Source: a candidate division WOR-3 bacterium (lineage in GTDB: Bacteria; Hydrothermota; Hydrothermia; B15-G9; WFZT01). Taken from it: a stretch of DNA of 64,000 nucleotides. The position numbers and the translations under genes were made by a program. The notes below the pieces were generated by a model. It was not told where the DNA came from. It searched no databases and worked only from the letters and a program-made list of their open reading frames with translations. Shown piece by piece: positions 1 to 64,000 of the stretch. Location: the NCBI GenBank assembly GCA_027053075.1, contig JALUEE010000033.1, forward strand, positions 96,001 through 160,000, given 5' to 3'. Position 1 is the first letter of the stretch. Every line of letters begins with the position of its first letter.

Positions 1-220
1 CCGCCATCCCTGCCCGATCCATGATTACACCAGCCAGAACAAAGAAAGGAATCGCAAGGAGCGGGAATTTGGCAATACCTGAATAAAAATTGGGGGATAG
101 AACATCAATTCCAAGGTGATAGATATAGATGAAAGAAATCCCTGAGACTGCCAGCGATATAGCAATGGGCACGCCAAAAGCTACAAGTGTCAAAAATATA
201 ACAAACAGCAAAAACTGCAT
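1..220 (-). CDS. dctM: TRAP transporter large permease, N-terminal part (runs off the window start)
   Basis: Not in the ORF track. Manual translation from ATG at 220 gives MQFLLFVIFLTLVAFGVPIAISLAVSG...FPLLAIPFFVLAGVIMDRAGMA, with the DctM LLAIPFFxLAG motif; follows dctQ. Confidence 0.92.
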   Translation of the reverse strand, partial: MQFLLFVIFLTLVAFGVPIAISLAVSGISFIYIYHLGIDVLSPNFYSGIAKFPLLAIPFFVLAGVIMDRAGMA

Positions 221-222
221 CT

Positions 223-711
223 TTAGAGCTCCTTGTAAGATTTAACAGCGGTTTCAATAACCCTGAAAATGATAAGTAATGACCCAAACGGCACTCCGGC
301 AATGTAAATCCATTCTGGTATATTTAAAGCCATGGTCCTGATATTGAGGTCTATCTCGTTTTTAACGTGCCAGATGCTGTAGTAAAAAAGAATGGCGAAA
401 ACCGCGACAGTTAGAACTGTGGAGAAGATTAGGAAAAACTTCTGTGCACCTCTGGGTAACGCCTTCACAATAAAGCTTACACCAAGATGTGCCTTTCTTT
501 TAAATGCAAGGGCTGCACCAAACATGGTAAGCCACACGAAGAAATTGACTTCAATCTCCTCAGTAAATGCAAGGGAGTATTTGATAAAATAACGGGTTAT
601 CACATTCACAAATGCGAGAGTAACGAGCACAGACAGGATGATAAAGAGCATGATTTCTTCGAAGTGGGAGATGAAGTATTTGAGATAATATGTGAAGTTT
701 TTTCTGGGCAT
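223..711 (-). CDS. dctQ: TRAP transporter small permease
   Basis: 162 aa, four hydrophobic segments, NVITRY...TEE...WLTMFGAAL..K.AHL pattern; lies between dctP and dctM. Confidence 0.92.
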   Translation of the reverse strand: MPRKNFTYYLKYFISHFEEIMLFIILSVLVTLAFVNVITRYFIKYSLAFTEEIEVNFFVWLTMFGAALAFKRKAHLGVSFIVKALPRGAQKFFLIFSTVLTVAVFAILFYYSIWHVKNEIDLNIRTMALNIPEWIYIAGVPFGSLLIIFRVIETAVKSYKEL

Positions 712-729
712 AATTTTTTTTGTTTTTGT

Positions 730-762
730 TGTGCGGGGGGAGCCTTCGGCTCCCCCCTCACA
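730..762. other. Intercistronic GC-rich hairpin between dctP and dctQ
   Basis: GGGGGGAGCC-TTC-GGCTCCCCCC. On the transcribed minus strand it is followed by an A-rich rather than U-rich tract, so it is more likely a stabilising hairpin than a terminator. Confidence 0.7.
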
Positions 763-768
763 GTTTTT

Positions 769-1803
769 TTACTGTACCTTACTTATTGCTTCTTCTGCCG
801 CTTTCACAAGATCACGTCCGATAACGGGAACCCATTTCTTATAAACCTTCTTGGTCTTCGCCTTAAATGCTGCCCTTTCCTGATCGTTCAGGATGGTTAC
901 ATGCATACCCTTTGACTTGAGGTATTCGATAGCCATGAGGTTGCCGCCGACCAGTCCGCACCTTGCCTTTGCTACCTCTTCGGCAAGAGCAATCTCAGCA
1001 GCCTCACGGATGGCCTTTTGATCCTCTGGTGTGAAGGAGTTCCAAACCTTCTTGTTGACACCCATAATGAGAGGGTCAATTAGGTAATGCCAGATAGTGA
1101 TGTATTTGTGGAATTCGTAAACCTTGTAAGGAATGATAACCACGTTGATCGGGTTTTCCTGCCCGTCAACTACGCCCTGTCTGAATGCAGTTACAGCCTC
1201 ACCCCAGTTCATGGATGTGGGATTCGCACCGAGTGCTCTGTAGATGTCAATGAAAATAGGGGAGCCTACGACCCTGATCTTGAGTCCCTTTAAGTCATCA
1301 GGTGTCTTGATAGGGTGTTTACTGTTTGTAATCTCTCTGAATCCGTTCTCTCCCCAGCCGAGGCCAACAACACCCAGCTTATCAAGCTGCTCGAAGATCA
1401 TCTTCCCGGGCTTCCCATGTGTCACTGCATCAACCTGGGCATATCCCTTGTCTCCGGCAGCAAAGAAGAAGGGCAGGGAGAACAGGTTGAGGGATTTTAC
1501 CGTTGTTGACCAGTTGATGGTGGAGCCGAGGGCAAAATCTGCGACGCCGCTTTTGAGGAGCAGAAACTCATTGGTCTGCTTTCCAGCGAAGAGCTGACCA
1601 CTGAAATACGGCTTGATGTTTACTCTACCGTGGGTTTTCTCCTTGACGAGCTGAACAAATCTTGTAGCAGCTTCGCCCCATGGCCCTTTGGGACCTACCA
1701 CTACACTGAGTTTGTACTCCTTCTTGTACTTGGCATGGAGTGCATTGGGCACAAACCCAATGACCAACGCCAGTGCTATTAGTGTGCTGATTACTTTACG
1801 CAT
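769..1803 (-). CDS. dctP: TRAP transporter substrate-binding protein, DctP family
   Basis: Signal peptide; ENGFREIT, DLKGLKIRV and GVVDGQENP motifs. Confidence 0.95.
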   Translation of the reverse strand: MRKVISTLIALALVIGFVPNALHAKYKKEYKLSVVVGPKGPWGEAATRFVQLVKEKTHGRVNIKPYFSGQLFAGKQTNEFLLLKSGVADFALGSTINWSTTVKSLNLFSLPFFFAAGDKGYAQVDAVTHGKPGKMIFEQLDKLGVVGLGWGENGFREITNSKHPIKTPDDLKGLKIRVVGSPIFIDIYRALGANPTSMNWGEAVTAFRQGVVDGQENPINVVIIPYKVYEFHKYITIWHYLIDPLIMGVNKKVWNSFTPEDQKAIREAAEIALAEEVAKARCGLVGGNLMAIEYLKSKGMHVTILNDQERAAFKAKTKKVYKKWVPVIGRDLVKAAEEAISKVQ

Positions 1804-1817
1804 AATCTAACCTCCTT

Positions 1818-2216
1818 TTAATCCTTGTTCTGGGCGATTTGAAAGCTTATATCGCCCTCATCGTTTATTGCCGTGGCAATGAGCCAGGCGACTCCCTGGG
1901 CCGGTTTTTCCTCTAAAAACCGGATACCCTTACCTTTTAGCTCCTCCATATCCTTTTCGATATCCGTGGAAAGATACGCAACGTGATACAACCCCTCTCC
2001 GTGCTTTTCCAAAAATCTGTAGGAAGGTGAGCCAGGTTTCAAAGGCTTGATAACTTCCACGTACTGCTCACCAGTTTTCATGAGCACGATATCAAGGTCC
2101 CAGGGCTCGTAGTAAAGTTTTTTGACAAATTCGAACCCAAGGACCTCCTGGAAATACTTCGCGAGACCGTCAAGGTCCCGCGTAATGTAGGCTATATGAT
2201 GAACCCCCTTTATCAT
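1818..2216 (-). CDS. VOC (glyoxalase) family protein, methylmalonyl-CoA epimerase-like
   Basis: HHIAY, VEVIKP and FLEKHGEGLYHVAY motifs. Confidence 0.8.
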   Translation of the reverse strand: MIKGVHHIAYITRDLDGLAKYFQEVLGFEFVKKLYYEPWDLDIVLMKTGEQYVEVIKPLKPGSPSYRFLEKHGEGLYHVAYLSTDIEKDMEELKGKGIRFLEEKPAQGVAWLIATAINDEGDISFQIAQNKD

Positions 2217-3412
2217 AGCTCCTCCAGGTTTTCCAAATAATCTTTAAGGGCCTTCAAAAATGCAGCTGCCGGTGCGCCATCAACTGCCCTGTGGTCAAAC
2301 ACAAGAGTTAGCTTTACTGTGGGCTTTGCATAGATTCCACCGTTTTTAACCACTGCGCGATCCATGATGGAGCCTATTCCAAGAATGGCAATCTGCGGAG
2401 GATTGATGACCGGGGTAAACCAGTCAATGTCATAGATGCCGAGGTTTGAAACCGAGAAGGTCCCGCCTTCAAGGTCCTGAAATTCAAGCTTTCCACTCCT
2501 TGCCCTCTCGGCCAGCTTCCTTGCCTCTCTTGCCACTTCCACAAGGGATTTTTCATCCGCCTTTTTGATCACAGGAGATATGAGCCCTTTCTCTGTGTCA
2601 ACTGCCATGGAAATATTGACTTCATCAAAGAGCTCAATCCCTTCATCTTTGACAATACCATTCATGTAAATGAAATCTTTTAAAACATTAGCCACTGCTT
2701 TAATAAAGATGTCGTTATAAGAGATTTTAACGTCATGCCATCTATTTTTCACGCGCTCCCTGAATACCACCAGCTTTGAGGCATCAACTTCAACGGTTTC
2801 CGCCACCCTCGGAGCCTGCCAGGCCTGTGTGAGTCTCTTTTTGATAGTGCCTCTAATGCCTTCAAAGGGAATAAATTTGCCTGCCGGAATTTTTGGAGCA
2901 GGGGCTGAGGGCTTTTCCTCTTTGAGGCTCGCGGCATACTTTTCCACATCTTCGCGGGTAATTCTGCCACGTGGCCCCGTGCCTTTTACTTTTGCAAGGT
3001 CGACCCCGAGTTCCCTTGCCAGTTTTTTAGCCGCCGGTGAGGCAATTATCCTTGCAGGTTTTGGAGCTTCCTCTTTCCTCACAACCTCTTCCTTCTCCTG
3101 GGGTTTTTCTTCCTCTTCCTCTAATTCCTCAGGCTGTGAAAGCCTCTCAAGGTCCTCATCGGTGAGGGTTTCTCCAGCGGCAGCCACAATTCCAATCACA
3201 GTACCGGGTGGCACCTCCTCACCCTCATGAACGAGTATTTTGTAAAGAATTCCATCCGCAGGAGATTCTAACTCGTACTCGATCTTTTCTGTAAGGATAT
3301 CTGCCACGACTTCGCCTTTTTTGACCTCATCTCCTTCCTTCTTCCGCCACGAGCCCACCTTCCCGGTCTCCATCGTCAGTCCGAGTTTTGGCATCACAAG
3401 TTTCCAGGCCAT
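2213..3412 (-). CDS. Dihydrolipoamide acyltransferase (E2) of a 2-oxoacid/acetoin dehydrogenase complex
   Basis: Lipoyl domain (TEKI), E3-binding ASPAAKKLA..GTGPRGRIT, catalytic FDHRAVDG. Confidence 0.95.
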   Translation of the reverse strand: MAWKLVMPKLGLTMETGKVGSWRKKEGDEVKKGEVVADILTEKIEYELESPADGILYKILVHEGEEVPPGTVIGIVAAAGETLTDEDLERLSQPEELEEEEEKPQEKEEVVRKEEAPKPARIIASPAAKKLARELGVDLAKVKGTGPRGRITREDVEKYAASLKEEKPSAPAPKIPAGKFIPFEGIRGTIKKRLTQAWQAPRVAETVEVDASKLVVFRERVKNRWHDVKISYNDIFIKAVANVLKDFIYMNGIVKDEGIELFDEVNISMAVDTEKGLISPVIKKADEKSLVEVAREARKLAERARSGKLEFQDLEGGTFSVSNLGIYDIDWFTPVINPPQIAILGIGSIMDRAVVKNGGIYAKPTVKLTLVFDHRAVDGAPAAAFLKALKDYLENLEEL

Positions 3413-3413
3413 C

Positions 3414-4391
3414 TTATGCCTCCTCCAACACCTTTTTTACTGCCCTGTAAACATCTTCTGCATCAGGTATGACCCTCTTTTCAAGCGGTGGGCTAAACGG
3501 AATCGGTGTATGCTCAGCGCCTACTCTTACAATGGGAGCGTCAAGGTAATCGAAGAGTTTTTCCTGAATCTGGGATGCAAGCTCAGCACCTACACCACCA
3601 ACCTTCCACGACTCGTGAGCAATTACAACGTGGCCGGTCTTCTTCACAGATTCAGCGATGAGATCAAAATCGAAGGGCCAGACGGTCCTAAGGTCAATTA
3701 CCTCTACACTGATTCCCTCACCTTCAAGCTTTTTCGCAGCTTCAAGTGAGTGGTGGACCATCATCGAGTATGTAATCACCGTGACATCATTACCTTCCCT
3801 CTTCACGTCCGCCTTTTTCAATGGAATCACATACTCTTCCTCGGGAACAGGTCCCTTGAACTTGAAAAGTTTCTTGTGCTGGAAAAATAGCACGAGGTCG
3901 TCGTCCCGCAACGCCGATTTTAAAAGACCTTTAACATCGTAAGGAGTCGAGGGGACAACAACTTTCATACCCGGGGCATGCATAAACCAGGCCTCGAAGG
4001 ATTTGGAGTGATGAGGACCGGCTGAGAGCCCGGCACCATCAGGAGCCCATATCACAAGAGGCATCTTTGATTGTCCACCAAACATATACCTCATGGTGGC
4101 CGCCTGAGACACTATTTCATCCATGGTAATGGTGATAAAGTCGGCAAAATGCAGGTCCACAAGAGGTCTCATGCCTGTGAGGGCTGCGCCAACACCTGCG
4201 CCTACAATGGCAGTTTCTGAAATTGGTGTGTCAAGGATTCTGTCAGGGAATTTCTCTGGTATTCCGACAAACTGCCCAAAAATTCCTCCATGAGCGGTGA
4301 GGTCCTCCCCGATAATGAAGATCCCGGGGTCTTTTGACATCTCTTCCATTAAAGCCTCGGCAGTTGCCTGAGCAATTGTGATTTCTCTCAT
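3414..4391 (-). CDS. TPP-dependent dehydrogenase E1 beta subunit (AcoB/PdhB-like)
   Basis: GED, DTPISE, HSKSFEAWF and EVIDLRT motifs. Confidence 0.95.
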   Translation of the reverse strand: MREITIAQATAEALMEEMSKDPGIFIIGEDLTAHGGIFGQFVGIPEKFPDRILDTPISETAIVGAGVGAALTGMRPLVDLHFADFITITMDEIVSQAATMRYMFGGQSKMPLVIWAPDGAGLSAGPHHSKSFEAWFMHAPGMKVVVPSTPYDVKGLLKSALRDDDLVLFFQHKKLFKFKGPVPEEEYVIPLKKADVKREGNDVTVITYSMMVHHSLEAAKKLEGEGISVEVIDLRTVWPFDFDLIAESVKKTGHVVIAHESWKVGGVGAELASQIQEKLFDYLDAPIVRVGAEHTPIPFSPPLEKRVIPDAEDVYRAVKKVLEEA

Positions 4392-5371
4392 TTCAATCCC
4401 TCCTCAAGTGGATTAACAAAAACATCTTTGAGGGCTTCCTCAGGATCAGGATAGGGGCTTTCTTCTGCAAATTTCACAGCCTCGTCAGCTTCCTTCTGGT
4501 ACTCTTCCCAGATAGCCTTCTTTTCCTCTTCCGTAAGCCAGCCATTTTCAAATGCGATCTTTTCGAACCTTCCGATGGGCTCCTGCTTCCAGAATTTTTC
4601 GACCTCTTCGTGTGTTCTGTACTTTTCAGGGTCACCAATGAAATGTCCCTTGAGCCTGTAGGTCTGACAGCTCATGAGTGTGGGCCCTTCACCGCGTCTC
4701 GCCCTTTCTACTGCTTCCTTTGCCGCCTCGTAAACAGCAATCACATCGTTGCCATCGCAGCGGACACCGGGAACATTGTATGCCGATGCCCTCTGCGCCA
4801 CATGCTCGACTGAAAGGGTTCTCACCTTCCTTGTGGTGGATGCAAACTGGTTGTCCTCGTTTACAAAGATGATCGGCAACTTCCAGATGGAAGCCATATT
4901 CATAGCCTCGTGAAAGGTGCCGCGGTTGGCAGCTCCATCACCAAAGTATGCCACTACAACCTGGTCTGTTTTTCTAAGCTTAATAGAGAGTCCAGCACCC
5001 ACAGAGATGGGAAACTGACCACCAACAACTCCGTTGGCACCAAGCATACCTATGGAGAAATCCGCGATGTGCATGGAACCGCCCTTCCCTTTGCAGTAGC
5101 CAGTGAATTTTCCATAATTCTCAGCCATCATTTTTTTCATATCCCCACCCTTTGCGAGGGTATGACCATGACCACGGTGGGTTGAGAGGATGTAATCATT
5201 AATTCTCAAATTTGCGCTGACTCCGGCAGCAATTGCCTCCTCTCCAATATAAAGGTGCACAAAACCGGGTAATTTTCCTTCGAGAAATAGCTTCTCTGTA
5301 ACGGTTTCAAAAACCCGGATGCGCACCATTGTACGGTACAGCTTTAAGGCTAAATCTTTATCAATAGCCAT
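4388..5371 (-). CDS. TPP-dependent dehydrogenase E1 alpha subunit (AcoA/PdhA-like)
   Basis: GFVHLYIGEEA, STHRGHGH, GKGGSMH, GDGA..N TPP motif, YRLKGH. Confidence 0.95.
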   Translation of the reverse strand: MAIDKDLALKLYRTMVRIRVFETVTEKLFLEGKLPGFVHLYIGEEAIAAGVSANLRINDYILSTHRGHGHTLAKGGDMKKMMAENYGKFTGYCKGKGGSMHIADFSIGMLGANGVVGGQFPISVGAGLSIKLRKTDQVVVAYFGDGAANRGTFHEAMNMASIWKLPIIFVNEDNQFASTTRKVRTLSVEHVAQRASAYNVPGVRCDGNDVIAVYEAAKEAVERARRGEGPTLMSCQTYRLKGHFIGDPEKYRTHEEVEKFWKQEPIGRFEKIAFENGWLTEEEKKAIWEEYQKEADEAVKFAEESPYPDPEEALKDVFVNPLEEGLK

Positions 5372-6014
5372 AACTTACCTCCTTTTTCGGACTTTCGATA
5401 ATTTCATCAATTCCCAGGGTTTGCCTTAATTTTTCTAAGTAAAGCTCCTTGATATGCTCCATATCCATAGTTTGCCCGAGGAGCTCTGACAAAGATGTCA
5501 TTTTTACATTTTGAATCCCGCATGGGACAATCATGTCAAAATATTTGAGGTCAACATTGATATTGAGGGCAATGCCATGAAAAGTTACCCATTTCCTTAC
5601 TGCCAGTCCCACAGAGGCAATTTTCATATCATCTATCCATACGCCAGGGTAACCTTTTTTTATATAAGCATCAAATCCAAACTCGCGGAAAAGCTCCGCT
5701 CCAGCCTCAAGAATGCTGTGGGATAGCTCATGCACATCGCTTACTTTGAAGATAAAATAGGCCACGAGCTGACCGGGACCGTGAAAGGTGATATTTCCGC
5801 CCCTTTCCACTTCATAAACAGGGATATTGTTGGTAGGATTTATCAGATTTTCGCGTCCCCCATGCTTTCCGATGGTAAAAACTGGATAATGCTCGCAGAA
5901 TACAATGGTATCCGGTATCTTATCACCAATCCTGTATTCAACGAGCTCTTTCTGGAACTCCCAGACTTCTTTATAGTCACGGAGTCCCAGGTCGTAGAAG
6001 AGCGCAGCTCTCAT
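5361..6014 (-). CDS. lipB: Lipoyl(octanoyl) transferase
   Basis: EHYPVFTIG, RGGNITFHGPGQLV, KIASVG, FHGIALN and IVPCG motifs. Confidence 0.95.
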   Translation of the reverse strand: MRAALFYDLGLRDYKEVWEFQKELVEYRIGDKIPDTIVFCEHYPVFTIGKHGGRENLINPTNNIPVYEVERGGNITFHGPGQLVAYFIFKVSDVHELSHSILEAGAELFREFGFDAYIKKGYPGVWIDDMKIASVGLAVRKWVTFHGIALNINVDLKYFDMIVPCGIQNVKMTSLSELLGQTMDMEHIKELYLEKLRQTLGIDEIIESPKKEVSYGY

Positions 6015-6093
6015 CAATTACCACTATGGCAATTTTCCTGCCACTCAAGAAATCAAGATTTTATGGGGATTCTGGAGGATTCAGATTCTGAAA

Positions 6094-6132
6094 GATGTAA
6101 ACTTTATTTACATCCATGTAAAAACCTGTCAA
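6094..6132 (-). promoter_or_regulatory. Palindromic operator GATGTAAA-N5-TTTACATC with a TTGACA -35 box upstream of the lipB operon
   Basis: Perfect 8-bp inverted repeat at 6094-6114, extra ATGTAAAA half-site at 6116, TTGACA on the minus strand at 6127-6132; the -10 box is not clear. Confidence 0.5.
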
Positions 6133-6407
6133 TAACATTCAAAGTTTTATGTCAACAAATTTTACACACTGAGATATTTGGTTCCTTGCAGAGAAGAAAT
6201 CAGCAAGCCTATTTCCTGGTTCCTCTCGAAGATATCTAAAAATTATTGGGGCCAGTTCTGTAAATCTTTTCTGAATGGAAAAACTTTGTTTTGCCAGATG
6301 ACCACTTGGAATCGCAAGGAGGATACATTTTTGTAAATGAATTGGATTTATCTTCTCCGATGGTTATTCATAGGAACAGCGCAGAGATATTTAGATATCT
6401 TGTACAC

Positions 6408-6749
6408 TTACATCAATTCATCCTTTATTTTCAACATTTTTTTCTTCAGATCAGGGATGTCTTTTTTAACAACTTCCCACGTTAATTCTAAATCTATTCC
6501 GAAATACTCGTGAATTAGAATATCCCGCATACCGGCAATCTTTTTCCATGGAACTTCTGGATATTTTTCTTTTATCTCATCTGGAATGTTTTTGACTGCT
6601 TCTCCAATAATTTCAATACGACGTATGATCGCATCTTGGAGTTGAACTGATTCAAAGAAATCCTCTTCTGTTTTGTCTTCAGAATAATTTTCTATCAGTT
6701 CGATAGACTCCAGTACGTGTTCTATAAATATCTTGGGATCTTTTCTCAC
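6408..6749 (-). CDS. HepT-like HEPN ribonuclease toxin (DUF86 family)
   Basis: IIGEAVK and [15 protein letters not shown] (Rx4HxY) motifs. Confidence 0.93.
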
Positions 6750-7036
6750 AGAATTTTCTCTTGTTCACTCAATATTTTCTCCCTGAGCAGGGGATGAAGG
6801 GATTTATAAGTTACGACATCTACCTTCCTTTTCAGCAGTTCTTCCAATTCTAACTTCAATCCTACAAGGTCCAATAGACTCTTTTTTCCTTCAAATTCAA
6901 TTAGTAAATCTATGTCACTGTCTTCAGTAGCCTCTCCTCTAACTATTGACCCAAAAAGAGCAGCTCTTTTAACCCCATGTTTTTTTAAAACTTTGATAAG
7001 TGTTTTTTCCATTTCCTCGATCTGATTCTTACTCAT
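6746..7036 (-). CDS. Minimal nucleotidyltransferase (MntA-like) antitoxin
   Basis: [17 protein letters not shown] (GSx10DxD); start moved to ATG 7036, which follows GAGGT; 4-nt overlap with the HEPN gene. Confidence 0.93.
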
Positions 7037-7101
7037 GTTTTTTACCTCATTCGGCATGTTATGTATCCAGACTACTCGACATACTCGCGAATCTATCATG
7101 G

Positions 7102-7129
7102 ATTATATACGAAGCTTTTAGCATGTCAA
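7102..7129 (-). promoter_or_regulatory. Sigma70-type promoter of the MNT-HEPN pair
   Basis: TTGACA-16 nt-TATAAT on the minus strand. Confidence 0.75.
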
Positions 7130-7257
7130 CCCTCAACAGGGTCTGTTTGCAAAGAGAAAAACATCTTCGACATATTCGCTTTCCACGATGTCCTACCTCC
7201 CTCGCGGTTTGTTTAGAGTTGTGTTTGCTTTAATATTATTGGTCAGACTTAAGAGGA

Positions 7258-8541
7258 GTGAATCCCGTTATGGTTGTTATTCTTACTATCGTTGTTCTTG
7301 GTGTCATAATTTTTGCCCATGAATTTGGTCATTACATCGCGGCTAAATCTGTTGGGATATACGTGGAGACCTTTTCCATAGGTTTTGGTCCAAAGATATT
7401 CTCCTTCAGATTCTGGGATACAGAATGGGTACTTGCCGCCATACCCTTTGGCGGATACGTAAAGATGAAGGGGGATAACCCGGAGGAGGCGGCTTTTTCG
7501 GGTGATGAATTTCTCGGTAAACCAGTTCCTGCCCGCATCTTAGTGGTATTATCCGGTCCTATGATGAACCTCATACTTGGATTTGTTCTCTTTTTTGCGG
7601 CTTACAACATGGTGGGATTCACCTCAATTCCGGGAGACCGTGTTTACAAGGTGGAGCCCCATTCTATCGCACAGACGGCAGGTTTCGAGCCAGGGGACGA
7701 AATAATCTCTATTGACGGGGTCCCGTTCAGATACTGGGACAACTTCTTCAAAATTCTTTTAAAACCGGGCAAGCACCTTGTCGAGGTTAAAAGAGACGGA
7801 AAAATTGTAAAACTCCATGTTTCCTATCAGGACTCCCTTAAAATTGGCTTAATACCGTACATTCCGCCTGTAATAGGTCACGTGAGAAAGGGAGGTCCTG
7901 CCGATAAGGCAGGTTTACAGCCGGGGGATACGATTGTAGCAATAAACGGAAAACCCATAGACAGCTGGAACGCAATGGTGGATGTCATAAAGTCACATCC
8001 CGGGATCCCCTTGGAGATAACCGTTTCAAGACACGGTAAACTCATTACCTTCAAAGTTACCCCTGAAGTTAAAACAGACCAGACTGGTAAAAAAGTGGGC
8101 ATGATCGGCATTATGTCCCCGGTTATAAAAGTTAAACTGCCGCCTGGAGAAGCGCTGGATATAGCAACAAAGCGTACTATCTCTTCTGCGATTCTCATTT
8201 TTGATGTTCTCGGTAAACTGGTTGTGAGAAAAGTTTCTATCAAGCAAATCGGTGGACCTGTAATGATCGGCAAGGTACTCGGTGAATCATACAGTTATGG
8301 ACTATACACCCTGCTCGTGGTGATTGCCCTTATCTCCATTAATCTGTTTGTGATAAATGTCATTCCATTCCCGGCTCTTGATGGTTGGTACGTACTGATG
8401 TTTCTCATAGAGGGTATCAGAGGTAAGCCTGTTTCTATCAAAACCCAGGCAGCCCTGCAGAGAATTGGCTTCGCCTTTCTAATTGCCTTCATGCTCATAG
8501 TCACATTCTTTGATATCTCAAGGCTTTTTGGTGGAAAGTAA
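7258..8541 (+). CDS. rseP: RIP metalloprotease RseP with two PDZ domains
   Basis: HEFGH, FSIGFGP, GGYVKM and NVIPFPALDG motifs. Confidence 0.96.
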   Translation: MNPVMVVILTIVVLGVIIFAHEFGHYIAAKSVGIYVETFSIGFGPKIFSFRFWDTEWVLAAIPFGGYVKMKGDNPEEAAFSGDEFLGKPVPARILVVLSGPMMNLILGFVLFFAAYNMVGFTSIPGDRVYKVEPHSIAQTAGFEPGDEIISIDGVPFRYWDNFFKILLKPGKHLVEVKRDGKIVKLHVSYQDSLKIGLIPYIPPVIGHVRKGGPADKAGLQPGDTIVAINGKPIDSWNAMVDVIKSHPGIPLEITVSRHGKLITFKVTPEVKTDQTGKKVGMIGIMSPVIKVKLPPGEALDIATKRTISSAILIFDVLGKLVVRKVSIKQIGGPVMIGKVLGESYSYGLYTLLVVIALISINLFVINVIPFPALDGWYVLMFLIEGIRGKPVSIKTQAALQRIGFAFLIAFMLIVTFFDISRLFGGK

Positions 8542-8824
8542 AGAAGTTTTCAACATACTCAGACTCGCAAGAAGGGCGGGCAAGATTGTTCACGGCCATG
8601 ATGCAGTACTCAGAAATTTTGACCGTGGGAAGCTACTCGTAATCTCCCTTGATTACAGTCGGAGGGAGGCGTCCTACTTTCGCAGACTCGCTGTAAGAAA
8701 CAACATCCCTGTGCTCTTTTTAGGTAGTAAAGAGCAATTTGGTGAGCTCCTCGACACATCACCCACTGGAATTTTGCTCGTAACTGATAAAAACTTTGCC
8801 AAGAAGATATTAGATCTGGTATGA
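8531..8824 (+). CDS. L7Ae/YlxQ-family RNA-binding protein
   Basis: LARRAGKIVHG...SKEQFGELL...ILLVTDKNFAKKI; start codon uncertain (GTG 8531 chosen). Confidence 0.75.
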   Translation: MESKEVFNILRLARRAGKIVHGHDAVLRNFDRGKLLVISLDYSRREASYFRRLAVRNNIPVLFLGSKEQFGELLDTSPTGILLVTDKNFAKKILDLV

Positions 8825-9573
8825 CACCACTTTCCCTCTTCTACATAATGCTTGCCGGACTCGGCATCGGCTGGCTTGCATCAATGCTCGGCATCGGGGG
8901 TGGGGTCCTTATAGTTCCCACTCTCACACTCATTCTTCACTTTCCCATCAAGCACGCTATTGCCGTTAGCCTGATCGGAGTTTCTGCCACTTCTCTTATG
9001 GCAGCTTCAAACTATTTAAAGTCCGGCCTTGTGGATGTTGAGCTCGGTATAACTCTCGAAAGTTCCACCATTTTGGGAGCCCTAACTGGTGGACTGCTCA
9101 GCGGATATTTGAAAAGTGGCATTCTGTATATTCTTTTTGCCATCCTTGTGATTTACACGGCTTACGTAATGTGGGCTGGCAAAAAGGTTAAAGATATTGA
9201 AAATAACGGATACTCCCACCTCACAGAGGGAGTTGGCTTTTCATATTTCGCCGGCCTCGCGTCTGCACTACTTGGCATTGGAGGAGGAGTGCTCAAGGTG
9301 CCTATCATGAATCTCGTTATGAACGTACCGGTCAGAACAGCAGTGGCAACTTCAAGCTTTATGATAGGTATGACGGCCGTAACGGGTGTCTTCCCGTACA
9401 TCGAGAGGGGAGAAGCTGACTTCCATGTTGCCGGTGCCATAGTCATTGGAACGCTTATCGGGGCATACATAGGTTCGAGGATAATGAGAAAAATCCCCAC
9501 ACTCATTTTAAAAAGGGCTTTTGCTGTAATACTTTTTCTCGTGGGTGTGAGGATGTTTATTAAAGGGATATGA
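8821..9573 (+). CDS. Sulfite exporter TauE/SafE family protein
   Basis: Duplicated LGIGGG..VP motifs, about 8 TM segments. Confidence 0.9.
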   Translation: MTPLSLFYIMLAGLGIGWLASMLGIGGGVLIVPTLTLILHFPIKHAIAVSLIGVSATSLMAASNYLKSGLVDVELGITLESSTILGALTGGLLSGYLKSGILYILFAILVIYTAYVMWAGKKVKDIENNGYSHLTEGVGFSYFAGLASALLGIGGGVLKVPIMNLVMNVPVRTAVATSSFMIGMTAVTGVFPYIERGEADFHVAGAIVIGTLIGAYIGSRIMRKIPTLILKRAFAVILFLVGVRMFIKGI

Positions 9574-9842
9574 TAGAAAAGGAGCTTGCTAAAATACTTA
9601 GAATTTTCCTGTACTCGGCATTTTCCGTGATATTAGCAGGTCTTTTACTCTACACCTTCCATTACCACGGTAAGAATTTAATAGAGGTTGGCGTTTTCAT
9701 CGTGCTTCTTGCGCCACTTGCAGAATTCATTGCCCTACTCGTCCACGGTGTTACAAAGGGCAAGAAAAAATTTGTTTTTATCTCCACCTGGATGATGGCA
9801 GTATTTCTTTTTTCCTCTCTCAAATTTTTTATATTCCACTGA
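9570..9842 (+). CDS. Small membrane protein (DUF1634-like partner of TauE)
   Basis: Three hydrophobic segments, G..VLLAP motif, overlaps the tauE stop. Confidence 0.6.
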   Translation: MIEKELAKILRIFLYSAFSVILAGLLLYTFHYHGKNLIEVGVFIVLLAPLAEFIALLVHGVTKGKKKFVFISTWMMAVFLFSSLKFFIFH

Positions 9843-9885
9843 GCATTTGCGGGATTAAGGGCAGGTTTGTATAATAAAAACCATT

Positions 9886-10980
9886 ATGGCAAAGGATACG
9901 AGACTAATTGAATTAGAGAAGAAGTTTTCTGAAATCAAAGAGCTTTTCGACGTTGAAAGAAAGAAGAGGGAGATCGAGGAGATTGAGAGAAAGGCCCAGT
10001 CTCCTGATTTCTGGAATGACAGGGCGAATGCCCAGAAATTGATGGGCAGGCTCAAGCTCTATAAAAAGGACATCGAAACGATTAAAAGGGTCGAAGAAGA
10101 GCTTCAATACCTTGAAGAGCTCGAGGAACTCCGGGAAGAGGAAGAATTCCAGAGGGAATACGAGAAGGAGCTTGCGAAGCTTCAAAAAGACGTCGAAGAG
10201 CTTGAGATTAAAGCCCTATTTCGTGATGAGGATGACACAAAGAACGCCATCCTTTCCATCCATCCGGGTGCGGGTGGTACGGAATCGCAGGACTGGGCAG
10301 AAATGCTCATGCGCATGTACCTTAGATGGATAGAGCGCAAAGGTTTTAAATACAAGATTATTGACCTGCAGCCCGGTGATGTGGCCGGTATCAAAGACGT
10401 TACTATTTTTGTTGAAGGTGATTACGCCTACGGCTATCTCAAGGCTGAAAGAGGTGTTCATCGACTTGTTAGAATCTCCCCTTTTGATGCCAATCAGAGG
10501 CGTCACACATCCTTTGCCTCTGTTTTTGTGTATCCAGAGGCCGAAGATGTGGAGGTTGAAATCAAGGAAGACGAGCTAAAGATTGATACATTCCGTTCCT
10601 CCGGCCCTGGTGGACAGCACATGCAGAAAAACGAAACCGCCGTGAGAATTACCCACATACCAACAGGAATTGTAGTCACGTGTCAATCAGAGCGTTCTCA
10701 GCACCAGAACAAAACCATCGCTTTAAAAATCCTCAAAGCCCGCCTTTACAACTATTACAAGGAAAAAGAAAAGGAAAAGCTCGAGGATGTGGAGAAAGAA
10801 AAGGGAGACATTGCCTGGGGCAATCAGATTCGTTCCTACATTCTTCATCCGTATAAGATGGTCAAAGACCATCGAACCGGTGTTGAAACCGGAAATCCCA
10901 ACGCAGTTTTAGACGGAGAAATTGACGATTTTATAAAAGCATTCCTGCTGATGCAGGGTAAAAAGGCTCTCAAAAGTTAA
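9886..10980 (+). CDS. prfB: Peptide chain release factor 2 (continuous ORF)
   Basis: GAGGTESQDWA, RISPFD (SPF), RRHTSF, GGQ and WGNQIRSY motifs. Confidence 0.97.
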   Translation: MAKDTRLIELEKKFSEIKELFDVERKKREIEEIERKAQSPDFWNDRANAQKLMGRLKLYKKDIETIKRVEEELQYLEELEELREEEEFQREYEKELAKLQKDVEELEIKALFRDEDDTKNAILSIHPGAGGTESQDWAEMLMRMYLRWIERKGFKYKIIDLQPGDVAGIKDVTIFVEGDYAYGYLKAERGVHRLVRISPFDANQRRHTSFASVFVYPEAEDVEVEIKEDELKIDTFRSSGPGGQHMQKNETAVRITHIPTGIVVTCQSERSQHQNKTIALKILKARLYNYYKEKEKEKLEDVEKEKGDIAWGNQIRSYILHPYKMVKDHRTGVETGNPNAVLDGEIDDFIKAFLLMQGKKALKS

Positions 10981-10992
10981 GGAGGCACAGGT

Positions 10993-11763
10993 ATAAAGAT
11001 ACCTTTCATAAAAAATTCCATTTCCCCTGCATTTACTTCTATTGCACCGATTTATGACGAACTCATGCAGGATGTGGATTACTTCGACTGGGTGGATTAC
11101 TTCGAATCCCTTATCAGAAGATACTCGAAGATAAAGGTGAAAAAGATTCTGGACATCGGATGCGGGACAGGCACACCCACCATGCTATTTCGTTATCATG
11201 GATATCACGTCGTTGGCCTTGATAAGTCAAAGGATATGCTTGAAGTGGCCAAAACCAAAGCAAAGGGTCTGAAAGGTGTAAGATTTGTTCAGGGGGATTT
11301 TATCAACTTCAGGCTCGAAGAGCAGTTTGACGCCGCAGTCTCAATTTTTGACAGTATCAACAACCTTATGAACGAGGAACATCTACTTAAAACCTTCAGA
11401 AACGTCAGGGCACACCTGAAAGAAGGCGGCCCATTTGTTTTCGACATGAACACAAAATACGCTTTAAAAGAGTACTGGGGCAACGGCGTGAAGGTGTTTG
11501 ATAAGGGTAAAATCCTTTCCATCTGGAGAACCACGTACAACGAGAAGAAGATGCTTTCGAGACTGCACATCACGGTGTTTTACAGAATCGGTGAAAATAC
11601 CTATACAAGGATGGATGAAGAGCATTTCGAGAGGGCTTATAATAATGAAACTATTGAAAAACTCTTGAGGAAAGCAGGTTTTGATGAGATTTACGCATTT
11701 GAACACTTGAGTTATTCAAAACCGAGGTCCAACACACCAAGAGTTGTTTTTGTAGCCGTTTAA
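10993..11763 (+). CDS. Class I SAM-dependent methyltransferase; probable non-canonical ATA start
   Basis: ILDIGCGTG and FDSINNL motifs; family-like FTSIAPIYDELM extends upstream of ATG 11065; AGGAGG lies 7 nt before the in-frame ATA at 10993. Confidence 0.85.
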   Translation: MKIPFIKNSISPAFTSIAPIYDELMQDVDYFDWVDYFESLIRRYSKIKVKKILDIGCGTGTPTMLFRYHGYHVVGLDKSKDMLEVAKTKAKGLKGVRFVQGDFINFRLEEQFDAAVSIFDSINNLMNEEHLLKTFRNVRAHLKEGGPFVFDMNTKYALKEYWGNGVKVFDKGKILSIWRTTYNEKKMLSRLHITVFYRIGENTYTRMDEEHFERAYNNETIEKLLRKAGFDEIYAFEHLSYSKPRSNTPRVVFVAV

Positions 11764-11764
11764 A

Positions 11765-12988
11765 ATGTACATCGCAGACTTACATATTCACTCAAAATAC
11801 TCACGTGCCACATCAAAGGATATGACCCCGGAAATACTCGCAAAGTACGCTAAAGAAAAGGGAGTAAGTCTACTTGGCACAGGAGACGCCATTCACCCAA
11901 AGTATCTGGAAGAGCTAAAGGAGAAGTTAAAACCCACTTCGAGGTATGGAATCTATGAGTATGATGGGGTGGATTTTATCCTCTCAGGTGAGATTTCCAA
12001 TATCTACTCTCAGGACGGCAAATTGAGAAAAATCCACACGGTTCTCCTCTACCCGGATTTCGAGAGTGTCAAGGCAGTACAGAAAAAACTCGCTCCGTAC
12101 GGAAGTATCTTTGCAGATGGAAGGCCTATATTTGGCTTAAGCTTGAAGAAAACCATCGAACTTGTGAGGGAAGTTTCAGATGAAATAATGATTATTCCTG
12201 CGCACATCTGGACACCGTGGTTTTCTCTCTTCGGCTCTAACTCTGGATTTGATTCAATCGAAGAATGCTGTGGAGAGCTTTCCGATGAAATCATTGCCCT
12301 TGAGACGGGTTTATCATCTGATCCACCGATGAACTGGCGGCTCTCGGCGCTCGATAAATATACCCTCGTCTCCAACTCCGATGCCCATTCCCCATCGAGG
12401 ATTGGGCGAGAGGCCAATGTGTTTGCACATCCCGTTGACTTTAACGAGCTTCGTGAAATCCTAAAAAATGAAGATTCCACAAGATTTCTATTCACCATCG
12501 AATTCTTCCCGGAAGAGGGAAAGTACCACTACGATGGCCACAGGAACTGCAAGGTCAGTCTTCATCCGAGAGAATCAATAAAACTTCACAATGTGTGTCC
12601 TGTATGTGGCCGACCATTAACAGTCGGCGTGCTACATCGGGTAGAAGACCTTGCGGACAGGCCCGAGGGGTTCAGGCCTCCCGGAAAGATTGGCTATAAG
12701 AATCTTGTTCCCCTCGATGAGATCATCGCTGATGCCCTCGAAGTTGGTAAGGAATCAAAGAGAGTGAGAGCCGAGTATGAGAACATGGTCAAACATCTCG
12801 GCCCGGAGCTCGAAATCCTCCTTCAGATACCTTACGAAGATATGGAAGGACGGGTAAACGAAAAGATCATCGAGGGAATACGCATGGTCCGTGAGGGCAA
12901 GGTTAAGGTTGTCCCTGGCTACGATGGTGTCTATGGGAAAATTGAAATTTTCCCAAAACAAGAAACAAAACAGATGTCTCTCTTTTAG
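11765..12988 (+). CDS. Endonuclease Q family protein (PHP domain)
   Basis: [52 protein letters not shown]. Confidence 0.92.
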
Positions 12989-12999
12989 GAGGGTTTGAA

Positions 13000-13188
13000 A
13001 TGAGTCTCGATAAGGAACTTCTTGATATACTTGTTTGTCCAAAGTGCAAGGGAGAGCTTGAGTACAGGGAAAAGGAAGATGTGCTCATTTGCCACAACTG
13101 CAAATTGGTCTATGTGGTTAAAGAGGACATACCCGTGATGCTCGTAGAAAAGGCTATTCCCTTAGATGAGTGGGAGAAAGATAAATGA
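13000..13188 (+). CDS. Trm112 family protein
   Basis: [14 protein letters not shown]...CHNC...Y...IPVML zinc-ribbon pattern; SD AGGAGG. Confidence 0.93.
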
Positions 13189-16100
13189 ATGCATACCTAC
13201 TTGCGTTCATCCTCTCCTTCTCTAACTTTAACGTAAAAACTCTTAAAAACTCCGATGATTTCATAAAACTCCAGGTGAACGTTAACTTTAGCGGATATCC
13301 CCTCAAAGGTGATGGATTTGTGGTAGATAGCGCGGGGTATCCAGAGCTTCCTTTCTACTACGTGAAGATCGCTCTGCCACCCGATAGAGATGTCTCCAAA
13401 ATAACAGTTGAGCCCACAGGCTACGAATACAAAAAACTTAAGCCGCCGGTACCAATCCCTCATTACATCGATGATGGACTTACCCCAATTTACAGAGAAG
13501 GGGAGATTTATAAATCGTCCTCCATTTTCCCATCAAAAACCTGGTCTCTTGCTGGTGGCGGTTTCCTTAGGCATGTGCGTTATAAACTCATAAAAATCTA
13601 CCCCTTCAAATATGATTTTGGAGCAAATCGGCTCATCGTAGTAAAGGGTTTTAATATCAATGTCTCCCTCAAGCCGGCATCGAAGAGGTATGTAAAGTGG
13701 AGAGGGAAGGACAGCTTTGAAGCCCTTTACAGATATACGTTTCCAAATTACAGACCGGATTGGAAGGTGAGTCTGCCTTCTCGGAAACCCTCAAATCCCT
13801 TTGACAACGCAAGTATATGGATAAAGATCAAAACCATTGAGGGTGGGCTTTATAAAATATCTGGCGCATCTCTTGAGGCCATTGGCGTTCATTTGCCCGT
13901 CGCAACGAACCATTTAGTTCTCTACAACTCGGCAAGTGACACCCTCAGGTCACTCCTGAGCCATGCCACAAATATCTTCTACACAGTCCCGTTGAAGGTT
14001 GTGGATAATGATGGGAATGGGTTACTTGATAGGAATGACTACATAGTTTTTTATGCAAGAGGCTTGAAAAGATTTTGGTTCCGGGGAGATTCAATCTCCT
14101 ACTTTGAACATCCGTATTCGGACACCAATGTATATTGGCTCGGTGTAGGCTCATCTGATCATCCTTTGCCAATAGAAAGCGTGACAAATTTCCGTAATGG
14201 AATTCAGGACACAATCACATCCCTGTTTGCTGTCTATAGACATGACATAAACACAATTAATCCTGCAGAGAAGGGTCTGAGGTGGGTTGGAGAAATACTA
14301 CGAATGCACAATCCTCCGGGCAGCGCGGAGTACACCTTCAATTTTTCCTTAAACGATCTTGCCTCACCCGATGGCGGTGGAATAGTAGTACCTGTTTTGC
14401 TTCTTGGATCCACCTACTTTGATGTTTATTTAAACAACACCCGCTACATTCAAAGCTCACCCCTTTACGCGGTGCATGATGACACATTCAGGCTTGTTGT
14501 AAACAACCTGAGAGAGGGGAGCAATGAACTCAAAATAGTCATGCGCGCTATACCCGGTAGAAATGACACACTGAATTACGGCAATCTGGATTTCTTTGAA
14601 TTCCAATATCAGAAGCGTCTGCTCCTGGGACCCAAAGTGAATCATTACTACAATAAAAATATATCCGGATGGCATGTCTTGAAGATCAGGTCTACAACCA
14701 CTCCCCTCGTTTCAAAAATCAAGGGAGGCATTGTCATGATTTTCGAGAATCTTCGGCATAAAGGTGACTACTACCTGCTCACCGATTCCCTCATGGGGAA
14801 AGAGGAATTCGTCATACAGAAAAACTACCTGACACCAATATCCCTTGAAATACGAACTCCTTCAGAGCTTGACCTGAGGAACCAGAGTTGGCGAGTTGAT
14901 TACCTAATTATCGGGAAGGAAATGTTTAGAAGCACCCTGATGAACTACATGAGCTACCGTAGAAACCATCTTTATATGCCAGATTCCAGTGGTGGCCATT
15001 ACACACAAGGTGATGTGAAATTTGTTCCTCTCGAGCGCATTTACGAAGAATTTGGATTTGGTGTTGCGGACCCTGTGAGTATCAGAAACTTCATTTATTT
15101 TGTTTATCACAATTCTGTGGGTCCTCCGCCCACCTATGTGCTATTTGTGGGCGATGGAAACTACGACTATAAGAATTTCGCCGGTGCAGCTTCTTACAAT
15201 CTTTTTCCACCATTTGAACCCTGGAACCTTATAGATATCAACGACAATTTCCATGGTGCCCTCGACGCCTTTTATGCCGATGTAGCACCGGATACAGGGT
15301 TTATCATGGAGGATATTTTTTACGGCCGCATCTGTGCACGCACGCGCTCTGATTTGAGAGATTATCTCGACAAGGTAATGGTTTACGAGTCAGGACAGAG
15401 TAACGGGCCTTGGAGAAACAGGGTAATGCTCGTTGCTGACGACGAGTATAACAACGATACCCATACCCATCATGAGACCGTTCATACCCTTGATTCAGAC
15501 GACCTTTACAGACACTACATTCCGCATTCTGTTGAAGTGATGACCCATTATTTGATCAACTATCCTTTTGACCAGAATATGATGAAACCCCAGGCCCGTC
15601 GCGACTTTAAACGGAAATACAACATTGGGCATCTTCTGATAAACATCTTCATGCATGGCAATCCAACGGTACTTGCCCATGAAAGGATGTTTATTGCCCC
15701 TCAGGATTATGCTGATATCCACGCGGGTTTTAAAAATTCCTTTCTCATTATTGCATCGTGTAAGGTAGGGGCCTACGATAGAATCGTTCCTGCAAGGGTG
15801 ATAGCAGAGGAGTTTAGTCTGAAGAAAGGGGGATCAATTGCCGTACTATCGTCTACAAACTCCACATATTCCAGTGCCAATGATTCCTATGTGACTTCAA
15901 TGTTAAGCCAGTTGAAAACCTACAGACACTATGCACTGGGGGAGCTCTCATTCTTTGGCAAAAACAATGAGTTTTACGTCCTTCTTGGCGACCCCACTGT
16001 GGCGATAGGCTATCCACGTCCTGATTCGGCTCTCTCACTGAACTTTTACCACAATGGTATGACAACAGATACCCTTACCGCTGCAGGTAGATTTTTATAC

Positions 16101-17060
16101 CGGGCATCTGGCCTATCCGGTGGCACGCGATACTATATCAGGATGTTTGAAAGCAAAAAGGATACCACCTATAGAAGAAACTGGGGAACAGATGTGGTGA
16201 GTATAACGTACCAGAAAGCCCCTGTGGCATTTTACTCCGGAGTAGTGGAGATCAGCAACTCTGATACGATAAGCAGAACATTCACTGTCCCGGTTTCATT
16301 GACCACCGGAAATAAAGCCTTTGCTTACATTTACAGAATGGGAGAGGTTGGACTGAGAGATTCCATCACAATTCTGCCTTCCACTGGTATTCCGCCGGGC
16401 AACAGGGGACCAACAATAAAGCTGTTTTTGAACGGAAAAGAACTTCAGGATTCATCATCTGTTCCACAAAATTTCTTGCTACAGGTTTACCTTTCAGATT
16501 CTGACGGCATAAATCTCACAAACAGTATATCACCTACGGTAAAATCGGGTATTCAGCTGGAAATAAACAACGACGCGGCAAACTCCATTGACCTCACCCC
16601 TTACTTTAATTACGAAAAGAATAGTTCAACGTCTGGCTACGCTATTTATCCCCTGAATCTCACAAATCCAGGGCTAAATCTCGTTAAAATCACAGCATAC
16701 GACAATCTGAAGACACCAACAGTCAAAACCTACTCACTCTACGTCCAAACGGCCGAAAACTTCAGATTACGCGATTTTTATATTTATCCAAACCCCATCC
16801 GTAACAGGAATGGGACGTACATCACATTTATTCTAAGCTCACCCGCAAGGGTTAGTATTTCAATCTATACCATAGCCGGCACTCCCATCTGGAAGAGTGG
16901 GGAGATGATGTTGCAGGAAGGATTCCACAAAATATACTGGAATGGGCGGGACATGGATGGAGATTATCCAGCCAATGGCCTATACTTTTTGACCTTAAAC
17001 GTAGAAGGAGCAAGCGGTGATAAAGTTCGGAAAATCGAAAAAATCCTTATCGCAAGATAA
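13185..17060 (+). CDS. C25 (gingipain-family) peptidase, PorU-like sortase, with C-terminal FlgD-Ig/T9SS-type domain
   Basis: Propeptide-like N-terminus, GLYKIS and [25 protein letters not shown], catalytic-like HG and SC, YVLLGDP, C-terminal YPNP...WNGRD...NGLYF. Confidence 0.85.
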
Positions 17061-17076
17061 ACCTGGAGGTAACAAT

Positions 17077-17439
17077 ATGAAAGACAGCAGGATTGATACA
17101 AAGCTTGACACACTTGTGGGTCAGGGGGCCACATTTGAGGGGAATATCACTATTGAAGGCGGTGCAAGGATCGACGGGAAACTCAAGGGCAAGGTTAATG
17201 CCAAGGGAACAGTCGTTGTGGGAAAGAGTGGTAAGGTCGATGGAGAAATCATGGCGAAGAGTGCCGTGGTCGGCGGTGAGGTTAAGGGCACAATTCGGGT
17301 TCAGGATAGAGTGGAATTTGAAACTGGTGCGAAATTCGATGGAGAGGTCTACTGCAAGACACTGGTTGTTCAGGAAGGAGTGATCTTTGACGGCTCGTGC
17401 ACAATGACCAAAAAGGAGGTCCAGCCTCCAAAACAATGA
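17077..17439 (+). CDS. Bactofilin (polymer-forming cytoskeletal protein)
   Basis: TLVGQGATFEGNI..RIDG..VGG.VKG..GVIFDGSC; GGAGG before ATG 17077. Confidence 0.92.
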   Translation: MKDSRIDTKLDTLVGQGATFEGNITIEGGARIDGKLKGKVNAKGTVVVGKSGKVDGEIMAKSAVVGGEVKGTIRVQDRVEFETGAKFDGEVYCKTLVVQEGVIFDGSCTMTKKEVQPPKQ

Positions 17440-18212
17440 AACTCTTTGACTCACACTGCCACCTGAACGACCCGAAATTCAAGAAAGACCTCGAAGAGGT
17501 CATTGAAAGGGCAAAATCAAATTTTGTCCAGCATGTAATCGTCGTTGGCTATGATCTAAAGAGCTCAAGAAAAGCCATTGAACTTGCCGAAAGGTATCCC
17601 GATTTCATCAGGGCAGCCGTTGCCATCCACCCGCACGATGCCGATACCGTGGATGATGAAAAATTAAAACAGCTGGAAGAGCTTGCAAATCACGATTACG
17701 TTGTTGCCATCGGAGAAACAGGGCTCGACTACTACAAAAACTATTCACCGAAAGAAGACCAGATAAGGGTGTTTGTAGAGCATATAAACCTTGCGAACCG
17801 GGTCAAGAAACCTGTCATTCTTCATATCAGGGATGCATTTGAAGATGCCTTCAGAATTCTCGAGGAGCATGGGGTCAATGAGCGTGGAATCTTCCACTGT
17901 TTCTCGGGTGGAGTGGGAGAGGCAAAAAGGGCCGTGGAATTGGGATTTTATGTCTCTTTTTCCGGCACCGTCACCTTCAATTCAAAAAAGCTTGAAGAAG
18001 CTGCTGTTTTCACACCTCTTGATAGGCTACTCATAGAAACAGATGCCCCATATCTTACCCCTGTTCCCAAAAGGGGCAGAAGAAACGAGCCTGCCTATGT
18101 TTATTTTGTGGCAAAGAAAATAGCCGAGCTTCGCGGGATGGAACTTGAGGAGATTGCCGGGGCGACCTACGATAATGCCTTAAGGGTTTTCAAAATAAAA
18201 GAGTGGAGCTGA
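17436..18212 (+). CDS. tatD: TatD family hydrolase
   Basis: DSHCH, AIGETGLDY, HIRDA, FHCF and ETDAPYL motifs. Confidence 0.95.
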   Translation: MKLFDSHCHLNDPKFKKDLEEVIERAKSNFVQHVIVVGYDLKSSRKAIELAERYPDFIRAAVAIHPHDADTVDDEKLKQLEELANHDYVVAIGETGLDYYKNYSPKEDQIRVFVEHINLANRVKKPVILHIRDAFEDAFRILEEHGVNERGIFHCFSGGVGEAKRAVELGFYVSFSGTVTFNSKKLEEAAVFTPLDRLLIETDAPYLTPVPKRGRRNEPAYVYFVAKKIAELRGMELEEIAGATYDNALRVFKIKEWS

Positions 18213-18276
18213 GGGGATTCGAACCCCTGACCCCAGGCTTGCAAAGCCTGTGCTCTCCCAACTGAGCTACAGCCCC
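18204..18276 (-). tRNA. tRNA-Ala(UGC), CCA not encoded
   Basis: GGGGCTGTAGCTCAGTTGGGAGAGCACAGGCTTTGCAAGCCTGGGGTCAGGGGTTCGAATCCCCTCAGCTCCA; cloverleaf with G3-U70; promoter TTGACT-17-GATAAT at 18294-18322. Confidence 0.97.
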
Positions 18277-18456
18277 ACTTGTGAAGGTAATTAATTATCA
18301 CTGTTCCACCAATGACAGTCAAGAACTGGACTCAATTTTGTGGAGTTTGGTTCTCTGATCCGATAATTGGAGGGGGGGTGATTTAATGTACACTATTTGA
18401 GGCCGCTCTTTTATGTGGAGTTGAAGCGACTTAAACCTGATTTTAAAATTCGTCTA

Positions 18457-20043
18457 ATGAGAAACCTAACTTTCTTATTAATGCTTGTGTTTTCCATTGG
18501 ATTCGCAGAAACTATTCCATTAAAGAGGGGGGATTTTGCAACAGGAGATTCTCATCCTGATAGCGCAGAGCTTCAGTGGCTTCTAAACTTTAACCTCATT
18601 CAGATTGGGGGAATAGGAGATGAGGCTCCGGATTCTGTGATAAACACACTTCGCTCATCAGGAGCAAAACTACTTAGTTACGAGTGGATGCCCGCTGGAT
18701 ATCATTATACCGATGGCTCACCGGATGACCCCTTTATGGCTTGGGTGTATTCCCGCAGGGATTCACTCACACTTAATCCCAATGGGCCATTCCCACATTG
18801 TAGCGATGCCGGGTACAACTGGTGTGAGGACTATTACTATGACCTTGCCATACACTCTCTTGTCTCAAGAAGAATAAACTACCTGCTCTCCTCTATTGAG
18901 GATTACGATGGCCTCTTTTTCGACTGGGCGAGCGGTGCATTCATTGATGAACGTGAGTACACCCCCATCAGAGACACCTTTTATAGCCGACACCCTGATC
19001 TGGTTTACTCCGCTGTCGTTGGGGAATTTTACAGAAGTCTGAAAGAGGCCGATTCTGCAAAACTAATAATGACCAACCAGGGATTTAGAAGATGTCAATA
19101 TATACTGCCATTTGTTGATTATGATATGACAGAAAGTTATGCCACAACAGATGAATATTTAGGCGATACAATATACATCGAGGGAATGGGCAGGCAGGAG
19201 GTGCCGAGAACCATTTATTATCCCGTTAGCGATGACTACAGAACAGGGCATATCGAAGACCATATACATTATTTGAACGTTTTGAAACAATGTGGGGGTG
19301 AGCACGGTGGAGAATATTTCAAGAATTTTGTCTATATGAACTATGCAGCGCCTGATTTTGTACCAACCGGAGATACTATCAACGGTTATGCAGTTTTTCG
19401 CCCTGAAGTTCCGAAAAATGCCATTTATTTTGCTTACGTGATCCCAAAACTCCTAAACTTTGTGGTCTATACAGAAACACCATGGAACCACATGTATGAG
19501 CGTGATAGCATATATTTTTATGATTTAGGAGAGCCTCTGGGTACATCTTACGACAGTCTTGGAAATCATGTTTATGTCAGGTACTACTCACAGGGGTTTG
19601 TTGTCGCAGGTGAATGGCAGGAGACGACTCAGGTGCACATTGAGTCGCAGTTCATACCTTCCAGTATACCTTTTTACGATGCATATGAGCAGCAATGGGA
19701 TACAACCGGTGTAAATGGTGTGGACTTCCTAATAAGACCACAGTACGACAGCCTTATCGGCAGAATGGCGCCATCCGGTCGCGTTTTCCTCTATGATTTA
19801 GATTATACCGGCATTAGTGAATCAAATCCCCCCGGCATCCTGGTCAAAGATGGACTTTACATCCCGTCAAAGCATGTGAAAAGAGTGAAGATATTTGATG
19901 TAGCAGGGCGTGTTGTATTTGACTCAAAAGTACCAATGGACAGGAAAGTATCTATACCGCTGAAAAATGGCGTGTTTTTCTTAGAATTTATGGGGAATAA
20001 CGGTCAGATTCTGGCAAAGAGGAAAATAGAAATAATCAAATGA
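18457..20043 (+). CDS. Secreted protein, possible TIM-barrel glycoside hydrolase-like domain, with T9SS-type CTD
   Basis: Signal peptide; YDGLFFD, TNQGF and DMTES motifs; C-terminal KIFDVAGRVV...NGVFFL..KIEIIK. Confidence 0.65.
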   Translation: MRNLTFLLMLVFSIGFAETIPLKRGDFATGDSHPDSAELQWLLNFNLIQIGGIGDEAPDSVINTLRSSGAKLLSYEWMPAGYHYTDGSPDDPFMAWVYSRRDSLTLNPNGPFPHCSDAGYNWCEDYYYDLAIHSLVSRRINYLLSSIEDYDGLFFDWASGAFIDEREYTPIRDTFYSRHPDLVYSAVVGEFYRSLKEADSAKLIMTNQGFRRCQYILPFVDYDMTESYATTDEYLGDTIYIEGMGRQEVPRTIYYPVSDDYRTGHIEDHIHYLNVLKQCGGEHGGEYFKNFVYMNYAAPDFVPTGDTINGYAVFRPEVPKNAIYFAYVIPKLLNFVVYTETPWNHMYERDSIYFYDLGEPLGTSYDSLGNHVYVRYYSQGFVVAGEWQETTQVHIESQFIPSSIPFYDAYEQQWDTTGVNGVDFLIRPQYDSLIGRMAPSGRVFLYDLDYTGISESNPPGILVKDGLYIPSKHVKRVKIFDVAGRVVFDSKVPMDRKVSIPLKNGVFFLEFMGNNGQILAKRKIEIIK

Positions 20044-20734
20044 GGTTTCCCCATTCAAAGAAGTTGTTCTCAGTTTCCTCGAGGTGCATCCATTTGATCT
20101 CGACGCCACCGAGCGCCTCAAATTTTTTCTTAAGATAAACGAGAATATGCTCTCCTGTGGAAAAATCAAGATCATTAACGGCATCGAGGTCCATGTGATT
20201 AAGCTCATCAACTACTCTCTTCATCTCACTTATGATTCCAGACCCATCACCTTTGAAAGCCACTTTCAGCAAATAGTTATGGCCATGCTTTTCTTCCCCG
20301 CATTTGCCATAAACTTCGCGACTTTTCACTCTTTCCTCAGGAAGTTTGTGGGATGCAGAAAATCTGAATTTTAAAGACTTCAAACTGCTTTCTCCGTCAT
20401 AAATAGCACCTGTTTCCTCGCCAGTCTCAACCCTTACAGATCGGAGCTTAACCTCGGGAGGTAAGCCGTTTATGCCGTGAAAAATAAACTCTGCAATGTT
20501 CTCAATTGTCGGTGGCCTATCCTTGAAATATGGGAGGTCATTGAGGCACACGTGGTCCAGTTTCTCAATAACAGGATTTACAGCTTTTTTCAGGTGTTCA
20601 AGATTAATTACCATGCCGGTTTCAGGATTAACCTCGCCTTCCACAGTAACGAAGACCTCGAAATTGTGTCCATACACCTTTCCCTTTTCAGAGGTATAAC
20701 AGGCTGAAAATCTGAATCTTCTTATGACCTTCAT
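20036..20734 (-). CDS. Tandem two-domain 6-pyruvoyltetrahydropterin synthase/QueD-family protein
   Basis: Two T-fold repeats: FSAC..YGHNF..LDH..PTIENIA..ET and FSASH..CGEEKHGHNY..LNH..STGE..EET. Confidence 0.85.
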   Translation of the reverse strand: MKVIRRFRFSACYTSEKGKVYGHNFEVFVTVEGEVNPETGMVINLEHLKKAVNPVIEKLDHVCLNDLPYFKDRPPTIENIAEFIFHGINGLPPEVKLRSVRVETGEETGAIYDGESSLKSLKFRFSASHKLPEERVKSREVYGKCGEEKHGHNYLLKVAFKGDGSGIISEMKRVVDELNHMDLDAVNDLDFSTGEHILVYLKKKFEALGGVEIKWMHLEETENNFFEWGNLI

Positions 20735-21093
20735 TTCTTCTTCACAAAAAACTTTACGTCGGGACTGACACCCCAGTTGTCCCATACATCACTCGCTCTA
20801 AGGCTTAACGTGTGAGGCAGTGAATCAACAAGGCTGTCTGTGGTGAAAAACAGGCTATCCGTGTCTGAAGTGGATACGATGTTTCTTCCGTCCAGTATAA
20901 GGATGTAAGTCTTTATGGGCGATTTATCTTTTATCTCAAACTCAGGCCGCACTGTGTCAACACCAAGGGTATCGTTGTTTTTGGGGTAAGTCAGAACAAT
21001 CTCCGGAGGTGTTACGTCCGGTTTTCCCGGTGGAGGCGCCTTGTGGCCGCATGCGCCAGCGAAAAGTATGAAAACTAATGCCAGTCTTTTCAA
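20731..21093 (-). CDS. Lipoprotein with Ig-like domain
   Basis: Lipobox AGAC, then PPPGKPDVTPP and HTLSLRASDVWDN. Confidence 0.7.
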   Translation of the reverse strand: MKRLALVFILFAGACGHKAPPPGKPDVTPPEIVLTYPKNNDTLGVDTVRPEFEIKDKSPIKTYILILDGRNIVSTSDTDSLFFTTDSLVDSLPHTLSLRASDVWDNWGVSPDVKFFVKKK

Positions 21094-22607
21094 TATATCT
21101 TCACTCCTTTAACACCTGGAAAATAGTGACTGATAATGTCCTTCATTTTAAATCCATGCTCTGCAAGAATTCCAGCTCCCACCTGACACATCCCCACACC
21201 GTGCCCTGCCCCACCTCCTTTTATGACCACATCCACTATATCCCCTTTCTCATCCCTTTCATAATCAACGATGAAAAGAGAGCTTTTTAATCCCCCTAAA
21301 ATCCTCCTTATCCTGTACTCTCCCCTGACGTCCACACTCTTTTTTGTTCCCGTAAAGACAATCTCTGTAACCCTACCGGAAACTCCCCGTTTTACTGGAG
21401 TTATAGAGATGAGCTTTCCAATACCCTTACCTGTAAATTTTTTAACCCATTTTTCAACCTGCTTTCGCTGCAATTTTACTTCCCACCGGAAATTTTTCTC
21501 CACGTAGTGCATTATAACCGGGTTATCCGTCATGCGGCAAAAGATTGATTCAGGTGGGGATTCGACAAACATCCTTACTCCTAAGGGATCTTGCAGGTCA
21601 TAATCAAAGTTTCCATCCTTCACACCTCTTAGATATGGTATGCTCCCCGTATTCCAGATGTATGTGACATCCTCAGTGTGTCCTCCGCACGTGGAATGAT
21701 AAAAAACATCTGCAATCCTGTTATTGTAAAAAAGCACTATTCCCCTTGTTTTATCAACCATTGTATCTGAGACTTCGAATCTTTTTCCACCAAATGTCTG
21801 GGATAGGGGAGTTGATGTAAAATCAAAAGGTTGATAGCGGTAGAATTTGCCCAAATTGGCAAGTGTGAAGGTTCTTGCCACCACAGCCTGGGCTTTGAGA
21901 GCTTCCTCGGGAAATCCCACAGGCATCTCTGAGGGCAGCACGTGTTTTATGTAATCTTCCAGTTCACTCTTCAGCACGACAATTCCACGTGTTCCCGTGT
22001 CAAAAGTTACAGTAACTTCACCGCTTAAATTCTTGTATCCTGCAAAGGATATGGTTCCGCCCCGTGGCTTCAAAGTCACAGAATCATTTGCTGAGATAAC
22101 TCTATGTCCCTTCTCATCAAGGATTTCTACGACCCCATGTGGAGGATTAGCTGGCTCCGCATAGGGATGCTCAAGGTCTTTTTTACTCTTAAAAGGTCCT
22201 TTTAGTACGTAAAACTCCCGGTTATCCAGGGTGGTATTCCCAATTTTGAAGATGGTGCCTACATCGATAAAATAAACATCAGGGTCATGATGGTTTTGGA
22301 AGTACCGGTAGGCCGAATCGTAATTCGAGGTTTTAAATAGGGTCTCGTAGTATACCAATCTGGATTTCTTCCTGCGAGATATTTTCACAATATATTGGCC
22401 TGGTTTGAGCGTTACCTTTCCTGCAGAGTAGGAGCCATTAAGCACGAGGGGTAGTTCCTTTTCAAAGGCGTGTAGTTTTATTCTGACAAAAATTGGAGGG
22501 GATACGGTTTTCACTCTTCTTTCAGGGGGACGAGGTACAGGTTTCTTTACCATGATTCTCGAGCAAGAAGTGAAAATTAGTAAGGTGAGGAGAACCAGCT
22601 TCCTCAT
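21090..22607 (-). CDS. SpoIID/LytB domain lipoprotein (peptidoglycan lytic enzyme)
   Basis: EDYIKHVLPSEMP, EALKAQAVVARTF, YHSTCGG and GHGVGMCQ motifs. Confidence 0.92.
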   Translation of the reverse strand: MRKLVLLTLLIFTSCSRIMVKKPVPRPPERRVKTVSPPIFVRIKLHAFEKELPLVLNGSYSAGKVTLKPGQYIVKISRRKKSRLVYYETLFKTSNYDSAYRYFQNHHDPDVYFIDVGTIFKIGNTTLDNREFYVLKGPFKSKKDLEHPYAEPANPPHGVVEILDEKGHRVISANDSVTLKPRGGTISFAGYKNLSGEVTVTFDTGTRGIVVLKSELEDYIKHVLPSEMPVGFPEEALKAQAVVARTFTLANLGKFYRYQPFDFTSTPLSQTFGGKRFEVSDTMVDKTRGIVLFYNNRIADVFYHSTCGGHTEDVTYIWNTGSIPYLRGVKDGNFDYDLQDPLGVRMFVESPPESIFCRMTDNPVIMHYVEKNFRWEVKLQRKQVEKWVKKFTGKGIGKLISITPVKRGVSGRVTEIVFTGTKKSVDVRGEYRIRRILGGLKSSLFIVDYERDEKGDIVDVVIKGGGAGHGVGMCQVGAGILAEHGFKMKDIISHYFPGVKGVKIY

Positions 22608-23467
22608 CTTGTCAAAATATTGAGCCTATCCCGCGCCCTCGCTGCATATGGAGAACGTTTGTAAAATACGATGAGCTTTTCGTAGGTCTCGATGGCCTTA
22701 TCGTAATCACCCTGTTGCTCATAGGAGAGTCCCAGATAGAAGAGGGCATCGTCCATGATGGTGTATGGCTTGTTGAATTCAAGTACCTTTTTGAAATAGA
22801 CGATTGCCGAATCATAAATTTGGCTTTCGTAAAACATTTTACCGATCTGGAAGAGTGAGTTTCCGTAGATCCAGTCTCTCTCGGCAAATTTGGGATCAGC
22901 GGCATTTATCACTTCAAGCACGTCTGAGTATCTTCCCACGTTGTAAAGGCATTTTGCATAGGGGGCTGCCACATCCTGAAGGTCTCCGCCGCCCATGGAC
23001 AGGTAGTTTTCATAGTATTCAACAGCCTTTTTGCAGTCCCCTTTCTTGTAGTAATAGTCTCCAAGAATTTTAAACCGGTGTCCTATGTTGTAAAATGGGT
23101 CAAACTGAACAACTCTCTCGAGGGCGTAGATGGCAAGTCTTCTCTCACCTTTCGCCATTGCACTATCGGCAATTGCAAGAAGCAGGTTGATGTAATTTTT
23201 CTTGGTTTTACCGTATATAGACCTGTCCATGGTGTTCAAAGTCTTGAGAGCCTTGGTGTACTTCCCCCAGTTGAAATACACTCTGGCAAGCAAAATCTTA
23301 TACTTTGGGGATAGACCATTGGCCTCTTCCTGCTCCAGTATCAGGGACTCGGCCTTTCTATACTGATGCTGCTTAATTAACTTTTCTACCTTTGATTCCA
23401 CTGAGCCACCAAAGTTGCAAGCTCCGAATAATAATATCAAGAAGGGGATAATCCACGGTTTTTTCAT
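22604..23467 (-). CDS. Tetratricopeptide-repeat lipoprotein
   Basis: Lipobox FGAC and several TPR-like repeats (ALFYLGLSYEQQGDYDKAIETY). Confidence 0.85.
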   Translation of the reverse strand: MKKPWIIPFLILLFGACNFGGSVESKVEKLIKQHQYRKAESLILEQEEANGLSPKYKILLARVYFNWGKYTKALKTLNTMDRSIYGKTKKNYINLLLAIADSAMAKGERRLAIYALERVVQFDPFYNIGHRFKILGDYYYKKGDCKKAVEYYENYLSMGGGDLQDVAAPYAKCLYNVGRYSDVLEVINAADPKFAERDWIYGNSLFQIGKMFYESQIYDSAIVYFKKVLEFNKPYTIMDDALFYLGLSYEQQGDYDKAIETYEKLIVFYKRSPYAARARDRLNILTR

Positions 23468-23519
23468 GGATTTAATTATAATCTTTGACCTGAGGTTCTG
23501 AAAGTTGTAAATTTAACCT

Positions 23520-24257
23520 ATGTGCCAGATGAAGCTTGAAAAGGCTGGTTCGAATTTAATCGTATTTATCCACGGTTTCTTCGGGAATCTGGAAACGTTC
23601 AGACCACAGGGAGAATTTCTAAAAGAGTACGGATTTTCCTACGCCCTTGTTACCTACCCAAAGGTAGAATTCAGCCTGATTGACTTTGTGGACTGTGTCG
23701 TGGAGAAGCTACTGGACGTTGGAATGGAGAGATTCAGTGTCCTCGGCACCTCAATGGGTGGATTTGCGGCGCAGCTCCTCGCAGCGAGGTACAATTCCAG
23801 AATAGACTCTTTGATACTCTCCAACACATTCGCTTCAACGGCTGTTTTCAGGGAGAAAAACAAGTTTATCGCAATGATTGCCCCTTTGCTTCCCGAAGGC
23901 CTCATAAAATACTATCTGAAAAACGTGGTCAGAAAGGAGTATGGCAAGTACAAAGATGTGGGCAAGATTTTGCAACTGGTGGATAAAATTTCTAAAAAGG
24001 ATGTGCTTGTGAGGTTAAAGGCACTACTTTCCATTGAGGCTGTGGAATTTGAGAAAAATTTCCCGGTCGCAGTTTTAGACTCAGCCGATGATGTCACCAT
24101 TCCAGAAGATGTTAAGTCTGAGCTGAGATTCAAGGCGAGACCTGATTTTGAATACACCTTCAAGTTCGGGGGACACTTCCCCTATATTTTCAATCGCAGC
24201 GAATACAACAGCATACTTTTGAACTTTTTAAAAGAAGTCTACTCTCTGGATATTTGA
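23520..24257 (+). CDS. Alpha/beta hydrolase
   Basis: FIHGF, GTSMGG nucleophile elbow, GGHFPY. Confidence 0.88.
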   Translation: MCQMKLEKAGSNLIVFIHGFFGNLETFRPQGEFLKEYGFSYALVTYPKVEFSLIDFVDCVVEKLLDVGMERFSVLGTSMGGFAAQLLAARYNSRIDSLILSNTFASTAVFREKNKFIAMIAPLLPEGLIKYYLKNVVRKEYGKYKDVGKILQLVDKISKKDVLVRLKALLSIEAVEFEKNFPVAVLDSADDVTIPEDVKSELRFKARPDFEYTFKFGGHFPYIFNRSEYNSILLNFLKEVYSLDI

Positions 24258-24766
24258 GAGCGAATCTTCTCGATCATTTTGCGGTGAGTCGAGAAGGGAA
24301 TCTCCGGAATTTTGTCAATGGGGAAGAATTTTGCATCAGCCGCATCGTCGCCTGCCCGGAGTTTGCCACCTGTAACGTTCAATCTGTATCCAATGGAAAT
24401 AATCCAGCGGTATTTCGTACTGCTTTGTCCATAAATCCCTATGATATCCTTTACTTCACCTTCCAGGCCTGTCTCCTCCCGAAGCTCGCGCTTTGCGGTT
24501 TCCTCTGGCTGTTCCCCGATCTCCATGTATCCAGATGGAAGGGCCCACATACCTTCAGCCGGTGGTACCCCACGCTTCACAAGTAGTATCTCGTTTTTCT
24601 CGTTCAAAACCACACAGGCCACAACGGGGACCGGATTTTCCCAGATCACCATCTCACACTTGGGACAGTAGAGATGCTCCTTACCCTCAACAACCTTCTT
24701 CTCAAGGCGTGTGCCACACAGTGGACAGAATCTAAAGGGGTAAAATGGCTTTATTTTCTTCTCCAT
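24239..24766 (-). CDS. NUDIX hydrolase with N-terminal zinc ribbon
   Basis: FCPLCG..CPKC and Nudix box GYMEIGEQPEETAKRELREETG. Confidence 0.93.
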   Translation of the reverse strand: MEKKIKPFYPFRFCPLCGTRLEKKVVEGKEHLYCPKCEMVIWENPVPVVACVVLNEKNEILLVKRGVPPAEGMWALPSGYMEIGEQPEETAKRELREETGLEGEVKDIIGIYGQSSTKYRWIISIGYRLNVTGGKLRAGDDAADAKFFPIDKIPEIPFSTHRKMIEKIRSQISRE

Positions 24767-24966
24767 GCTAAATAGCATAAATCCCGAAAGTAGCTACATC
24801 AATGGTGGAATTGAGCTTGTCCGAAAATTTTGTTTTCAAAACCTCTAAGAAGCTGGTCGTAATCTCGCAAATCATTGTAAACCAAGCTGGAAAATTCTTA
24901 ATCACGCATACTGAGAATTTTCTGCAGAAACCGGTGAGCCTGGAGAGTTCAATGGGGATTTTGATC

Positions 24967-25303
24967 AAGCTTGTTCGAAAAATCTTAAATTTTAGTTACC
25001 ACCTTATTCGTCGAATCTTCGTAACCTCAACGATAATCACAGACAAGTCGGTAAATTTCCCCTCCTTCCAAAGGAAGGAGGGGTTAGGGGAGAATGGAAA
25101 AAATAAATGAACCTTATGTTTTACCGACTATAATTTCTCCATTCTACCACGACCCTCCCTTCCACAGGTAAGGGAGGGAGTTTCGCTACTTGTCATATCA
25201 AAACTAAAAAAATCTTGGATTACTTAATTTTTAGCATTACTTTTCATCTCACTCCACTCGCACCGCACAAAATTATAAACGGGGGATATTTTCGAACAGA
25301 CTT
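24967..25303. mobile_element. MITE-like element, family A copy 1
   Basis: Ends AAGCTTGTTCGAAAA and TTTTCGAACAGACTT; two internal inverted REP-like hairpins; the core is an inverted homologue of 41453-41626. Confidence 0.7.
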
Positions 25304-25560
25304 GATTTGGGGTTTACTTTTTGTGGCTTTCCTGTATAATTTGGCATAATAAGCGATAAAAAGTGTTGTTCATTGAAATCAGTCCTTTTGGGAAGGTTAT
25401 TGAAGTGCACATGGGGGTTACCTCCTTTTTCAGAATGGAGATTTTTGTTAGGAAAGAAGTATGTTGGGAGGTAGCCCCTGATGATAATTATGGAATTTTT
25501 GGGAAGCAATATATTTCCGAGTAGATTTTTGATGAATATCAGAAATTTGAGGAGGGAAAG

Positions 25561-26013
25561 ATGGAGAAAGGTAAAAGGGCTGATTATTATTGGTACATTG
25601 GTGGATTGGTATTTTTCTCACTTCTCGCCATTTTTCTTTTAATTGAGAGACTCAATTTCATAGCGGGATCACTTATTGCGACTATCCTGATAAACAGCTT
25701 GCTGTTCTGGTTGTATAAAATTTTCTCTCCCAACAGGGGTGACCTTCGTAAAGTAGGTTTATTTTCTCTCGGATTGGGGATCGTTCTCGGATTGATAAAT
25801 TATGAATTCTTGAGACTCATCTCACTATCCTGGGATATCTATCTCACAGGAGCTCTGGTGCTTTTCCCCATGTTGATAGCAGTTATCCATACATATATAG
25901 AACTTGGTGCTGGAATCGGTCCAGGCCTGGTGCTGAAGCGTGTGATAATTTCTTCTATCTTTATTGACCTATCCTTTCTTGGAGCAATTTGGGGATTGAA
26001 AATTGCGATTTAA
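25561..26013 (+). CDS. Hypothetical membrane protein
   Basis: Strong SD (GGAGG), about five hydrophobic segments, downstream hairpin. Confidence 0.7.
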   Translation: MEKGKRADYYWYIGGLVFFSLLAIFLLIERLNFIAGSLIATILINSLLFWLYKIFSPNRGDLRKVGLFSLGLGIVLGLINYEFLRLISLSWDIYLTGALVLFPMLIAVIHTYIELGAGIGPGLVLKRVIISSIFIDLSFLGAIWGLKIAI

Positions 26014-26058
26014 GGTTTGGTGGGGCGGGCCGCCGAAGGCGGCCCGCCCCACCAAACC
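26014..26058. terminator. 21-bp perfect hairpin between convergent genes
   Basis: GGTTTGGTGGGGCGGGCCGCC-GAA-GGCGGCCCGCCCCACCAAACC. Confidence 0.75.
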
Positions 26059-26085
26059 AATTAACTTACCACTTCAAAAACACTT

Positions 26086-28086
26086 TCACCTCAATTTGAT
26101 AACTTTCCCTTCTATGGTTTTGTTCAAGCCATAAAAGTAAATTCCCTGTGGAGCTGGTTTACCGTTTTCGTCCCTTCCATCCCATTCAGCATGTCCATTT
26201 TTGATGGGAATTTCTCTCACGAGCCTGCCTGAGACGTCCAGAATCCGGATTTTTCCCGATTTGATATTTGAAGGTGTGAGGAAACTTAATCTATTAGAAA
26301 ATGGATTGGGAAATGCAGAAATAGTGAGAATATGTGAAGGCGAAATGTGTTCGGATACACCTACGTTTAATCCAAGCCACTGCAATACACGTCTTAATAC
26401 AACTGTTCTTCCCGCATAGGTTGGTGGCAATTCACCGAGTCCCTCTATCCCAAAGCTAAAGAAGACCACCTTATAAGCTCCACTATATCTCACACCTGCG
26501 ATTGAGTCAGTGTAGCCATTGTATGTAAACACCGGGTATGCATCTGCAGTGGGTTGTATTACATCCTTTGAAGTCTGGTTCATTGCGCTATTTGGACCAG
26601 ATGTAACAAGGCTCAGGCTGTTCCCTATAGGGTCGCCGTTCACACCATTTATGAATATACCGGCAAAATTTGGAGCCACGAAGCTTGCGTGCAAATAATT
26701 GGATAAAAATGAATTACCAGCGATGTTCTCTGCTATGTTCTGGCCTGTGATAAAGAGATTACCTCCCTGATTTAGATACGCGGTTAAAACGTTTATCTCA
26801 CCATTTGTCAATGAATTTGTAGTACTGTTGCCCGTGAACCACAGGACATACGGGTAATTTGCCAGCCAATCGGCAGTAACATTACCTTCACTGACTTGAT
26901 CCCACCTGTCATATATCGTTAATATCGAATCGAGATTGGGATATATGAAGTCCTCATAATGGTCACCTTCATCATCGTCAATGACTATAAGTTGCGGGAA
27001 ACCGATTTCAAGGGATATCGGTATGTCAATTGTATAGTTCTGTGCCTCGATGTGCAGATTAAAGCTGGCTATGTGCACTTCTGCATTTGAGCTGACATTT
27101 ATAACAAATGGATCTGATGAATTGTCAGCACTGCTTCCTGATGGAATGTCAGGGTAACTGGAAACGGAGTCAACTACATTAACCGATGGGTCTGTGGTGC
27201 TTAAATATGCGGTAACGTTATTGGCATCCTGATAGTAATTCTCGTTGGCAATGGTGATTATGATATTAGCATTTTCACCAGGTTCAACACGGCCATTGTT
27301 GTTCCCTGCTGAGTCATCAACCCGAAGGCCGGCAACATAAAGATTGGGATGGTTAATGGTAATGTGGCTGCCTGTAACCTGCAAAATTGCCTTTGTATTG
27401 TCATCCTGGAGAAACACTAAAAATTCACAGTTGGGAATTACCCACAACGTATCAACAGTAAAGGCCTGAGTATCAACTACGACCTGACCCGAATCAATTG
27501 AAATAGGTGTGCCATTTACATTTGGCAGCATGTCACGGAAGACATAATTGTGAACGCGCTCACCGTTTGGTGATGTGAAGTGAATATTAGACTCCACAAT
27601 TGCATACCTCAATTTTAAGTTGTTGTAGTTCACAGCTCTATCTGCCTCTATTGTGGTTATCATGTATCCAGTTCGATGTGCATCATCATAGTTAATTTCA
27701 AGTGTAAGGTTGATTGGTGTTACACTCCCCAGTTCGTTTAGTGTTAAGTTTTCCCAGGTTGAATACTGGTATCTTCCGTCAATGTTTCCGTTCACAAACA
27801 GATGAGGAGTGTAATTAACACCATAGTAGTTTATCCTCGCTCTGTTTTCCGAAATGTTGTATAAGTAAAATGGGTCACTGCTGTTTGGCCACCAGGCGTG
27901 ATATTTTATACCGTAGACACCACTACTTCCGTGGCGAGCTATTATTGTGTCAAACTCCGCATCAGCAGGGGGACAGGATGGGCAACCATTATTGGTCACT
28001 TCTTCAAGTAAAACGTGCTTCGTGTAACCTGAAAGTGTCCCAATCACCAGGATTGGTAAAAAGATTTTATACAGCAAACTCCTCAT
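26086..28086 (-). CDS. Omp28-related thioredoxin-fold secreted protein with T9SS-type CTD
   Basis: VLLEEVT..GCPSC, YHAWWP..DPFY, YYGV..TP, HNYVFRD; C-terminal FPNPF..ILDVSGRLV..WDGRD..GIYF. Confidence 0.85.
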   Translation of the reverse strand: MRSLLYKIFLPILVIGTLSGYTKHVLLEEVTNNGCPSCPPADAEFDTIIARHGSSGVYGIKYHAWWPNSSDPFYLYNISENRARINYYGVNYTPHLFVNGNIDGRYQYSTWENLTLNELGSVTPINLTLEINYDDAHRTGYMITTIEADRAVNYNNLKLRYAIVESNIHFTSPNGERVHNYVFRDMLPNVNGTPISIDSGQVVVDTQAFTVDTLWVIPNCEFLVFLQDDNTKAILQVTGSHITINHPNLYVAGLRVDDSAGNNNGRVEPGENANIIITIANENYYQDANNVTAYLSTTDPSVNVVDSVSSYPDIPSGSSADNSSDPFVINVSSNAEVHIASFNLHIEAQNYTIDIPISLEIGFPQLIVIDDDEGDHYEDFIYPNLDSILTIYDRWDQVSEGNVTADWLANYPYVLWFTGNSTTNSLTNGEINVLTAYLNQGGNLFITGQNIAENIAGNSFLSNYLHASFVAPNFAGIFINGVNGDPIGNSLSLVTSGPNSAMNQTSKDVIQPTADAYPVFTYNGYTDSIAGVRYSGAYKVVFFSFGIEGLGELPPTYAGRTVVLRRVLQWLGLNVGVSEHISPSHILTISAFPNPFSNRLSFLTPSNIKSGKIRILDVSGRLVREIPIKNGHAEWDGRDENGKPAPQGIYFYGLNKTIEGKVIKLR

Positions 28087-28653
28087 ATTTTGTACCTCCT
28101 TTGTCTGAAAAGTTTTTTGCTACTGGGACTTTAAATTCTAATGCTTTAAAAAGCCACTTTGTCTTTGTAAAACTATCAAAACCTACAAAGACATCCGAGG
28201 ACGTCTCGAAGAGATCAGCTGTTTCTATGGCTCCAATATTCTCATTTTCTATGCCCTTGTTTGGTTTAATGGTTGTATCTATGCCCTGGTAAGCAGAAAT
28301 ATTGTGATCTTGCCTATGTATTTGTGTTTTGCACGGGTTGCAAGTTACAGGTGGGAATAAGGGGATGGAAAAGGGCGTCAGGATAAACATGAAAAGGTTG
28401 TTGGAGCGTAGTCGTTTGAAAAGAAAGTCGAAAAATATTTCCTCTTTATCGAGCCGAATAAATCTGGTGTATTCCACCCTGATATTTTAATTGGCCAATA
28501 TATGCCGTGCAACAATTTCGGGTTTAATGAGCACCAATTGACATGCGCGGAAGTTGTAGATATATACTCGCCCCAGGATATGCCCATGGAATATAATCCT
28601 CCTTTCTATTTTCCCTCATAATTCGCACATGATGTTAAGTAGAATCCACCTTA

Positions 28654-28687
28654 AATAGTTGACCGTTTTAGTCAACTATTGTATAAT
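28654..28687 (+). promoter_or_regulatory. suf promoter overlapped by an IscR/Rrf2-type operator
   Basis: TTGACC-17-TATAAT (28659-28687) with the palindrome AATAGTTGAC-N7-GTCAACTATT (28654-28680). Confidence 0.85.
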
Positions 28688-28720
28688 GACATCTCATGAA
28701 TTTATAGTGGAGGTGCGAAA

Positions 28721-29449
28721 ATGAGCGAATTTCGCGTGGAAAATCTTTTTGTTAAACCCAAAGAGGCAGATGAGATAACCATCAAAGGTGTGGATCTTTC
28801 TGTAAAGAGTGGTGAGCTCCATGTGATTATGGGGCCAAACGGAAGTGGAAAAACTACACTTTCCCTTGGCATCATGGGAAGTGAGAGATACGAGATTGTT
28901 GACGGCAGAATATTTCTTGATGGAGAAGATATCACCAGTATGCCCATGGAGGAACGTGCCCTGAAGGGTCTTTTTATTGCGTATCAGGCCCCTCCTGAAA
29001 TCCGGTCTGTTAATTTCCTCACCTTCCTCCGCGAAAGCCTGAAAATCAGAGGCAAGAACGGAGACGATTCTATCATCAAACGAGCGTTTGCAAGGGTGGG
29101 ACTGGATGATGATTTCCTTGACAGAGAACTCTATGTTGGATTTTCAGGTGGAGAGCGCAAGAGGGGAGAAATGGCTCAGCTACTGCTTTTCCATCCCAAG
29201 TTTGCCATCCTCGATGAACCTGACACAGGGGTTGATGTTGATTCCATGAGGCTTATTGCAGGGACCATAAACGAGGCCCTTGAGAAGGGCACTGGTATTG
29301 TACTCATTACACACTATGCCCGTATCCTCGAGCTACTCCCGGACGACTACCATGTTCACGTGCTGATAGGTGGTAAGTTCAGGGCTCACGGTGGACCTGA
29401 CCTTGCAAGGTCTATTGAGAAATCGGGCTTCGAGGGGTTTGGCTCATGA
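28721..29449 (+). CDS. sufC: Fe-S cluster assembly ATPase SufC
   Basis: GPNGSGKT, AYQAPPEI, GFSGGERKR, LDEPDTGVD and ITHY motifs. Confidence 0.93.
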   Translation: MSEFRVENLFVKPKEADEITIKGVDLSVKSGELHVIMGPNGSGKTTLSLGIMGSERYEIVDGRIFLDGEDITSMPMEERALKGLFIAYQAPPEIRSVNFLTFLRESLKIRGKNGDDSIIKRAFARVGLDDDFLDRELYVGFSGGERKRGEMAQLLLFHPKFAILDEPDTGVDVDSMRLIAGTINEALEKGTGIVLITHYARILELLPDDYHVHVLIGGKFRAHGGPDLARSIEKSGFEGFGS

Positions 29450-30750
29450 GGAATTTTGCAAGAAAGGTCGGAGAGTTCAACAACGATCCGGAATGGGTGA
29501 TAAAAATCAGGGAAGACGCAGAGAAATACATTGATACTGCTCCTTATCCCCCTTTTCTGCCGATTCTCGATCTTTCAAATTTCAATCCTCTGAAGCAGGA
29601 TGCCCCAATAGAAATCCCCGAGATCAAAAGTCTTGATGACCTGCCAGAGAATATCAGAGAACTTCTTAAAAAAATGGGTGTTCCCGAGTACGAGTGGGCT
29701 AAAGTGCTTGGACTCCTGCAGGTTGATGAAACAAGCTCCACCTCCTCTTTTAAAGACTACTTTGAAAAGATGGGCCTTGAAGTTCTCCCGATGTCAGAGG
29801 CGCTTAGGCGGTACGACTGGCTTCAGGATTACGCATTCAAACTGATGCCATATAAGGAGAACAAGTATGTAGCTTATCACACGGCTTACTGGAGTGGAGG
29901 GGCATTTATCAGGGTCAAGAAAGGAGTTAAAGTAAAGATTCCCGTGCATGCCTATTTCCTCATTACAGAAGGTGCACTTGCCCAGGCAGACCACGCTTTT
30001 GTACTTGCCGAGGAGGATTCAGAGGTCACATTCATTGAAGGATGTACAGCTCCACCACTGGCGAGGTTTTCTGCCCATATGGGGGCAACTGAAATATACG
30101 TTAAAAAGGGCGCGAAGGTCAGAGGAATTGTGCTTCAGAACTGGCCCCATTACGTCCACACGAGACCGTTTACGCATGCTCTGGTAGAAGAGGAAGGGGA
30201 ACTTCATGTGGTTACCGCTGTTTTGGGTAATGGTGCATCGGCAGGCAGGTATGAGCTAATAGATGTCGTTGGAAAAGGCGGTAAGGCTGTTGTAGAAAGC
30301 ATAACTTTTACAAAAAAAGAGGAAGTTCTTGGCGACTATATCCACATTAACCTCAAGGCACCGGATACCTCAGGTTTGATAATAACTAAGGGAGTGACAA
30401 GGGACCACGGCCAGAATACATCAGCCACAGTTATTAAAGCTGATAAGAATGCAAAAAATGCGAGGGGTCACATTGAGTGTGCGGGACTCCTTCTAACTCC
30501 TGGTGGCAAGCATGAAACCTACCCTGTGCTTTCATCCGAGCTTGGCAGTGTTCACCTTGATCACGAGGCTTATGTTGGCAGAATATCCGAAGAGGCGCTC
30601 GAATACATGAAATCAAGAGGGTTCACAGAAGAGGCGGCAGTAACATTACTCCTTAGAGGTTATATCCAGCCCATATTGAAGCACATTCCATTTGAATACG
30701 TGATGGAAATTATGAGAATCGCAGAAATGGTTGCTTCCGGGGAGGCGTGA
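29446..30750 (+). CDS. sufB: Fe-S cluster assembly protein SufB
   Basis: WSGGAFI, IEGCTAP, LQNW, HIECAGL, HEAYVGRI and YMKSRG motifs. Confidence 0.88.
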   Translation: MRNFARKVGEFNNDPEWVIKIREDAEKYIDTAPYPPFLPILDLSNFNPLKQDAPIEIPEIKSLDDLPENIRELLKKMGVPEYEWAKVLGLLQVDETSSTSSFKDYFEKMGLEVLPMSEALRRYDWLQDYAFKLMPYKENKYVAYHTAYWSGGAFIRVKKGVKVKIPVHAYFLITEGALAQADHAFVLAEEDSEVTFIEGCTAPPLARFSAHMGATEIYVKKGAKVRGIVLQNWPHYVHTRPFTHALVEEEGELHVVTAVLGNGASAGRYELIDVVGKGGKAVVESITFTKKEEVLGDYIHINLKAPDTSGLIITKGVTRDHGQNTSATVIKADKNAKNARGHIECAGLLLTPGGKHETYPVLSSELGSVHLDHEAYVGRISEEALEYMKSRGFTEEAAVTLLLRGYIQPILKHIPFEYVMEIMRIAEMVASGEA

Positions 30751-30752
30751 CG

Positions 30753-31835
30753 ATGAAAAAGGAAATTGTGGAATTTTTAGATATTTTGAACATTCCAGAG
30801 GACGAAAGAGAATTTGTTCTTGGAATACAAACAGAAAAATTGCCAGAGAAGTACGAAAAAGCTAAGGAAGATTTTTTACGTCTTGGCGTGCGTTTTGAGT
30901 TGTACGATAAGCTACCCGGGCATTTTAAGCCTTTTGAAGATTTTGAAGAGGCAAAAGATTGGCTTAAAAATACAAAAGAATTTATACGGGTTGAAATCCC
31001 GGATGGTCTTGAGTTAACTGATCCCATGCCCATTTGCTGTTTTACGAAGGCACCTTCACCCGGTAACCACCATATCAATCTTAGATTTGGTGCGAGATCC
31101 AAAGCCACCGTGGTGGTTGGAAGTACTGTACCCAAAATTACGGGAGATAGCGAGATCAGGAGCAACATGGAGCTGAATGTAGGTGAGGAGGCGGAGGTCA
31201 ACCTCGTGATTCTCAATAGCTTCAGGAAAGAGGCCAAGGTGTTCCCTCTGGTTAGAGGTAAGATTGGGCATGGTGCAAAGATAAATATGACAGTGGTGAA
31301 CCTATTTAACGGCAACAAACATTCAAGTGATTATCAGCTCATAGGTGGTGACAGAGTTGACGTTAAGCTCAATGTGATTTCCTTCTCAAGAAACAGTGAC
31401 AGGGTAGAGGATTCATACAAAATCACTCTTAAGGGCAAGAAATCCCATGCACTACTGAGTATCAGGGGAGTTTCCAGAGATAGTTCCTATCAGAGACACA
31501 TTGCAGTGATAGAGGCGGATACAGAATCAGAGAAGTCTATAGGAATTGCTGATACTGCCGGATTCCTACTTCAGGACGAGTCAAAATTCGAAGTCTGGCC
31601 CTCTTTGATTGTTAAAAATGACAATATCCACCTTGACCACCAGGCCTACGTGGGGCACATTCCCGATGAGACTATAGAATATTTGAGGTCCCGTGGATTT
31701 ACGCGCGAAGGAGCCATGTTCTTGATTGTCCACAGCATGATTGCACCACTAAAATCTTATCTACCACCTCGATTCCAGGATGAGATTGAAAAAATAGCCC
31801 GCTTATTGGTAGAGAATAAAATCCCTGAGATTTGA
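30753..31835 (+). CDS. sufD: SufB/SufD-family protein (SufD position)
   Basis: Beta-helix-like core, C-terminal P.L....N.HLDHQAYVGHI...YLRSRG. Confidence 0.75.
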   Translation: MKKEIVEFLDILNIPEDEREFVLGIQTEKLPEKYEKAKEDFLRLGVRFELYDKLPGHFKPFEDFEEAKDWLKNTKEFIRVEIPDGLELTDPMPICCFTKAPSPGNHHINLRFGARSKATVVVGSTVPKITGDSEIRSNMELNVGEEAEVNLVILNSFRKEAKVFPLVRGKIGHGAKINMTVVNLFNGNKHSSDYQLIGGDRVDVKLNVISFSRNSDRVEDSYKITLKGKKSHALLSIRGVSRDSSYQRHIAVIEADTESEKSIGIADTAGFLLQDESKFEVWPSLIVKNDNIHLDHQAYVGHIPDETIEYLRSRGFTREGAMFLIVHSMIAPLKSYLPPRFQDEIEKIARLLVENKIPEI

Positions 31836-31845
31836 TTTCAACACA

Positions 31846-31872
31846 GCCCCCTAAGAATGGGGGCGCTTTTTT
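31846..31872 (+). terminator. Probable intrinsic terminator after sufD
   Basis: GCCCCC..GGGGGC stem followed by a T tract. Confidence 0.55.
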
Positions 31873-31915
31873 AAATTTAATATCACTTTAAAAATGATAT
31901 TTATGGAGGCGTGAG

Positions 31916-33211
31916 ATGGAACTTTTAAAGAACAAAGAGATGAAAAAGGAGAAACTGAAGGAGATTTTGAAGGCAATCCATCACGGAGAATCTCCAGATG
32001 AGTTGGTAAGAAAGTTCAGAGACGTGCTTTCTAATGTCTCCCCATTAGAGATTCCTCTTGTGGAGCAGGAACTTGTGAAAGAGGGGATCAAGCCCACTGA
32101 AATTGCCAGATTGTGTGATATACACGTTCAGATATTTAAGGAATCTGTTGCAGGTTCAGGGAAGTTTGACAATCTTCCTGATGGGCATCCTCTCAAAACT
32201 CTGTTTGAAGAAAACAGCCAGATTCTCAAGGATGCTGAGGTGCTCAATCTATTCGTGAATTCACTGAGGAATGCCCGTGACGAGAAGATGAAGGCAGATA
32301 TGCTTAAGAACATCAGATTCGTGATGCGCTCCATTGTGAATATTCCTCGAACCCACTACAATCGCGAGGAGCTAATTCTTTTCCCATATCTTGAGAGGCG
32401 CGGTTTAAACGCAGTTCCCAGCGTGCTCTGGAAGAAGCACGATGAGATTCGCGGTAAAATCAAAAAGTTTATGAAAATCCTCGAGCGTGAGGATGTGAAT
32501 GAGATTTTCCAGGCAGGATATGACCTTGCAGAGAGTCTCGTGGATATGACTTTTAGAGAGAATAACATTCTTTATCCCACGGTTCTAAGTGTGTTCAGTG
32601 AAGGCGAATGGGTTGCTATAAAGGAACAGAGCGACAAAATTGGATACTACAAGGTTGAGCCCGGTGAGTTTAAGTCCGATGCCGAACCTGTTTATCCTTA
32701 CCAGATCAATGAGGGAATAGATTTCAGCAAACTGCCTGAGCATATGCAGAAGGAGCTTATGGACAAAGGTGTGACTCTTGTCCCGGATGGTTATAAGATA
32801 CCGACTGAGAACGATTTCAGGCTTGATACAGGCTACCTCACTCCGGAGCAGGTCAATCTGCTTCTGAATTACCTGCCAGTGGATGTTACATTTATTGACG
32901 AGCACGACAGGGTGAAGTTCTTTAGCTCAAGACACAGGATATTTGATAGGGCTGAGACGATTATCGGGAGACCTGTTCAGTTATGTCATCCCCCGAGTAG
33001 TGTGCATATTGTGAATAAGATTTTGAAGGCTTTTAAAACAGGTGAAAAGGACACGGCTGAATTCTGGCTCAATGTGGGCGATAGATTTATCCACATCCAG
33101 TATTTTGCCGTGAGAGATGAGGATGGGAAGTACAGTGGAACACTTGAGGTTACTCACGATGCCACTCATGTTAGGAGTCTTGAGGGAGAAAAGAGGTTGC
33201 TCGATTGGTGA
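31916..33211 (+). CDS. DUF438 + hemerythrin + PAS domain protein
   Basis: EIPLVEQEL..LCDIH, GHPLKTL..EN, HYNREE..LFP, PVDVTFID, CHPP. Confidence 0.9.
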   Translation: MELLKNKEMKKEKLKEILKAIHHGESPDELVRKFRDVLSNVSPLEIPLVEQELVKEGIKPTEIARLCDIHVQIFKESVAGSGKFDNLPDGHPLKTLFEENSQILKDAEVLNLFVNSLRNARDEKMKADMLKNIRFVMRSIVNIPRTHYNREELILFPYLERRGLNAVPSVLWKKHDEIRGKIKKFMKILEREDVNEIFQAGYDLAESLVDMTFRENNILYPTVLSVFSEGEWVAIKEQSDKIGYYKVEPGEFKSDAEPVYPYQINEGIDFSKLPEHMQKELMDKGVTLVPDGYKIPTENDFRLDTGYLTPEQVNLLLNYLPVDVTFIDEHDRVKFFSSRHRIFDRAETIIGRPVQLCHPPSSVHIVNKILKAFKTGEKDTAEFWLNVGDRFIHIQYFAVRDEDGKYSGTLEVTHDATHVRSLEGEKRLLDW

Positions 33212-33227
33212 ATTAATCAGAGACGGA

Positions 33228-33267
33228 ATGCCTCTTCCCCACAAGCCTCGCTTGTGGGGAGAGGCAT
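33228..33267. repeat. REP-like hairpin (family B related)
   Basis: ATGCCTCTTCCCCACAAGC-CTC-GCTTGTGGGGAGAGGCAT; the CCCCACAAG..CTTGTGG core recurs near 62347-62368. Confidence 0.7.
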
Positions 33268-33517
33268 TCCTCCTGGAAATTAAAGCCTAAGATGAAGGTA
33301 TCTCGAGGCTGGCTCACCAAGTGAGTTTTACAATTCATATCATACGGAAAATTCTAAATAAGTAGCCCTGCAAGTATTTATGGGGGGAGAGAGGAAATTC
33401 TCAGGCAAAGTAAACATAACGAGAAGTGAAATTTTTGTAGAACATAGTAACAGTTTCAAACGAGCTCCCCATCAGTTGAATAAAATTGGTGTGGTTATTA
33501 TAATTACTCCACCTCAC

Positions 33518-33595
33518 GGGGCGCGTAGCTCAGCTGGATAGAGCACCTGACTGTGGATCAGGTGGCCGCGGGTTCGAATCCCGCCGCGCCCCCCA
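33518..33595 (+). tRNA. tRNA-His(GUG) with encoded G-1 and CCA
   Basis: Anticodon arm CCTGA-CTGTGGA-TCAGG, T arm GCGGG-TTCGAAT-CCCGC, C73; promoter TTGAAT-17-TATAAT at 33476-33504. Confidence 0.97.
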
Positions 33596-33599
33596 TTTT

Positions 33600-34508
33600 T
33601 TATCTCAAAAATATAAATTTCTTCCGTTCAACTATCCCCTTCTTGCTCTCAATAACCATCATGTACACACCTGTGGGGATGTCCGGGCTCACCCTCTCAA
33701 TAATCTCGTTTGAGGGTGCTCCGTAATGCTTTTTGAACACCAGTGCCCCGTTGGTTGATACAATCTTCAAATAATAGTCCGTTATGCCGGCAGGCTTGAT
33801 AAAACTAATCGTCCTTCTAAAAACCCCCTGTGCGGTGTGAAGTGTCTGGGGTATTGTATCATGAGGTAGCGTATCATTTGGCAATGTATCCTGTGGCAGC
33901 GAATCCACAAGAAGAGGATATCTTATGGGAGTGTAGTGATACCTGTAATATGAGGTGTATCTCAGGTCGAGACCTGTAGTAGACGGGCCTGGGCGCCGAT
34001 CAGTGGCCTGAAATATATACAGTCTTGTGTGTGAGGAATCAGCCCATTGATAGAATAAAACCACGTGATGGTGTGGCCTATTGATGGCATCTCCCATTTT
34101 TAGAGAATCGTAAGAAATAGGATGTGTGATGTCCGGGAGCATGGCAGTACTGTACTTGTGAGGTAATTGCCACACTATAGTTATTAAGCCTGAGCAATCC
34201 TGGCCTGTTGCCCATGAGGGATCACCACCATAGGATATGCAATCATTGTCAGAATGTGAGCCCGCCCTCTGTCCCTGTGCGAGCTTCGCGAGAAATCTCG
34301 TGGGGTCATCCCAGCCTCCAAACTCATAGGCAACTCCATGATAGGTGTGCCCAACCTGGTAATCGGAATGCCAATCGGGGCAGTATGGAACCGGTGCCGC
34401 ATTTATTGAATCGCAAACCCACTCAACATTTGCATTGGAAAAGGCCGAATCAATCACCTCCTGCCTCGGAATAACCAGCATCAGTGCAATCAATAGTGCA
34501 TTCACCAT
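33600..34508 (-). CDS. Secreted NlpC/P60-like cysteine hydrolase with T9SS-type CTD
   Basis: GVAYEFGG, GQDCSG, GDAIN..HHVVLF; LPxDT repeat linker; C-terminal GVYMMVI..KKFIFLR. Confidence 0.7.
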   Translation of the reverse strand: MVNALLIALMLVIPRQEVIDSAFSNANVEWVCDSINAAPVPYCPDWHSDYQVGHTYHGVAYEFGGWDDPTRFLAKLAQGQRAGSHSDNDCISYGGDPSWATGQDCSGLITIVWQLPHKYSTAMLPDITHPISYDSLKMGDAINRPHHHVVLFYQWADSSHTRLYIFQATDRRPGPSTTGLDLRYTSYYRYHYTPIRYPLLVDSLPQDTLPNDTLPHDTIPQTLHTAQGVFRRTISFIKPAGITDYYLKIVSTNGALVFKKHYGAPSNEIIERVSPDIPTGVYMMVIESKKGIVERKKFIFLR

Positions 34509-35257
34509 GTCACCTCCAGGATTTCAACTCCTTCCTCAAGATAGTTAACAATGTAGAGTGCGCCATCCCCCTCAATTCTGTAGGGTGGCCCATCCATCTG
34601 TGCAAAAAATATTGGCTCCCACCTGTATTCTTCTTTGCCATGTTTGAAATAAAAATTGCCACCTTTGAATCTCAAAAGTACAGGAATTCTACTGTTATCA
34701 TAACCGACAACTGCTCCAGCCCTGGTATCCGTCGGGTCACCTTTGAGAAAATCCGACTTTGTCAAATTCCCTTTAAAGAGCGTAAAGAATGTTTCGATAT
34801 TTCCTTTGTTTGCCGAGCTATACTTGATAAACATCACGTTGTTAGAGAAATCCTTGAGGAAATTTACAGAGGCCCCAACAACGGGAGCACTTACCCTGAG
34901 GACAGATTTCTCCACCAATTTACCATGCTCCATTCTTGCAATGGTGATGGAGTCCCAGTCTGAGTTCGCAAGATACACGTTCCCTTGCCAAAGCACGATA
35001 TTGTCAAAGTATCCATCGAGTTTCCAGCTATCTTCAAAACTTCCATCCCTTCTAAAGAAAGCTATTCTTTTGTTGTAAATATCGAGGAATGCAATCCTGC
35101 CGTCTTCAACGTCAAATGCAAGAGGTCCCATATTGGGTCCTGCGTCCTCTTCCACCTTGAGCATAATTCCAAGCCGTCCATCTCCACTGCCCCACGGGAT
35201 CATAAGGGTATCCACGTGCAGGCTCATGATTGCAAGCAAAATTAGTTTAATCATCAT
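34502..35257 (-). CDS. Hypothetical exported protein, possibly beta-propeller
   Basis: Signal peptide, beta-rich, GP..FDV..G.I..LD..NKRI; overlaps both neighbours. Confidence 0.6.
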   Translation of the reverse strand: MMIKLILLAIMSLHVDTLMIPWGSGDGRLGIMLKVEEDAGPNMGPLAFDVEDGRIAFLDIYNKRIAFFRRDGSFEDSWKLDGYFDNIVLWQGNVYLANSDWDSITIARMEHGKLVEKSVLRVSAPVVGASVNFLKDFSNNVMFIKYSSANKGNIETFFTLFKGNLTKSDFLKGDPTDTRAGAVVGYDNSRIPVLLRFKGGNFYFKHGKEEYRWEPIFFAQMDGPPYRIEGDGALYIVNYLEEGVEILEVTW

Positions 35258-35867
35258 ACTCCTTCCATGGTTTTTTGACCTTACAGGCTATTTTCAGCAT
35301 CCGGTAAATGTTCTGTCCAAGTCTTCTTGCGTAAAGTACAGCCTCTTCATCCTTCCCTACGCTACCACGCCCCACTGAGTAAACCAGCGAATATGGAGTG
35401 ATAAGCATCCCATTGTCATTGGCAAATGCCATAAGGTTGGAAATCACCTGAGTTGCCCCATCTTCCTCTGCTGCCACCACAAACCCTGCCACTTTGTTGT
35501 CAAGGAGTTTACCCGCGTTCTCCAGCGCAGTAAGTCTGTCAATAAAATTCTTCATAACCCCGGACATATTGTACCAGTAAACAGGTGTCGCAAAAATTAT
35601 AGCGTCTGCAAGGATTATCTTGCTGTGCAAACTCTTCATGGAATCTTCCAGGACCCCCTGTGTGCAATTCTTAGGGTTACACAACTTTGGGTCATCTGAA
35701 TAGCATCCCATGCAGAACCTGATGGGGTGGTCTATGAGATGAATGATCTCAATCTCCACCTTGTCAAACTTTCGGAGCTCCTCAATCACGTAATTCAGCA
35801 ATTCCGCTGTCCTGCCTTCTTTTCTCGGCGAACCGTGAACAGCAATAACTTTAAAACTTTTGCACAT
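35247..35867 (-). CDS. Flavodoxin-like iron-sulfur flavoprotein / NADPH-dependent FMN reductase
   Basis: GSPRK, CMGC.....C....C and ATPVYWYNMSGVMKNFIDR motifs. Confidence 0.9.
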   Translation of the reverse strand: MCKSFKVIAVHGSPRKEGRTAELLNYVIEELRKFDKVEIEIIHLIDHPIRFCMGCYSDDPKLCNPKNCTQGVLEDSMKSLHSKIILADAIIFATPVYWYNMSGVMKNFIDRLTALENAGKLLDNKVAGFVVAAEEDGATQVISNLMAFANDNGMLITPYSLVYSVGRGSVGKDEEAVLYARRLGQNIYRMLKIACKVKKPWKEYDD

Positions 35868-36456
35868 GACTCCTTACCCTTTCTAAAAGTTCCCGATACT
35901 CCTCTTTTGCCCCCTTTAGATTTGCAGACCTCGGGGCATAAAATAGCACGAGGATATTTCTCGTCCGGATAGTTGTCATTGTTCTTTTAGAGTCGGAGAT
36001 GGGACTGCCAAACCCTCCTCGCTCGTCAAATGCGGCAATCTTTTTGTGCAGATTAAAAATCCGGTTGTTAATTGCCTGATAACTCTCACCTTCTCTCCCA
36101 ACTCTAATCTCGATTGGTGGACTGATCTCGTCGTAGTCATAGACGCCAATAGGGATTCTGTATTTCACCGAGATGTAATTATTGATATCAACCACGGGAT
36201 TGATCGAAGGAATACTCTTTCCATTTATCAGACGTCTTATAAGCGCCTCTGCAGACGGCCTGTACCTTGAAGGATCAGTGCCAACAGCTTTAAAAATCTG
36301 CCTCATATCCTGAATTTCAGGTGTAACGAGGTCTGCTGGATCCGCAGAGAGGCTTATTAAAAGATGCGAAAAATCTGCACTTTCCATATCTATGTCGTGA
36401 GCCTCCAGGCTTTCCACCTGGAGCCCAAGTCCTATCAATTTTTCTTCTATTTTCAT
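35851..36456 (-). CDS. B3/B4 tRNA-editing domain protein
   Basis: DPSRYRPSAEALIRR, INPVVDINN, GVYD and GSPISDS..T motifs. Confidence 0.88.
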   Translation of the reverse strand: MKIEEKLIGLGLQVESLEAHDIDMESADFSHLLISLSADPADLVTPEIQDMRQIFKAVGTDPSRYRPSAEALIRRLINGKSIPSINPVVDINNYISVKYRIPIGVYDYDEISPPIEIRVGREGESYQAINNRIFNLHKKIAAFDERGGFGSPISDSKRTMTTIRTRNILVLFYAPRSANLKGAKEEYRELLERVRSHVQKF

Positions 36457-37394
36457 GGTACAATCCTTGTGCCTCCTTTTCCGTGGATTGCTTCGAGGGA
36501 CAAATCAAGTGACGTAATGATAACCTCATCTCCACCATTTTCAAGGAATTCAATCGCAGCTTCTACCTTGGGGCCCATACTTCCTGGGGGGAACTGACCT
36601 TCCGCGTAATGCCTTTTTATCTCGTCGAGGTGGACTTCTCTTAGCTCCCGCTGAGTGGGCTTGCCAAAATCGAGATAAACGTAGGGAACTTCAGTGAGTA
36701 TAACGAGTTTCTCGGCCCCGATATTGCGTGCCAGCACTGCTGAAGCAAGGTCCTTATCAATTACCGCTTCCACTCCTCGAAAACCTCCATCCTCCTTTAT
36801 GATCGGAATTCCACCGCCACCTGCTGCAATTACAATCTCACCATCATCTACAAGTTTCTTGATCTCCCCTGCCTCCAGCACCTCGAGGGGCTTCGGAGAA
36901 GGAACCACAACTCTATACCCACGGTTGGCGTCATTTTTAAAGACCAGTGATGGAAATTTCTTCTTCAGTTCGAGCATCTCACTCTCTGTGAAAAAGTTAC
37001 CGATGGGCTTTGTGGGGTTTCGAAAAGCAGGGTCATTTTTATCCACGATCACACGAGTAACGACAGTGGTTACATGCCTTCTCATATTCAGCTCTGCCAT
37101 TCGATTTGTGATGGCAAGGGAGATGATATATCCCATCCATCCCTGAGTCTCCGCATTTAATACATCAAGCGGATAGGGTGGATATTTATCCCTTGCAAGT
37201 ATATTGCGGAAAAACTCAACCCCTACCTGTGGACCATTGCCGTGGGTGATGACTATCCTGTAACCTTCCCTAATTAGTTCAACAATTGGTACAAGCGACC
37301 TTTTAGCCCTGTTATACTGATGCTCGATGGTAAAAGTCTCACCTTTGCTTCTCAGTGCATTTCCACCAAGAGCGATGACGACTTTTCTATCCAT
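36453..37394 (-). CDS. arcC: Carbamate kinase
   Basis: ALGGNA, THGNGPQVG, PTKPIG, GGGGIP, EAVIDKD and GSMGPK motifs. Confidence 0.96.
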   Translation of the reverse strand: MDRKVVIALGGNALRSKGETFTIEHQYNRAKRSLVPIVELIREGYRIVITHGNGPQVGVEFFRNILARDKYPPYPLDVLNAETQGWMGYIISLAITNRMAELNMRRHVTTVVTRVIVDKNDPAFRNPTKPIGNFFTESEMLELKKKFPSLVFKNDANRGYRVVVPSPKPLEVLEAGEIKKLVDDGEIVIAAGGGGIPIIKEDGGFRGVEAVIDKDLASAVLARNIGAEKLVILTEVPYVYLDFGKPTQRELREVHLDEIKRHYAEGQFPPGSMGPKVEAAIEFLENGGDEVIITSLDLSLEAIHGKGGTRIVP

Positions 37395-37767
37395 TTTCTC
37401 TCCTCTCAATCACAACCACAGCAATGGCATGATGCTCAGTGTGAGAAAGACTCACATCTACGTGGGCACCATTCAGAAACTCAAGAGCTTTACCGTATAG
37501 TCTCAAAATCGGCTTCCCGCTTGGCAAATTTATTACCTCAATGTCAATGAATCTAACTCCTTTTCTCATACCAGTTCCAATTGCTTTAGAAAACGCTTCC
37601 TTTGCCGCAAATCTTGCGGCATAGCACTCCTCATAGTTTTTTCTCTTTTCACACTCTTCGATCTCGGCCTCTGTGAAAATCCGTTTCTTAAATTTTTCTC
37701 TGTGCCTTTCAAAGATCTTCTTCAGTCTATCAATTTCAACAAGGTCAACACCCACAAAAATCGGCAT
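37387..37767 (-). CDS. acpS: Holo-ACP synthase
   Basis: GVDLVE, RFAAKEAFSKA, GKP and SLSH motifs. Confidence 0.96.
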   Translation of the reverse strand: MPIFVGVDLVEIDRLKKIFERHREKFKKRIFTEAEIEECEKRKNYEECYAARFAAKEAFSKAIGTGMRKGVRFIDIEVINLPSGKPILRLYGKALEFLNGAHVDVSLSHTEHHAIAVVVIERRENG

Positions 37768-37770
37768 AAA

Positions 37771-40212
37771 TTAAAACCTATAGTCAAAACTCAGATTAAA
37801 GGAAAATGCGTTCCTCTCCTCACTGAATCCAGTAAGCCAGTTGCCGGTGATGGGATTGTAAATCCCCTGCCCGAGCAACCCACCGTGAGGATAGTATGTG
37901 TTTTTAAGCCTGAATTTAAGTTTTACACCCATGTTTCTTGTGAGCCTTTCCACAATCGAGAAATACACCTTGTTGCCATTGCCGTACATGAAATCAATTC
38001 CAGTATCCTCAAATCCCCACTGAGACATCCCGTTGTTCCTCCATACTGTGGTGCCAAGCCTGAAATCGAGGCTACGCGCTACCGGATACTGAAGGTCGAG
38101 GGCAAGGTATCCACCGTTTATCTCATTGGAATAGTCTTCTCTCGGAGTAAGAAGCACCCTTGAGTGCCTCAGTGTAATTCCCATGTATGTTCCGCGAAAA
38201 ACATAATAAAGCCTCAGCGTGGTCTCGTAGGTCAGGCTTCTTGTGATCCCTAAGTATCTTGCACTATGCCTGTTCTGTATTTTCTCGGTAAACCTCAACC
38301 TCAGGGGATTCACCAGCCTATACTCCACGCTTCCCTGGAATCTGTAATTGTCAAGCATGGTGGTGTTATCTCGCCAAACATCGAGGTAAACCCGCGGGAA
38401 TATCAACTTTGAGGACATCTGGTACCGCGATTCCACATAAATTCCGGTCTCGGGCTTCGGTACAGGAAAATTAGAAAGATTGGAATAAAGTGGATCGTTC
38501 AAACGATAATTTCTATCAAGAACCGTGTATTGAAAACGCGACGCCTCCTGAAAAGTTCTCATGTAAGGATTCATGTAATCCACGCCATAGTGCCTGAAAA
38601 TTATGTTGAAATAGTAAGGGTTTTCCTGAATCCGTGCCTTAAGAAGATATGCAGAACCAGCATCTTTCTGCTTTGCCGCCTCAAGCTCAATGGAGAACGG
38701 GAATAGAACCGTCCTGAGCTCGAGACTACCAAATAGGTTTTCCTTACCGGTGTGCCATTCAAATGCTGGCCCGCTTGCCTCTTCGCGAGAAAACGGTTTT
38801 GTGACATCTTCCCAGGCAAGCGAAAATGGTTTTGAATAGGTAAGTTTCATCAAATTTAGAGCAACCTGAGTGCCAACCGGCAGGGTGTTACCACCAAGAT
38901 TAAACCTCAAACTCGTTGCAAGGACTCTTTCGGTTAGTTTGTTTTTAAAAACTGATGGAGCCGGATGCCCGACAAAATAAAAGAGCGGATTTCCATCCCT
39001 ATCCAGTATGGCATTTCTTGAATTTTTCGAGTAAACAAAAATTGGGTTGAATCCAAGATACTTAAATTCAAAGGCAACTCCATTGAAGGCAAAGTCTGTA
39101 TTGGATGTAACATCACCGTAAATCCCACGTGCCCTGCTTATCAACCTATCTCTCAGCTCATCACTGTTGTCCAGAACAAGCCCTTGCCCAAGCGTGACCC
39201 TGATATTGCCGACATACAATTTTGAAAGGTAGAAATGCTTTGCCAGTTTGACCTTCTCAACGCCGATGAAACCCTTCTTGAGCTCGTTCACCCTCGTGGG
39301 ACTCTTCTCAAAAAGCAGTCCGAATCTGAGTTTTCCCCTGACATTTGAAACAACCTTCGTCCTGAAGTATGGATAGTTTCTGAGGGCAGATAAATCTTCT
39401 CTCTCTTTTCTCAGCCTCGAGGCAAGGGAATCAATCTCTTCATCAGTCCAGCCAGACCTTCGGTAGTCCTCGCGCGAGAGGCTATCAGAGAGATTTGAAA
39501 TGACATCGCTGATAAGAGACTCGCCGATATAGATATCGGGATAGTATGACGAGTAAATATTGAGCCATCCATCCACAATTCTTGGCTTTCTATCACGGTA
39601 GGTGACAAAATTCACCATGTTACGGTAGCCATAGTAAGAAAGATGTGGAACACGTCTCAAATCGCGACGATTCCTCAAAGGAAGAATTCGCGCCCTTCTC
39701 ACTACTGCAGCGGCATCTATCAATGAAACTCTATCAAGTGCATAGAGTTCATCAACCTCTGCCTTATTCACATTAATGGGTTCCACAAGCTTCAGAATCC
39801 ACCAATCGAGGGCACTCTCCCTCGGTGATTCCTCACTCGCAGTCCGTGAGCGCACCCTCTGGATATCGAAAATCAGGTTTCTCCCCTCCCTTCTCGGTTT
39901 TATGTAAATATATTTCTTCCACCTTGCGAGGTCTCCGGCATTCACACCCTTGATTTTAGAAAGTTCGTAGTAACTCGAAATCCCCCCATGGTAAAAGATG
40001 TATTGGTATATGTTCTTTGCCTTCCACTCAGGGACAGTTTTCTCTTTGAGAATGTCCTCAAGAGAGACAGTTGTATCGGGATGAGCCTTCAGAATTTCAT
40101 GATAAATGGAATCTGCATCCTGATAGCCTACAGGAAGCTTTTTTATTTCATCCAGCGTGGCATTGTTTATGTTTATCCTGAAGGCTAAAAGAATTAAAAA
40201 AAGAATATTCAC
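37771..40212 (-). CDS. Helix-hairpin-helix (ComEA-like) domain outer-membrane beta-barrel protein
   Basis: ININNATLDEIKKLP and INVNKAEVDELYAL repeats, GQGLVL motif, alternating beta strands, terminal YRF. Confidence 0.75.
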   Translation of the reverse strand: MNILFLILLAFRININNATLDEIKKLPVGYQDADSIYHEILKAHPDTTVSLEDILKEKTVPEWKAKNIYQYIFYHGGISSYYELSKIKGVNAGDLARWKKYIYIKPRREGRNLIFDIQRVRSRTASEESPRESALDWWILKLVEPINVNKAEVDELYALDRVSLIDAAAVVRRARILPLRNRRDLRRVPHLSYYGYRNMVNFVTYRDRKPRIVDGWLNIYSSYYPDIYIGESLISDVISNLSDSLSREDYRRSGWTDEEIDSLASRLRKEREDLSALRNYPYFRTKVVSNVRGKLRFGLLFEKSPTRVNELKKGFIGVEKVKLAKHFYLSKLYVGNIRVTLGQGLVLDNSDELRDRLISRARGIYGDVTSNTDFAFNGVAFEFKYLGFNPIFVYSKNSRNAILDRDGNPLFYFVGHPAPSVFKNKLTERVLATSLRFNLGGNTLPVGTQVALNLMKLTYSKPFSLAWEDVTKPFSREEASGPAFEWHTGKENLFGSLELRTVLFPFSIELEAAKQKDAGSAYLLKARIQENPYYFNIIFRHYGVDYMNPYMRTFQEASRFQYTVLDRNYRLNDPLYSNLSNFPVPKPETGIYVESRYQMSSKLIFPRVYLDVWRDNTTMLDNYRFQGSVEYRLVNPLRLRFTEKIQNRHSARYLGITRSLTYETTLRLYYVFRGTYMGITLRHSRVLLTPREDYSNEINGGYLALDLQYPVARSLDFRLGTTVWRNNGMSQWGFEDTGIDFMYGNGNKVYFSIVERLTRNMGVKLKFRLKNTYYPHGGLLGQGIYNPITGNWLTGFSEERNAFSFNLSFDYRF

Positions 40213-40245
40213 CTCTAAATCCTCCCTTACCAGAAATTCCCGAAA

Positions 40246-41082
40246 TCAGGGAACGAATTTGAACGTAACAGTATGGGTAAGTGGCAGGTCCGGATTATAC
40301 CACAGTGCGTAATCAAACTGGAACTTTCTGACCTTAAGCCCAACGCCGCTGGTGAACCTAAAAAGAGAGCCCTCACTCATCAGTCCGGCACGGAGTTTTG
40401 CAAATTCCAGAACCTTAACTTCCTCTCCAATGGAAATTCTCACAGGATAGTCCTTTGATTCTCTGAGTTCAAATGATGTCAGCGAATACCTGCCACCCTT
40501 GAAAGAGACTCCACCCTGAATCCAGAATGGTAGCTCTTCGGTGCCTGTTTGAGCCGTAAGCCTCGGATTATTCAGATTGTGAATGGAAAACCCAAGGCTC
40601 CATCTATCATAAATCTTTGCAAGAACACCAAAATCAATGCCAAAAGTGGTTGCATTTCCAAGATTCATGGGATTCTGGAGATGATAGACATTGAGGTTGA
40701 AACCGGCATATAAATTTGACGAGACGGGAAATCCATGCGAAAGCACGATGGTATTCTCAGCATAGGTCTCATTATCAAACTGCGCTGAAAGCCTCAGAAT
40801 AGAGACTGCAAACTTGCGATTGAGGATTTTGAGAGGTCCATACTGGAGTGTCAGCCCTTTTAGTCCGGCTCCGAGTGAGGAGTAAAGGTAGTTGTAATAG
40901 GCTGATATTTCGCGACCGTTCAGGGTAGCCGTAGCAGCGGGGTTAAAAATCACGCCTTCCACGCCCTCTGCGATGGATGTGTAAGCATTGGCAAGGGCAT
41001 CGGAGCGTGAGCCTGAGTAGTCAAACTCAAAGGCTGCATTCAAAAGAGAAAATGTGAGAATAACAATTCCTATCCATTTCAT
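40246..41082 (-). CDS. PorV/PorQ-family outer-membrane beta-barrel protein
   Basis: GSRSDALANAY...FNPA, GIDFG, NLNNP, LRAG and FQFDYA motifs. Confidence 0.72.
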   Translation of the reverse strand: MKWIGIVILTFSLLNAAFEFDYSGSRSDALANAYTSIAEGVEGVIFNPAATATLNGREISAYYNYLYSSLGAGLKGLTLQYGPLKILNRKFAVSILRLSAQFDNETYAENTIVLSHGFPVSSNLYAGFNLNVYHLQNPMNLGNATTFGIDFGVLAKIYDRWSLGFSIHNLNNPRLTAQTGTEELPFWIQGGVSFKGGRYSLTSFELRESKDYPVRISIGEEVKVLEFAKLRAGLMSEGSLFRFTSGVGLKVRKFQFDYALWYNPDLPLTHTVTFKFVP

Positions 41083-41138
41083 ACCCCACAATTATAATTG
41101 ACCTTCCTCAAAATATACAAGCTGGGGGAAAATGAGGA

Positions 41139-41301
41139 GGAGATGGGATGAGTGAGTGGTTTCTTCCCTACCCCTGGGGCTTTACCCCTGAGAGGAGATA
41201 TCTCCTCTCAGGGGGGCCTCGTTATTCGTGCCTGAATCACTCGATTCAGGAGGTTAGGCTATTTTTCAAACACTCTGAGAGGAGATGCTCATCCCATCTC
41301 C
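41139..41301. repeat. Nested palindromic element
   Basis: Outer 14-bp inverted repeat at 41139-41152/41288-41301; 30-nt perfect palindrome at 41185-41214; hairpin at 41231-41250. Confidence 0.75.
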
Positions 41302-41357
41302 ATTTTTAAATAGCAATAATTTTATAAAACTTTTCCTTTGAGAATTCAAGAGGTCGG

Positions 41358-41710
41358 CAACCTGTTCGAAAATGTTCCTCTGGTTACTTTTAGCTCCGAG
41401 TGAATAGATTGAATATAGAAGTGAGGTTAAACAAGTTACCTTAAGCATCTTAAGTAGCAAACTCCCCCCCTTCCTCTGGAAGGGAGGGTTGGGGTGGAAT
41501 GGATAAATTTAGTTGTATCAATGTATGTTCAGAAATATAGCTCCATTAGACATTTCAAATCCAAGGATTGTTAATTTTACCCCATTCTCCCCTGCCCCCT
41601 CCTTCCCCTGGGAAGGAGGGAGAATTTACGACGGGTCTGCTATAATTAATGGGATTATGAGGGTCTTTTAAAAAGGTGCAACTTAAATTTAGGATATTTC
41701 GAACAGGCTC
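41358..41710. mobile_element. MITE-like element, family A copy 2, with 9-bp target-site duplication
   Basis: Ends CAACCTGTTCGAAAATGTTCCT and AGGATATTTCGAACAGGCTC, flanked directly by AGAGGTCGG at 41349-41357 and 41711-41719. Confidence 0.85.
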
Positions 41711-41755
41711 AGAGGTCGGTGAGTCCTGAAAGATCATCCCTCAGGTTCTACCATT

Positions 41756-43483
41756 TCATATGTCAAGAATTTGCTGCTGGATGGTAAACATTGAGTAGTA
41801 GAGACCCTTTTTCGCAATCAGCTCATCATGCGTGCCGCTTTCCACAATCCTGCCAGATTTCAGCACAAAAATTTCATCCATCAGGTGCATGTGTGTTAGT
41901 TTGTGAGTTATGAAAATTATCGTCTTTTCCCTCAGTGCCTCAAAAATATCGTCAAGAATAGCCCTTTCGGTAATGGCATCGAGATTTGCCGTGGGCTCAT
42001 CAAGAATTAGGATTGGACTGCCTTTTAAGACAATTCGTGCAAGGGCTATTCTCTGCCTTTCACCACCACTCAAAAGTCCGCCGTGTTCCCCCACAAATGT
42101 GTCGTAACCCTCAGGCAGGCTCATTATAAAATCGTGTATCCTGGCTATGCTTGCAGCCCTGATAAGGTCCTCATCACTGGCGTTAGGCCTGGCAAGCAGT
42201 ATGTTTTCCCTGATTGTTCCGGTAAAAAGGTAGGTTCTCTGCGTCATCACACTGACAAGGTCCCGCACAGTCTCCTGCTTGAGGTCCCGAATTTCAACGC
42301 CACCTATCCTGATGCTGCCCGATTTATAGTCCCAGAATCTCAAAAGAAGATTTGCAATGGTCGATTTCCCCGCTCCACTTGGGCCCACAACTGCCACCTT
42401 CCCACCCTCACTAACATTCAGAGAGATATTTTTCAAAACAGGCTCTATTTCATAGGCAAAAGTTAGATTATCAATCTTTACATCGAACCTCTCAGGCGGA
42501 GATGACGGATTTACGGGATCAATGACAGCCGGTTTTTTATCCACAATCTCGAAAAGTCTTTTCCCCGCTTCAATAGTGCTTTCGAGAAGCTGAGCTGCAC
42601 CTGGCAATGGTAGAATCGCCTCAAAGCTCGTCAGGGCTGCAAGAGAGAGAACCGCGATCATTACCCCTCTAAGCTTCCCGAGGTCATGGAAATGGATGGC
42701 AATAATAAGAACTGCGAGTGCGCCAAATCCTGAGAAAATGAGAAGCAGCCCATTTTGCACTCCTTCGAGGTTTCCAAGTTCCTTCTCAATTTTTATCATG
42801 GCATTTCCATGTGAGTTCACTTTTTCAAGCTGTTTTCTATCGTAGCCAAAAACAATGAGATCAGCGAGTCCTTGAACCGCGTCCACAATACTGGTGTAAA
42901 GCCTTCCTCTTTCTCTTATAAGTCTCCTGCCCTTGCTCCGGGCGGTTAGATATGCAAATCCAGGCACAAAGAGTGCTCCAGATAGTAGAAACCCTGCGAG
43001 TACAATTGAAAAAATCTTTCCCCAAATACCCATGAAAATCGCCATTATCAACAGTATGATTAAGAAAACAAAAGGAGGGTAGACCACACGAACGAACAGA
43101 TTTTCAAGAGTCTCAATATCTGAAACAATCCTCGAGAGAATTTCCCCAGATTTGTATGAAATGAGCCCTGCCGGCACCAGAGGCTCAAGTTTTTCGTAAA
43201 ACCAGACCCTGATATACCCGAGAATTTTAAATGTGAGGTTGTGGGCAAAAAGTCGCTCAAAATACCTGAAAACACCCCTTGAGATTCCAAAGAATCTCAC
43301 TCCTGTGATCGCAAGCTGAAGGGTGTAGAGCGCCGGGTGCAGTGCCGCTTTCGCTATGATGTAAGCAGATGTGGCCATCAGTCCTACACTGCTCAAAATT
43401 GTTGCTACTCCGAGAAGCGCTGCAGCAAAGATACCAGAAACGTATGGCTTCAGAAACGCAAGCAGCCTTCGAAGTGTCCTCAT
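41756..43483 (-). CDS. cydC: Thiol reductant/heme ABC exporter subunit CydC
   Basis: GVRFFGISRGVFRYFERL..H and ABC motifs GPSGAGKS, LSGGERQR. Confidence 0.93.
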   Translation of the reverse strand: MRTLRRLLAFLKPYVSGIFAAALLGVATILSSVGLMATSAYIIAKAALHPALYTLQLAITGVRFFGISRGVFRYFERLFAHNLTFKILGYIRVWFYEKLEPLVPAGLISYKSGEILSRIVSDIETLENLFVRVVYPPFVFLIILLIMAIFMGIWGKIFSIVLAGFLLSGALFVPGFAYLTARSKGRRLIRERGRLYTSIVDAVQGLADLIVFGYDRKQLEKVNSHGNAMIKIEKELGNLEGVQNGLLLIFSGFGALAVLIIAIHFHDLGKLRGVMIAVLSLAALTSFEAILPLPGAAQLLESTIEAGKRLFEIVDKKPAVIDPVNPSSPPERFDVKIDNLTFAYEIEPVLKNISLNVSEGGKVAVVGPSGAGKSTIANLLLRFWDYKSGSIRIGGVEIRDLKQETVRDLVSVMTQRTYLFTGTIRENILLARPNASDEDLIRAASIARIHDFIMSLPEGYDTFVGEHGGLLSGGERQRIALARIVLKGSPILILDEPTANLDAITERAILDDIFEALREKTIIFITHKLTHMHLMDEIFVLKSGRIVESGTHDELIAKKGLYYSMFTIQQQILDI

Positions 43484-45186
43484 GCCTCACCCCTTACGAG
43501 TTTTGAATAAAATCCACCTTCACGGATGAGCTCATCGTGGATACCTGTCTCAATTATTCTGCCGTCTCTCACAACAGCTATTTTGTCTGCACGGTAAACG
43601 GTTGTGAGTCTATGGGCTATTATCAGGGCTGTCTTATTCTTCAGAAGCTCTTCGGTGGCCAGAGTGATTTTTCTCTCGATTTCCGGGTCAAGGTTTGCCG
43701 TTGCCTCATCAAGGATCAGGATGGGTGCATTTTTTAAAAAGGCACGAGCAAGAGCTATCCTCTGCACCTGTCCGCCACTCAAACGGGTTCCCTGCTCCCC
43801 AACCTGAGTATCATATCCGTCGGGCAAGTCTTTAATAAATTCGTGGGCATAAGCCTTCTTTGCCGCCATTTCTACTTCTTCCATGCTTGCATCTGGCTTT
43901 GCTATTCTGATGTTCTCAAGCACGGTGGAATTAAAGATGTAGGGATTCTGCGGAACCCAGGAGATAAGCTTTCGCCATGAGCCATCATCAATCTGGTCAA
44001 GTGGAATTCCATCCACAAGTATCGTCCCATCGTTCGGCTCGATAAATTTCAATAAAAGCTGGGCAATAGTGCTTTTCCCGGCACCAGTGGGGCCAACAAG
44101 CGCAATCTTCTCTCCCTTCTTGATTTCAAGGTTAACTCCGTGCAAGACCTCTCGCTCGCCATAGGAAAACCTGACATTTTCGAAAATTATGCTACCTTTG
44201 AATTTGAAGACCGTGATATGGGGCTTTTTACCGGTCTCGCGTTTCAGAATTTCAAAAATACGGTTTGCGGCCTCCACACCAGCCATTCCAGCATGAAACC
44301 TGGCCCCGAGCTGTCTGAAAGGCGTATAAAATTCAGGTGCAAGGAGCAGTATGAAAAAGGCCTCGCTGAATTGTAATTTGGCGTAAAGAAGTCGCAGCCC
44401 GATTTCAACGGCAACAATCGCGGTGCTCAAAGTGGCGATAAGCTCAAGGGTGAGTGCGGAAATAAAAGCTACTTTAAGAACACTTATGGTGGTTTTTCTA
44501 AATTCGTCAACTATGCGGCGAAGTCTTTCCTTTTCGGCGCGAGAACGGTTAAGGGCCTTGAGCGTGGTGAGTCCCTGAATTACATCAAGCAGGTAGGCGC
44601 TCATCTTGCCCAGGGTTCTCCATTGCCTCTTTGTCACCTTTTCCGCCACGAGTCCTATCAGCATCATGAAAAACGGTATCAGGGGCGCGGTAATAATAAA
44701 AATCAGGCCAGTGTAAAAGTCACGGGGAAAGACAAAAATCAGGACCATGAGCGGAATAACAGCGGTGAGAATCACCTGAGGAATGTATTCACGAATGTAT
44801 GGGTCGAGCTTTTCAATACCCTCGGTGAGAGTGGATACAAGCTCTCCGGTGCGCTCACTCCTTGTAAAAGAGGGACCGAGTTCAACAATCTTTTCCATGA
44901 GCCTCCTTCTCAAATTATCCCTGATACTCATGGAAAGGTTTGTGGCGATGAGGCTATTTGTCCATACAAAGACAGCCCTGAGAACAATGACAATGGCAAG
45001 GACAATAATAGGTGTTTCGAGGTCCTGAAGATGCATGTGACCGAGAAAGGCATTGTTCACAATTTTGCTAAAAAACCAGGCCTGAAGCACTATAAAAAAT
45101 CCAATGAGAATGCTCGTTGAAAGTAAAAGAATCACGTATGAAGATTTTTTTCTTATCTCACCAACAAGCCTTTTATCAAACTTCAT
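43480..45186 (-). CDS. cydD: Thiol reductant/heme ABC exporter subunit CydD
   Basis: APLIPFFM.LIG, LLLAPEFYTP.R.LG..FH and ABC motifs; start at ATG 45186. Confidence 0.93.
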   Translation of the reverse strand: MKFDKRLVGEIRKKSSYVILLLSTSILIGFFIVLQAWFFSKIVNNAFLGHMHLQDLETPIIVLAIVIVLRAVFVWTNSLIATNLSMSIRDNLRRRLMEKIVELGPSFTRSERTGELVSTLTEGIEKLDPYIREYIPQVILTAVIPLMVLIFVFPRDFYTGLIFIITAPLIPFFMMLIGLVAEKVTKRQWRTLGKMSAYLLDVIQGLTTLKALNRSRAEKERLRRIVDEFRKTTISVLKVAFISALTLELIATLSTAIVAVEIGLRLLYAKLQFSEAFFILLLAPEFYTPFRQLGARFHAGMAGVEAANRIFEILKRETGKKPHITVFKFKGSIIFENVRFSYGEREVLHGVNLEIKKGEKIALVGPTGAGKSTIAQLLLKFIEPNDGTILVDGIPLDQIDDGSWRKLISWVPQNPYIFNSTVLENIRIAKPDASMEEVEMAAKKAYAHEFIKDLPDGYDTQVGEQGTRLSGGQVQRIALARAFLKNAPILILDEATANLDPEIERKITLATEELLKNKTALIIAHRLTTVYRADKIAVVRDGRIIETGIHDELIREGGFYSKLVRGEA

Positions 45187-45807
45187 GGCAATAAATTTTA
45201 CGCCAAAAACCCACAAAATACCTTTATGAGAAAAATTCCTAAAACGAGTACCGGGAGGGATTCAAATTTATACTACGTGAATATATGCAGCCTCCATAAA
45301 AATCCATTCTAATATGAGTGGGGAAATAAATATCACACTATGGTCAAGTCAATTTATTTTCGTGGTAACCACGAATCTTTTTCTTAAATGGGGGGAAATG
45401 ATAACAACAAATTAATTGTATCAGCCGTCCCATTGTAACCTCTACTTCCATTTAGCAAGGTTTAGGAATGGTAAGATGAAGTGGTATAAAAGTGGTAAAC
45501 AAATTAAAAAGTAGCGATCTCCTATTCATGGTAATTAACCATCTGATCTAAAATCTATGAGAAATGACTCTCACTCCCAATTTGTAAAACATAAAAAACA
45601 CCTTGAAAAATATACCAATTTACAATATACTGGGATCAAATTTTAATATTAGTGTGACTTTTTGAAAGTTCTTTTTTAAAATTTTTGATATTTTCAATTA
45701 CTTTGGCAAAATATTTTAATTGTTAATGCTGTTCCAATGGCCAATAAAAACTAAATAGACTTGAGTCAGGAATTGGTGGTTGCATTGTTTTAAAGGAGAG
45801 ATAGATT

Positions 45808-47589
45808 ATGGACTACAGACATAAATTATTAATAAATGTACTTGATCGTCTTCGTAATGAGGCTCCAAATCATTATAGATCTTATCACAGCGAAGATTAT
45901 GAAGGGACACAACGTGCAAGATCAAAGGCATTAATTCACCTGTATCTTCTTGTAAAGTTTGGAGAGACTGATTTCGAAGCTAGACATAATTTTATCACTG
46001 ATGGCCCAGATGATGGAGGTGTAGATGCATATTATTTTGATGAAAGACGCAAGATATTATATCTTGTTCAGTCTAAATTCCGTGAAAATGTTGTTACCCG
46101 GAGGAGCATCTTAGCGGAAGAATTAATAAAAATGGAGGTCGGGGCTATATTACAGGGTAGCACCACTTATTACGATAGAGCAGGCAACAAAAGAGAGTTT
46201 AATGAAAAGATAAAGCGATTACAAGAAAAATGGAGTAGACTTCCAGATCAAGCAAGGTATATATACAAAATCGTAATTTTAGGAGGGGCACAAAAGTACA
46301 ATGATCACCAGATCAGAAGACTGTTAGGATTGGGAGAGAATGAGCCCTTCGAGTTTTATGACTATGAACGTATTTACGAGGAGATATTATTTCCGTTTTG
46401 CGCCAGCGACTTCTATGACCCTGAGGAAATAGTAATAGAACTTAACTTGCAAAATAAGGAACAATCAGTGCTTAGACAAACCGTCAAAACCCAACAAGGC
46501 GAGTTCCAAGTTAGGGTGGTTTTTGTACCAGTTGAGGAAATTGGTCGGGTATTATCCAAGTATAAAAATGCAATATTAAAATTCAATCCTAGAAACTACC
46601 TGAGTCTTTCAAGAAATCAAGTTAACAAAGCTATTAGAGATGGAATACTTAATTCAAACACGAACGATTTTGCAATCTATAACAATGGTATCACTATGCT
46701 GTGCAGCGAATTTATGATTAGCGAAACAACCGGCAGAAAGAATAGAGGTCAGGTAATTTTAGAGAAGCCGCAAATTATCAATGGAGGCCAAACAGCTTAT
46801 GTCCTAAGTGAAATTTATGAAGATGCATCAAAACGCAATTTAATGAAAGGAAAAGAAGTCCTTTTGAGAGCGATAGTTATACCCTCTGATTTAGATGATA
46901 AAAGTGTAAGGGAATTTATTTCAGGAGTATCAAATGCCACTAATCAGCAAAGTAAAGTAGAAGAAGCCGATCGACGTTCCAATGATGAAGTTTTGATTCA
47001 GGTACAAAAACGGATCTTTCAGGAGTTTGGATATTTGCTTGAGAGAAAACGAGGAGAATTCTATACAGCTATAGAGAGAGGCTATGTTGACAAAAATAGA
47101 ATAATTGGTCGTGTTGATTTGCTTCAAGCCTATTGGGCGTTTCTGGGACATCCTGGTGATGCACGCCGAAGCAAAAACCAATTATTCAAGGATAAGATTT
47201 TTAAGAAAATTATGGGCACAGGTGAAAATTATAAAGTAATGTTGTTTGCAGCTCTAATATTGGCTCGATTGCGCAAAGAGAGTATGGATAGTGATTGGGG
47301 CAGTGGTTTGAGATATGGGAAATTGTCAATAGTAGCGGCTTCAAAATATCTTGTGCCTGAGCCTTATGAGATTTCACCAAATAACCTGGAAAATCTTGTG
47401 TCTTTGGCGGTCGAAAAGGCTAGAAAGAAATGGGCTGAATTTGAAACATGGTTGCAAAATCAAAGGCATAATGCTAACTATAAACGGACCGATGGATTTG
47501 ACTTTGATAATTATTATAAAGGGAAATCAGTAAATCAAGATGTTCAAAATTTCTTTAAAAATACCACTATAAACAAACCCGGAAACTAA
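45808..47589 (+). CDS. AIPR family (abortive infection phage resistance) protein
   Basis: DGPDDGGVDA..VQSK (PD-(D/E)xK-like), NPRNYL, YNNGIT, QIINGGQT, ATNQQ; visibly AT-richer than neighbouring genes. Confidence 0.88.
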   Translation: MDYRHKLLINVLDRLRNEAPNHYRSYHSEDYEGTQRARSKALIHLYLLVKFGETDFEARHNFITDGPDDGGVDAYYFDERRKILYLVQSKFRENVVTRRSILAEELIKMEVGAILQGSTTYYDRAGNKREFNEKIKRLQEKWSRLPDQARYIYKIVILGGAQKYNDHQIRRLLGLGENEPFEFYDYERIYEEILFPFCASDFYDPEEIVIELNLQNKEQSVLRQTVKTQQGEFQVRVVFVPVEEIGRVLSKYKNAILKFNPRNYLSLSRNQVNKAIRDGILNSNTNDFAIYNNGITMLCSEFMISETTGRKNRGQVILEKPQIINGGQTAYVLSEIYEDASKRNLMKGKEVLLRAIVIPSDLDDKSVREFISGVSNATNQQSKVEEADRRSNDEVLIQVQKRIFQEFGYLLERKRGEFYTAIERGYVDKNRIIGRVDLLQAYWAFLGHPGDARRSKNQLFKDKIFKKIMGTGENYKVMLFAALILARLRKESMDSDWGSGLRYGKLSIVAASKYLVPEPYEISPNNLENLVSLAVEKARKKWAEFETWLQNQRHNANYKRTDGFDFDNYYKGKSVNQDVQNFFKNTTINKPGN

Positions 47590-47595
47590 ATTACA

Positions 47596-47735
47596 TTGTA
47601 CAACTCAAGTTTGACACGAGCGGCGAATTTTTGTCGCAATATTGCGGATTTTCAAATTTGGATGTCAATGTAGTGATACGCGTAAAATGATTGAATATCA
47701 ATGGTTTTGGGAGATAGTGTCAAAGTTGAGTACAA
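47596..47735. repeat. Imperfect inverted repeat downstream of the AIPR gene (attC-like)
   Basis: TTGTACAACTCAAGTTTGACAC (47596-47617) versus GTGTCAAAGTTGAGTACAA (47717-47735). Confidence 0.5.
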
Positions 47736-47965
47736 ATTGATAGTTTCGTGCTTTGGAATATTATATCTTGTTATCTCTCTGAGTGCCAAGATGCAACTTC
47801 AGTAATAAAATTTGAGTATATTGCTTCTTAACTAAGATCATATATGATAATGCTATTCCCCTTGGTGTACTAAAATTAATTCCTGCTTTTAACTATAATT
47901 TTCGATGTTCTGTTCTATTTATAAGTAAAAACTATTCGGTTTGTGGAAATTTTAGGAGAAGGGGC

Positions 47966-49135
47966 ATGCGGTGGCGTGAGATTCCTCGAGGAGCTAAAGC
48001 TTATATTCTATATCACACGCTAATTTCGCCCGAGCTCATCGTGTGGTACTTATTGCCACTGTTTATGCTTCGGACAGGCTACTCGGTGCTGGATGTGGGG
48101 GCCTTTTTCACTGCAGTCAACCTTGCCTTTATTCCTTTGACTTACCTTGTTGGTCGCTTCTTTAATCAATATCCACTCAAGTATGGGCTTATCCTGATTG
48201 ATGCCTTTGAAGGAAGTGCCTACATACTTTATAGCCTCGCACAGGGTCCATTGGCACCTCTCGTTCTATTCTTTGGGCGTCTGCTGGAAAATTTATCGGG
48301 TCTATTCTATCCCCTGTATCAGGCTTTTGAGCAGATCATTTACCCTGAAGACCGCTACGAAGAAGTCTATGCCTGGCATCTGAGGCTCCCGGAAATCAGT
48401 CAGTTTGTTGGCTTTTTAGTTCTCGGATACCTTTTCGGTTATGTGTGGAATACACCCCGGAGTTACCGACACGCATTTCTGGCATTTGGGCTATATTCTG
48501 CGGTTATGGTGATTTACATGTTGGTCTTCCTCCCGCCTGTGGACAGAACCGAACGGATTACGTCGGAAGGATGGACCTTCCCCTCTCTTAAGAGTTACAG
48601 TATTCTTTTGTTAATTGAAGGGTTGTATACTGCTGCGGGAGCCATGGCACCAAACTTCGTCCTGTTGTACTACGTTGTGGTTCACCTGAAAAAGACACTC
48701 TTTGAGGTGATGCTTATCGAGGCCGGGATGAGCGTGACGACAGTACTTGCTACTTACGTAAGTGAGCGGGTGCCCAAAACCAGAGGGATGCTTGCCATCA
48801 GCGCAGGCCTTTTATTGAACACACTGAACGTCGGGATAATGTCCATGTCACCATCTTTTCCTTTTGCGTTACTCTCGTACGCGATAGGCCGTTTCGGCAG
48901 CACCCTGGCATTTCCCTTTTACCGGGCATGGCTGTTCGGATTTATTCCGCGAGAGCGCGTAAGCGAGTTCCATGCTGCATTAAGTAGCTACAACCGTTTA
49001 ATCGGCCTTCTAACTCCTCTTCTTGCGGGAGGTCTGGCCTACCTCCATCCCGCATTACCTTACAGAGTCAGTTTGGTGTTATTTCTGGTAACAAGTGGCA
49101 TTTTTGCATGGCAGGCCCGTCACAAAGTTGGTTAA
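47966..49135 (+). CDS. MFS transporter
   Basis: 389 aa, about 12 hydrophobic segments, SD AGGAG. Confidence 0.85.
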   Translation: MRWREIPRGAKAYILYHTLISPELIVWYLLPLFMLRTGYSVLDVGAFFTAVNLAFIPLTYLVGRFFNQYPLKYGLILIDAFEGSAYILYSLAQGPLAPLVLFFGRLLENLSGLFYPLYQAFEQIIYPEDRYEEVYAWHLRLPEISQFVGFLVLGYLFGYVWNTPRSYRHAFLAFGLYSAVMVIYMLVFLPPVDRTERITSEGWTFPSLKSYSILLLIEGLYTAAGAMAPNFVLLYYVVVHLKKTLFEVMLIEAGMSVTTVLATYVSERVPKTRGMLAISAGLLLNTLNVGIMSMSPSFPFALLSYAIGRFGSTLAFPFYRAWLFGFIPRERVSEFHAALSSYNRLIGLLTPLLAGGLAYLHPALPYRVSLVLFLVTSGIFAWQARHKVG

Positions 49136-49360
49136 ATAAATTTCTATCCGCAGCGTTCAATATCCTTAATAATCTGGTCAACTCAAAGTGTTTTAAGCTA
49201 AGTCGTAACATTTGAAATCTTTGGCAGATTCCTGCACTGGCTCACTCTTCTTGTGATGTAGAAAGACAGGTAAGGGTAAAATTCGAATGTAAACTCATCT
49301 TTATGGTCATTCTCTTCGAAAATTCATCATCTACATTTGTAAAACAACTGAATCTAAGTT

Positions 49361-49605
49361 TCCCTCCCCTGCTTGCTTTGCAAGTGGTAAGGGTCTCGAG
49401 AGGGGGCATTCCGCTTGAAATCATCAAAAATTCAATATGTTACCCCTCATCTTACCTCTCCCCGCAAAGAATTTATGCGGGGAGAGGGAGATTCTGGGGC
49501 TGCGAGAAAAATTCTTTCTCAATCTTATTTCATTATGCCACTGCATCTACTAAATTTTCACACACTTCACCCCTACTAAAAAGTATTTATGTGGGGGAGA
49601 GGAAT
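49361..49605. repeat. Family B REP/BoxC-like repeat cluster
   Basis: CCTCTCCCCGCAAAGAATTTATGCGGGGAGAGG and flanks are an inverted homologue of 62175-62250 and 51251-51305. Confidence 0.75.
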
Positions 49606-49708
49606 GTCTCGTGAATGGAAATATTTGAATGAGCTCAACTTTGGGTTGATTTTTTCTCGTTTTTAGTTTAGAATACTTCCAGTTATAAATCCAATTTGAG
49701 GTGATAAC

Positions 49709-50134
49709 ATGGTTACTGTTGAAGAAAGGATTAAAGAATTGAAAAAGCGTGGGTTCAAAATGACCCCGCAGAGGCGCGCGATCATTGAGGCATTGCACAA
49801 CGATCACACACATCCCACAGCTGAAGACCTTTACAACAAGGTCAAACGGATGATGCCCGATATATCGCTTGCCACTGTCTACAACACCCTCGAGCTCCTG
49901 GAAAAGATCGGCGGTGTGCTGAAGCTTGAGGTTATTGGTGGAAAGGCTCACTACGACCCGTTTACTGAGCCCCACATTCACCTTGTTTGCACAATGTGCG
50001 GCAAGATCGTGGACGTGGAAAAACCGGTACCCAAGATTGAACTTTCTGAAGAGGAGAAGCAGGGCTTCAGACTTCAGGGCTACAATATAGTTTTCTACGG
50101 AATTTGCCCTGATTGTCAGCGTAAGTTGAACTGA
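49709..50134 (+). CDS. Fur family transcriptional regulator, PerR-like
   Basis: MTPQRRAI, HPTAE, SLATVYNTL, HIHLVCTMCG and GICPDC motifs. Confidence 0.92.
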   Translation: MVTVEERIKELKKRGFKMTPQRRAIIEALHNDHTHPTAEDLYNKVKRMMPDISLATVYNTLELLEKIGGVLKLEVIGGKAHYDPFTEPHIHLVCTMCGKIVDVEKPVPKIELSEEEKQGFRLQGYNIVFYGICPDCQRKLN

Positions 50135-51015
50135 TTTTCGACCTTTTCCTTAAGTCTGCAGAAGGAACAAACTTCTGCAGTAGTTAGATAGCCACATTTT
50201 TTGCAGGGTTTAAGGTGTCGCGTTTGCGGCACCTTAAACCCTGCCTTATTTTCAAAAAAGCCCAGTAAAAACCTTACCTTTGTTCCCGGCATTTCATTTT
50301 CTATGGTCTCAAGAATTCCCTTGTAAAAATGTGTAGTAGCTCCACCGGAGAATGGGCATTTATCCACGATGTGAGGTAAGTTGAGAACCTCAGCATATAG
50401 CTTAATCTCATAGTTTGTAAGTAAAATCAGGGGCTTGATCTTCCTTGCAAGTGTGCGGTCCCGGGGTAGGACTGGATACTGCCGTTCGAGATACTCGGTT
50501 TGCCAGTGCAAGATATTTCCAAAAAGTACAGAAGATTCATCATCAAGGTTATGACCTGTGGCTACGGCGTCGAACTCAAGACCTGCCCGGTTGATCAGAT
50601 ATCTTTTTATCATGCCACAGAGCGAACAGGGTTTACCTCTTGAAATTTTTGATAACTCTGGAATGCCAACACCCAGAACGTCTCTTAAATACTCAACTTT
50701 TAGTGTGAGTCCAAACATATCGGCAAATTTTTGGGCAACTTCCTGAGACTCATCTGAAAATCCCTCAATTCCGAGATTGAGGAAGTACCCTGTTGTATCG
50801 TAGCCGAGCTCGTTTAAAACATGCCACAGAACTATGGAATCCTTCCCTCCGGACACTGCGACCAGTATGCGCTCATCTTTTCGCACCATCTTGAACTTTT
50901 TGATGCCCTTTTCCACCCTTCTTTTGACAAATTCAATATAGTGCTCGCGGCAGAGGGCGAGGTTGTATGACCTTAGCTTAACTATGGCTTCCTTTCCGCA
51001 AATCTTACATTTCAT
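50116..51015 (-). CDS. ttuA: tRNA 2-thiolation protein, TtuA/TtcA family
   Basis: CKIC..C..H N-terminal zinc finger, SGGKDS, CSLC, TGHNLDD, C-terminal CKKCG..CSFC. Confidence 0.88.
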   Translation of the reverse strand: MKCKICGKEAIVKLRSYNLALCREHYIEFVKRRVEKGIKKFKMVRKDERILVAVSGGKDSIVLWHVLNELGYDTTGYFLNLGIEGFSDESQEVAQKFADMFGLTLKVEYLRDVLGVGIPELSKISRGKPCSLCGMIKRYLINRAGLEFDAVATGHNLDDESSVLFGNILHWQTEYLERQYPVLPRDRTLARKIKPLILLTNYEIKLYAEVLNLPHIVDKCPFSGGATTHFYKGILETIENEMPGTKVRFLLGFFENKAGFKVPQTRHLKPCKKCGYLTTAEVCSFCRLKEKVENQFNLR

Positions 51016-51130
51016 AGGCCCTGTATTATAAGGCTGAATTAATGAGGCAGTAGTCAAGTTTAATCTCCTGCTGTTTTAGCAGGTCAAATCCGTCAAACCC
51101 CTTCATTCGCTTTGTAGATCAAGTCCACTG

Positions 51131-51310
51131 GGCTCCCTCTCCCGCTTTGCGGGTGAGGCTATTCATCTTGAGTTTCTTAAATATTCAAGCGGAAGCCCCC
51201 TCCCGACCTCCCCCGCGCGAAGCGCGGGGGAGGGGTGTATTTTGAAGTTGCAGGGGAGAGGATGGAGGTGAGGGGTAACATATTGAGTTTTTTTAAAATT
51301 TCAAGTAGAG
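51131..51310. repeat. Family B REP/BoxC-like repeat cluster
   Basis: Hairpins CTCCCGC-TTT-GCGGG and CCTCCCCCGCGC-GAA-GCGCGGGGGAGG; shared TTCAAGCGGAA and GTGAGGGGTAACAT motifs. Confidence 0.75.
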
Positions 51311-51504
51311 GGCTATCTTTCTGGCCCTTTCTTCACTCGCGGACCAAGTGGAAGAATGATCATAATGGCTCGGCAGTTCTCAGATCGAGTGGAAATAAAA
51401 ATTGATGAGTTTGACCTGCTGAAAAAGGCTAAAAATCAAATCAGAGAAGGGTCTGTGTAGGTCGTAAGAAACCCTCGGTTCATAGATTTCACGCCAAAAA
51501 ATTT

Positions 51505-52272
51505 TTACTTTTGCTTTCTCAAACAGGCGTAGGCGTTGTGGTGGTGGATGGATTCGTAGCTTTTTACCATGATGTAATACCAGGTGACCCTTTCGTTTTC
51601 ATCGAGCCTGAGGGCCACATCACGTGCCACATCCTCCACAAATTTTGGATTATCATAGGCATGCTCAGTCACGTATTTTTCATCCTCCCGCTTCAGGAGA
51701 GCGTAAAGTGGAGAAGAGGCAGATTCCTCGGCAATTTCCACCAATTCCTCGATCCAGACCAGTTTTTTCATTCTCACCTGTATGGTTACCTCTGCACGCT
51801 GGTTGTGGGCCCCATAACGGCTGATCTCTTTTGAGCATGGACAGAGGGTTTGAACCGGCACATTGACTTCAAGGATAAAATCAAATTCCCGGTTTTTTGT
51901 GGCGATAAACTTGCATCGGTAGTCCATGTAACTCTCAGCACCGGTAACAGGGGCTTTTTTCTTCAAAAAATAGGGAAACTCAATCTCAATGTGAGCGCTT
52001 GAGGCATTGAGCCTTTTTCTAAGTTCATCGAGGATCTCCTCGAGATTCTCGAGTGAGATGTAATCCTTGTAGAAATGCAGGACCTCAAGAAACCTGCTCA
52101 TGTGAGTGCCACGGAATTCTTCGGGCAGGTCAACTGCAAGGGAAATAGTGCCGATTGTTGGCTGGGTCCCATGTGTTCTGTCCATCACACGAATGGGATA
52201 CTTGAGCCCTTCAACCCCAACCCGCTCAAGAGGGATATTCCTGTAATCTCGCTCATTCTGTACATCTTTCAT
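51505..52272 (-). CDS. folE2: GTP cyclohydrolase IB
   Basis: RGTHMSRF, LCPCSKEIS.YGAHNQR, LKREDEK, FVED and ESIHHHNA motifs. Confidence 0.96.
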   Translation of the reverse strand: MKDVQNERDYRNIPLERVGVEGLKYPIRVMDRTHGTQPTIGTISLAVDLPEEFRGTHMSRFLEVLHFYKDYISLENLEEILDELRKRLNASSAHIEIEFPYFLKKKAPVTGAESYMDYRCKFIATKNREFDFILEVNVPVQTLCPCSKEISRYGAHNQRAEVTIQVRMKKLVWIEELVEIAEESASSPLYALLKREDEKYVTEHAYDNPKFVEDVARDVALRLDENERVTWYYIMVKSYESIHHHNAYACLRKQK

Positions 52273-52631
52273 AAATCCTCTCCTCTCACACTTATCCAGC
52301 TTTCCTTTGTCTCGTACACGCGCACCTCTTTCAGATGATGATTTTTGCCTTTAAGCGGCTCCTTCAGCCTTCTGAATATCCATATTCCGATATTTTCCAC
52401 CGTTGGCTGCTTGAAGATTTCGTTTAAATTTTTGTGGTCAAGCTCATCTATAACCAGCTTCTGGACAATTTTTTCAAGCTCCAGGAAGTCAATAATAAAT
52501 CCATCCTCGTCTGGCTTGCCGCTCAAGGTGATTCTTATTCTGAAATCGTGTCCGTGCAGGGGCTCGGGCTCACCCTTAATTTTAACACTATGTGCAGCGC
52601 TGAATCTGTACTCTACGCTCAAATCCATCAC
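52269..52631 (-). CDS. 6-pyruvoyltetrahydropterin synthase family protein, PTPS-III-type motif
   Basis: FSAAH...EPLHGH (Ex2HGH, no Cys), LDHKNLN, PTVEN, YET. Confidence 0.88.
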   Translation of the reverse strand: MMDLSVEYRFSAAHSVKIKGEPEPLHGHDFRIRITLSGKPDEDGFIIDFLELEKIVQKLVIDELDHKNLNEIFKQPTVENIGIWIFRRLKEPLKGKNHHLKEVRVYETKESWISVRGEDL

Positions 52632-53041
52632 ACATCACAGATGAATCTGGCATGCCAGCCCTTCTCGTCCTGCCAGATTTTTAGCTGGTGGTATGTGGCG
52701 CTCTTTATGCCAATTACCATTTCGTGTCTGTTCTTATCCATAGGCTCTCCGCAAGCTTTGCCTTTAAGCTTCTGCCCATTTATTTTTACTTCGAATTTAC
52801 TAAAGAGCATCCGATGGGCCTCAAAATGGAATAAAAGCTCATTAAGCCAAGAAATAAAAAGGTCCTCGAGGGTTTCTTCCTCAAGCTCCACATCAATACA
52901 TTTAGAAGGTTTCACATCCTCGAAGTTTTCTACCATTTCCTTAAACATAGCCCGCGCGGACTCCACGAAGAGGCCCTCGAGGGTGTCACTGTGCACGATG
53001 AATCCATAATCTGCTGTGTGATCAAGTGTCTCGTAAGGCAT
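52628..53041 (-). CDS. Archease
   Basis: YETLDHTAD, WLNELL, IKSATYH and terminal DV motifs. Confidence 0.93.
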   Translation of the reverse strand: MPYETLDHTADYGFIVHSDTLEGLFVESARAMFKEMVENFEDVKPSKCIDVELEEETLEDLFISWLNELLFHFEAHRMLFSKFEVKINGQKLKGKACGEPMDKNRHEMVIGIKSATYHQLKIWQDEKGWHARFICDV

Positions 53042-53058
53042 GGGTTATAATTTTACTC

Positions 53059-54066
53059 ATGTTTACGAAACTTTTCACCCTTCTTGCGATTCTCGGACAG
53101 ATTTCAGGTGCTCCAAAACCTGTCATTGTTCTAATGGGTGGAGATCTGATGCCATCGGGCAGTCTGCTTGAATTTGTCGAGAAAGAGCCGCTTTACCCAT
53201 TCAAAAACATCATGGGGCTTCTCCGTTCTGCCGATGTGGCATTTTTCAATCTGGAGTGCCCAATCACCGATACTGGCACACCTGTGAAGGGTAAGGAATA
53301 CATCTTCAAGTTCCCTCCACATTTTGCATGGGCGCTGAAAAAGGCGGGAGTGACCGGAGTAACTCTTGCTAACAATCACATTATGGATTTTGGAGTGGAA
53401 GGACTTGCAAGCACTATCAGGGTTCTTGATAGCCTCGGAATTGGCCACTGCGGTGCGGGTATGAATATTGATTCCGCACGGAAGCCTTATACAGTCACGG
53501 CACAGGGGATCAAAATTGCTTTTTTATGTTATTCCAATACCCTCCCCAAAAGTTACTGGGCGGATTCTAATAAGGCGGGCACCATTCACGGAGTAGAGAA
53601 GAATATAAAATATGACCTCGAGCACGTGAATGCCGATTTTAAAGTTGTGGTCTTCCACTGGAGCAGTGAGCTTCTTGATACCCCCAAGCTGTATCAGAGA
53701 ATTCTTGCCCATTATGCCATTGACCATGGGGCATCTGTTGTGATAGGGCACCATCCCCATGTGGTTCAGCCCATTGAATTTTACAAAGGCAGGCCCATTT
53801 TCTATTCGCTTGGCAATTTTATTTTTGGTTCATACACGAAAAAGGCAAACGGCATGCTTACAATGGTAAAAATTTTCAGTAAAGACAGCACTGATTTTTA
53901 CGTCATACCTTTGAAGACTACTTATTGGACTTCAAAGTTTCAAACCACCCCGTCTGATAGTCTGGATTACATAAAAAGATTGAGCCCCGGGGTTAACTTC
54001 ATCCCTGAAAAATTTGCTGGATACGCTGCATTCAGAGTGGAGCCTGGAGATACTATTTCAAAATAA
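53059..54066 (+). CDS. CapA family metallophosphatase (PGA_cap)
   Basis: GDLM, NLECP, LANNHIMDFG, FHW, GHHPHV and YSLGNF motifs. Confidence 0.92.
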   Translation: MFTKLFTLLAILGQISGAPKPVIVLMGGDLMPSGSLLEFVEKEPLYPFKNIMGLLRSADVAFFNLECPITDTGTPVKGKEYIFKFPPHFAWALKKAGVTGVTLANNHIMDFGVEGLASTIRVLDSLGIGHCGAGMNIDSARKPYTVTAQGIKIAFLCYSNTLPKSYWADSNKAGTIHGVEKNIKYDLEHVNADFKVVVFHWSSELLDTPKLYQRILAHYAIDHGASVVIGHHPHVVQPIEFYKGRPIFYSLGNFIFGSYTKKANGMLTMVKIFSKDSTDFYVIPLKTTYWTSKFQTTPSDSLDYIKRLSPGVNFIPEKFAGYAAFRVEPGDTISK

Positions 54067-55000
54067 CATACTTCCCAAGAGGTTCCTGGTAAAACTTTTT
54101 CTTTCGGCCAAATAATTTCCTGAATAAGCTTGGAGATGTGGCCTTTTTGATTTCGTCAATCTTTTTGAGAGCTTCTTCATAGCCCTCTTTAAAGAGAAAT
54201 TCGGCAGCATCGGTGTCATACCACTCAATATGTGATATCCGGGGTTTTAGAACAACATCTGCCATTGAGAGTTGCTTAAGATGAAGCCTGTAATTGGACC
54301 AGTCTTCGGTCCGCCACATTATTTCGAGTCCTGACTCAAGCGGGTCTTCGGGCGATGGGTCTCTTCCCACGTCCACGGCGATAACCACATCAGCACCGAG
54401 CAGGTATGCACTTTCCACAGGCACCTTCTGGGTGGTTCCTCCATCCACGAGGATCATACCGTCAAGCTCAACAGGTGGCAGCAAGCCGGGAATGGCACTT
54501 GTGGCCCTGACAGCCTTGATCACCTCTCCGGTTCCAATCACAACATCCTTTCCGGAAATTATATCAAGAGCAACGGTATAAACTGGCATTTCGAGGTCTT
54601 CAAAGGTCAGGCCACGTGGATAAATTAACTCAAAGAACTCCTGAATAGTCTCAACAGGTACCATAGAGCGGTGGACAAGGGATTTTCTTAAAAGCATCGC
54701 GCCTCTAACGGTGCTCAGAAATTTCTGAATTCTTCCAGCATCTTCTTTGTCTCCCTGGTGGTTGAGCTTGTAATTCTGGAGTTTCATCTCTTTGACTATC
54801 TCAGAGTGAGCGGCGTTTTCGAGCACCTTATAGCATTCGTAAATATCTTTCTTGAAGGCATAAAGGGTGCCGATTATTCCCCCTGCACTGGTCCCCACTA
54901 TGAAATCAAACTTAATATCGTGCTTTTTCAGGGCCTCAAGGACTCCTAAATGGGCAAATCCTCTGACAGAGCCTCCGCCAAGTGCGAGTGCAACCTTCAT
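54053..55000 (-). CDS. Patatin-like phospholipase
   Basis: LGGG..RG.AH, GTSAG and DGG motifs. Confidence 0.93.
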   Translation of the reverse strand: MKVALALGGGSVRGFAHLGVLEALKKHDIKFDFIVGTSAGGIIGTLYAFKKDIYECYKVLENAAHSEIVKEMKLQNYKLNHQGDKEDAGRIQKFLSTVRGAMLLRKSLVHRSMVPVETIQEFFELIYPRGLTFEDLEMPVYTVALDIISGKDVVIGTGEVIKAVRATSAIPGLLPPVELDGMILVDGGTTQKVPVESAYLLGADVVIAVDVGRDPSPEDPLESGLEIMWRTEDWSNYRLHLKQLSMADVVLKPRISHIEWYDTDAAEFLFKEGYEEALKKIDEIKKATSPSLFRKLFGRKKKFYQEPLGKYVILK

Positions 55001-55371
55001 TTCTTTATTATCATGATCTCAAACTTACCTCTGTCCGAGATAAAGTAATTGAGAATCGTACTGATGATGGACATAAATATGGCTCCAATGAATGCGGCCC
55101 AGAATCCGTGAATTTCAAATCCCTCAACAACGCTCGCGGTGATGAGGAGCATAATCGCATTGATTACAAATGTGAAAAGCCCGAGAGTGAGAAAATTCAG
55201 TGGTAGGGTAAGAATCAGCAAAATGGGGCGGATTATGGCGTTCAGGATACCGAGAACAAGAGTTGCTATCAAAAGTGAGAAAATACCATGGATTTCAATA
55301 CCTTTGATAATCCAGGCTGTAACAGCAAGGGCTATGGCTGAAACAAGCCAACGAATAACAAATCCTCTCAT
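54997..55371 (-). CDS. YvlD/DUF360 (phage holin-like) membrane protein
   Basis: LNAIIRPILLILTLPLNFLTLGLFTFVINA motif. Confidence 0.9.
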   Translation of the reverse strand: MRGFVIRWLVSAIALAVTAWIIKGIEIHGIFSLLIATLVLGILNAIIRPILLILTLPLNFLTLGLFTFVINAIMLLITASVVEGFEIHGFWAAFIGAIFMSIISTILNYFISDRGKFEIMIIKK

Positions 55372-55605
55372 AAATAACCTCCTCCGAAGTTGTGAGAATT
55401 ATACTCACAAACCAACCATATTCTCAAGATACGGATGGATGGGCTTAGAGATGTGACTTTCTTTTGTGTCTTACTTTTTGAGCAGTGAAGGAGATTTTTG
55501 ACGGATGCCGGCCCCTTGACAGGTATGGGTTTGACTTTATTATATACAAACTCCCCATTATGGATACATCTTTCCTGGGAAAAGGCATAACCCCTAAAAA
55601 TCGGA

Positions 55606-56844
55606 GTGGGAAAAGGAATGAACCTTAAAAACTCATATCCTGCAATAGTTGTCGGAGCTGGCCCTGCAGGATCCGCGGCCGCTTTGACCCTTGCAAAAAA
55701 TGGTATTGAAACGCTTTTAATTGAGAAACAACGTGAAGTTGGAAAAGACATATTCTGCGCAGAAGGTATCTCAGTAAACACGCTTAATCTCACAAAAAAT
55801 ATTTTCGGAATCGAGAACCCGGAGAAGTTCATTGCTTCAAAAATTGATACTCTTAGAATCATTGCCCCGGACTTAGATTACTTTGAGGTATATAAAGACG
55901 ATATGAGTGTTGTACTTGAGAGGAAGATATTTGACCGAACCCTTGCTGAAAAGGCGGCGGCAGCAGGTGCAGAGCTTTCTGTCAGTACAAAATTCCTGAG
56001 GGCGGAGCGTGATAACGGACGCATAAAAATTGAAGTGTTAAAAGACGGGAAAGTACATGAAATTTTCACAGATTTGCTGATTGGTGCAGATGGGCCGGGC
56101 TCAGCTGTAGCCACATCGCTTGGCCTCAACATGGAGGTTTCCGAGCAGGATGTCCACAAATGCGCTCAGTTTCTTGTTTACGATGAGAAGATTCCATCAA
56201 ACAGAATGGATTTTCTATTCTCTGAAAAATATTCACCCACCGGCTACGCCTGGGTTTTCCCCAAAGGTCGCGGGCTTGCCAACCTCGGAGTGGGGGTAAC
56301 CGTTGAAACCAATAAAGACCCCATGGATTATTTAAAAACTATCATCAGTGAATTTTATCCGAATGCAAGAATCATAGGATGGCTCAGGGGGGTGGTACCT
56401 GTAGGAGGAAACTTAAAAAAGATTTATACAGATAACCTTCTGGTGGTTGGAGATGCGGCGCGCCTTGCTGACCCTGCCACAGGTGGAGGCATTGCTACTG
56501 CGATAATCAGCGGTAAAATTGCCGGTGAAGTCGGAGCCGAGGCTATCAAAAAAGGCGACCTGAGTGAAAAATTTCTCAAAAAATATGAAAAAAATTACTG
56601 GAACGAAATCGGACTTGACTATAAAATTTCATTAATTCTCAAAGACTATTTGAAAAACTATACAGATGAGCGGATAATTAAACTATACAGGGTTCTAAAA
56701 AAACTCTTCGCCGGTAAAAACCTGCAAACGCTAAACCTGAGTGAGCTCTTTTTTAACAGTGTAAAAAATTCAAAAGAGATACTCAGCCTTCTTCTTGGGA
56801 GTGGAGGTGATGTTGTCAACAGTTTACGAAAAGTTATTTTCTGA
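55606..56844 (+). CDS. Geranylgeranyl reductase family (digeranylgeranylglycerophospholipid reductase-like)
   Basis: VVGAGPAG, CAEG, LERKIFD, GADG, GYAWVFPKG and VGDAA...PATGGGI motifs; start may be ATG 55618. Confidence 0.88.
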   Translation: MGKGMNLKNSYPAIVVGAGPAGSAAALTLAKNGIETLLIEKQREVGKDIFCAEGISVNTLNLTKNIFGIENPEKFIASKIDTLRIIAPDLDYFEVYKDDMSVVLERKIFDRTLAEKAAAAGAELSVSTKFLRAERDNGRIKIEVLKDGKVHEIFTDLLIGADGPGSAVATSLGLNMEVSEQDVHKCAQFLVYDEKIPSNRMDFLFSEKYSPTGYAWVFPKGRGLANLGVGVTVETNKDPMDYLKTIISEFYPNARIIGWLRGVVPVGGNLKKIYTDNLLVVGDAARLADPATGGGIATAIISGKIAGEVGAEAIKKGDLSEKFLKKYEKNYWNEIGLDYKISLILKDYLKNYTDERIIKLYRVLKKLFAGKNLQTLNLSELFFNSVKNSKEILSLLLGSGGDVVNSLRKVIF

Positions 56845-57532
56845 CTCGACTGATCCTGGTGTCCTGATTCTTATAGACCCGGACAAAGTGAACAGGAATG
56901 AGGTGGAGGAACTTATTGCGAAAATCAACAGTCATGACCGTGTTAAGGCGATTCTCGTCGGAACAAGTGTTCTCCTGTCGGAAGATTTCAATGAATTCGT
57001 TATGAGGGTGAAAGAGGTTTCAAAATACCCTGTTATCATATTTCCTGGCAATTCGTTACAGGTCTCTAAAAACGCAGATGCGTTTTTATTGCCTTCACTT
57101 ATCAGTGGAAGGAATCCAGATTTTTTGATCGGAGAGCATGTAAAAATTTCGGTTTTCTTAAAAAATTCAGGAATTGAGGTAATACCAACTGGTTACATGC
57201 TGATTGAATCAGGCAACTACACATCGGTTGAATATATCTCTTTCACAAGACCAATACCACGTGAAAAGATAGATATAGCTATTGCCCATGCGGTTGCTGG
57301 TGAGCTACTCGGCCTGAAATTGCTTTATCTTGAGGCGGGCTCCGGGGCAAAATTCCCGGTGCCACCAGAGATGATTAAAAGCGTTGTGGATTCTGTTTCT
57401 ATTCCGGTTATTGTTGGTGGTGGCCTTAGAACTAAAGAGGATGTGGAAAACGCACTTGCCTCAGGTGCAAGACATGTGGTCATAGGTACTGCTTTTGAGG
57501 AGAATCCAGAGATTCTCCGGGAGGTGCTATGA
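56810..57532 (+). CDS. Geranylgeranylglyceryl phosphate synthase (group II-type)
   Basis: LIDPDK, FPG, SLISGRNPDFLIG, IPTGYMLIE, YLEAGSGA, VGGG and VIGT motifs. Confidence 0.92.
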   Translation: MLSTVYEKLFSDSTDPGVLILIDPDKVNRNEVEELIAKINSHDRVKAILVGTSVLLSEDFNEFVMRVKEVSKYPVIIFPGNSLQVSKNADAFLLPSLISGRNPDFLIGEHVKISVFLKNSGIEVIPTGYMLIESGNYTSVEYISFTRPIPREKIDIAIAHAVAGELLGLKLLYLEAGSGAKFPVPPEMIKSVVDSVSIPVIVGGGLRTKEDVENALASGARHVVIGTAFEENPEILREVL

Positions 57533-58209
57533 AAGTAATTGAAAAAACAAGAATTACGTTGAAAGAACTCAAAGAAAACCCTAAAATTCGGCACTTTGTT
57601 AAAAAGGCTGACGAGACGCTGGCCGCTCTTGGGTACACCGAGCATGGGGAGAGGCATGTTTCCCTCGTGGCTCAGAGAGCGGGAAAGATTTTAAGGGAGT
57701 TGGGGTACCCTGAAAGGATGGCAGAGCTTGCCGAAGTGGCAGGCTATCTCCACGATGTGGGAAATCTAATCAACAGGGAGTATCATGCACAGACCGGTGC
57801 AGTTCTCGCTTACAAAATCCTTGAAGAGATGGGCATGGACTACGAGGAGCTTGCTGAGGTGATGATGGCAATTGGGAACCATCATGAGGAAGACGGTGTC
57901 CCCGTATCACCAATTGCTGCTGCCCTCATTCTCGCAGACAAGTCCGATGTTCATCGCTCGAGAGTTAGGCCCATCGGAAACATCAAGGAAGATATACATG
58001 ATAGGGTAAACTATGCAGCAACTTTTTCAAAAATTATTGTCGATAGGGAAAATAAGGTCATCACTTATAAAATTCAAATTGACACCGAGATTGCTCCTGT
58101 AATGGAGTATTTTCAGATCTTTCTCTCAAGGATGCTCATCGCGTCCAAGGCAGCAAAAAGATTGGGGTGCAAATTTGAGCTGATTATAAACGACACAAAA
58201 ATGATTTAA
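57529..58209 (+). CDS. HD domain phosphohydrolase
   Basis: GYTEHG.RH, LHDVGN, IGNH, ADKSDVHRSRV and DIHDRVNYA motifs. Confidence 0.9.
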   Translation: MKVIEKTRITLKELKENPKIRHFVKKADETLAALGYTEHGERHVSLVAQRAGKILRELGYPERMAELAEVAGYLHDVGNLINREYHAQTGAVLAYKILEEMGMDYEELAEVMMAIGNHHEEDGVPVSPIAAALILADKSDVHRSRVRPIGNIKEDIHDRVNYAATFSKIIVDRENKVITYKIQIDTEIAPVMEYFQIFLSRMLIASKAAKRLGCKFELIINDTKMI

Positions 58210-58242
58210 TTCCCGGAAAAACCCAAAGGAGGTAAGGATAAT

Positions 58243-59514
58243 ATGACTCTTCAGGAGTTAAGGAAGAAAAAGATTGGTGAGCTTTACGAAATCGCCAAAC
58301 AACTGAATATCGTAAATTACTCAAGTTACAGAAAAGAGGAATTAATTAAAAGAATCCTTGACGCATTTGCGGAGAAAGAAGGTAAACAGTTCAGGGAGGG
58401 TGTGCTGGAAATCCATCAGGAGGGCGGATTCGGATTCCTGAGGCTCAAGGAGTACAACTACAATCCCAGCCCTCAGGATATTTACGTCTCTCCCTCGCAG
58501 ATCAAGAAGTTTGGCTTGAGGCCCGGAGACGAGATCAGCGGGCTTGTGAGACCTCCAAAGGATAGCGAGAAATTTCCAGCACTCATAAAAATCGAGGCAG
58601 TGAACGGAGTTTCGCCTGAGGAAGTTCGAAACAGGCCAAGCTTCGAGAAACTCACTCCCTTCTACCCAACGGAGAAAATCAACCTCGAGATACCTGACGC
58701 AGAAGACCTATCCATGAGAATCGTGGACCTCTTTGTTCCCATCGGTAAAGGACAGCGTGGACTTATTGTCTCTCCCCCGAGAGCCGGTAAAACGGTATTG
58801 CTCCAGCAGATTGCAAACTCTATCAAGAGAAACCATCCAGAAGTTTACCTCATCATCCTTCTGATTGACGAAAGGCCAGAGGAGGTTACAGACTTCAAAC
58901 GTAAGGTCGAGGCAGAAGTTATTAGTTCCACGTTTGACCAACCTGCTGAAAAGCATACACACGTGGCTGAGATTGTGCTTGAGAGGGCAAAGAGACTTGT
59001 GGAAGTTGGAAAGGATGTGGTCATCCTTCTTGACTCACTCACACGTCTTGCGAGGGCCTATAACGTGGTAACTCCTCATTCTGGTAGAACTCTCACAGGT
59101 GGTATTGACTCTACAGCTCTGATTAAGCCCAAAAAGTTCTTTGGCTCAGCAAGAAACATCGAGGAAGGTGGAAGCCTCACAATTATTGCAACAGCATTGA
59201 TCGAGACGGGTTCACGTATGGATGATGTGATCTTCGAAGAGTTTAAGGGTACCGGTAACATGGAACTTGTGCTCGATAGGAGACTTGCGGACAGGAGAAT
59301 CTTCCCAGCAATTGATCTCAACAAATCCGGTACGAGGAGAGAAGAGTTACTCCTTCCCAAAGACGTTTTGAATAAGGTATGGATCCTGAGAAAGGTTCTC
59401 TCCGAGATGAATCCAGTGGAGGCTATGGAGTTCCTGCAGGAGAAGATGAGACTGACGGTAAGTAATCAGGAATTTCTTAAAAGCCTGACGGAGAGTAAAT
59501 TCTCTTATGTCTAA
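58243..59514 (+). CDS. rho: Transcription termination factor Rho
   Basis: [31 protein letters not shown] and [10 protein letters not shown] motifs. Confidence 0.98.
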
Positions 59515-61189
59515 TCTATTTGTTCTTTTGATGGCGGCAAACTTCCTGTTTCCTCTCAGGTTGCCGCCCCTCATAACTGCTGGTTTTGGTGAGTTTAGAA
59601 TCCTCCGGTTTCACGCCGGAGTTGACCTCTCGACACTCGGTAAAACAGGTTATCCTGTACGTGCTGCGGCAGATGGCCATGTAGTTCGCATACGCGCATC
59701 CTACTGGGGATACGGTAAGGTCATTTACTTTCAGGATGACAGTACTGGACACATCTTCGTTTATGCCCATCTCTCAAGATTTAGACCCGAACTCGAACGC
59801 TACGTTTACGAAATTCAAAAGAAACAGAAAAAATACAGTGTAAACGATTTCCCGAAGGATACTTTTTACTTCAAAAAAGGGCAGATCCTGGCTTGGACTG
59901 GTAAAACTGGCACGAGAACTCCCCATCTTCATTTTGAAATCCGGAATAAGGAAAATGAGCCCGTAAATCCATTCTTCCTCTACCACCTGCCAGATACAAC
60001 ATTCCCGGCGGTTGATTCTTTAAGGGTCATCTCTTGTAAGGACGGCGAGATATATTCACAATCAGTTGCCAGAAATGGGGCCATCCTTCACGCAAAGAAG
60101 CCTTTCATCATCGAAGTCATCGCCTACGATCCTGTAGCACGTGAAAATGTTACAAATCCATACAAAATTGAGCTCTGGTCTGGTAAAGAGCTTGTTTATG
60201 CAGTTGAATTTGACACATTCAATTACAGCTATCAGAGGGCTGCCGGAGTCTTTTACAGTTTTGAGGGCCCAAGAGGGGGAAAGAAGTGGATCAGACTGTG
60301 TAATCCCTTAGATTTCACCAATCCATTCCAGCTAAAGGCACCTCGTTGCTATAAAAAATTCGGGAAATACAGGCTCGTTGTCAAAGATTTTTACGGACAT
60401 ACGACCTCTCTAAGCTTTGAGATCAAAAAGGGAATAGATGCTCCGGACACCGCAGGTTATCAGATTAAAACCCCGACTGTCAGGCTAAAATTCAGACCCG
60501 ACGGTGTTTATGCCATTGGAAAGTTCGAACTCAAGAAAGGCAAGGTCGTCAGAAAATTCAATAACGGTGTCAGAAAACTCGACGGTAAAAACGAAATTAT
60601 TCTGGTCTCAGGCAAAGATACCCTTAAAATTCAAAAGGCCACTCTAAGTGTTGATGGGGACACGGTTAAGGTCGGTCCCTACACCATCGGGGAGATTGAT
60701 AAGGGACTCCTTTTCAACTCCAACGTTTATTACCTGCATTTTAAGGGTAAGGACTACATATTTCCCGAGGTATTGCCCATCAATAGACGTATGATGCTTG
60801 CCAGAAACTCAGCTCCAAAAGTGGGAATTTTCAGCTACGACGAAAGGCACAATAAATGGGATTTCGTGGGCAAAGATACAAGTTACGTCATCTCCTTCGG
60901 GGCATTCAAAATGCTCAAGGACACTCGACCTCCAACGGCAAAATTTGTCACAATCTCACGCAAGAAGATCGAAATTAAACTTCACGATAATCTTTCAGGT
61001 ATCAAAAGCGATTCCATAGTATTTTATCTTGACGGCAAATGGGAGCCGGTTCATTACTATTTTGACCTGAAAAAGCTCGTCTATTGGCCGCCATTTAAAA
61101 TCAAAAGGGGCAGGCATACTTACAGACTCATAATTTCCGATAATCTCGGAAATGTTAAAGACCTGCGCGGCACAATTGTCATAAAATGA
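59507..61189 (+). CDS. M23 family metallopeptidase
   Basis: FGEFR..RFHAGVD, YAHL and PHLHFEIR motifs. Confidence 0.9.
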
Positions 61190-62001
61190 AGAAGCCACGC
61201 TCAAAATTAGGCCAGGTCTTTTTAAAGGACAAAAATATACTGGATAAAATCGTAAGGTATGCCGGTGTCAGGGAGGGGGAGTGGATTCTTGAAATCGGCC
61301 CTGGACGCGGGGCACTCACAGAATTTCTATTGATGCGTGGTGCCAATTTAATTGCTTTCGAAATTGACCCAAAACTGGTCTCAGAGCTCAAAAAAAGATA
61401 CGGCTTACTTATTGGTGATCGGCTGATTGTTGTGGAAGAAGATTTCCTGAAGGCTGACCTCAAGGAAAAGCTAAAAGAACATGGGATTCCTGCTCCGCTC
61501 AAAGTGGTTTCTAATATCCCTTATTACATCACCACCCCCATCCTTGAAAAGCTTATCAGGGATAGGGAGCTTTTCTCCGAAATTTATCTTACTATCCAGA
61601 AAGAGGTGGCAAGGAGATTGGTGGCATCACCTGACACAAGCGAGTATGGCTCTCTAACCCTTTACCTTGCCATGTTTTTCGACATTGAGGTTCTTTTCAA
61701 CATACCCAAAACCTGTTTCAGACCCATACCAAAGGTTGATTCGGCCTTTGTGAAAATGAGGGTGCGGGAGAAACCTCCGATAGAGGTGAGTGACCCGAAA
61801 TTTCTGGAAAAACTGATCAGATTTTCATTTGGTGGGAGAAGGAAGAAACTCAAAACTGTTTTGAAGCACAATTTTGGAAAGCTTGAATTCGACAAAATTG
61901 AGAGTGAATCAGGGATTTCTCTGGACAGACGTGGAGAGACCCTCTCCCTTGAAGAGTTTGAAAAGCTTGCAAGGACAGTAAAAGACCATCTCAAAAAGTA
62001 G
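61186..62001 (+). CDS. rsmA: 16S rRNA dimethyladenosine transferase
   Basis: LGQVFL, EIGPG.G.LT, NIPYYIT, QKEVA.RL and F.P.PKVDS motifs. Confidence 0.96.
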   Translation: MKKPRSKLGQVFLKDKNILDKIVRYAGVREGEWILEIGPGRGALTEFLLMRGANLIAFEIDPKLVSELKKRYGLLIGDRLIVVEEDFLKADLKEKLKEHGIPAPLKVVSNIPYYITTPILEKLIRDRELFSEIYLTIQKEVARRLVASPDTSEYGSLTLYLAMFFDIEVLFNIPKTCFRPIPKVDSAFVKMRVREKPPIEVSDPKFLEKLIRFSFGGRRKKLKTVLKHNFGKLEFDKIESESGISLDRRGETLSLEEFEKLARTVKDHLKK

Positions 62002-62174
62002 GGTTTAGACTAACTTCTATTACTCATAATGCATGAAACCCATCTCACGCATAAGATACGCAGGGGAATTATTGTCCTATCCTTCTTGGTGAAAAGAAGT
62101 GTTTCAAGATACATGGCCATTGGTGAATTTTTTGAAACACTGGCAAGAATTTGCCTGCTCGACTCAGAAAAAAA

Positions 62175-62610
62175 CTTCCTCTCCCCGCATAAATTCTTGC
62201 GGGGAGGGGATAAAGGTGAGGGGGTCACATTTTAAAAATTCCTTTCAAGCAAAGATTAAGCTCCCTCTCCCGCTCCGCGGGAGAGGGTTGGGGTGAGGGC
62301 CTACAACTTAAATTTTTTCAAGCGGAAAGCCCTCTCCCTTGCCTATCCCCACAAGTTCCGCTTGTGGTAGAGTTTTTTTTGAACTTGCATTTGATGTAGA
62401 ATATTTTTAAAAATTCCCCACTCACCCATGATTTATGCTTAAAAACGGCAAATTCTCTAATATTTTAAGCCACTTTTCTTTCCCCATTCTCTCCTAACCT
62501 CTCTTTCCCGAACGGAGGAGGGGAAATTCTTGGCTTTCACGCAAAGGTTACGTCCCTGCTGGTTTAAGCGAGAATAAAACTCTCTCCCTTCCCCGGGGAG
62601 GGGAAGTTCC
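62175..62610. repeat. Cluster of REP/BoxC-like hairpins (families A and B) between convergent rsmA and carA
   Basis: Includes CCCTCTCCCGCTCCGCGGGAGAGGGTTGGGGTGAGGG and a CCCCATTCT..CCT..GGAGGGGAAATT unit resembling 41580-41626. Confidence 0.78.
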
Positions 62611-62651
62611 ATAACTCAAGATCTTACGAACTTGCACTTCTCTAAGTATGC

Positions 62652-63764
62652 TCAAAAAGTAGATTCGATCAGGTTGTAGAATTCTTGAAAGAGATATATA
62701 GAATCATGGGGACCGGGTGAATCTTCCGGGTGGTATTGAACAGTGAAGAATTTACGCTCTTTGTCTCTGATACCTTCAAGGGTGCCATCGTTTAGATTTA
62801 TGTGGGTGATTTCAGCGAGTCCCTCCATGCTTTTTATTTCAATGGCAAAGCTATGATTCTGGGCAGTAATTTCCACATGCCCGGTCTCGAGGTTCTTAAC
62901 AGGATGATTAGCCCCTCTATGACCAAATTTCATCTTATAGCTCTTACCCCCGAGAGCAAGAGACAAGATCTGATGACCGAGACAGATTCCGAAAATAGGC
63001 AGCTTCCCTATTAGATTGCGGACATTCTCAATAGCATATTTGAGGGGCTCCGGGTCTCCCGGACCGTTGGAAAGAAAGACTCCGTGTGGTTTCATGTTAA
63101 GCACATCCTGCCACGGAGTACTGGCAGGCACTACAAAGGTCTCGATTCCAAGAGAATTCATTATTCTCAGGATGTTTTTCTTCACACCAAAGTCATAGAC
63201 AACCACCCGATATTTCCATCGTGTGGGCTTTTCGTAAGTTTTGCCGTTCCACATACCTTCCCGAAAAAGATAGGGCTCCTGGGTTGTAACCTGCTTCACG
63301 AGGTCCCTGCCCTTGATATCCGGAATTTCCCGCGCCACTTCCACTGCCTTTTCAGGAGAAATGTCTTTCGTGGTAATATAGACACGCATGCTTCCCTTCT
63401 CCCTGATGCGCTTTGTTATTGCTCTGGTGTCCACACCTTCAACTCCTGGAATTCCATAGGTGTTGAGAAAGCTGGAAAGGTCTCCCGTGGCCCGGTAGTT
63501 CGAATAATGCTTTGAGAGTTCTTTTACGATAAATCCTTCAATCCAGGGCCTTCTCGATTCGAGGTCATCTTCATTTATCCCGTAGTTTCCAATCAAGGGG
63601 TATGTCATCAAGACCACCTGCCCTTTGTAAGAGGGGTCGGTGAGTATCTCCTGATAGCCACTCATTGAGGTATTAAAAACTATTTCCCCACGCGCATCGG
63701 TGTATGAGCCAAATGCACGTCCGATATAGTATGAGCCATCCTCAAATGCAACGATTGCTTTCAT
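62652..63764 (-). CDS. carA: Carbamoyl-phosphate synthase small subunit
   Basis: GYQEILTDPSY, SNGPGDP, GICLGHQ and VQYHPE motifs. Confidence 0.97.
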   Translation of the reverse strand: MKAIVAFEDGSYYIGRAFGSYTDARGEIVFNTSMSGYQEILTDPSYKGQVVLMTYPLIGNYGINEDDLESRRPWIEGFIVKELSKHYSNYRATGDLSSFLNTYGIPGVEGVDTRAITKRIREKGSMRVYITTKDISPEKAVEVAREIPDIKGRDLVKQVTTQEPYLFREGMWNGKTYEKPTRWKYRVVVYDFGVKKNILRIMNSLGIETFVVPASTPWQDVLNMKPHGVFLSNGPGDPEPLKYAIENVRNLIGKLPIFGICLGHQILSLALGGKSYKMKFGHRGANHPVKNLETGHVEITAQNHSFAIEIKSMEGLAEITHINLNDGTLEGIRDKERKFFTVQYHPEDSPGPHDSIYLFQEFYNLIESTF

Positions 63765-63769
63765 TTTGT

Positions 63770-63810
63770 TAGGGGGTGACTCTCCCGCGAAGCGGGAGAG
63801 CCACCCCCTA
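63770..63810. other. Long intergenic hairpin just upstream of carA
   Basis: TAGGGGGTGACTCTCCCGC-GAA-GCGGGAGAGCCACCCCCTA. Confidence 0.7.
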
Positions 63811-63814
63811 TATT

Positions 63815-64000
63815 TTAATCCAAATTGACAGTTATATTGAACCTGTAATACCTGCCAGGCATTGGATATCCGGCTTCACTTTCGTAGTTGGCATCAAACA
63901 GATTATCAACATAGAAATCGAGTTTTGCCCTTCCAATAGACCTTGAGAAAGAAAGATTGAAAACGGTGTATGGTGGAAGGGATTTGAGGGAGTCCCGATC
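63815..64000 (-). CDS. TonB-dependent receptor, C-terminal part (runs off the window end)
   Basis: Not in the ORF track. Manual translation gives ...LPPYTVFNLS...VDNLFDANYESEAGYPMPGRYYRFNITVNLD*. Confidence 0.85.
   Translation of the reverse strand, partial: DRDSLKSLPPYTVFNLSFSRSIGRAKLDFYVDNLFDANYESEAGYPMPGRYYRFNITVNLD

Follow-up and report, generated by a model that had tools for sequence, protein, structure and literature searches.

The window analysed here, a stretch of 64,000 nucleotides from a candidate division WOR-3 bacterium (contig JALUEE010000033.1), contains a 353-bp element that is a MITE: it has terminal inverted repeats and a target-site duplication, is short and multicopy, has an empty site in a congener and shares its ends with an autonomous insertion sequence (IS). 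That such MITEs and the IS clade sharing their ends insert at promoters is a reading in which we have high confidence. The whole explanation, in which an ISAae1-like enzyme positioned by RNA polymerase moves the MITE, the duplication is anchored on the −35 box and BoxC-like repeats ride along as passengers, seems to us probable by a good measure. Neither MITEs nor promoter targeting is new in itself. With a single-protein transposase of 309 aa and base-pair precision beside the −35, the present family offers a compact and testable model system for transcription-guided integration; if the explanation is true, it would also represent a second evolutionary origin of bacterial promoter targeting, besides the Mutator-type elements, a natural means of mapping promoters in uncultured hosts and, possibly, a delivery tool that spares genes. 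For the old question of how BoxC/triplex repeats spread, the cargo is of interest because a pair of them is carried here by an element whose empty site is known.

The 353-bp element, its copies and its empty site

The element occupies positions 41358–41710 and is abutted, as the preliminary description of this DNA had it, by a perfect 9-bp duplication, AGAGGTCGG, at 41349–41357 (left) and 41711–41719 (right). Its terminal inverted repeats, about 16–17 bp in full, lie at 41358–41374 (plus strand, promoter-facing) and 41694–41710 (minus strand) and contain an 11-bp core, CCTGTTCGAAA, that forms a perfect inverted pair (41361–41371 and 41697–41707); they are indeed imperfect, the left end of this copy differing from the family consensus at two places, positions 1 and 3. 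Alone, the 11-mer core is weak evidence in the window, where it has four matches with at most one mismatch, a number reached by 8 of 100 shuffles. No ORF of at least 80 aa overlaps the element, in agreement with its description as lacking a transposase. An Rfam scan of the element gave no family at the gathering score, with two weak hits far below it, and the whole element folds no better than its shuffles (z −0.9); its structure is limited to the ends and two internal units.

The element has a minus-strand gene on either side: an uninterrupted ABC transporter gene (41756–43483), whose 3′ end comes 37 bp before the right duplication, and a gene for 281 aa (40246–41091), which faces the element with its 5′ region and has weak PorP/TraF_2-type matches below the cut-off. 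Position 41349, in the left duplication, is the first T of a −35-like hexamer, TTGAAT (41344–41349, minus strand), which starts 8 bp outside the left end and is the likely target landmark; 17 bp after it comes a −10-like hexamer, TATAAA (41321–41326, minus strand). The 281-aa gene lies downstream of this putative targeted promoter (41349–41321), which a strict scanner does not list because TATAAA lacks the last T. Between the putative promoter and the gene start at 41091 there is a different repeat (41136–41301), with perfect inverted arms of 14 nt set 135 nt apart and an inner palindrome with 15-nt arms; 69%-identical copies of it are found on contigs C98, C22 and C14, and it is also present at the empty-site locus of the congener. 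Elsewhere in the window, a second, diverged copy of the doublet-carrying family is located at 24967–25303 (minus strand; 68% identity, the clean duplication gone), and another end of the same type, with three mismatches, at 33452–33467 (minus strand) stands 8 bp ahead of a TTGAAT-17-TATAAT that is the putative tRNA-His promoter (tRNA at 33519).

In the genome under study (hereafter G000) the 16-bp end motif occurs 41 times exactly, 112 times with at most one mismatch and 200 times with at most two, compared with 0, 0 and 9 times in a reversed-genome control. When ends were paired within 600 bp and at most one mismatch was allowed in the duplication, 38 elements with the same ends and duplications of 9–10 bp were counted (exact duplications: 17 of 9 bp and four of 10 bp); 18 further pairs of good ends are without a duplication. 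By internal family, the 38 comprise 19 elements of ~122 bp, eight of ~350 bp with the doublet, three of ~300 bp with the doublet, four of ~350 bp with other content and four singletons. The 353-bp element itself has 24 matches in G000, 20 in the sister species of the same genus (G004) and none in 39 other relatives, so that element and exact end are present in two of the 41 genomes searched, both of one genus. In a broader search with the 16-mer, of 80 loci inspected among the matches listed, only one resembles a true element (a Desulfobacterales MAG; 114 bp, 10-bp duplication).

Seventeen aligned members of the family are 57–92% identical to the 353-bp copy, which marks the family as old, and 15 of the 17 carry both units. 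As these members occupy different sites, the earlier proposal that the MITE spreads the doublet is borne out. The second 350-bp family consists of the 122-bp MITE with an element of ~215 bp nested in a hairpin arm (G000 C29:12345-12694, C16:4133-4484, C23:46038-46389 and C50:11549-11898); the nested element has inverted ends of its own, 57 of which are found genome-wide in G000. In one member of the doublet-carrying family (G000 C40:15321-15560), whose duplication is still visible, the two units are merged into one hybrid hairpin, likely a product of recombination between arms.

An empty site, which the preliminary description had suggested looking for in relatives, is present in the sister species (G004:C180), where both flanks are matched at 94%, the 9-mer stands once and there is nothing between. 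The other four congeners match these genes only in separate pieces. The difference may reflect an insertion in G000, the reading adopted here, or a loss in G004. Since the nearest copies are 89–92% identical, below the 94% of the flanks, none of them stands out as the donor. Contigs of related strains end at 41357 or begin at 41711; as no joint across the element is listed, these contig ends are no proof of an empty allele.

The probable partner insertion sequence

A transposase gene within the same ends, which the preliminary description proposed to search for, is found in the congener, where an intact IS of 1,061 bp with a 10-bp duplication carries a single ORF of 309 aa between ends that are complementary at 15 of 16 bases (G004:C168). 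The autonomous IS is thus intact in G004, and G000 has it only in decayed form (C33:173063-173564 and C75:558-1230); no intact transposase was found in the 95% complete assembly of G000. Together with the copies bearing terminal inverted repeats and 9–10-bp duplications and with the empty site, this IS upholds the earlier reading of the element as a DDE-mobilised MITE.

The 309-aa protein matches PF01609 (DDE_Tnp_1) at 43 bits (cut-off 23) and scores 104 bits against the NCBIfam IS5 model NF033579, whose cut-off is 140. In the transposase alignment D112, D188 and E246 are invariant, and these residues together with Y239, R242 and K253 are invariant or nearly so; they include the spacing Y-2-R-3-E-6-K, a motif that we take to be the mark of the IS5 family. 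The predicted structure has an RNase H-type DDE fold (pLDDT 87.5). In Foldseek its best match is ISCth4, of IS256/Mutator type, at a low TM-score (0.41–0.47), and its highest TM-score is to Tn5; the protein has no Mutator Pfam match, and C/D(2)H is absent after the second D.

The transposase is 40% identical to a protein annotated as an IS5-like ISAae1 transposase (WP_010880899.1), encoded on plasmid ece1 of Aquifex aeolicus (NC_001880.1). ISAae1, an IS5-family element of ~1,010 bp, has similar 16-bp ends and a 9-bp duplication; next to its duplication stands TTTACA, which resembles a −35, and a −10-like hexamer comes 16–18 bp further on. In a literature search, neither MITEs of ISAae1 nor a target rule for it were found described. 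The MITE and the IS are alike in their ends only, so that parentage has to be argued from the ends and the target rule (see below); on this sequence evidence an IS5-type DDE transposase like that of ISAae1 is the likely mover, acting on the MITE in trans. A comparable pair is MITEAba12 and ISAba12 of Acinetobacter, a MITE and a 1-kb DDE IS that are alike in their 16-bp ends only and have 9-bp duplications; MITEAba12 differs in that its targets, according to the available text, are AT-rich and show no trend in sequence, one insertion being inside hns, with neither a promoter rule nor a triplex-like cargo (PMC6382973).

When 150 other genomes of the phylum were searched with the transposase profile, none gave a match. 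Four more DDE_Tnp_1 loci in G000 were considered as partners and rejected, no matching pair of ends being found at the gene boundaries, and IS1182-type families yielded nothing useful. Several full-length related ISs (L164–L168, L176 and L177) have good ends and mismatched flanks, which suggests rearrangements between copies; one of them has a −35 on both sides. On a Thermus thermophilus plasmid (NZ_LR027520.1, locus L187) there is an unannotated 1.03-kb element, presumably ISTth7, with a 25%-identical transposase and a 9-bp duplication and with no adjoining −35 at this one site.

Insertion beside promoter −35 boxes

Offsets were read outward from the 200 ends of G000 that have at most two mismatches. 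TTGA begins at offset 8 in 40 of these ends and at offset 9 in 21, and in 0–6 ends at each other offset between 0 and 29; the two offsets thus account for 61 of the 200 ends, the share at other offsets being 0.8% each (p = 6e-58). In 37 of these 61 the hexamer is followed by TAnnnT exactly 17 bp on, as compared with 194 of 3,753 intergenic TTGA (5%; p = 9e-31), and for the full TTGACA the corresponding figures are 16 of 25 versus 52 of 283 (p = 3e-6), intergenic DNA being defined roughly by masking ORFs of at least 120 aa. The ORF nearest in the promoter direction points away in 44 of the 61 TTGA ends, versus 65 of the 139 other ends, and ORF starts cluster 43–48 bp from the end. Nine of the 61 ends are at tRNA promoters, 49–58 bp before the tRNA gene, in a genome with 43 tRNA/tmRNA genes. 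The 353-bp copy is a weaker example of the rule: its TTGAAT stands at offset 8, and TATAAA comes 17 bp on. The preliminary description was right about a DDE-mobilised MITE and missed the promoter targeting.

The relation between duplication and hexamer is precise. The −35 hexamer begins on the last duplicated base in 20 of 30 elements with 9-bp and in six of eight with 10-bp duplications, a longer duplication moving the offset by exactly one base; as the hexamer keeps this place at both lengths, the cut on the promoter side would always separate base pairs 1 and 2 of the −35, and only the far cut would slip, by one. The rule extends to other genomes. In G004 the same offset is seen at 21 of 57 exact ends, and of 16 that were inspected nine show a −10 box at 16–18 bp, ends common to G000 and G004 not being independent; in other hosts, at transposase-bearing loci and one MITE locus, 13 of 29 ends are at the offset, ten of them with a −10 box at 16–18 bp. 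At a tRNA-Gly promoter the two species share an older element, behind which each has a MITE of a different family at the same duplicated site, and five pairs of ends are stacked 9–11 bp apart.

In the mechanism that we propose, the transposase would pair two ends of 16–17 bp and would be positioned at a promoter by the promoter-bound sigma70 RNA polymerase holoenzyme; of the two staggered cuts, one would part base pairs 1 and 2 of the −35 and its counterpart would lie 9 or 10 bp farther upstream. Repair would duplicate these 9–10 bp and restore the −35, and since spacer and −10 would also stay intact, the gene and its core promoter would be spared and the upstream (UP) region replaced. Repeated hits on one promoter would give rise to stacked elements.

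That polymerase or sigma, rather than the DNA alone, steers the enzyme is a view towards which we lean slightly, and it is the dependence on the −10 that favours such guidance over direct readout of the hexamer. The same MITE and transposase could, however, work with an enzyme that reads the −35 directly as a one-sided motif, the link to the −10 then arising from bent, melted or accessible promoter DNA and the enzyme making no contact with the polymerase. Sigma region 4 binds the −35, and the cut placed inside this box would be crowded if the holoenzyme stayed bound; moreover, 24 of the 61 TTGA-side ends are without TAnnnT at 17 bp. Direct readout has to contend with the fact that intergenic TTGACA mostly lacks a −10 at 17 bp (231 of 283), yet such sites make up only 9 of 25 targets, and that the spacers of targets, 37 of 17 bp to 8 of 18 bp, match the promoter-like excess of the genome. 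We regard direct readout as unlikely, at roughly one-in-three standing.

In the available text of PMC3942029, promoter targeting is described only for the Mutator-type TnGBS ICEs and the ISLre2 and ISKra4 elements (p-MULT 3/4), which insert 13–17 bp upstream of the sigmaA −35 and make 8–9-bp duplications. A Mutator-type enzyme (ISLre2, ISKra4 or IS256) as the mover of the MITE could call on this precedent (PMC3942029) and on an IS256-type gene in G000. The IS256 copy on C46, however, has other ends and an internal stop, the distance is 8–9 bp here instead of the 13–17 bp described, no p-MULT gene bounded by these ends was seen, and it is an IS5-type IS that bears these very ends and follows the same target rule; a search with PF06782 carries no weight here, having matched nothing in its control either. 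A Mutator-type mover is thus very unlikely. As far as the available text allows a comparison, the present family resembles TnGBS, ISLre2 and ISKra4 in its fixed distance upstream of the −35 and in the length of its duplications, and its 122-bp members face the promoter in either orientation, as do those elements with two near-perfect ends (PMC3942029). It differs in its IS5-type transposase with Y-2-R-3-E-6-K, as against C/D(2)H, in the distance, and in a duplication that takes in the first T of the −35 (PMC3942029). The family works like these elements and is no member of them. No such promoter target rule is given in the available text of PMC6352166 and PMC3184786, and a search of mostly open-access literature, ISfinder not included, did not turn up any account of IS5-type elements that target the −35.

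Near-random insertion, followed by survival of only those copies that spare genes and promoters, would suit a family old enough (57–92% identity) for selection to have acted. To our knowledge, nearly all surveys of transposable elements find an intergenic bias. The TTGA peak at offsets 8 and 9 is nevertheless so sharp that selection alone is excluded as its cause, for selection gives no base-pair precision, and it does not account for the length of the duplication shifting the offset by one base; we consider the survival filter extremely improbable. A palindromic flanking target read by a transposase dimer, as in IS903 (for whose target motif a literature search found no paper), with the likeness to a −35 being coincidental, would find TCA before and TGA after the duplication of the 353-bp copy and a palindromic look in the symmetrised matrix, which has it by construction, but it is excluded by one-sidedness: among the 38 elements the −35 is on one side in 25, on both in one and on neither in 12 ("neither" meaning no TTG-starting −35 at up to two mismatches), the 25 far, non-promoter flanks have no motif, and a −10 follows at 17 bp, so that we give this reading next to no credence.

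The BoxC-like units, probable passengers

Inside the MITE are the two oppositely oriented units of the preliminary description, unit 1 at 41465–41501 (plus strand), type-B-like and a predicted class II intrastrand triplex, and unit 2 at 41583–41620 (minus strand), type-A-like and tail-to-tail with unit 1. Each consists of a pyrimidine arm, a loop, a purine arm, a 3-nt loop and a mirror purine tail; both pass a 9-triad finder, 10 of 11 triads fit in each by inspection, and the tail varies together with the arm between the two unit types. The second loop of unit 2 is GCA, TTA being the commonest second loop of the type-A-like family genome-wide. A scan listed no terminator inside the element, and a terminator role of the units was thus dropped.

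The units had been called REP-like. As a hairpin doublet this stands; as REPs of the RAYT type it does not, and BoxC/PIT/TM-like triplex motifs take their place. PF01797 (Y1/RAYT) was found in none of five genomes of the genus (assemblies 82–96% complete), its control matching in 6 of 14. In the available text of PMC4666352, BoxC/PIT/TM_ECO repeats have a loop of either of two types, an inverted pair invariably combines a type A with a type B, and no link to transposons or mobile elements was found. The pair in the MITE has the same class II layout, A+B composition and inward tails (PMC4666352). It departs from the TM_ECO consensus in its 11-nt arms (PMC4666352), and its carrier is a MITE for which an empty site exists. 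The published TM_ECO pattern has six matches in G000, and neither unit's tail fits it by inspection. From their sequence, the units are an inverted A+B pair of 11-nt-arm variants of BoxC/PIT/TM_ECO, with a predicted triplex, and are likely passengers of the MITE.

G000 contains 149 triplex-like motifs, and a block shuffle none. Since 82 of them lie near no end (more than 330 bp from any), compared with 31 between two ends and 36 near one, the MITE is one vehicle of these motifs and not their source; the pair would have entered an ancestral MITE from a self-spreading repeat family, possibly a DUF559-linked one. Over the 17 aligned copies, conservation is 0.90–0.92 in the units versus 0.74–0.79 in the arms and spacer, a difference for which selection, or else homogenisation with the free-standing copies, could be responsible. 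A broader joint reading is tentative, and we would sooner bet against it than for it: the IS5-type clade of ISAae1 and its vent relatives would have evolved docking to sigma70 polymerase independently of the Mutator lineages, cutting inside the −35, integrating at the upstream edge of the promoter and favouring strong (tRNA) promoters, the MITEs would be a demonstrable vehicle of BoxC/triplex pairs, and the excess conservation of the pairs would indicate a function in the element.

The large share of motifs away from any end, and the occurrence of triplex-like motifs at 13 of 22 DUF559 loci from the phylum, when control loci amounting to 361 kb contain none, might instead speak for a BoxC/REP-like doublet that is itself mobile, by an HUH or DUF559 enzyme, with the terminal inverted repeats and duplication incidental. 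For the 353-bp copy this is refuted by an empty site that is without the entire 353 bp; elements of other content have the same ends, duplication and target, and no Y1/RAYT gene was seen in any of the five genomes searched. Such a doublet is hardly credible as an explanation of the element, and may still apply to free-standing units. For these copies only, the DUF559 link is a lead; a literature search did not find DUF559 tied to BoxC. One DUF559 endonuclease gene of G000 (C26:16563-16877) lies within clusters of canonical BoxC/TM motifs.

One −35 site has different occupants in the two species: in G000 (C73:28770-28891) it holds a 122-bp MITE, and in G004 (C156:5200-6100) a cluster of triplex-like hairpins, ~570 bp long, that opens with the end motif cut down to its first bases.

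Follow-up and report, generated by a model that had tools for sequence, protein, structure and literature searches.

A conserved geranylgeranyl reductase–GGGP synthase gene pair in a WOR-3 bacterium and its possible part in archaeal-type ether lipid synthesis

Whether a free-living cell can carry archaeal and bacterial phospholipids together is a long-standing question that touches the lipid divide, LUCA and the origins of eukaryotes, and the answer matters for how archaeol may serve as a biomarker of archaea. It is raised here by a gene for a geranylgeranyl reductase (GGR) that overlaps one for a geranylgeranylglyceryl phosphate synthase (GGGPS) in a bacterium of candidate division WOR-3. Both lie in a stretch of 64,000 nucleotides, the window (G000:C33:96001-160000; positions on this contig are those of the window), from a genome of 2.44 Mb that is 95% complete and 3.6% contaminated. 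The trait itself, as an earlier note on this DNA stated for GGGPS with DGGGPS, is already in the literature: Villanueva et al. (ISME J, PMC7852524) describe GGGPS, DGGGPS and euryarchaeal-like GGRs in Cloacimonadota, in further FCB bacteria and in related candidate phyla. What this case adds is the conserved linkage to GGR, the co-occurrence of G1PDH and a cultured member of the class. Within the open literature, to which the search was confined, no paper was found on WOR-3 ether-lipid genes or on a bacterial GGR-GGGPS linkage; WOR-3 is not named in the main text of PMC7852524, and the strings "isopren" and "geranyl" do not occur in the available text of a WOR-3 survey (PMC12542636).

The overlap proposed in the earlier note was confirmed: both open reading frames are intact on the plus strand and share 35 nt. 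The GGR frame extends from GTG 55606 to TGA 56844, and the database gene call for the protein (P0001, 408 aa) begins at ATG 55618, which is most likely the start, placing the gene at 55618..56844. GGGPS runs from ATG 56810 to TGA 57532 (240 aa, P0121), and its stop overlaps by 4 nt (ATGA) the start of a gene for an HD-domain protein (57529..58209; PF01966). On the same strand follow transcription termination factor Rho (58243..59514; TIGR00767, 656.9 bits, over the cut-off), an M23-family peptidase (59507..61189; PF01551) and, at the end of the run, the 16S rRNA dimethyltransferase rsmA (ksgA) (61186..62001; TIGR00755, 253.6 bits, over the cut-off). The Pfam and NCBIfam matches thus agree with the gene run read earlier from the letters, and they also bear out the acpS gene, part of a fatty-acid machinery of bacterial type on the same contig (37387..37767, minus strand; PF01648, 76.7 bits). 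The statement that DGGGPS, G1PDH and CarS are absent from the window held as well: a Pfam scan of its 51 ORFs (E<=1e-6; 7 of the 51 without a family) gave no UbiA, Fe-ADH or CarS match, and the DGGGPS and G1PDH queries matched other contigs only.

A sigma-70-like promoter (TTGACA-16-TATTAT, 11/12 consensus matches) is predicted at 55516..55543 on the plus strand. It is the joint best of 12 sites in 55300-62700, where shuffles give 10.1; since this count equals chance, what speaks for the site is its position upstream of GGR. A consensus scan likewise predicted a terminator-like hairpin with a T run 3' of rsmA (62349..62367, plus strand), and there too the number of sites is at chance level and position is the argument. 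The GGR-GGGPS pair probably shares a transcript with rho and rsmA and is therefore likely expressed as a housekeeping function. In most loci of the class the HD gene is found at this place too, also in one without GGR (G112), and it is thus a conserved downstream neighbour.

The upstream gene is predicted to encode a geranylgeranyl reductase of the archaeal digeranylgeranylglycerophospholipid (DGGGPL) reductase type, and the identity given to it earlier was upheld. In an NCBIfam profile search, the protein scored 215.6 bits against TIGR02032 (GG-red-SF subfamily), above the cut-off of 158.8, and its top PDB match was 3oz2 (E 6e-50). The best equivalog model was DGGPL_Thplmales with 192.8 bits, against 82.4 for MenJ (cut-off 700) and 69.5 for ChlP, all three under their cut-offs; the curated DGGGPL-reductase equivalogs, which are models of narrow archaeal clades, were not reached either (192.8/780, 142.9/580 and 76.5/700 bits). 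The motifs GAGPAG, CAEG, RKIFD, PTGYAWVFP and VVGD are present and correspond to the family list in PMC10821996 (GxGxxG, catalytic Cys, RxxFD, PxxYxWxFP, LxGD-like); among 37 homologs from the phylum, the Cys motif is retained in 37, RxxFD in 34 and PxxYxWxFP in 26. The protein is about 39% identical to Methanolobus enzymes, and most of the named homologs from beyond the phylum are DGGGPL reductases of Methanosarcinales. Close homologs of both GGR and GGGPS carry the labels WOR-3 or Ca. Hydrothermia, and in the tree a protein with the label Ca. Hydrothermia is identical to the GGR of a genome of the same class (G006); the phylum was assigned from such labels. Two homologs near family f9 labelled Thermotogae were taken as mislabels. 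Most sequences in the GGR tree cluster by family, in agreement with vertical descent; the tree had no outgroup and hence was not used for the direction of transfer.

The downstream gene (56810..57532) is predicted to encode a hexameric group II GGGPS. Its product exceeded the cut-offs of TIGR01769 (165 vs 161.55 bits) and PRK04169.1-2 (253.1 vs 247 bits) and scored 47.2 bits with the GGGPS_Afulg model. Against PDB sequences it scored 203.8 (4jej) and 142.1 bits (4mm1) for group II, and 37.7 (2f6u) and 33 bits (PcrB, 3vzx) for group I. By these scores the enzyme belongs to group II, as the earlier note had called it, and is not a heptaprenyl enzyme of the PcrB type. Residues D23, S53, V85 and Y142 align with D25, S54, V86 and W141 of 4mm1. 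According to PMC9385802, D25 of the Mt enzyme is the Mg-binding Asp, the limiter is V86 in the Mt and I90 in the Fj enzyme, and in group II this residue is adapted to C20 chains; PMC7888582 assigns the role of hexamer anchor to the aligned aromatic position. In an alignment of 29 GGGPS proteins of the phylum, D23 and a V/L/I limiter were found in all 29 and the aromatic anchor in 27. The enzyme would transfer a C20 prenyl group to sn-glycerol-1-phosphate (G1P), and a preference for heptaprenyl-PP, which the earlier note had allowed for, is contradicted by the group II scores and by the valine, V85, that occupies the proposed C20 limiter site.

Could the rest of the genome complete an ether-lipid pathway? 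The possibility that DGGGPS is lacking altogether, also raised earlier, did not hold. Four UbiA proteins were found, one MqnP-like, one MenA-like, one unassigned and one DGGGPS-like (G000:C72:13493-14320). The top PDB match of the last is 6m31 (M. jannaschii DGGGPS, E 3e-25), and it has both DGGGPS Asp motifs, which are missing from the other three; among 30 homologs in the phylum, motif 1 occurs in 29 and motif 3 in 28. DGGGPS models score best on it, but it stays under every NCBIfam DGGGPS cut-off. G1PDH, which the earlier note had proposed to look for, gave a divided answer: a homolog exists (C90:43124-44164), but its best NCBIfam match, PRK00843, reaches 225.9 bits with a cut-off of 413, and upstream of the gene lie one for a flippase-like protein and one for a nucleotidyltransferase, as in a cluster of glycan type. 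The top PDB match is 3ce9, a clostridial protein named glycerol dehydrogenase. Residues D167, H248 and H265, which we take to be the zinc ligands, are invariant in the 10 proteins aligned.

Of the MEP pathway, a motif search located dxs, dxr, ispDF, ispE and ispH, and the ispG motif had no match in the genome. There are two trans-prenyl synthases, an FPP-type enzyme on C86 and a long-chain enzyme on C26 that tracks the quinone genes. By model scores and motifs, neither has a GGPP-synthase signature, and the GGPP synthase for which a search had been suggested earlier has no clear candidate. The C86 protein passed the FPP-synthase model (315.3 bits, cut-off 275) and failed that of CrtE (312.4, cut-off 460). 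It has Phe at -5 and a two-residue insertion in the FARM; an aromatic -5 residue with a FARM insertion is presumably an FPP-synthase signature, a meaning on which a literature search found nothing. The prenyl donor is the weakest link of the pathway. CarS (PF01864) had no match in this genome and gave weak partial matches in 44 of the 151 genomes surveyed (see below), the best with E 2e-6.

On the bacterial side, PlsX, PlsY, PlsC, GpsA, FabF, FabZ and CdsA were found by family search and FabD, FabH and ACP by motif search, and by gene content the bacterial G3P ester route is complete. A membrane of archaeal-type lipids only was ruled out, with PlsY in 149/151 genomes and PlsC in 5/5 tested. 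PlsX is missing from none of the genomes checked in f4 (0/8), f8 (0/3) and f2 (0/1), each with a linked pair, and the f4 genome G006 keeps FabF, FabH, FabD, FabZ, ACP, PlsY, PlsC, GpsA, CdsA and a FakA-like gene in a search that covered 1,658,085 of 1,658,321 bases. The flanks of plsY are without gpsA in 7 f17 genomes, but also in 5 of 7 control genomes. Synthesis of tetraethers (GDGT) was ruled out as well: the best Tes match in this genome reached 46.6 bits with a cut-off of 450, and none of the 151 genomes had one at E<=1e-30, three archaeal controls being positive.

A survey of how the genes are distributed covered 151 genomes, this one included, from a single phylum that is likely WOR-3; it used single-protein queries unless stated otherwise. 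GGGPS was found in 98, GGR in 84, DGGGPS in 97 and G1PDH in 61; two partial G1PDH matches (G001 and G109, about 81 bits) were left out before co-occurrence was counted. Both GGGPS and DGGGPS were matched in 91 genomes, GGGPS only in 7, DGGGPS only in 6 and neither in 47; GGGPS and GGR are both present in 79, with GGGPS only in 19 and GGR only in 5. G1PDH accompanies 55/98 GGGPS-positive vs 4/53 GGGPS-negative genomes, those four genes lying within nucleotidyltransferase/phosphotransferase clusters; in f20, f28, f30 and other families its contexts are unrelated. At E<=1e-25, 43 of the 98 GGGPS-positive genomes are without a G1PDH match and 19 without GGR. All four genes were found in 46/151. 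In the class of this genome, 24 of 38 sampled members have GGR, GGGPS and DGGGPS, and 16 have all four; the set is missing from families f6, f10, f14, f19, f21 and f31, with weak GGR matches in one f6 genome. Related genomes are not independent, and these counts therefore overstate the support.

Gene order adds to co-occurrence. Of the 79 genomes that have both genes, 38, from 11 families, have GGR immediately upstream of GGGPS, and the pairing is therefore not due to chance. In f15 and f17 a ferredoxin gene precedes GGR and ispE follows GGGPS; in the class of this genome the pair has neither neighbour. Among 80 GGGPS loci from an all-species collection, three have GGR beside GGGPS, and by sequence these three come from this phylum; GGR is absent from the flanks examined of the 77 loci of other phyla, mostly Bacteroidota. 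A whole-genome search outside the phylum found an unlinked GGR in 2/5 genomes; the linkage is not claimed to be peculiar to WOR-3. None of the 110 GGGPS loci searched, within and outside the phylum, gave a DGGGPS match. The pair appears to be a genuine operon that relatives keep, and it adds a well-supported case of the published kind.

What would such an operon make? The reading we prefer, held with about even confidence, is that the pair and the unlinked DGGGPS would make saturated isoprenoid diether phospholipids of the archaeol type beside fatty-acid ester lipids. In this scheme the MEP pathway would supply the C5 units, a trans-prenyltransferase would give the prenyl donor, assumed to be GGPP, and the G1PDH-like enzyme of C90 may supply sn-glycerol-1-phosphate. 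GGGPS, whose family membership was established above, would form the first ether bond, and the C72 protein, which has the DGGGPS motifs, the second. Bacterial CdsA and CDP-alcohol phosphotransferases could then add the head groups in place of CarS, as E. coli work cited in PMC7852524 suggests, and the chains would be saturated by GGR, which may draw its electrons from NAD(P)H or from a ferredoxin encoded elsewhere. A ferredoxin gene lies at G000:C41:7357-7560; in contrast to f15 and f17, none adjoins GGR here.

The same enzymes may have a different product, either C15 (farnesyl) or mixed C15/C20 chains, because an FPP-type synthase alone would feed the pathway, or a G3P backbone where there is no G1PDH. 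The aromatic -5 residue with the FARM insertion is found in this genome and in the majority of 57 examined, GGGPS-positive or not, which makes C15 chains a real alternative. Family f4 has GGR, GGGPS and DGGGPS and no G1PDH, and the Cloacimonadota GGGPS accepted G3P too in vitro (PMC7852524). A search for a GGPP synthase of its own that would go with GGGPS from genome to genome found none: the long-chain enzyme follows the quinone genes, and the -5 residue of the short-chain enzyme does not separate GGGPS-positive from GGGPS-negative genomes (57 loci, 2 without the motif). Set against this, six GGGPS-positive genomes (f18, f22, f26, f27, f33) carry in their synthase the archaeal type I GGPP signature described in PMC9385802, the limiter residues of group II are those tuned to C20, and G1P-archaeal lipids formed in E. 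coli without a G1PDH gene (PMC7852524). We consider such a non-canonical product unlikely.

Rather unlikely, too, is a role confined to a minor mono-ether or non-membrane conjugate, comparable to Bacillus PcrB or Bacteroidota GGGPS, or to the reworking or breakdown of scavenged archaeal lipids. The function of the bacterial GGGPS product is stated to be unknown in PMC7888582, a catabolic, reverse use has been raised for FCB bacteria (PMC6431249), and 3 of 5 f11 genomes retain a divergent GGGPS alone, with no GGR, DGGGPS or G1PDH matches. Nonetheless, across the phylum DGGGPS tracks GGGPS almost 1:1, and the company of a reductase and of an enzyme that makes G1P would fit biosynthesis rather than catabolism.

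Could GGR act on quinones, as the earlier note had also allowed, its neighbour being incidental? A reductase that saturates menaquinone or a polyprenol, of the MenJ or A. fulgidus prenyl-reductase type, would find a possible substrate in this genome, since MenA- and MqnP-like genes are present together with a long-chain prenyl synthase, and archaeal GGR paralogs with quinone specificity exist (PMC10821996). Across the phylum, however, GGR follows GGGPS and DGGGPS and not the quinone prenyltransferases. Of the 151 genomes, 24 have a MenA-like gene and 4 an MqnP-like one; a match to either is found in only 14 of the 84 GGR-positive genomes and 7 of the 38 with linked pairs, leaving 70 and 31 without, and the latter figure argues against a quinone reductase. 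Conversely, 13 of the 27 genomes with MenA/MqnP matches are without GGR. Together with the much lower score of the MenJ model than of the archaeal lipid reductase model, this makes a quinone substrate improbable. That the two genes came together by misassembly, or arrived recently from an archaeon and lie idle, is close to inconceivable and is already refuted by the gene order kept in 11 families, the contig being 177.6 kb long with bacterial core genes and even GC (0.41-0.46 in 1-kb bins over the pair, contig mean 0.444), near-identical GGR and GGGPS proteins lying on other contigs of the database, and the nearest relatives of GGGPS being bacterial and not archaeal enzymes.

Mixed membranes of the kind we prefer may extend beyond this genome. 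We suggest tentatively, as a conjecture somewhat short of probable, that WOR-3, and especially Hydrothermia, has an ancient, vertically inherited G1PDH/GGGPS/DGGGPS/GGR set building a naturally heterochiral membrane of saturated G1P archaeol and G3P fatty-acid esters. If true, these bacteria would be the first organisms with a naturally mixed membrane in which the lipids could be demonstrated directly, because the class has a representative in pure culture: strain sy37 (NBRC 116057, genome AP038914; PMC12285271), which PMC12542636 assigns to this class. The words "lipid" and "fatty acid" do not occur, and no lipid analysis is reported, in the available text of its description (PMC12285271); if sy37 carries the genes, a direct lipid test would be possible.

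Among known systems, the closest is that of Cloacimonadota, whose GGGPS and DGGGPS yielded unsaturated PG-archaeol in E. coli (PMC7852524). As that paper describes it, the Cloacimonadota set and this genome are alike in group II GGGPS, DGGGPS, a euryarchaeal-like GGR, the MEP pathway, two polyprenyl synthases, a full bacterial ester pathway and the absence of CarS, which, with G1PDH, was not found in four Cloacimonadota MAGs. They differ in that GGGPS adjoins DGGGPS there, whereas here it adjoins GGR and DGGGPS lies on a different contig, and a G1PDH homolog is present. The two Cloacimonadota synthases were assayed, and those described here are known from their genes. The published case has neither G1PDH nor a cultured strain; in WOR-3 the reductase gene is linked to that of the ether synthase, and G1PDH homologs follow the pathway. 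In Fibrobacteres, Chitinispirillum and Chitinivibrio combine G1PDH, GGGPS and DGGGPS in one genome, as here if the G1PDH-like gene is counted (Coleman et al. 2019, PMC6431249); the survey table of that paper omits GGR from its genes, and Firmicutes, Actinobacteria and Fibrobacteres are the only groups it names for all three core genes in one genome, WOR-3 appearing as a table row. The metal Asp, the limiter and the phosphate-binding stretches of this GGGPS align with those of the Flavobacterium johnsoniae (4JEJ) and Methanothermobacter (4MM1) enzymes; 4JEJ is a dimer with a charged anchor residue (PMC7888582), whereas this GGGPS, with Tyr142, is a predicted hexamer like 4MM1. Bacillus PcrB, the group I heptaprenylglyceryl phosphate synthase, is of the same enzyme family and uses G1P, but as described it makes a C35 mono-ether that is acetylated and has no DGGGPS or GGR partner, and it matches this protein with 33 vs 204 bits. 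On the side of the reductase, this GGR keeps all the family motifs of the Thermoplasma acidophilum enzyme (3OZ2), and it differs from the Methanosarcinales DGGGPL reductases, of which that of Methanosarcina was used together with its own ferredoxin (PMC12042123), in its bacterial host and in a class where no ferredoxin gene adjoins it.

The prenyl synthases encoded at loci L322-L327 carry the archaeal type I GGPP signature, in which the residue at position -5 is aromatic and the FARM insertion is absent. These loci belong to six GGGPS-positive genomes (G008, G105, G015, G045, G080 and G095), in which the synthase with this signature replaces the IspA type. Additional linkage among lipid genes is found in the neighborhoods of DGGGPS in G127 and of G1PDH in G053. 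In G127, a short-chain prenyl synthase gene and dxs adjoin DGGGPS (L333:3229-5303, contig C125), while in G053 fabH adjoins G1PDH and a short-chain prenyl synthase gene lies 2 kb away (L332:2820-6825, contig C7). Separately, the ferredoxin-GGR gene pair of G014, a genome of family f17, is tandemly duplicated upstream of GGGPS-ispE (L450, G014:C3:11000-22000).

The GGGPS of G112, from family f11, is divergent (36% identity; L334:4672-5382, G112:C44) and has lost the FPG motif, and HD-rho are still found downstream of it. Searches of family f11 for GGR, DGGGPS and G1PDH produced no matches. This GGGPS is possibly a decaying or repurposed copy.

In the source genome, genes for a CDP-alcohol phosphotransferase and an inositol-phosphate synthase (L219:3594-5284, corresponding to G000:C90:31593-33283) are separated from the G1PDH-like gene by about 10 kb. 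The best model for this locus was archaetidylinositol phosphate synthase, at 152.5 bits, below the cut-off of 180. The locus is a candidate for the head-group step of the ether lipid. On C72, a glycerophosphodiester phosphodiesterase gene (L002:2268-2981) overlaps the DGGGPS stop codon, an arrangement that was not conserved among the other loci viewed.

PlsX was found in 135 of the 151 genomes of the phylum and had no match in 12 (completeness 93-100%), namely G006, G013, G020, G026, G038, G043, G136 and G150 in family f4, G068, G128 and G132 in f8, and G130 in f2. Since G006 retains FAS, PlsY, PlsC and a FakA-like gene, acyl-phosphate is likely supplied by a different route.

Elsewhere in the window, inspection by eye alone shows several imperfect, REP-like GC-rich palindromic repeats of the type CTCTCCC...GGGAGAGGG in the rsmA-carA intergenic region (62150-62370). 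An AIPR-domain gene (PF10592; 45808-47589, forward strand) within a low-GC stretch (GC 0.33-0.37) is likely defense-related and horizontally acquired. Four ORFs of 250-550 aa (11765-12988, 18397-20043, 33600-35257 and 40246-41091) had no Pfam match at E<=1e-6. The large peptidase C25 (gingipain-family) protein (13185-17060, forward strand) and the Omp28/FlgD-domain protein (26086-28086, reverse strand) are typical FCB-type secreted proteins.
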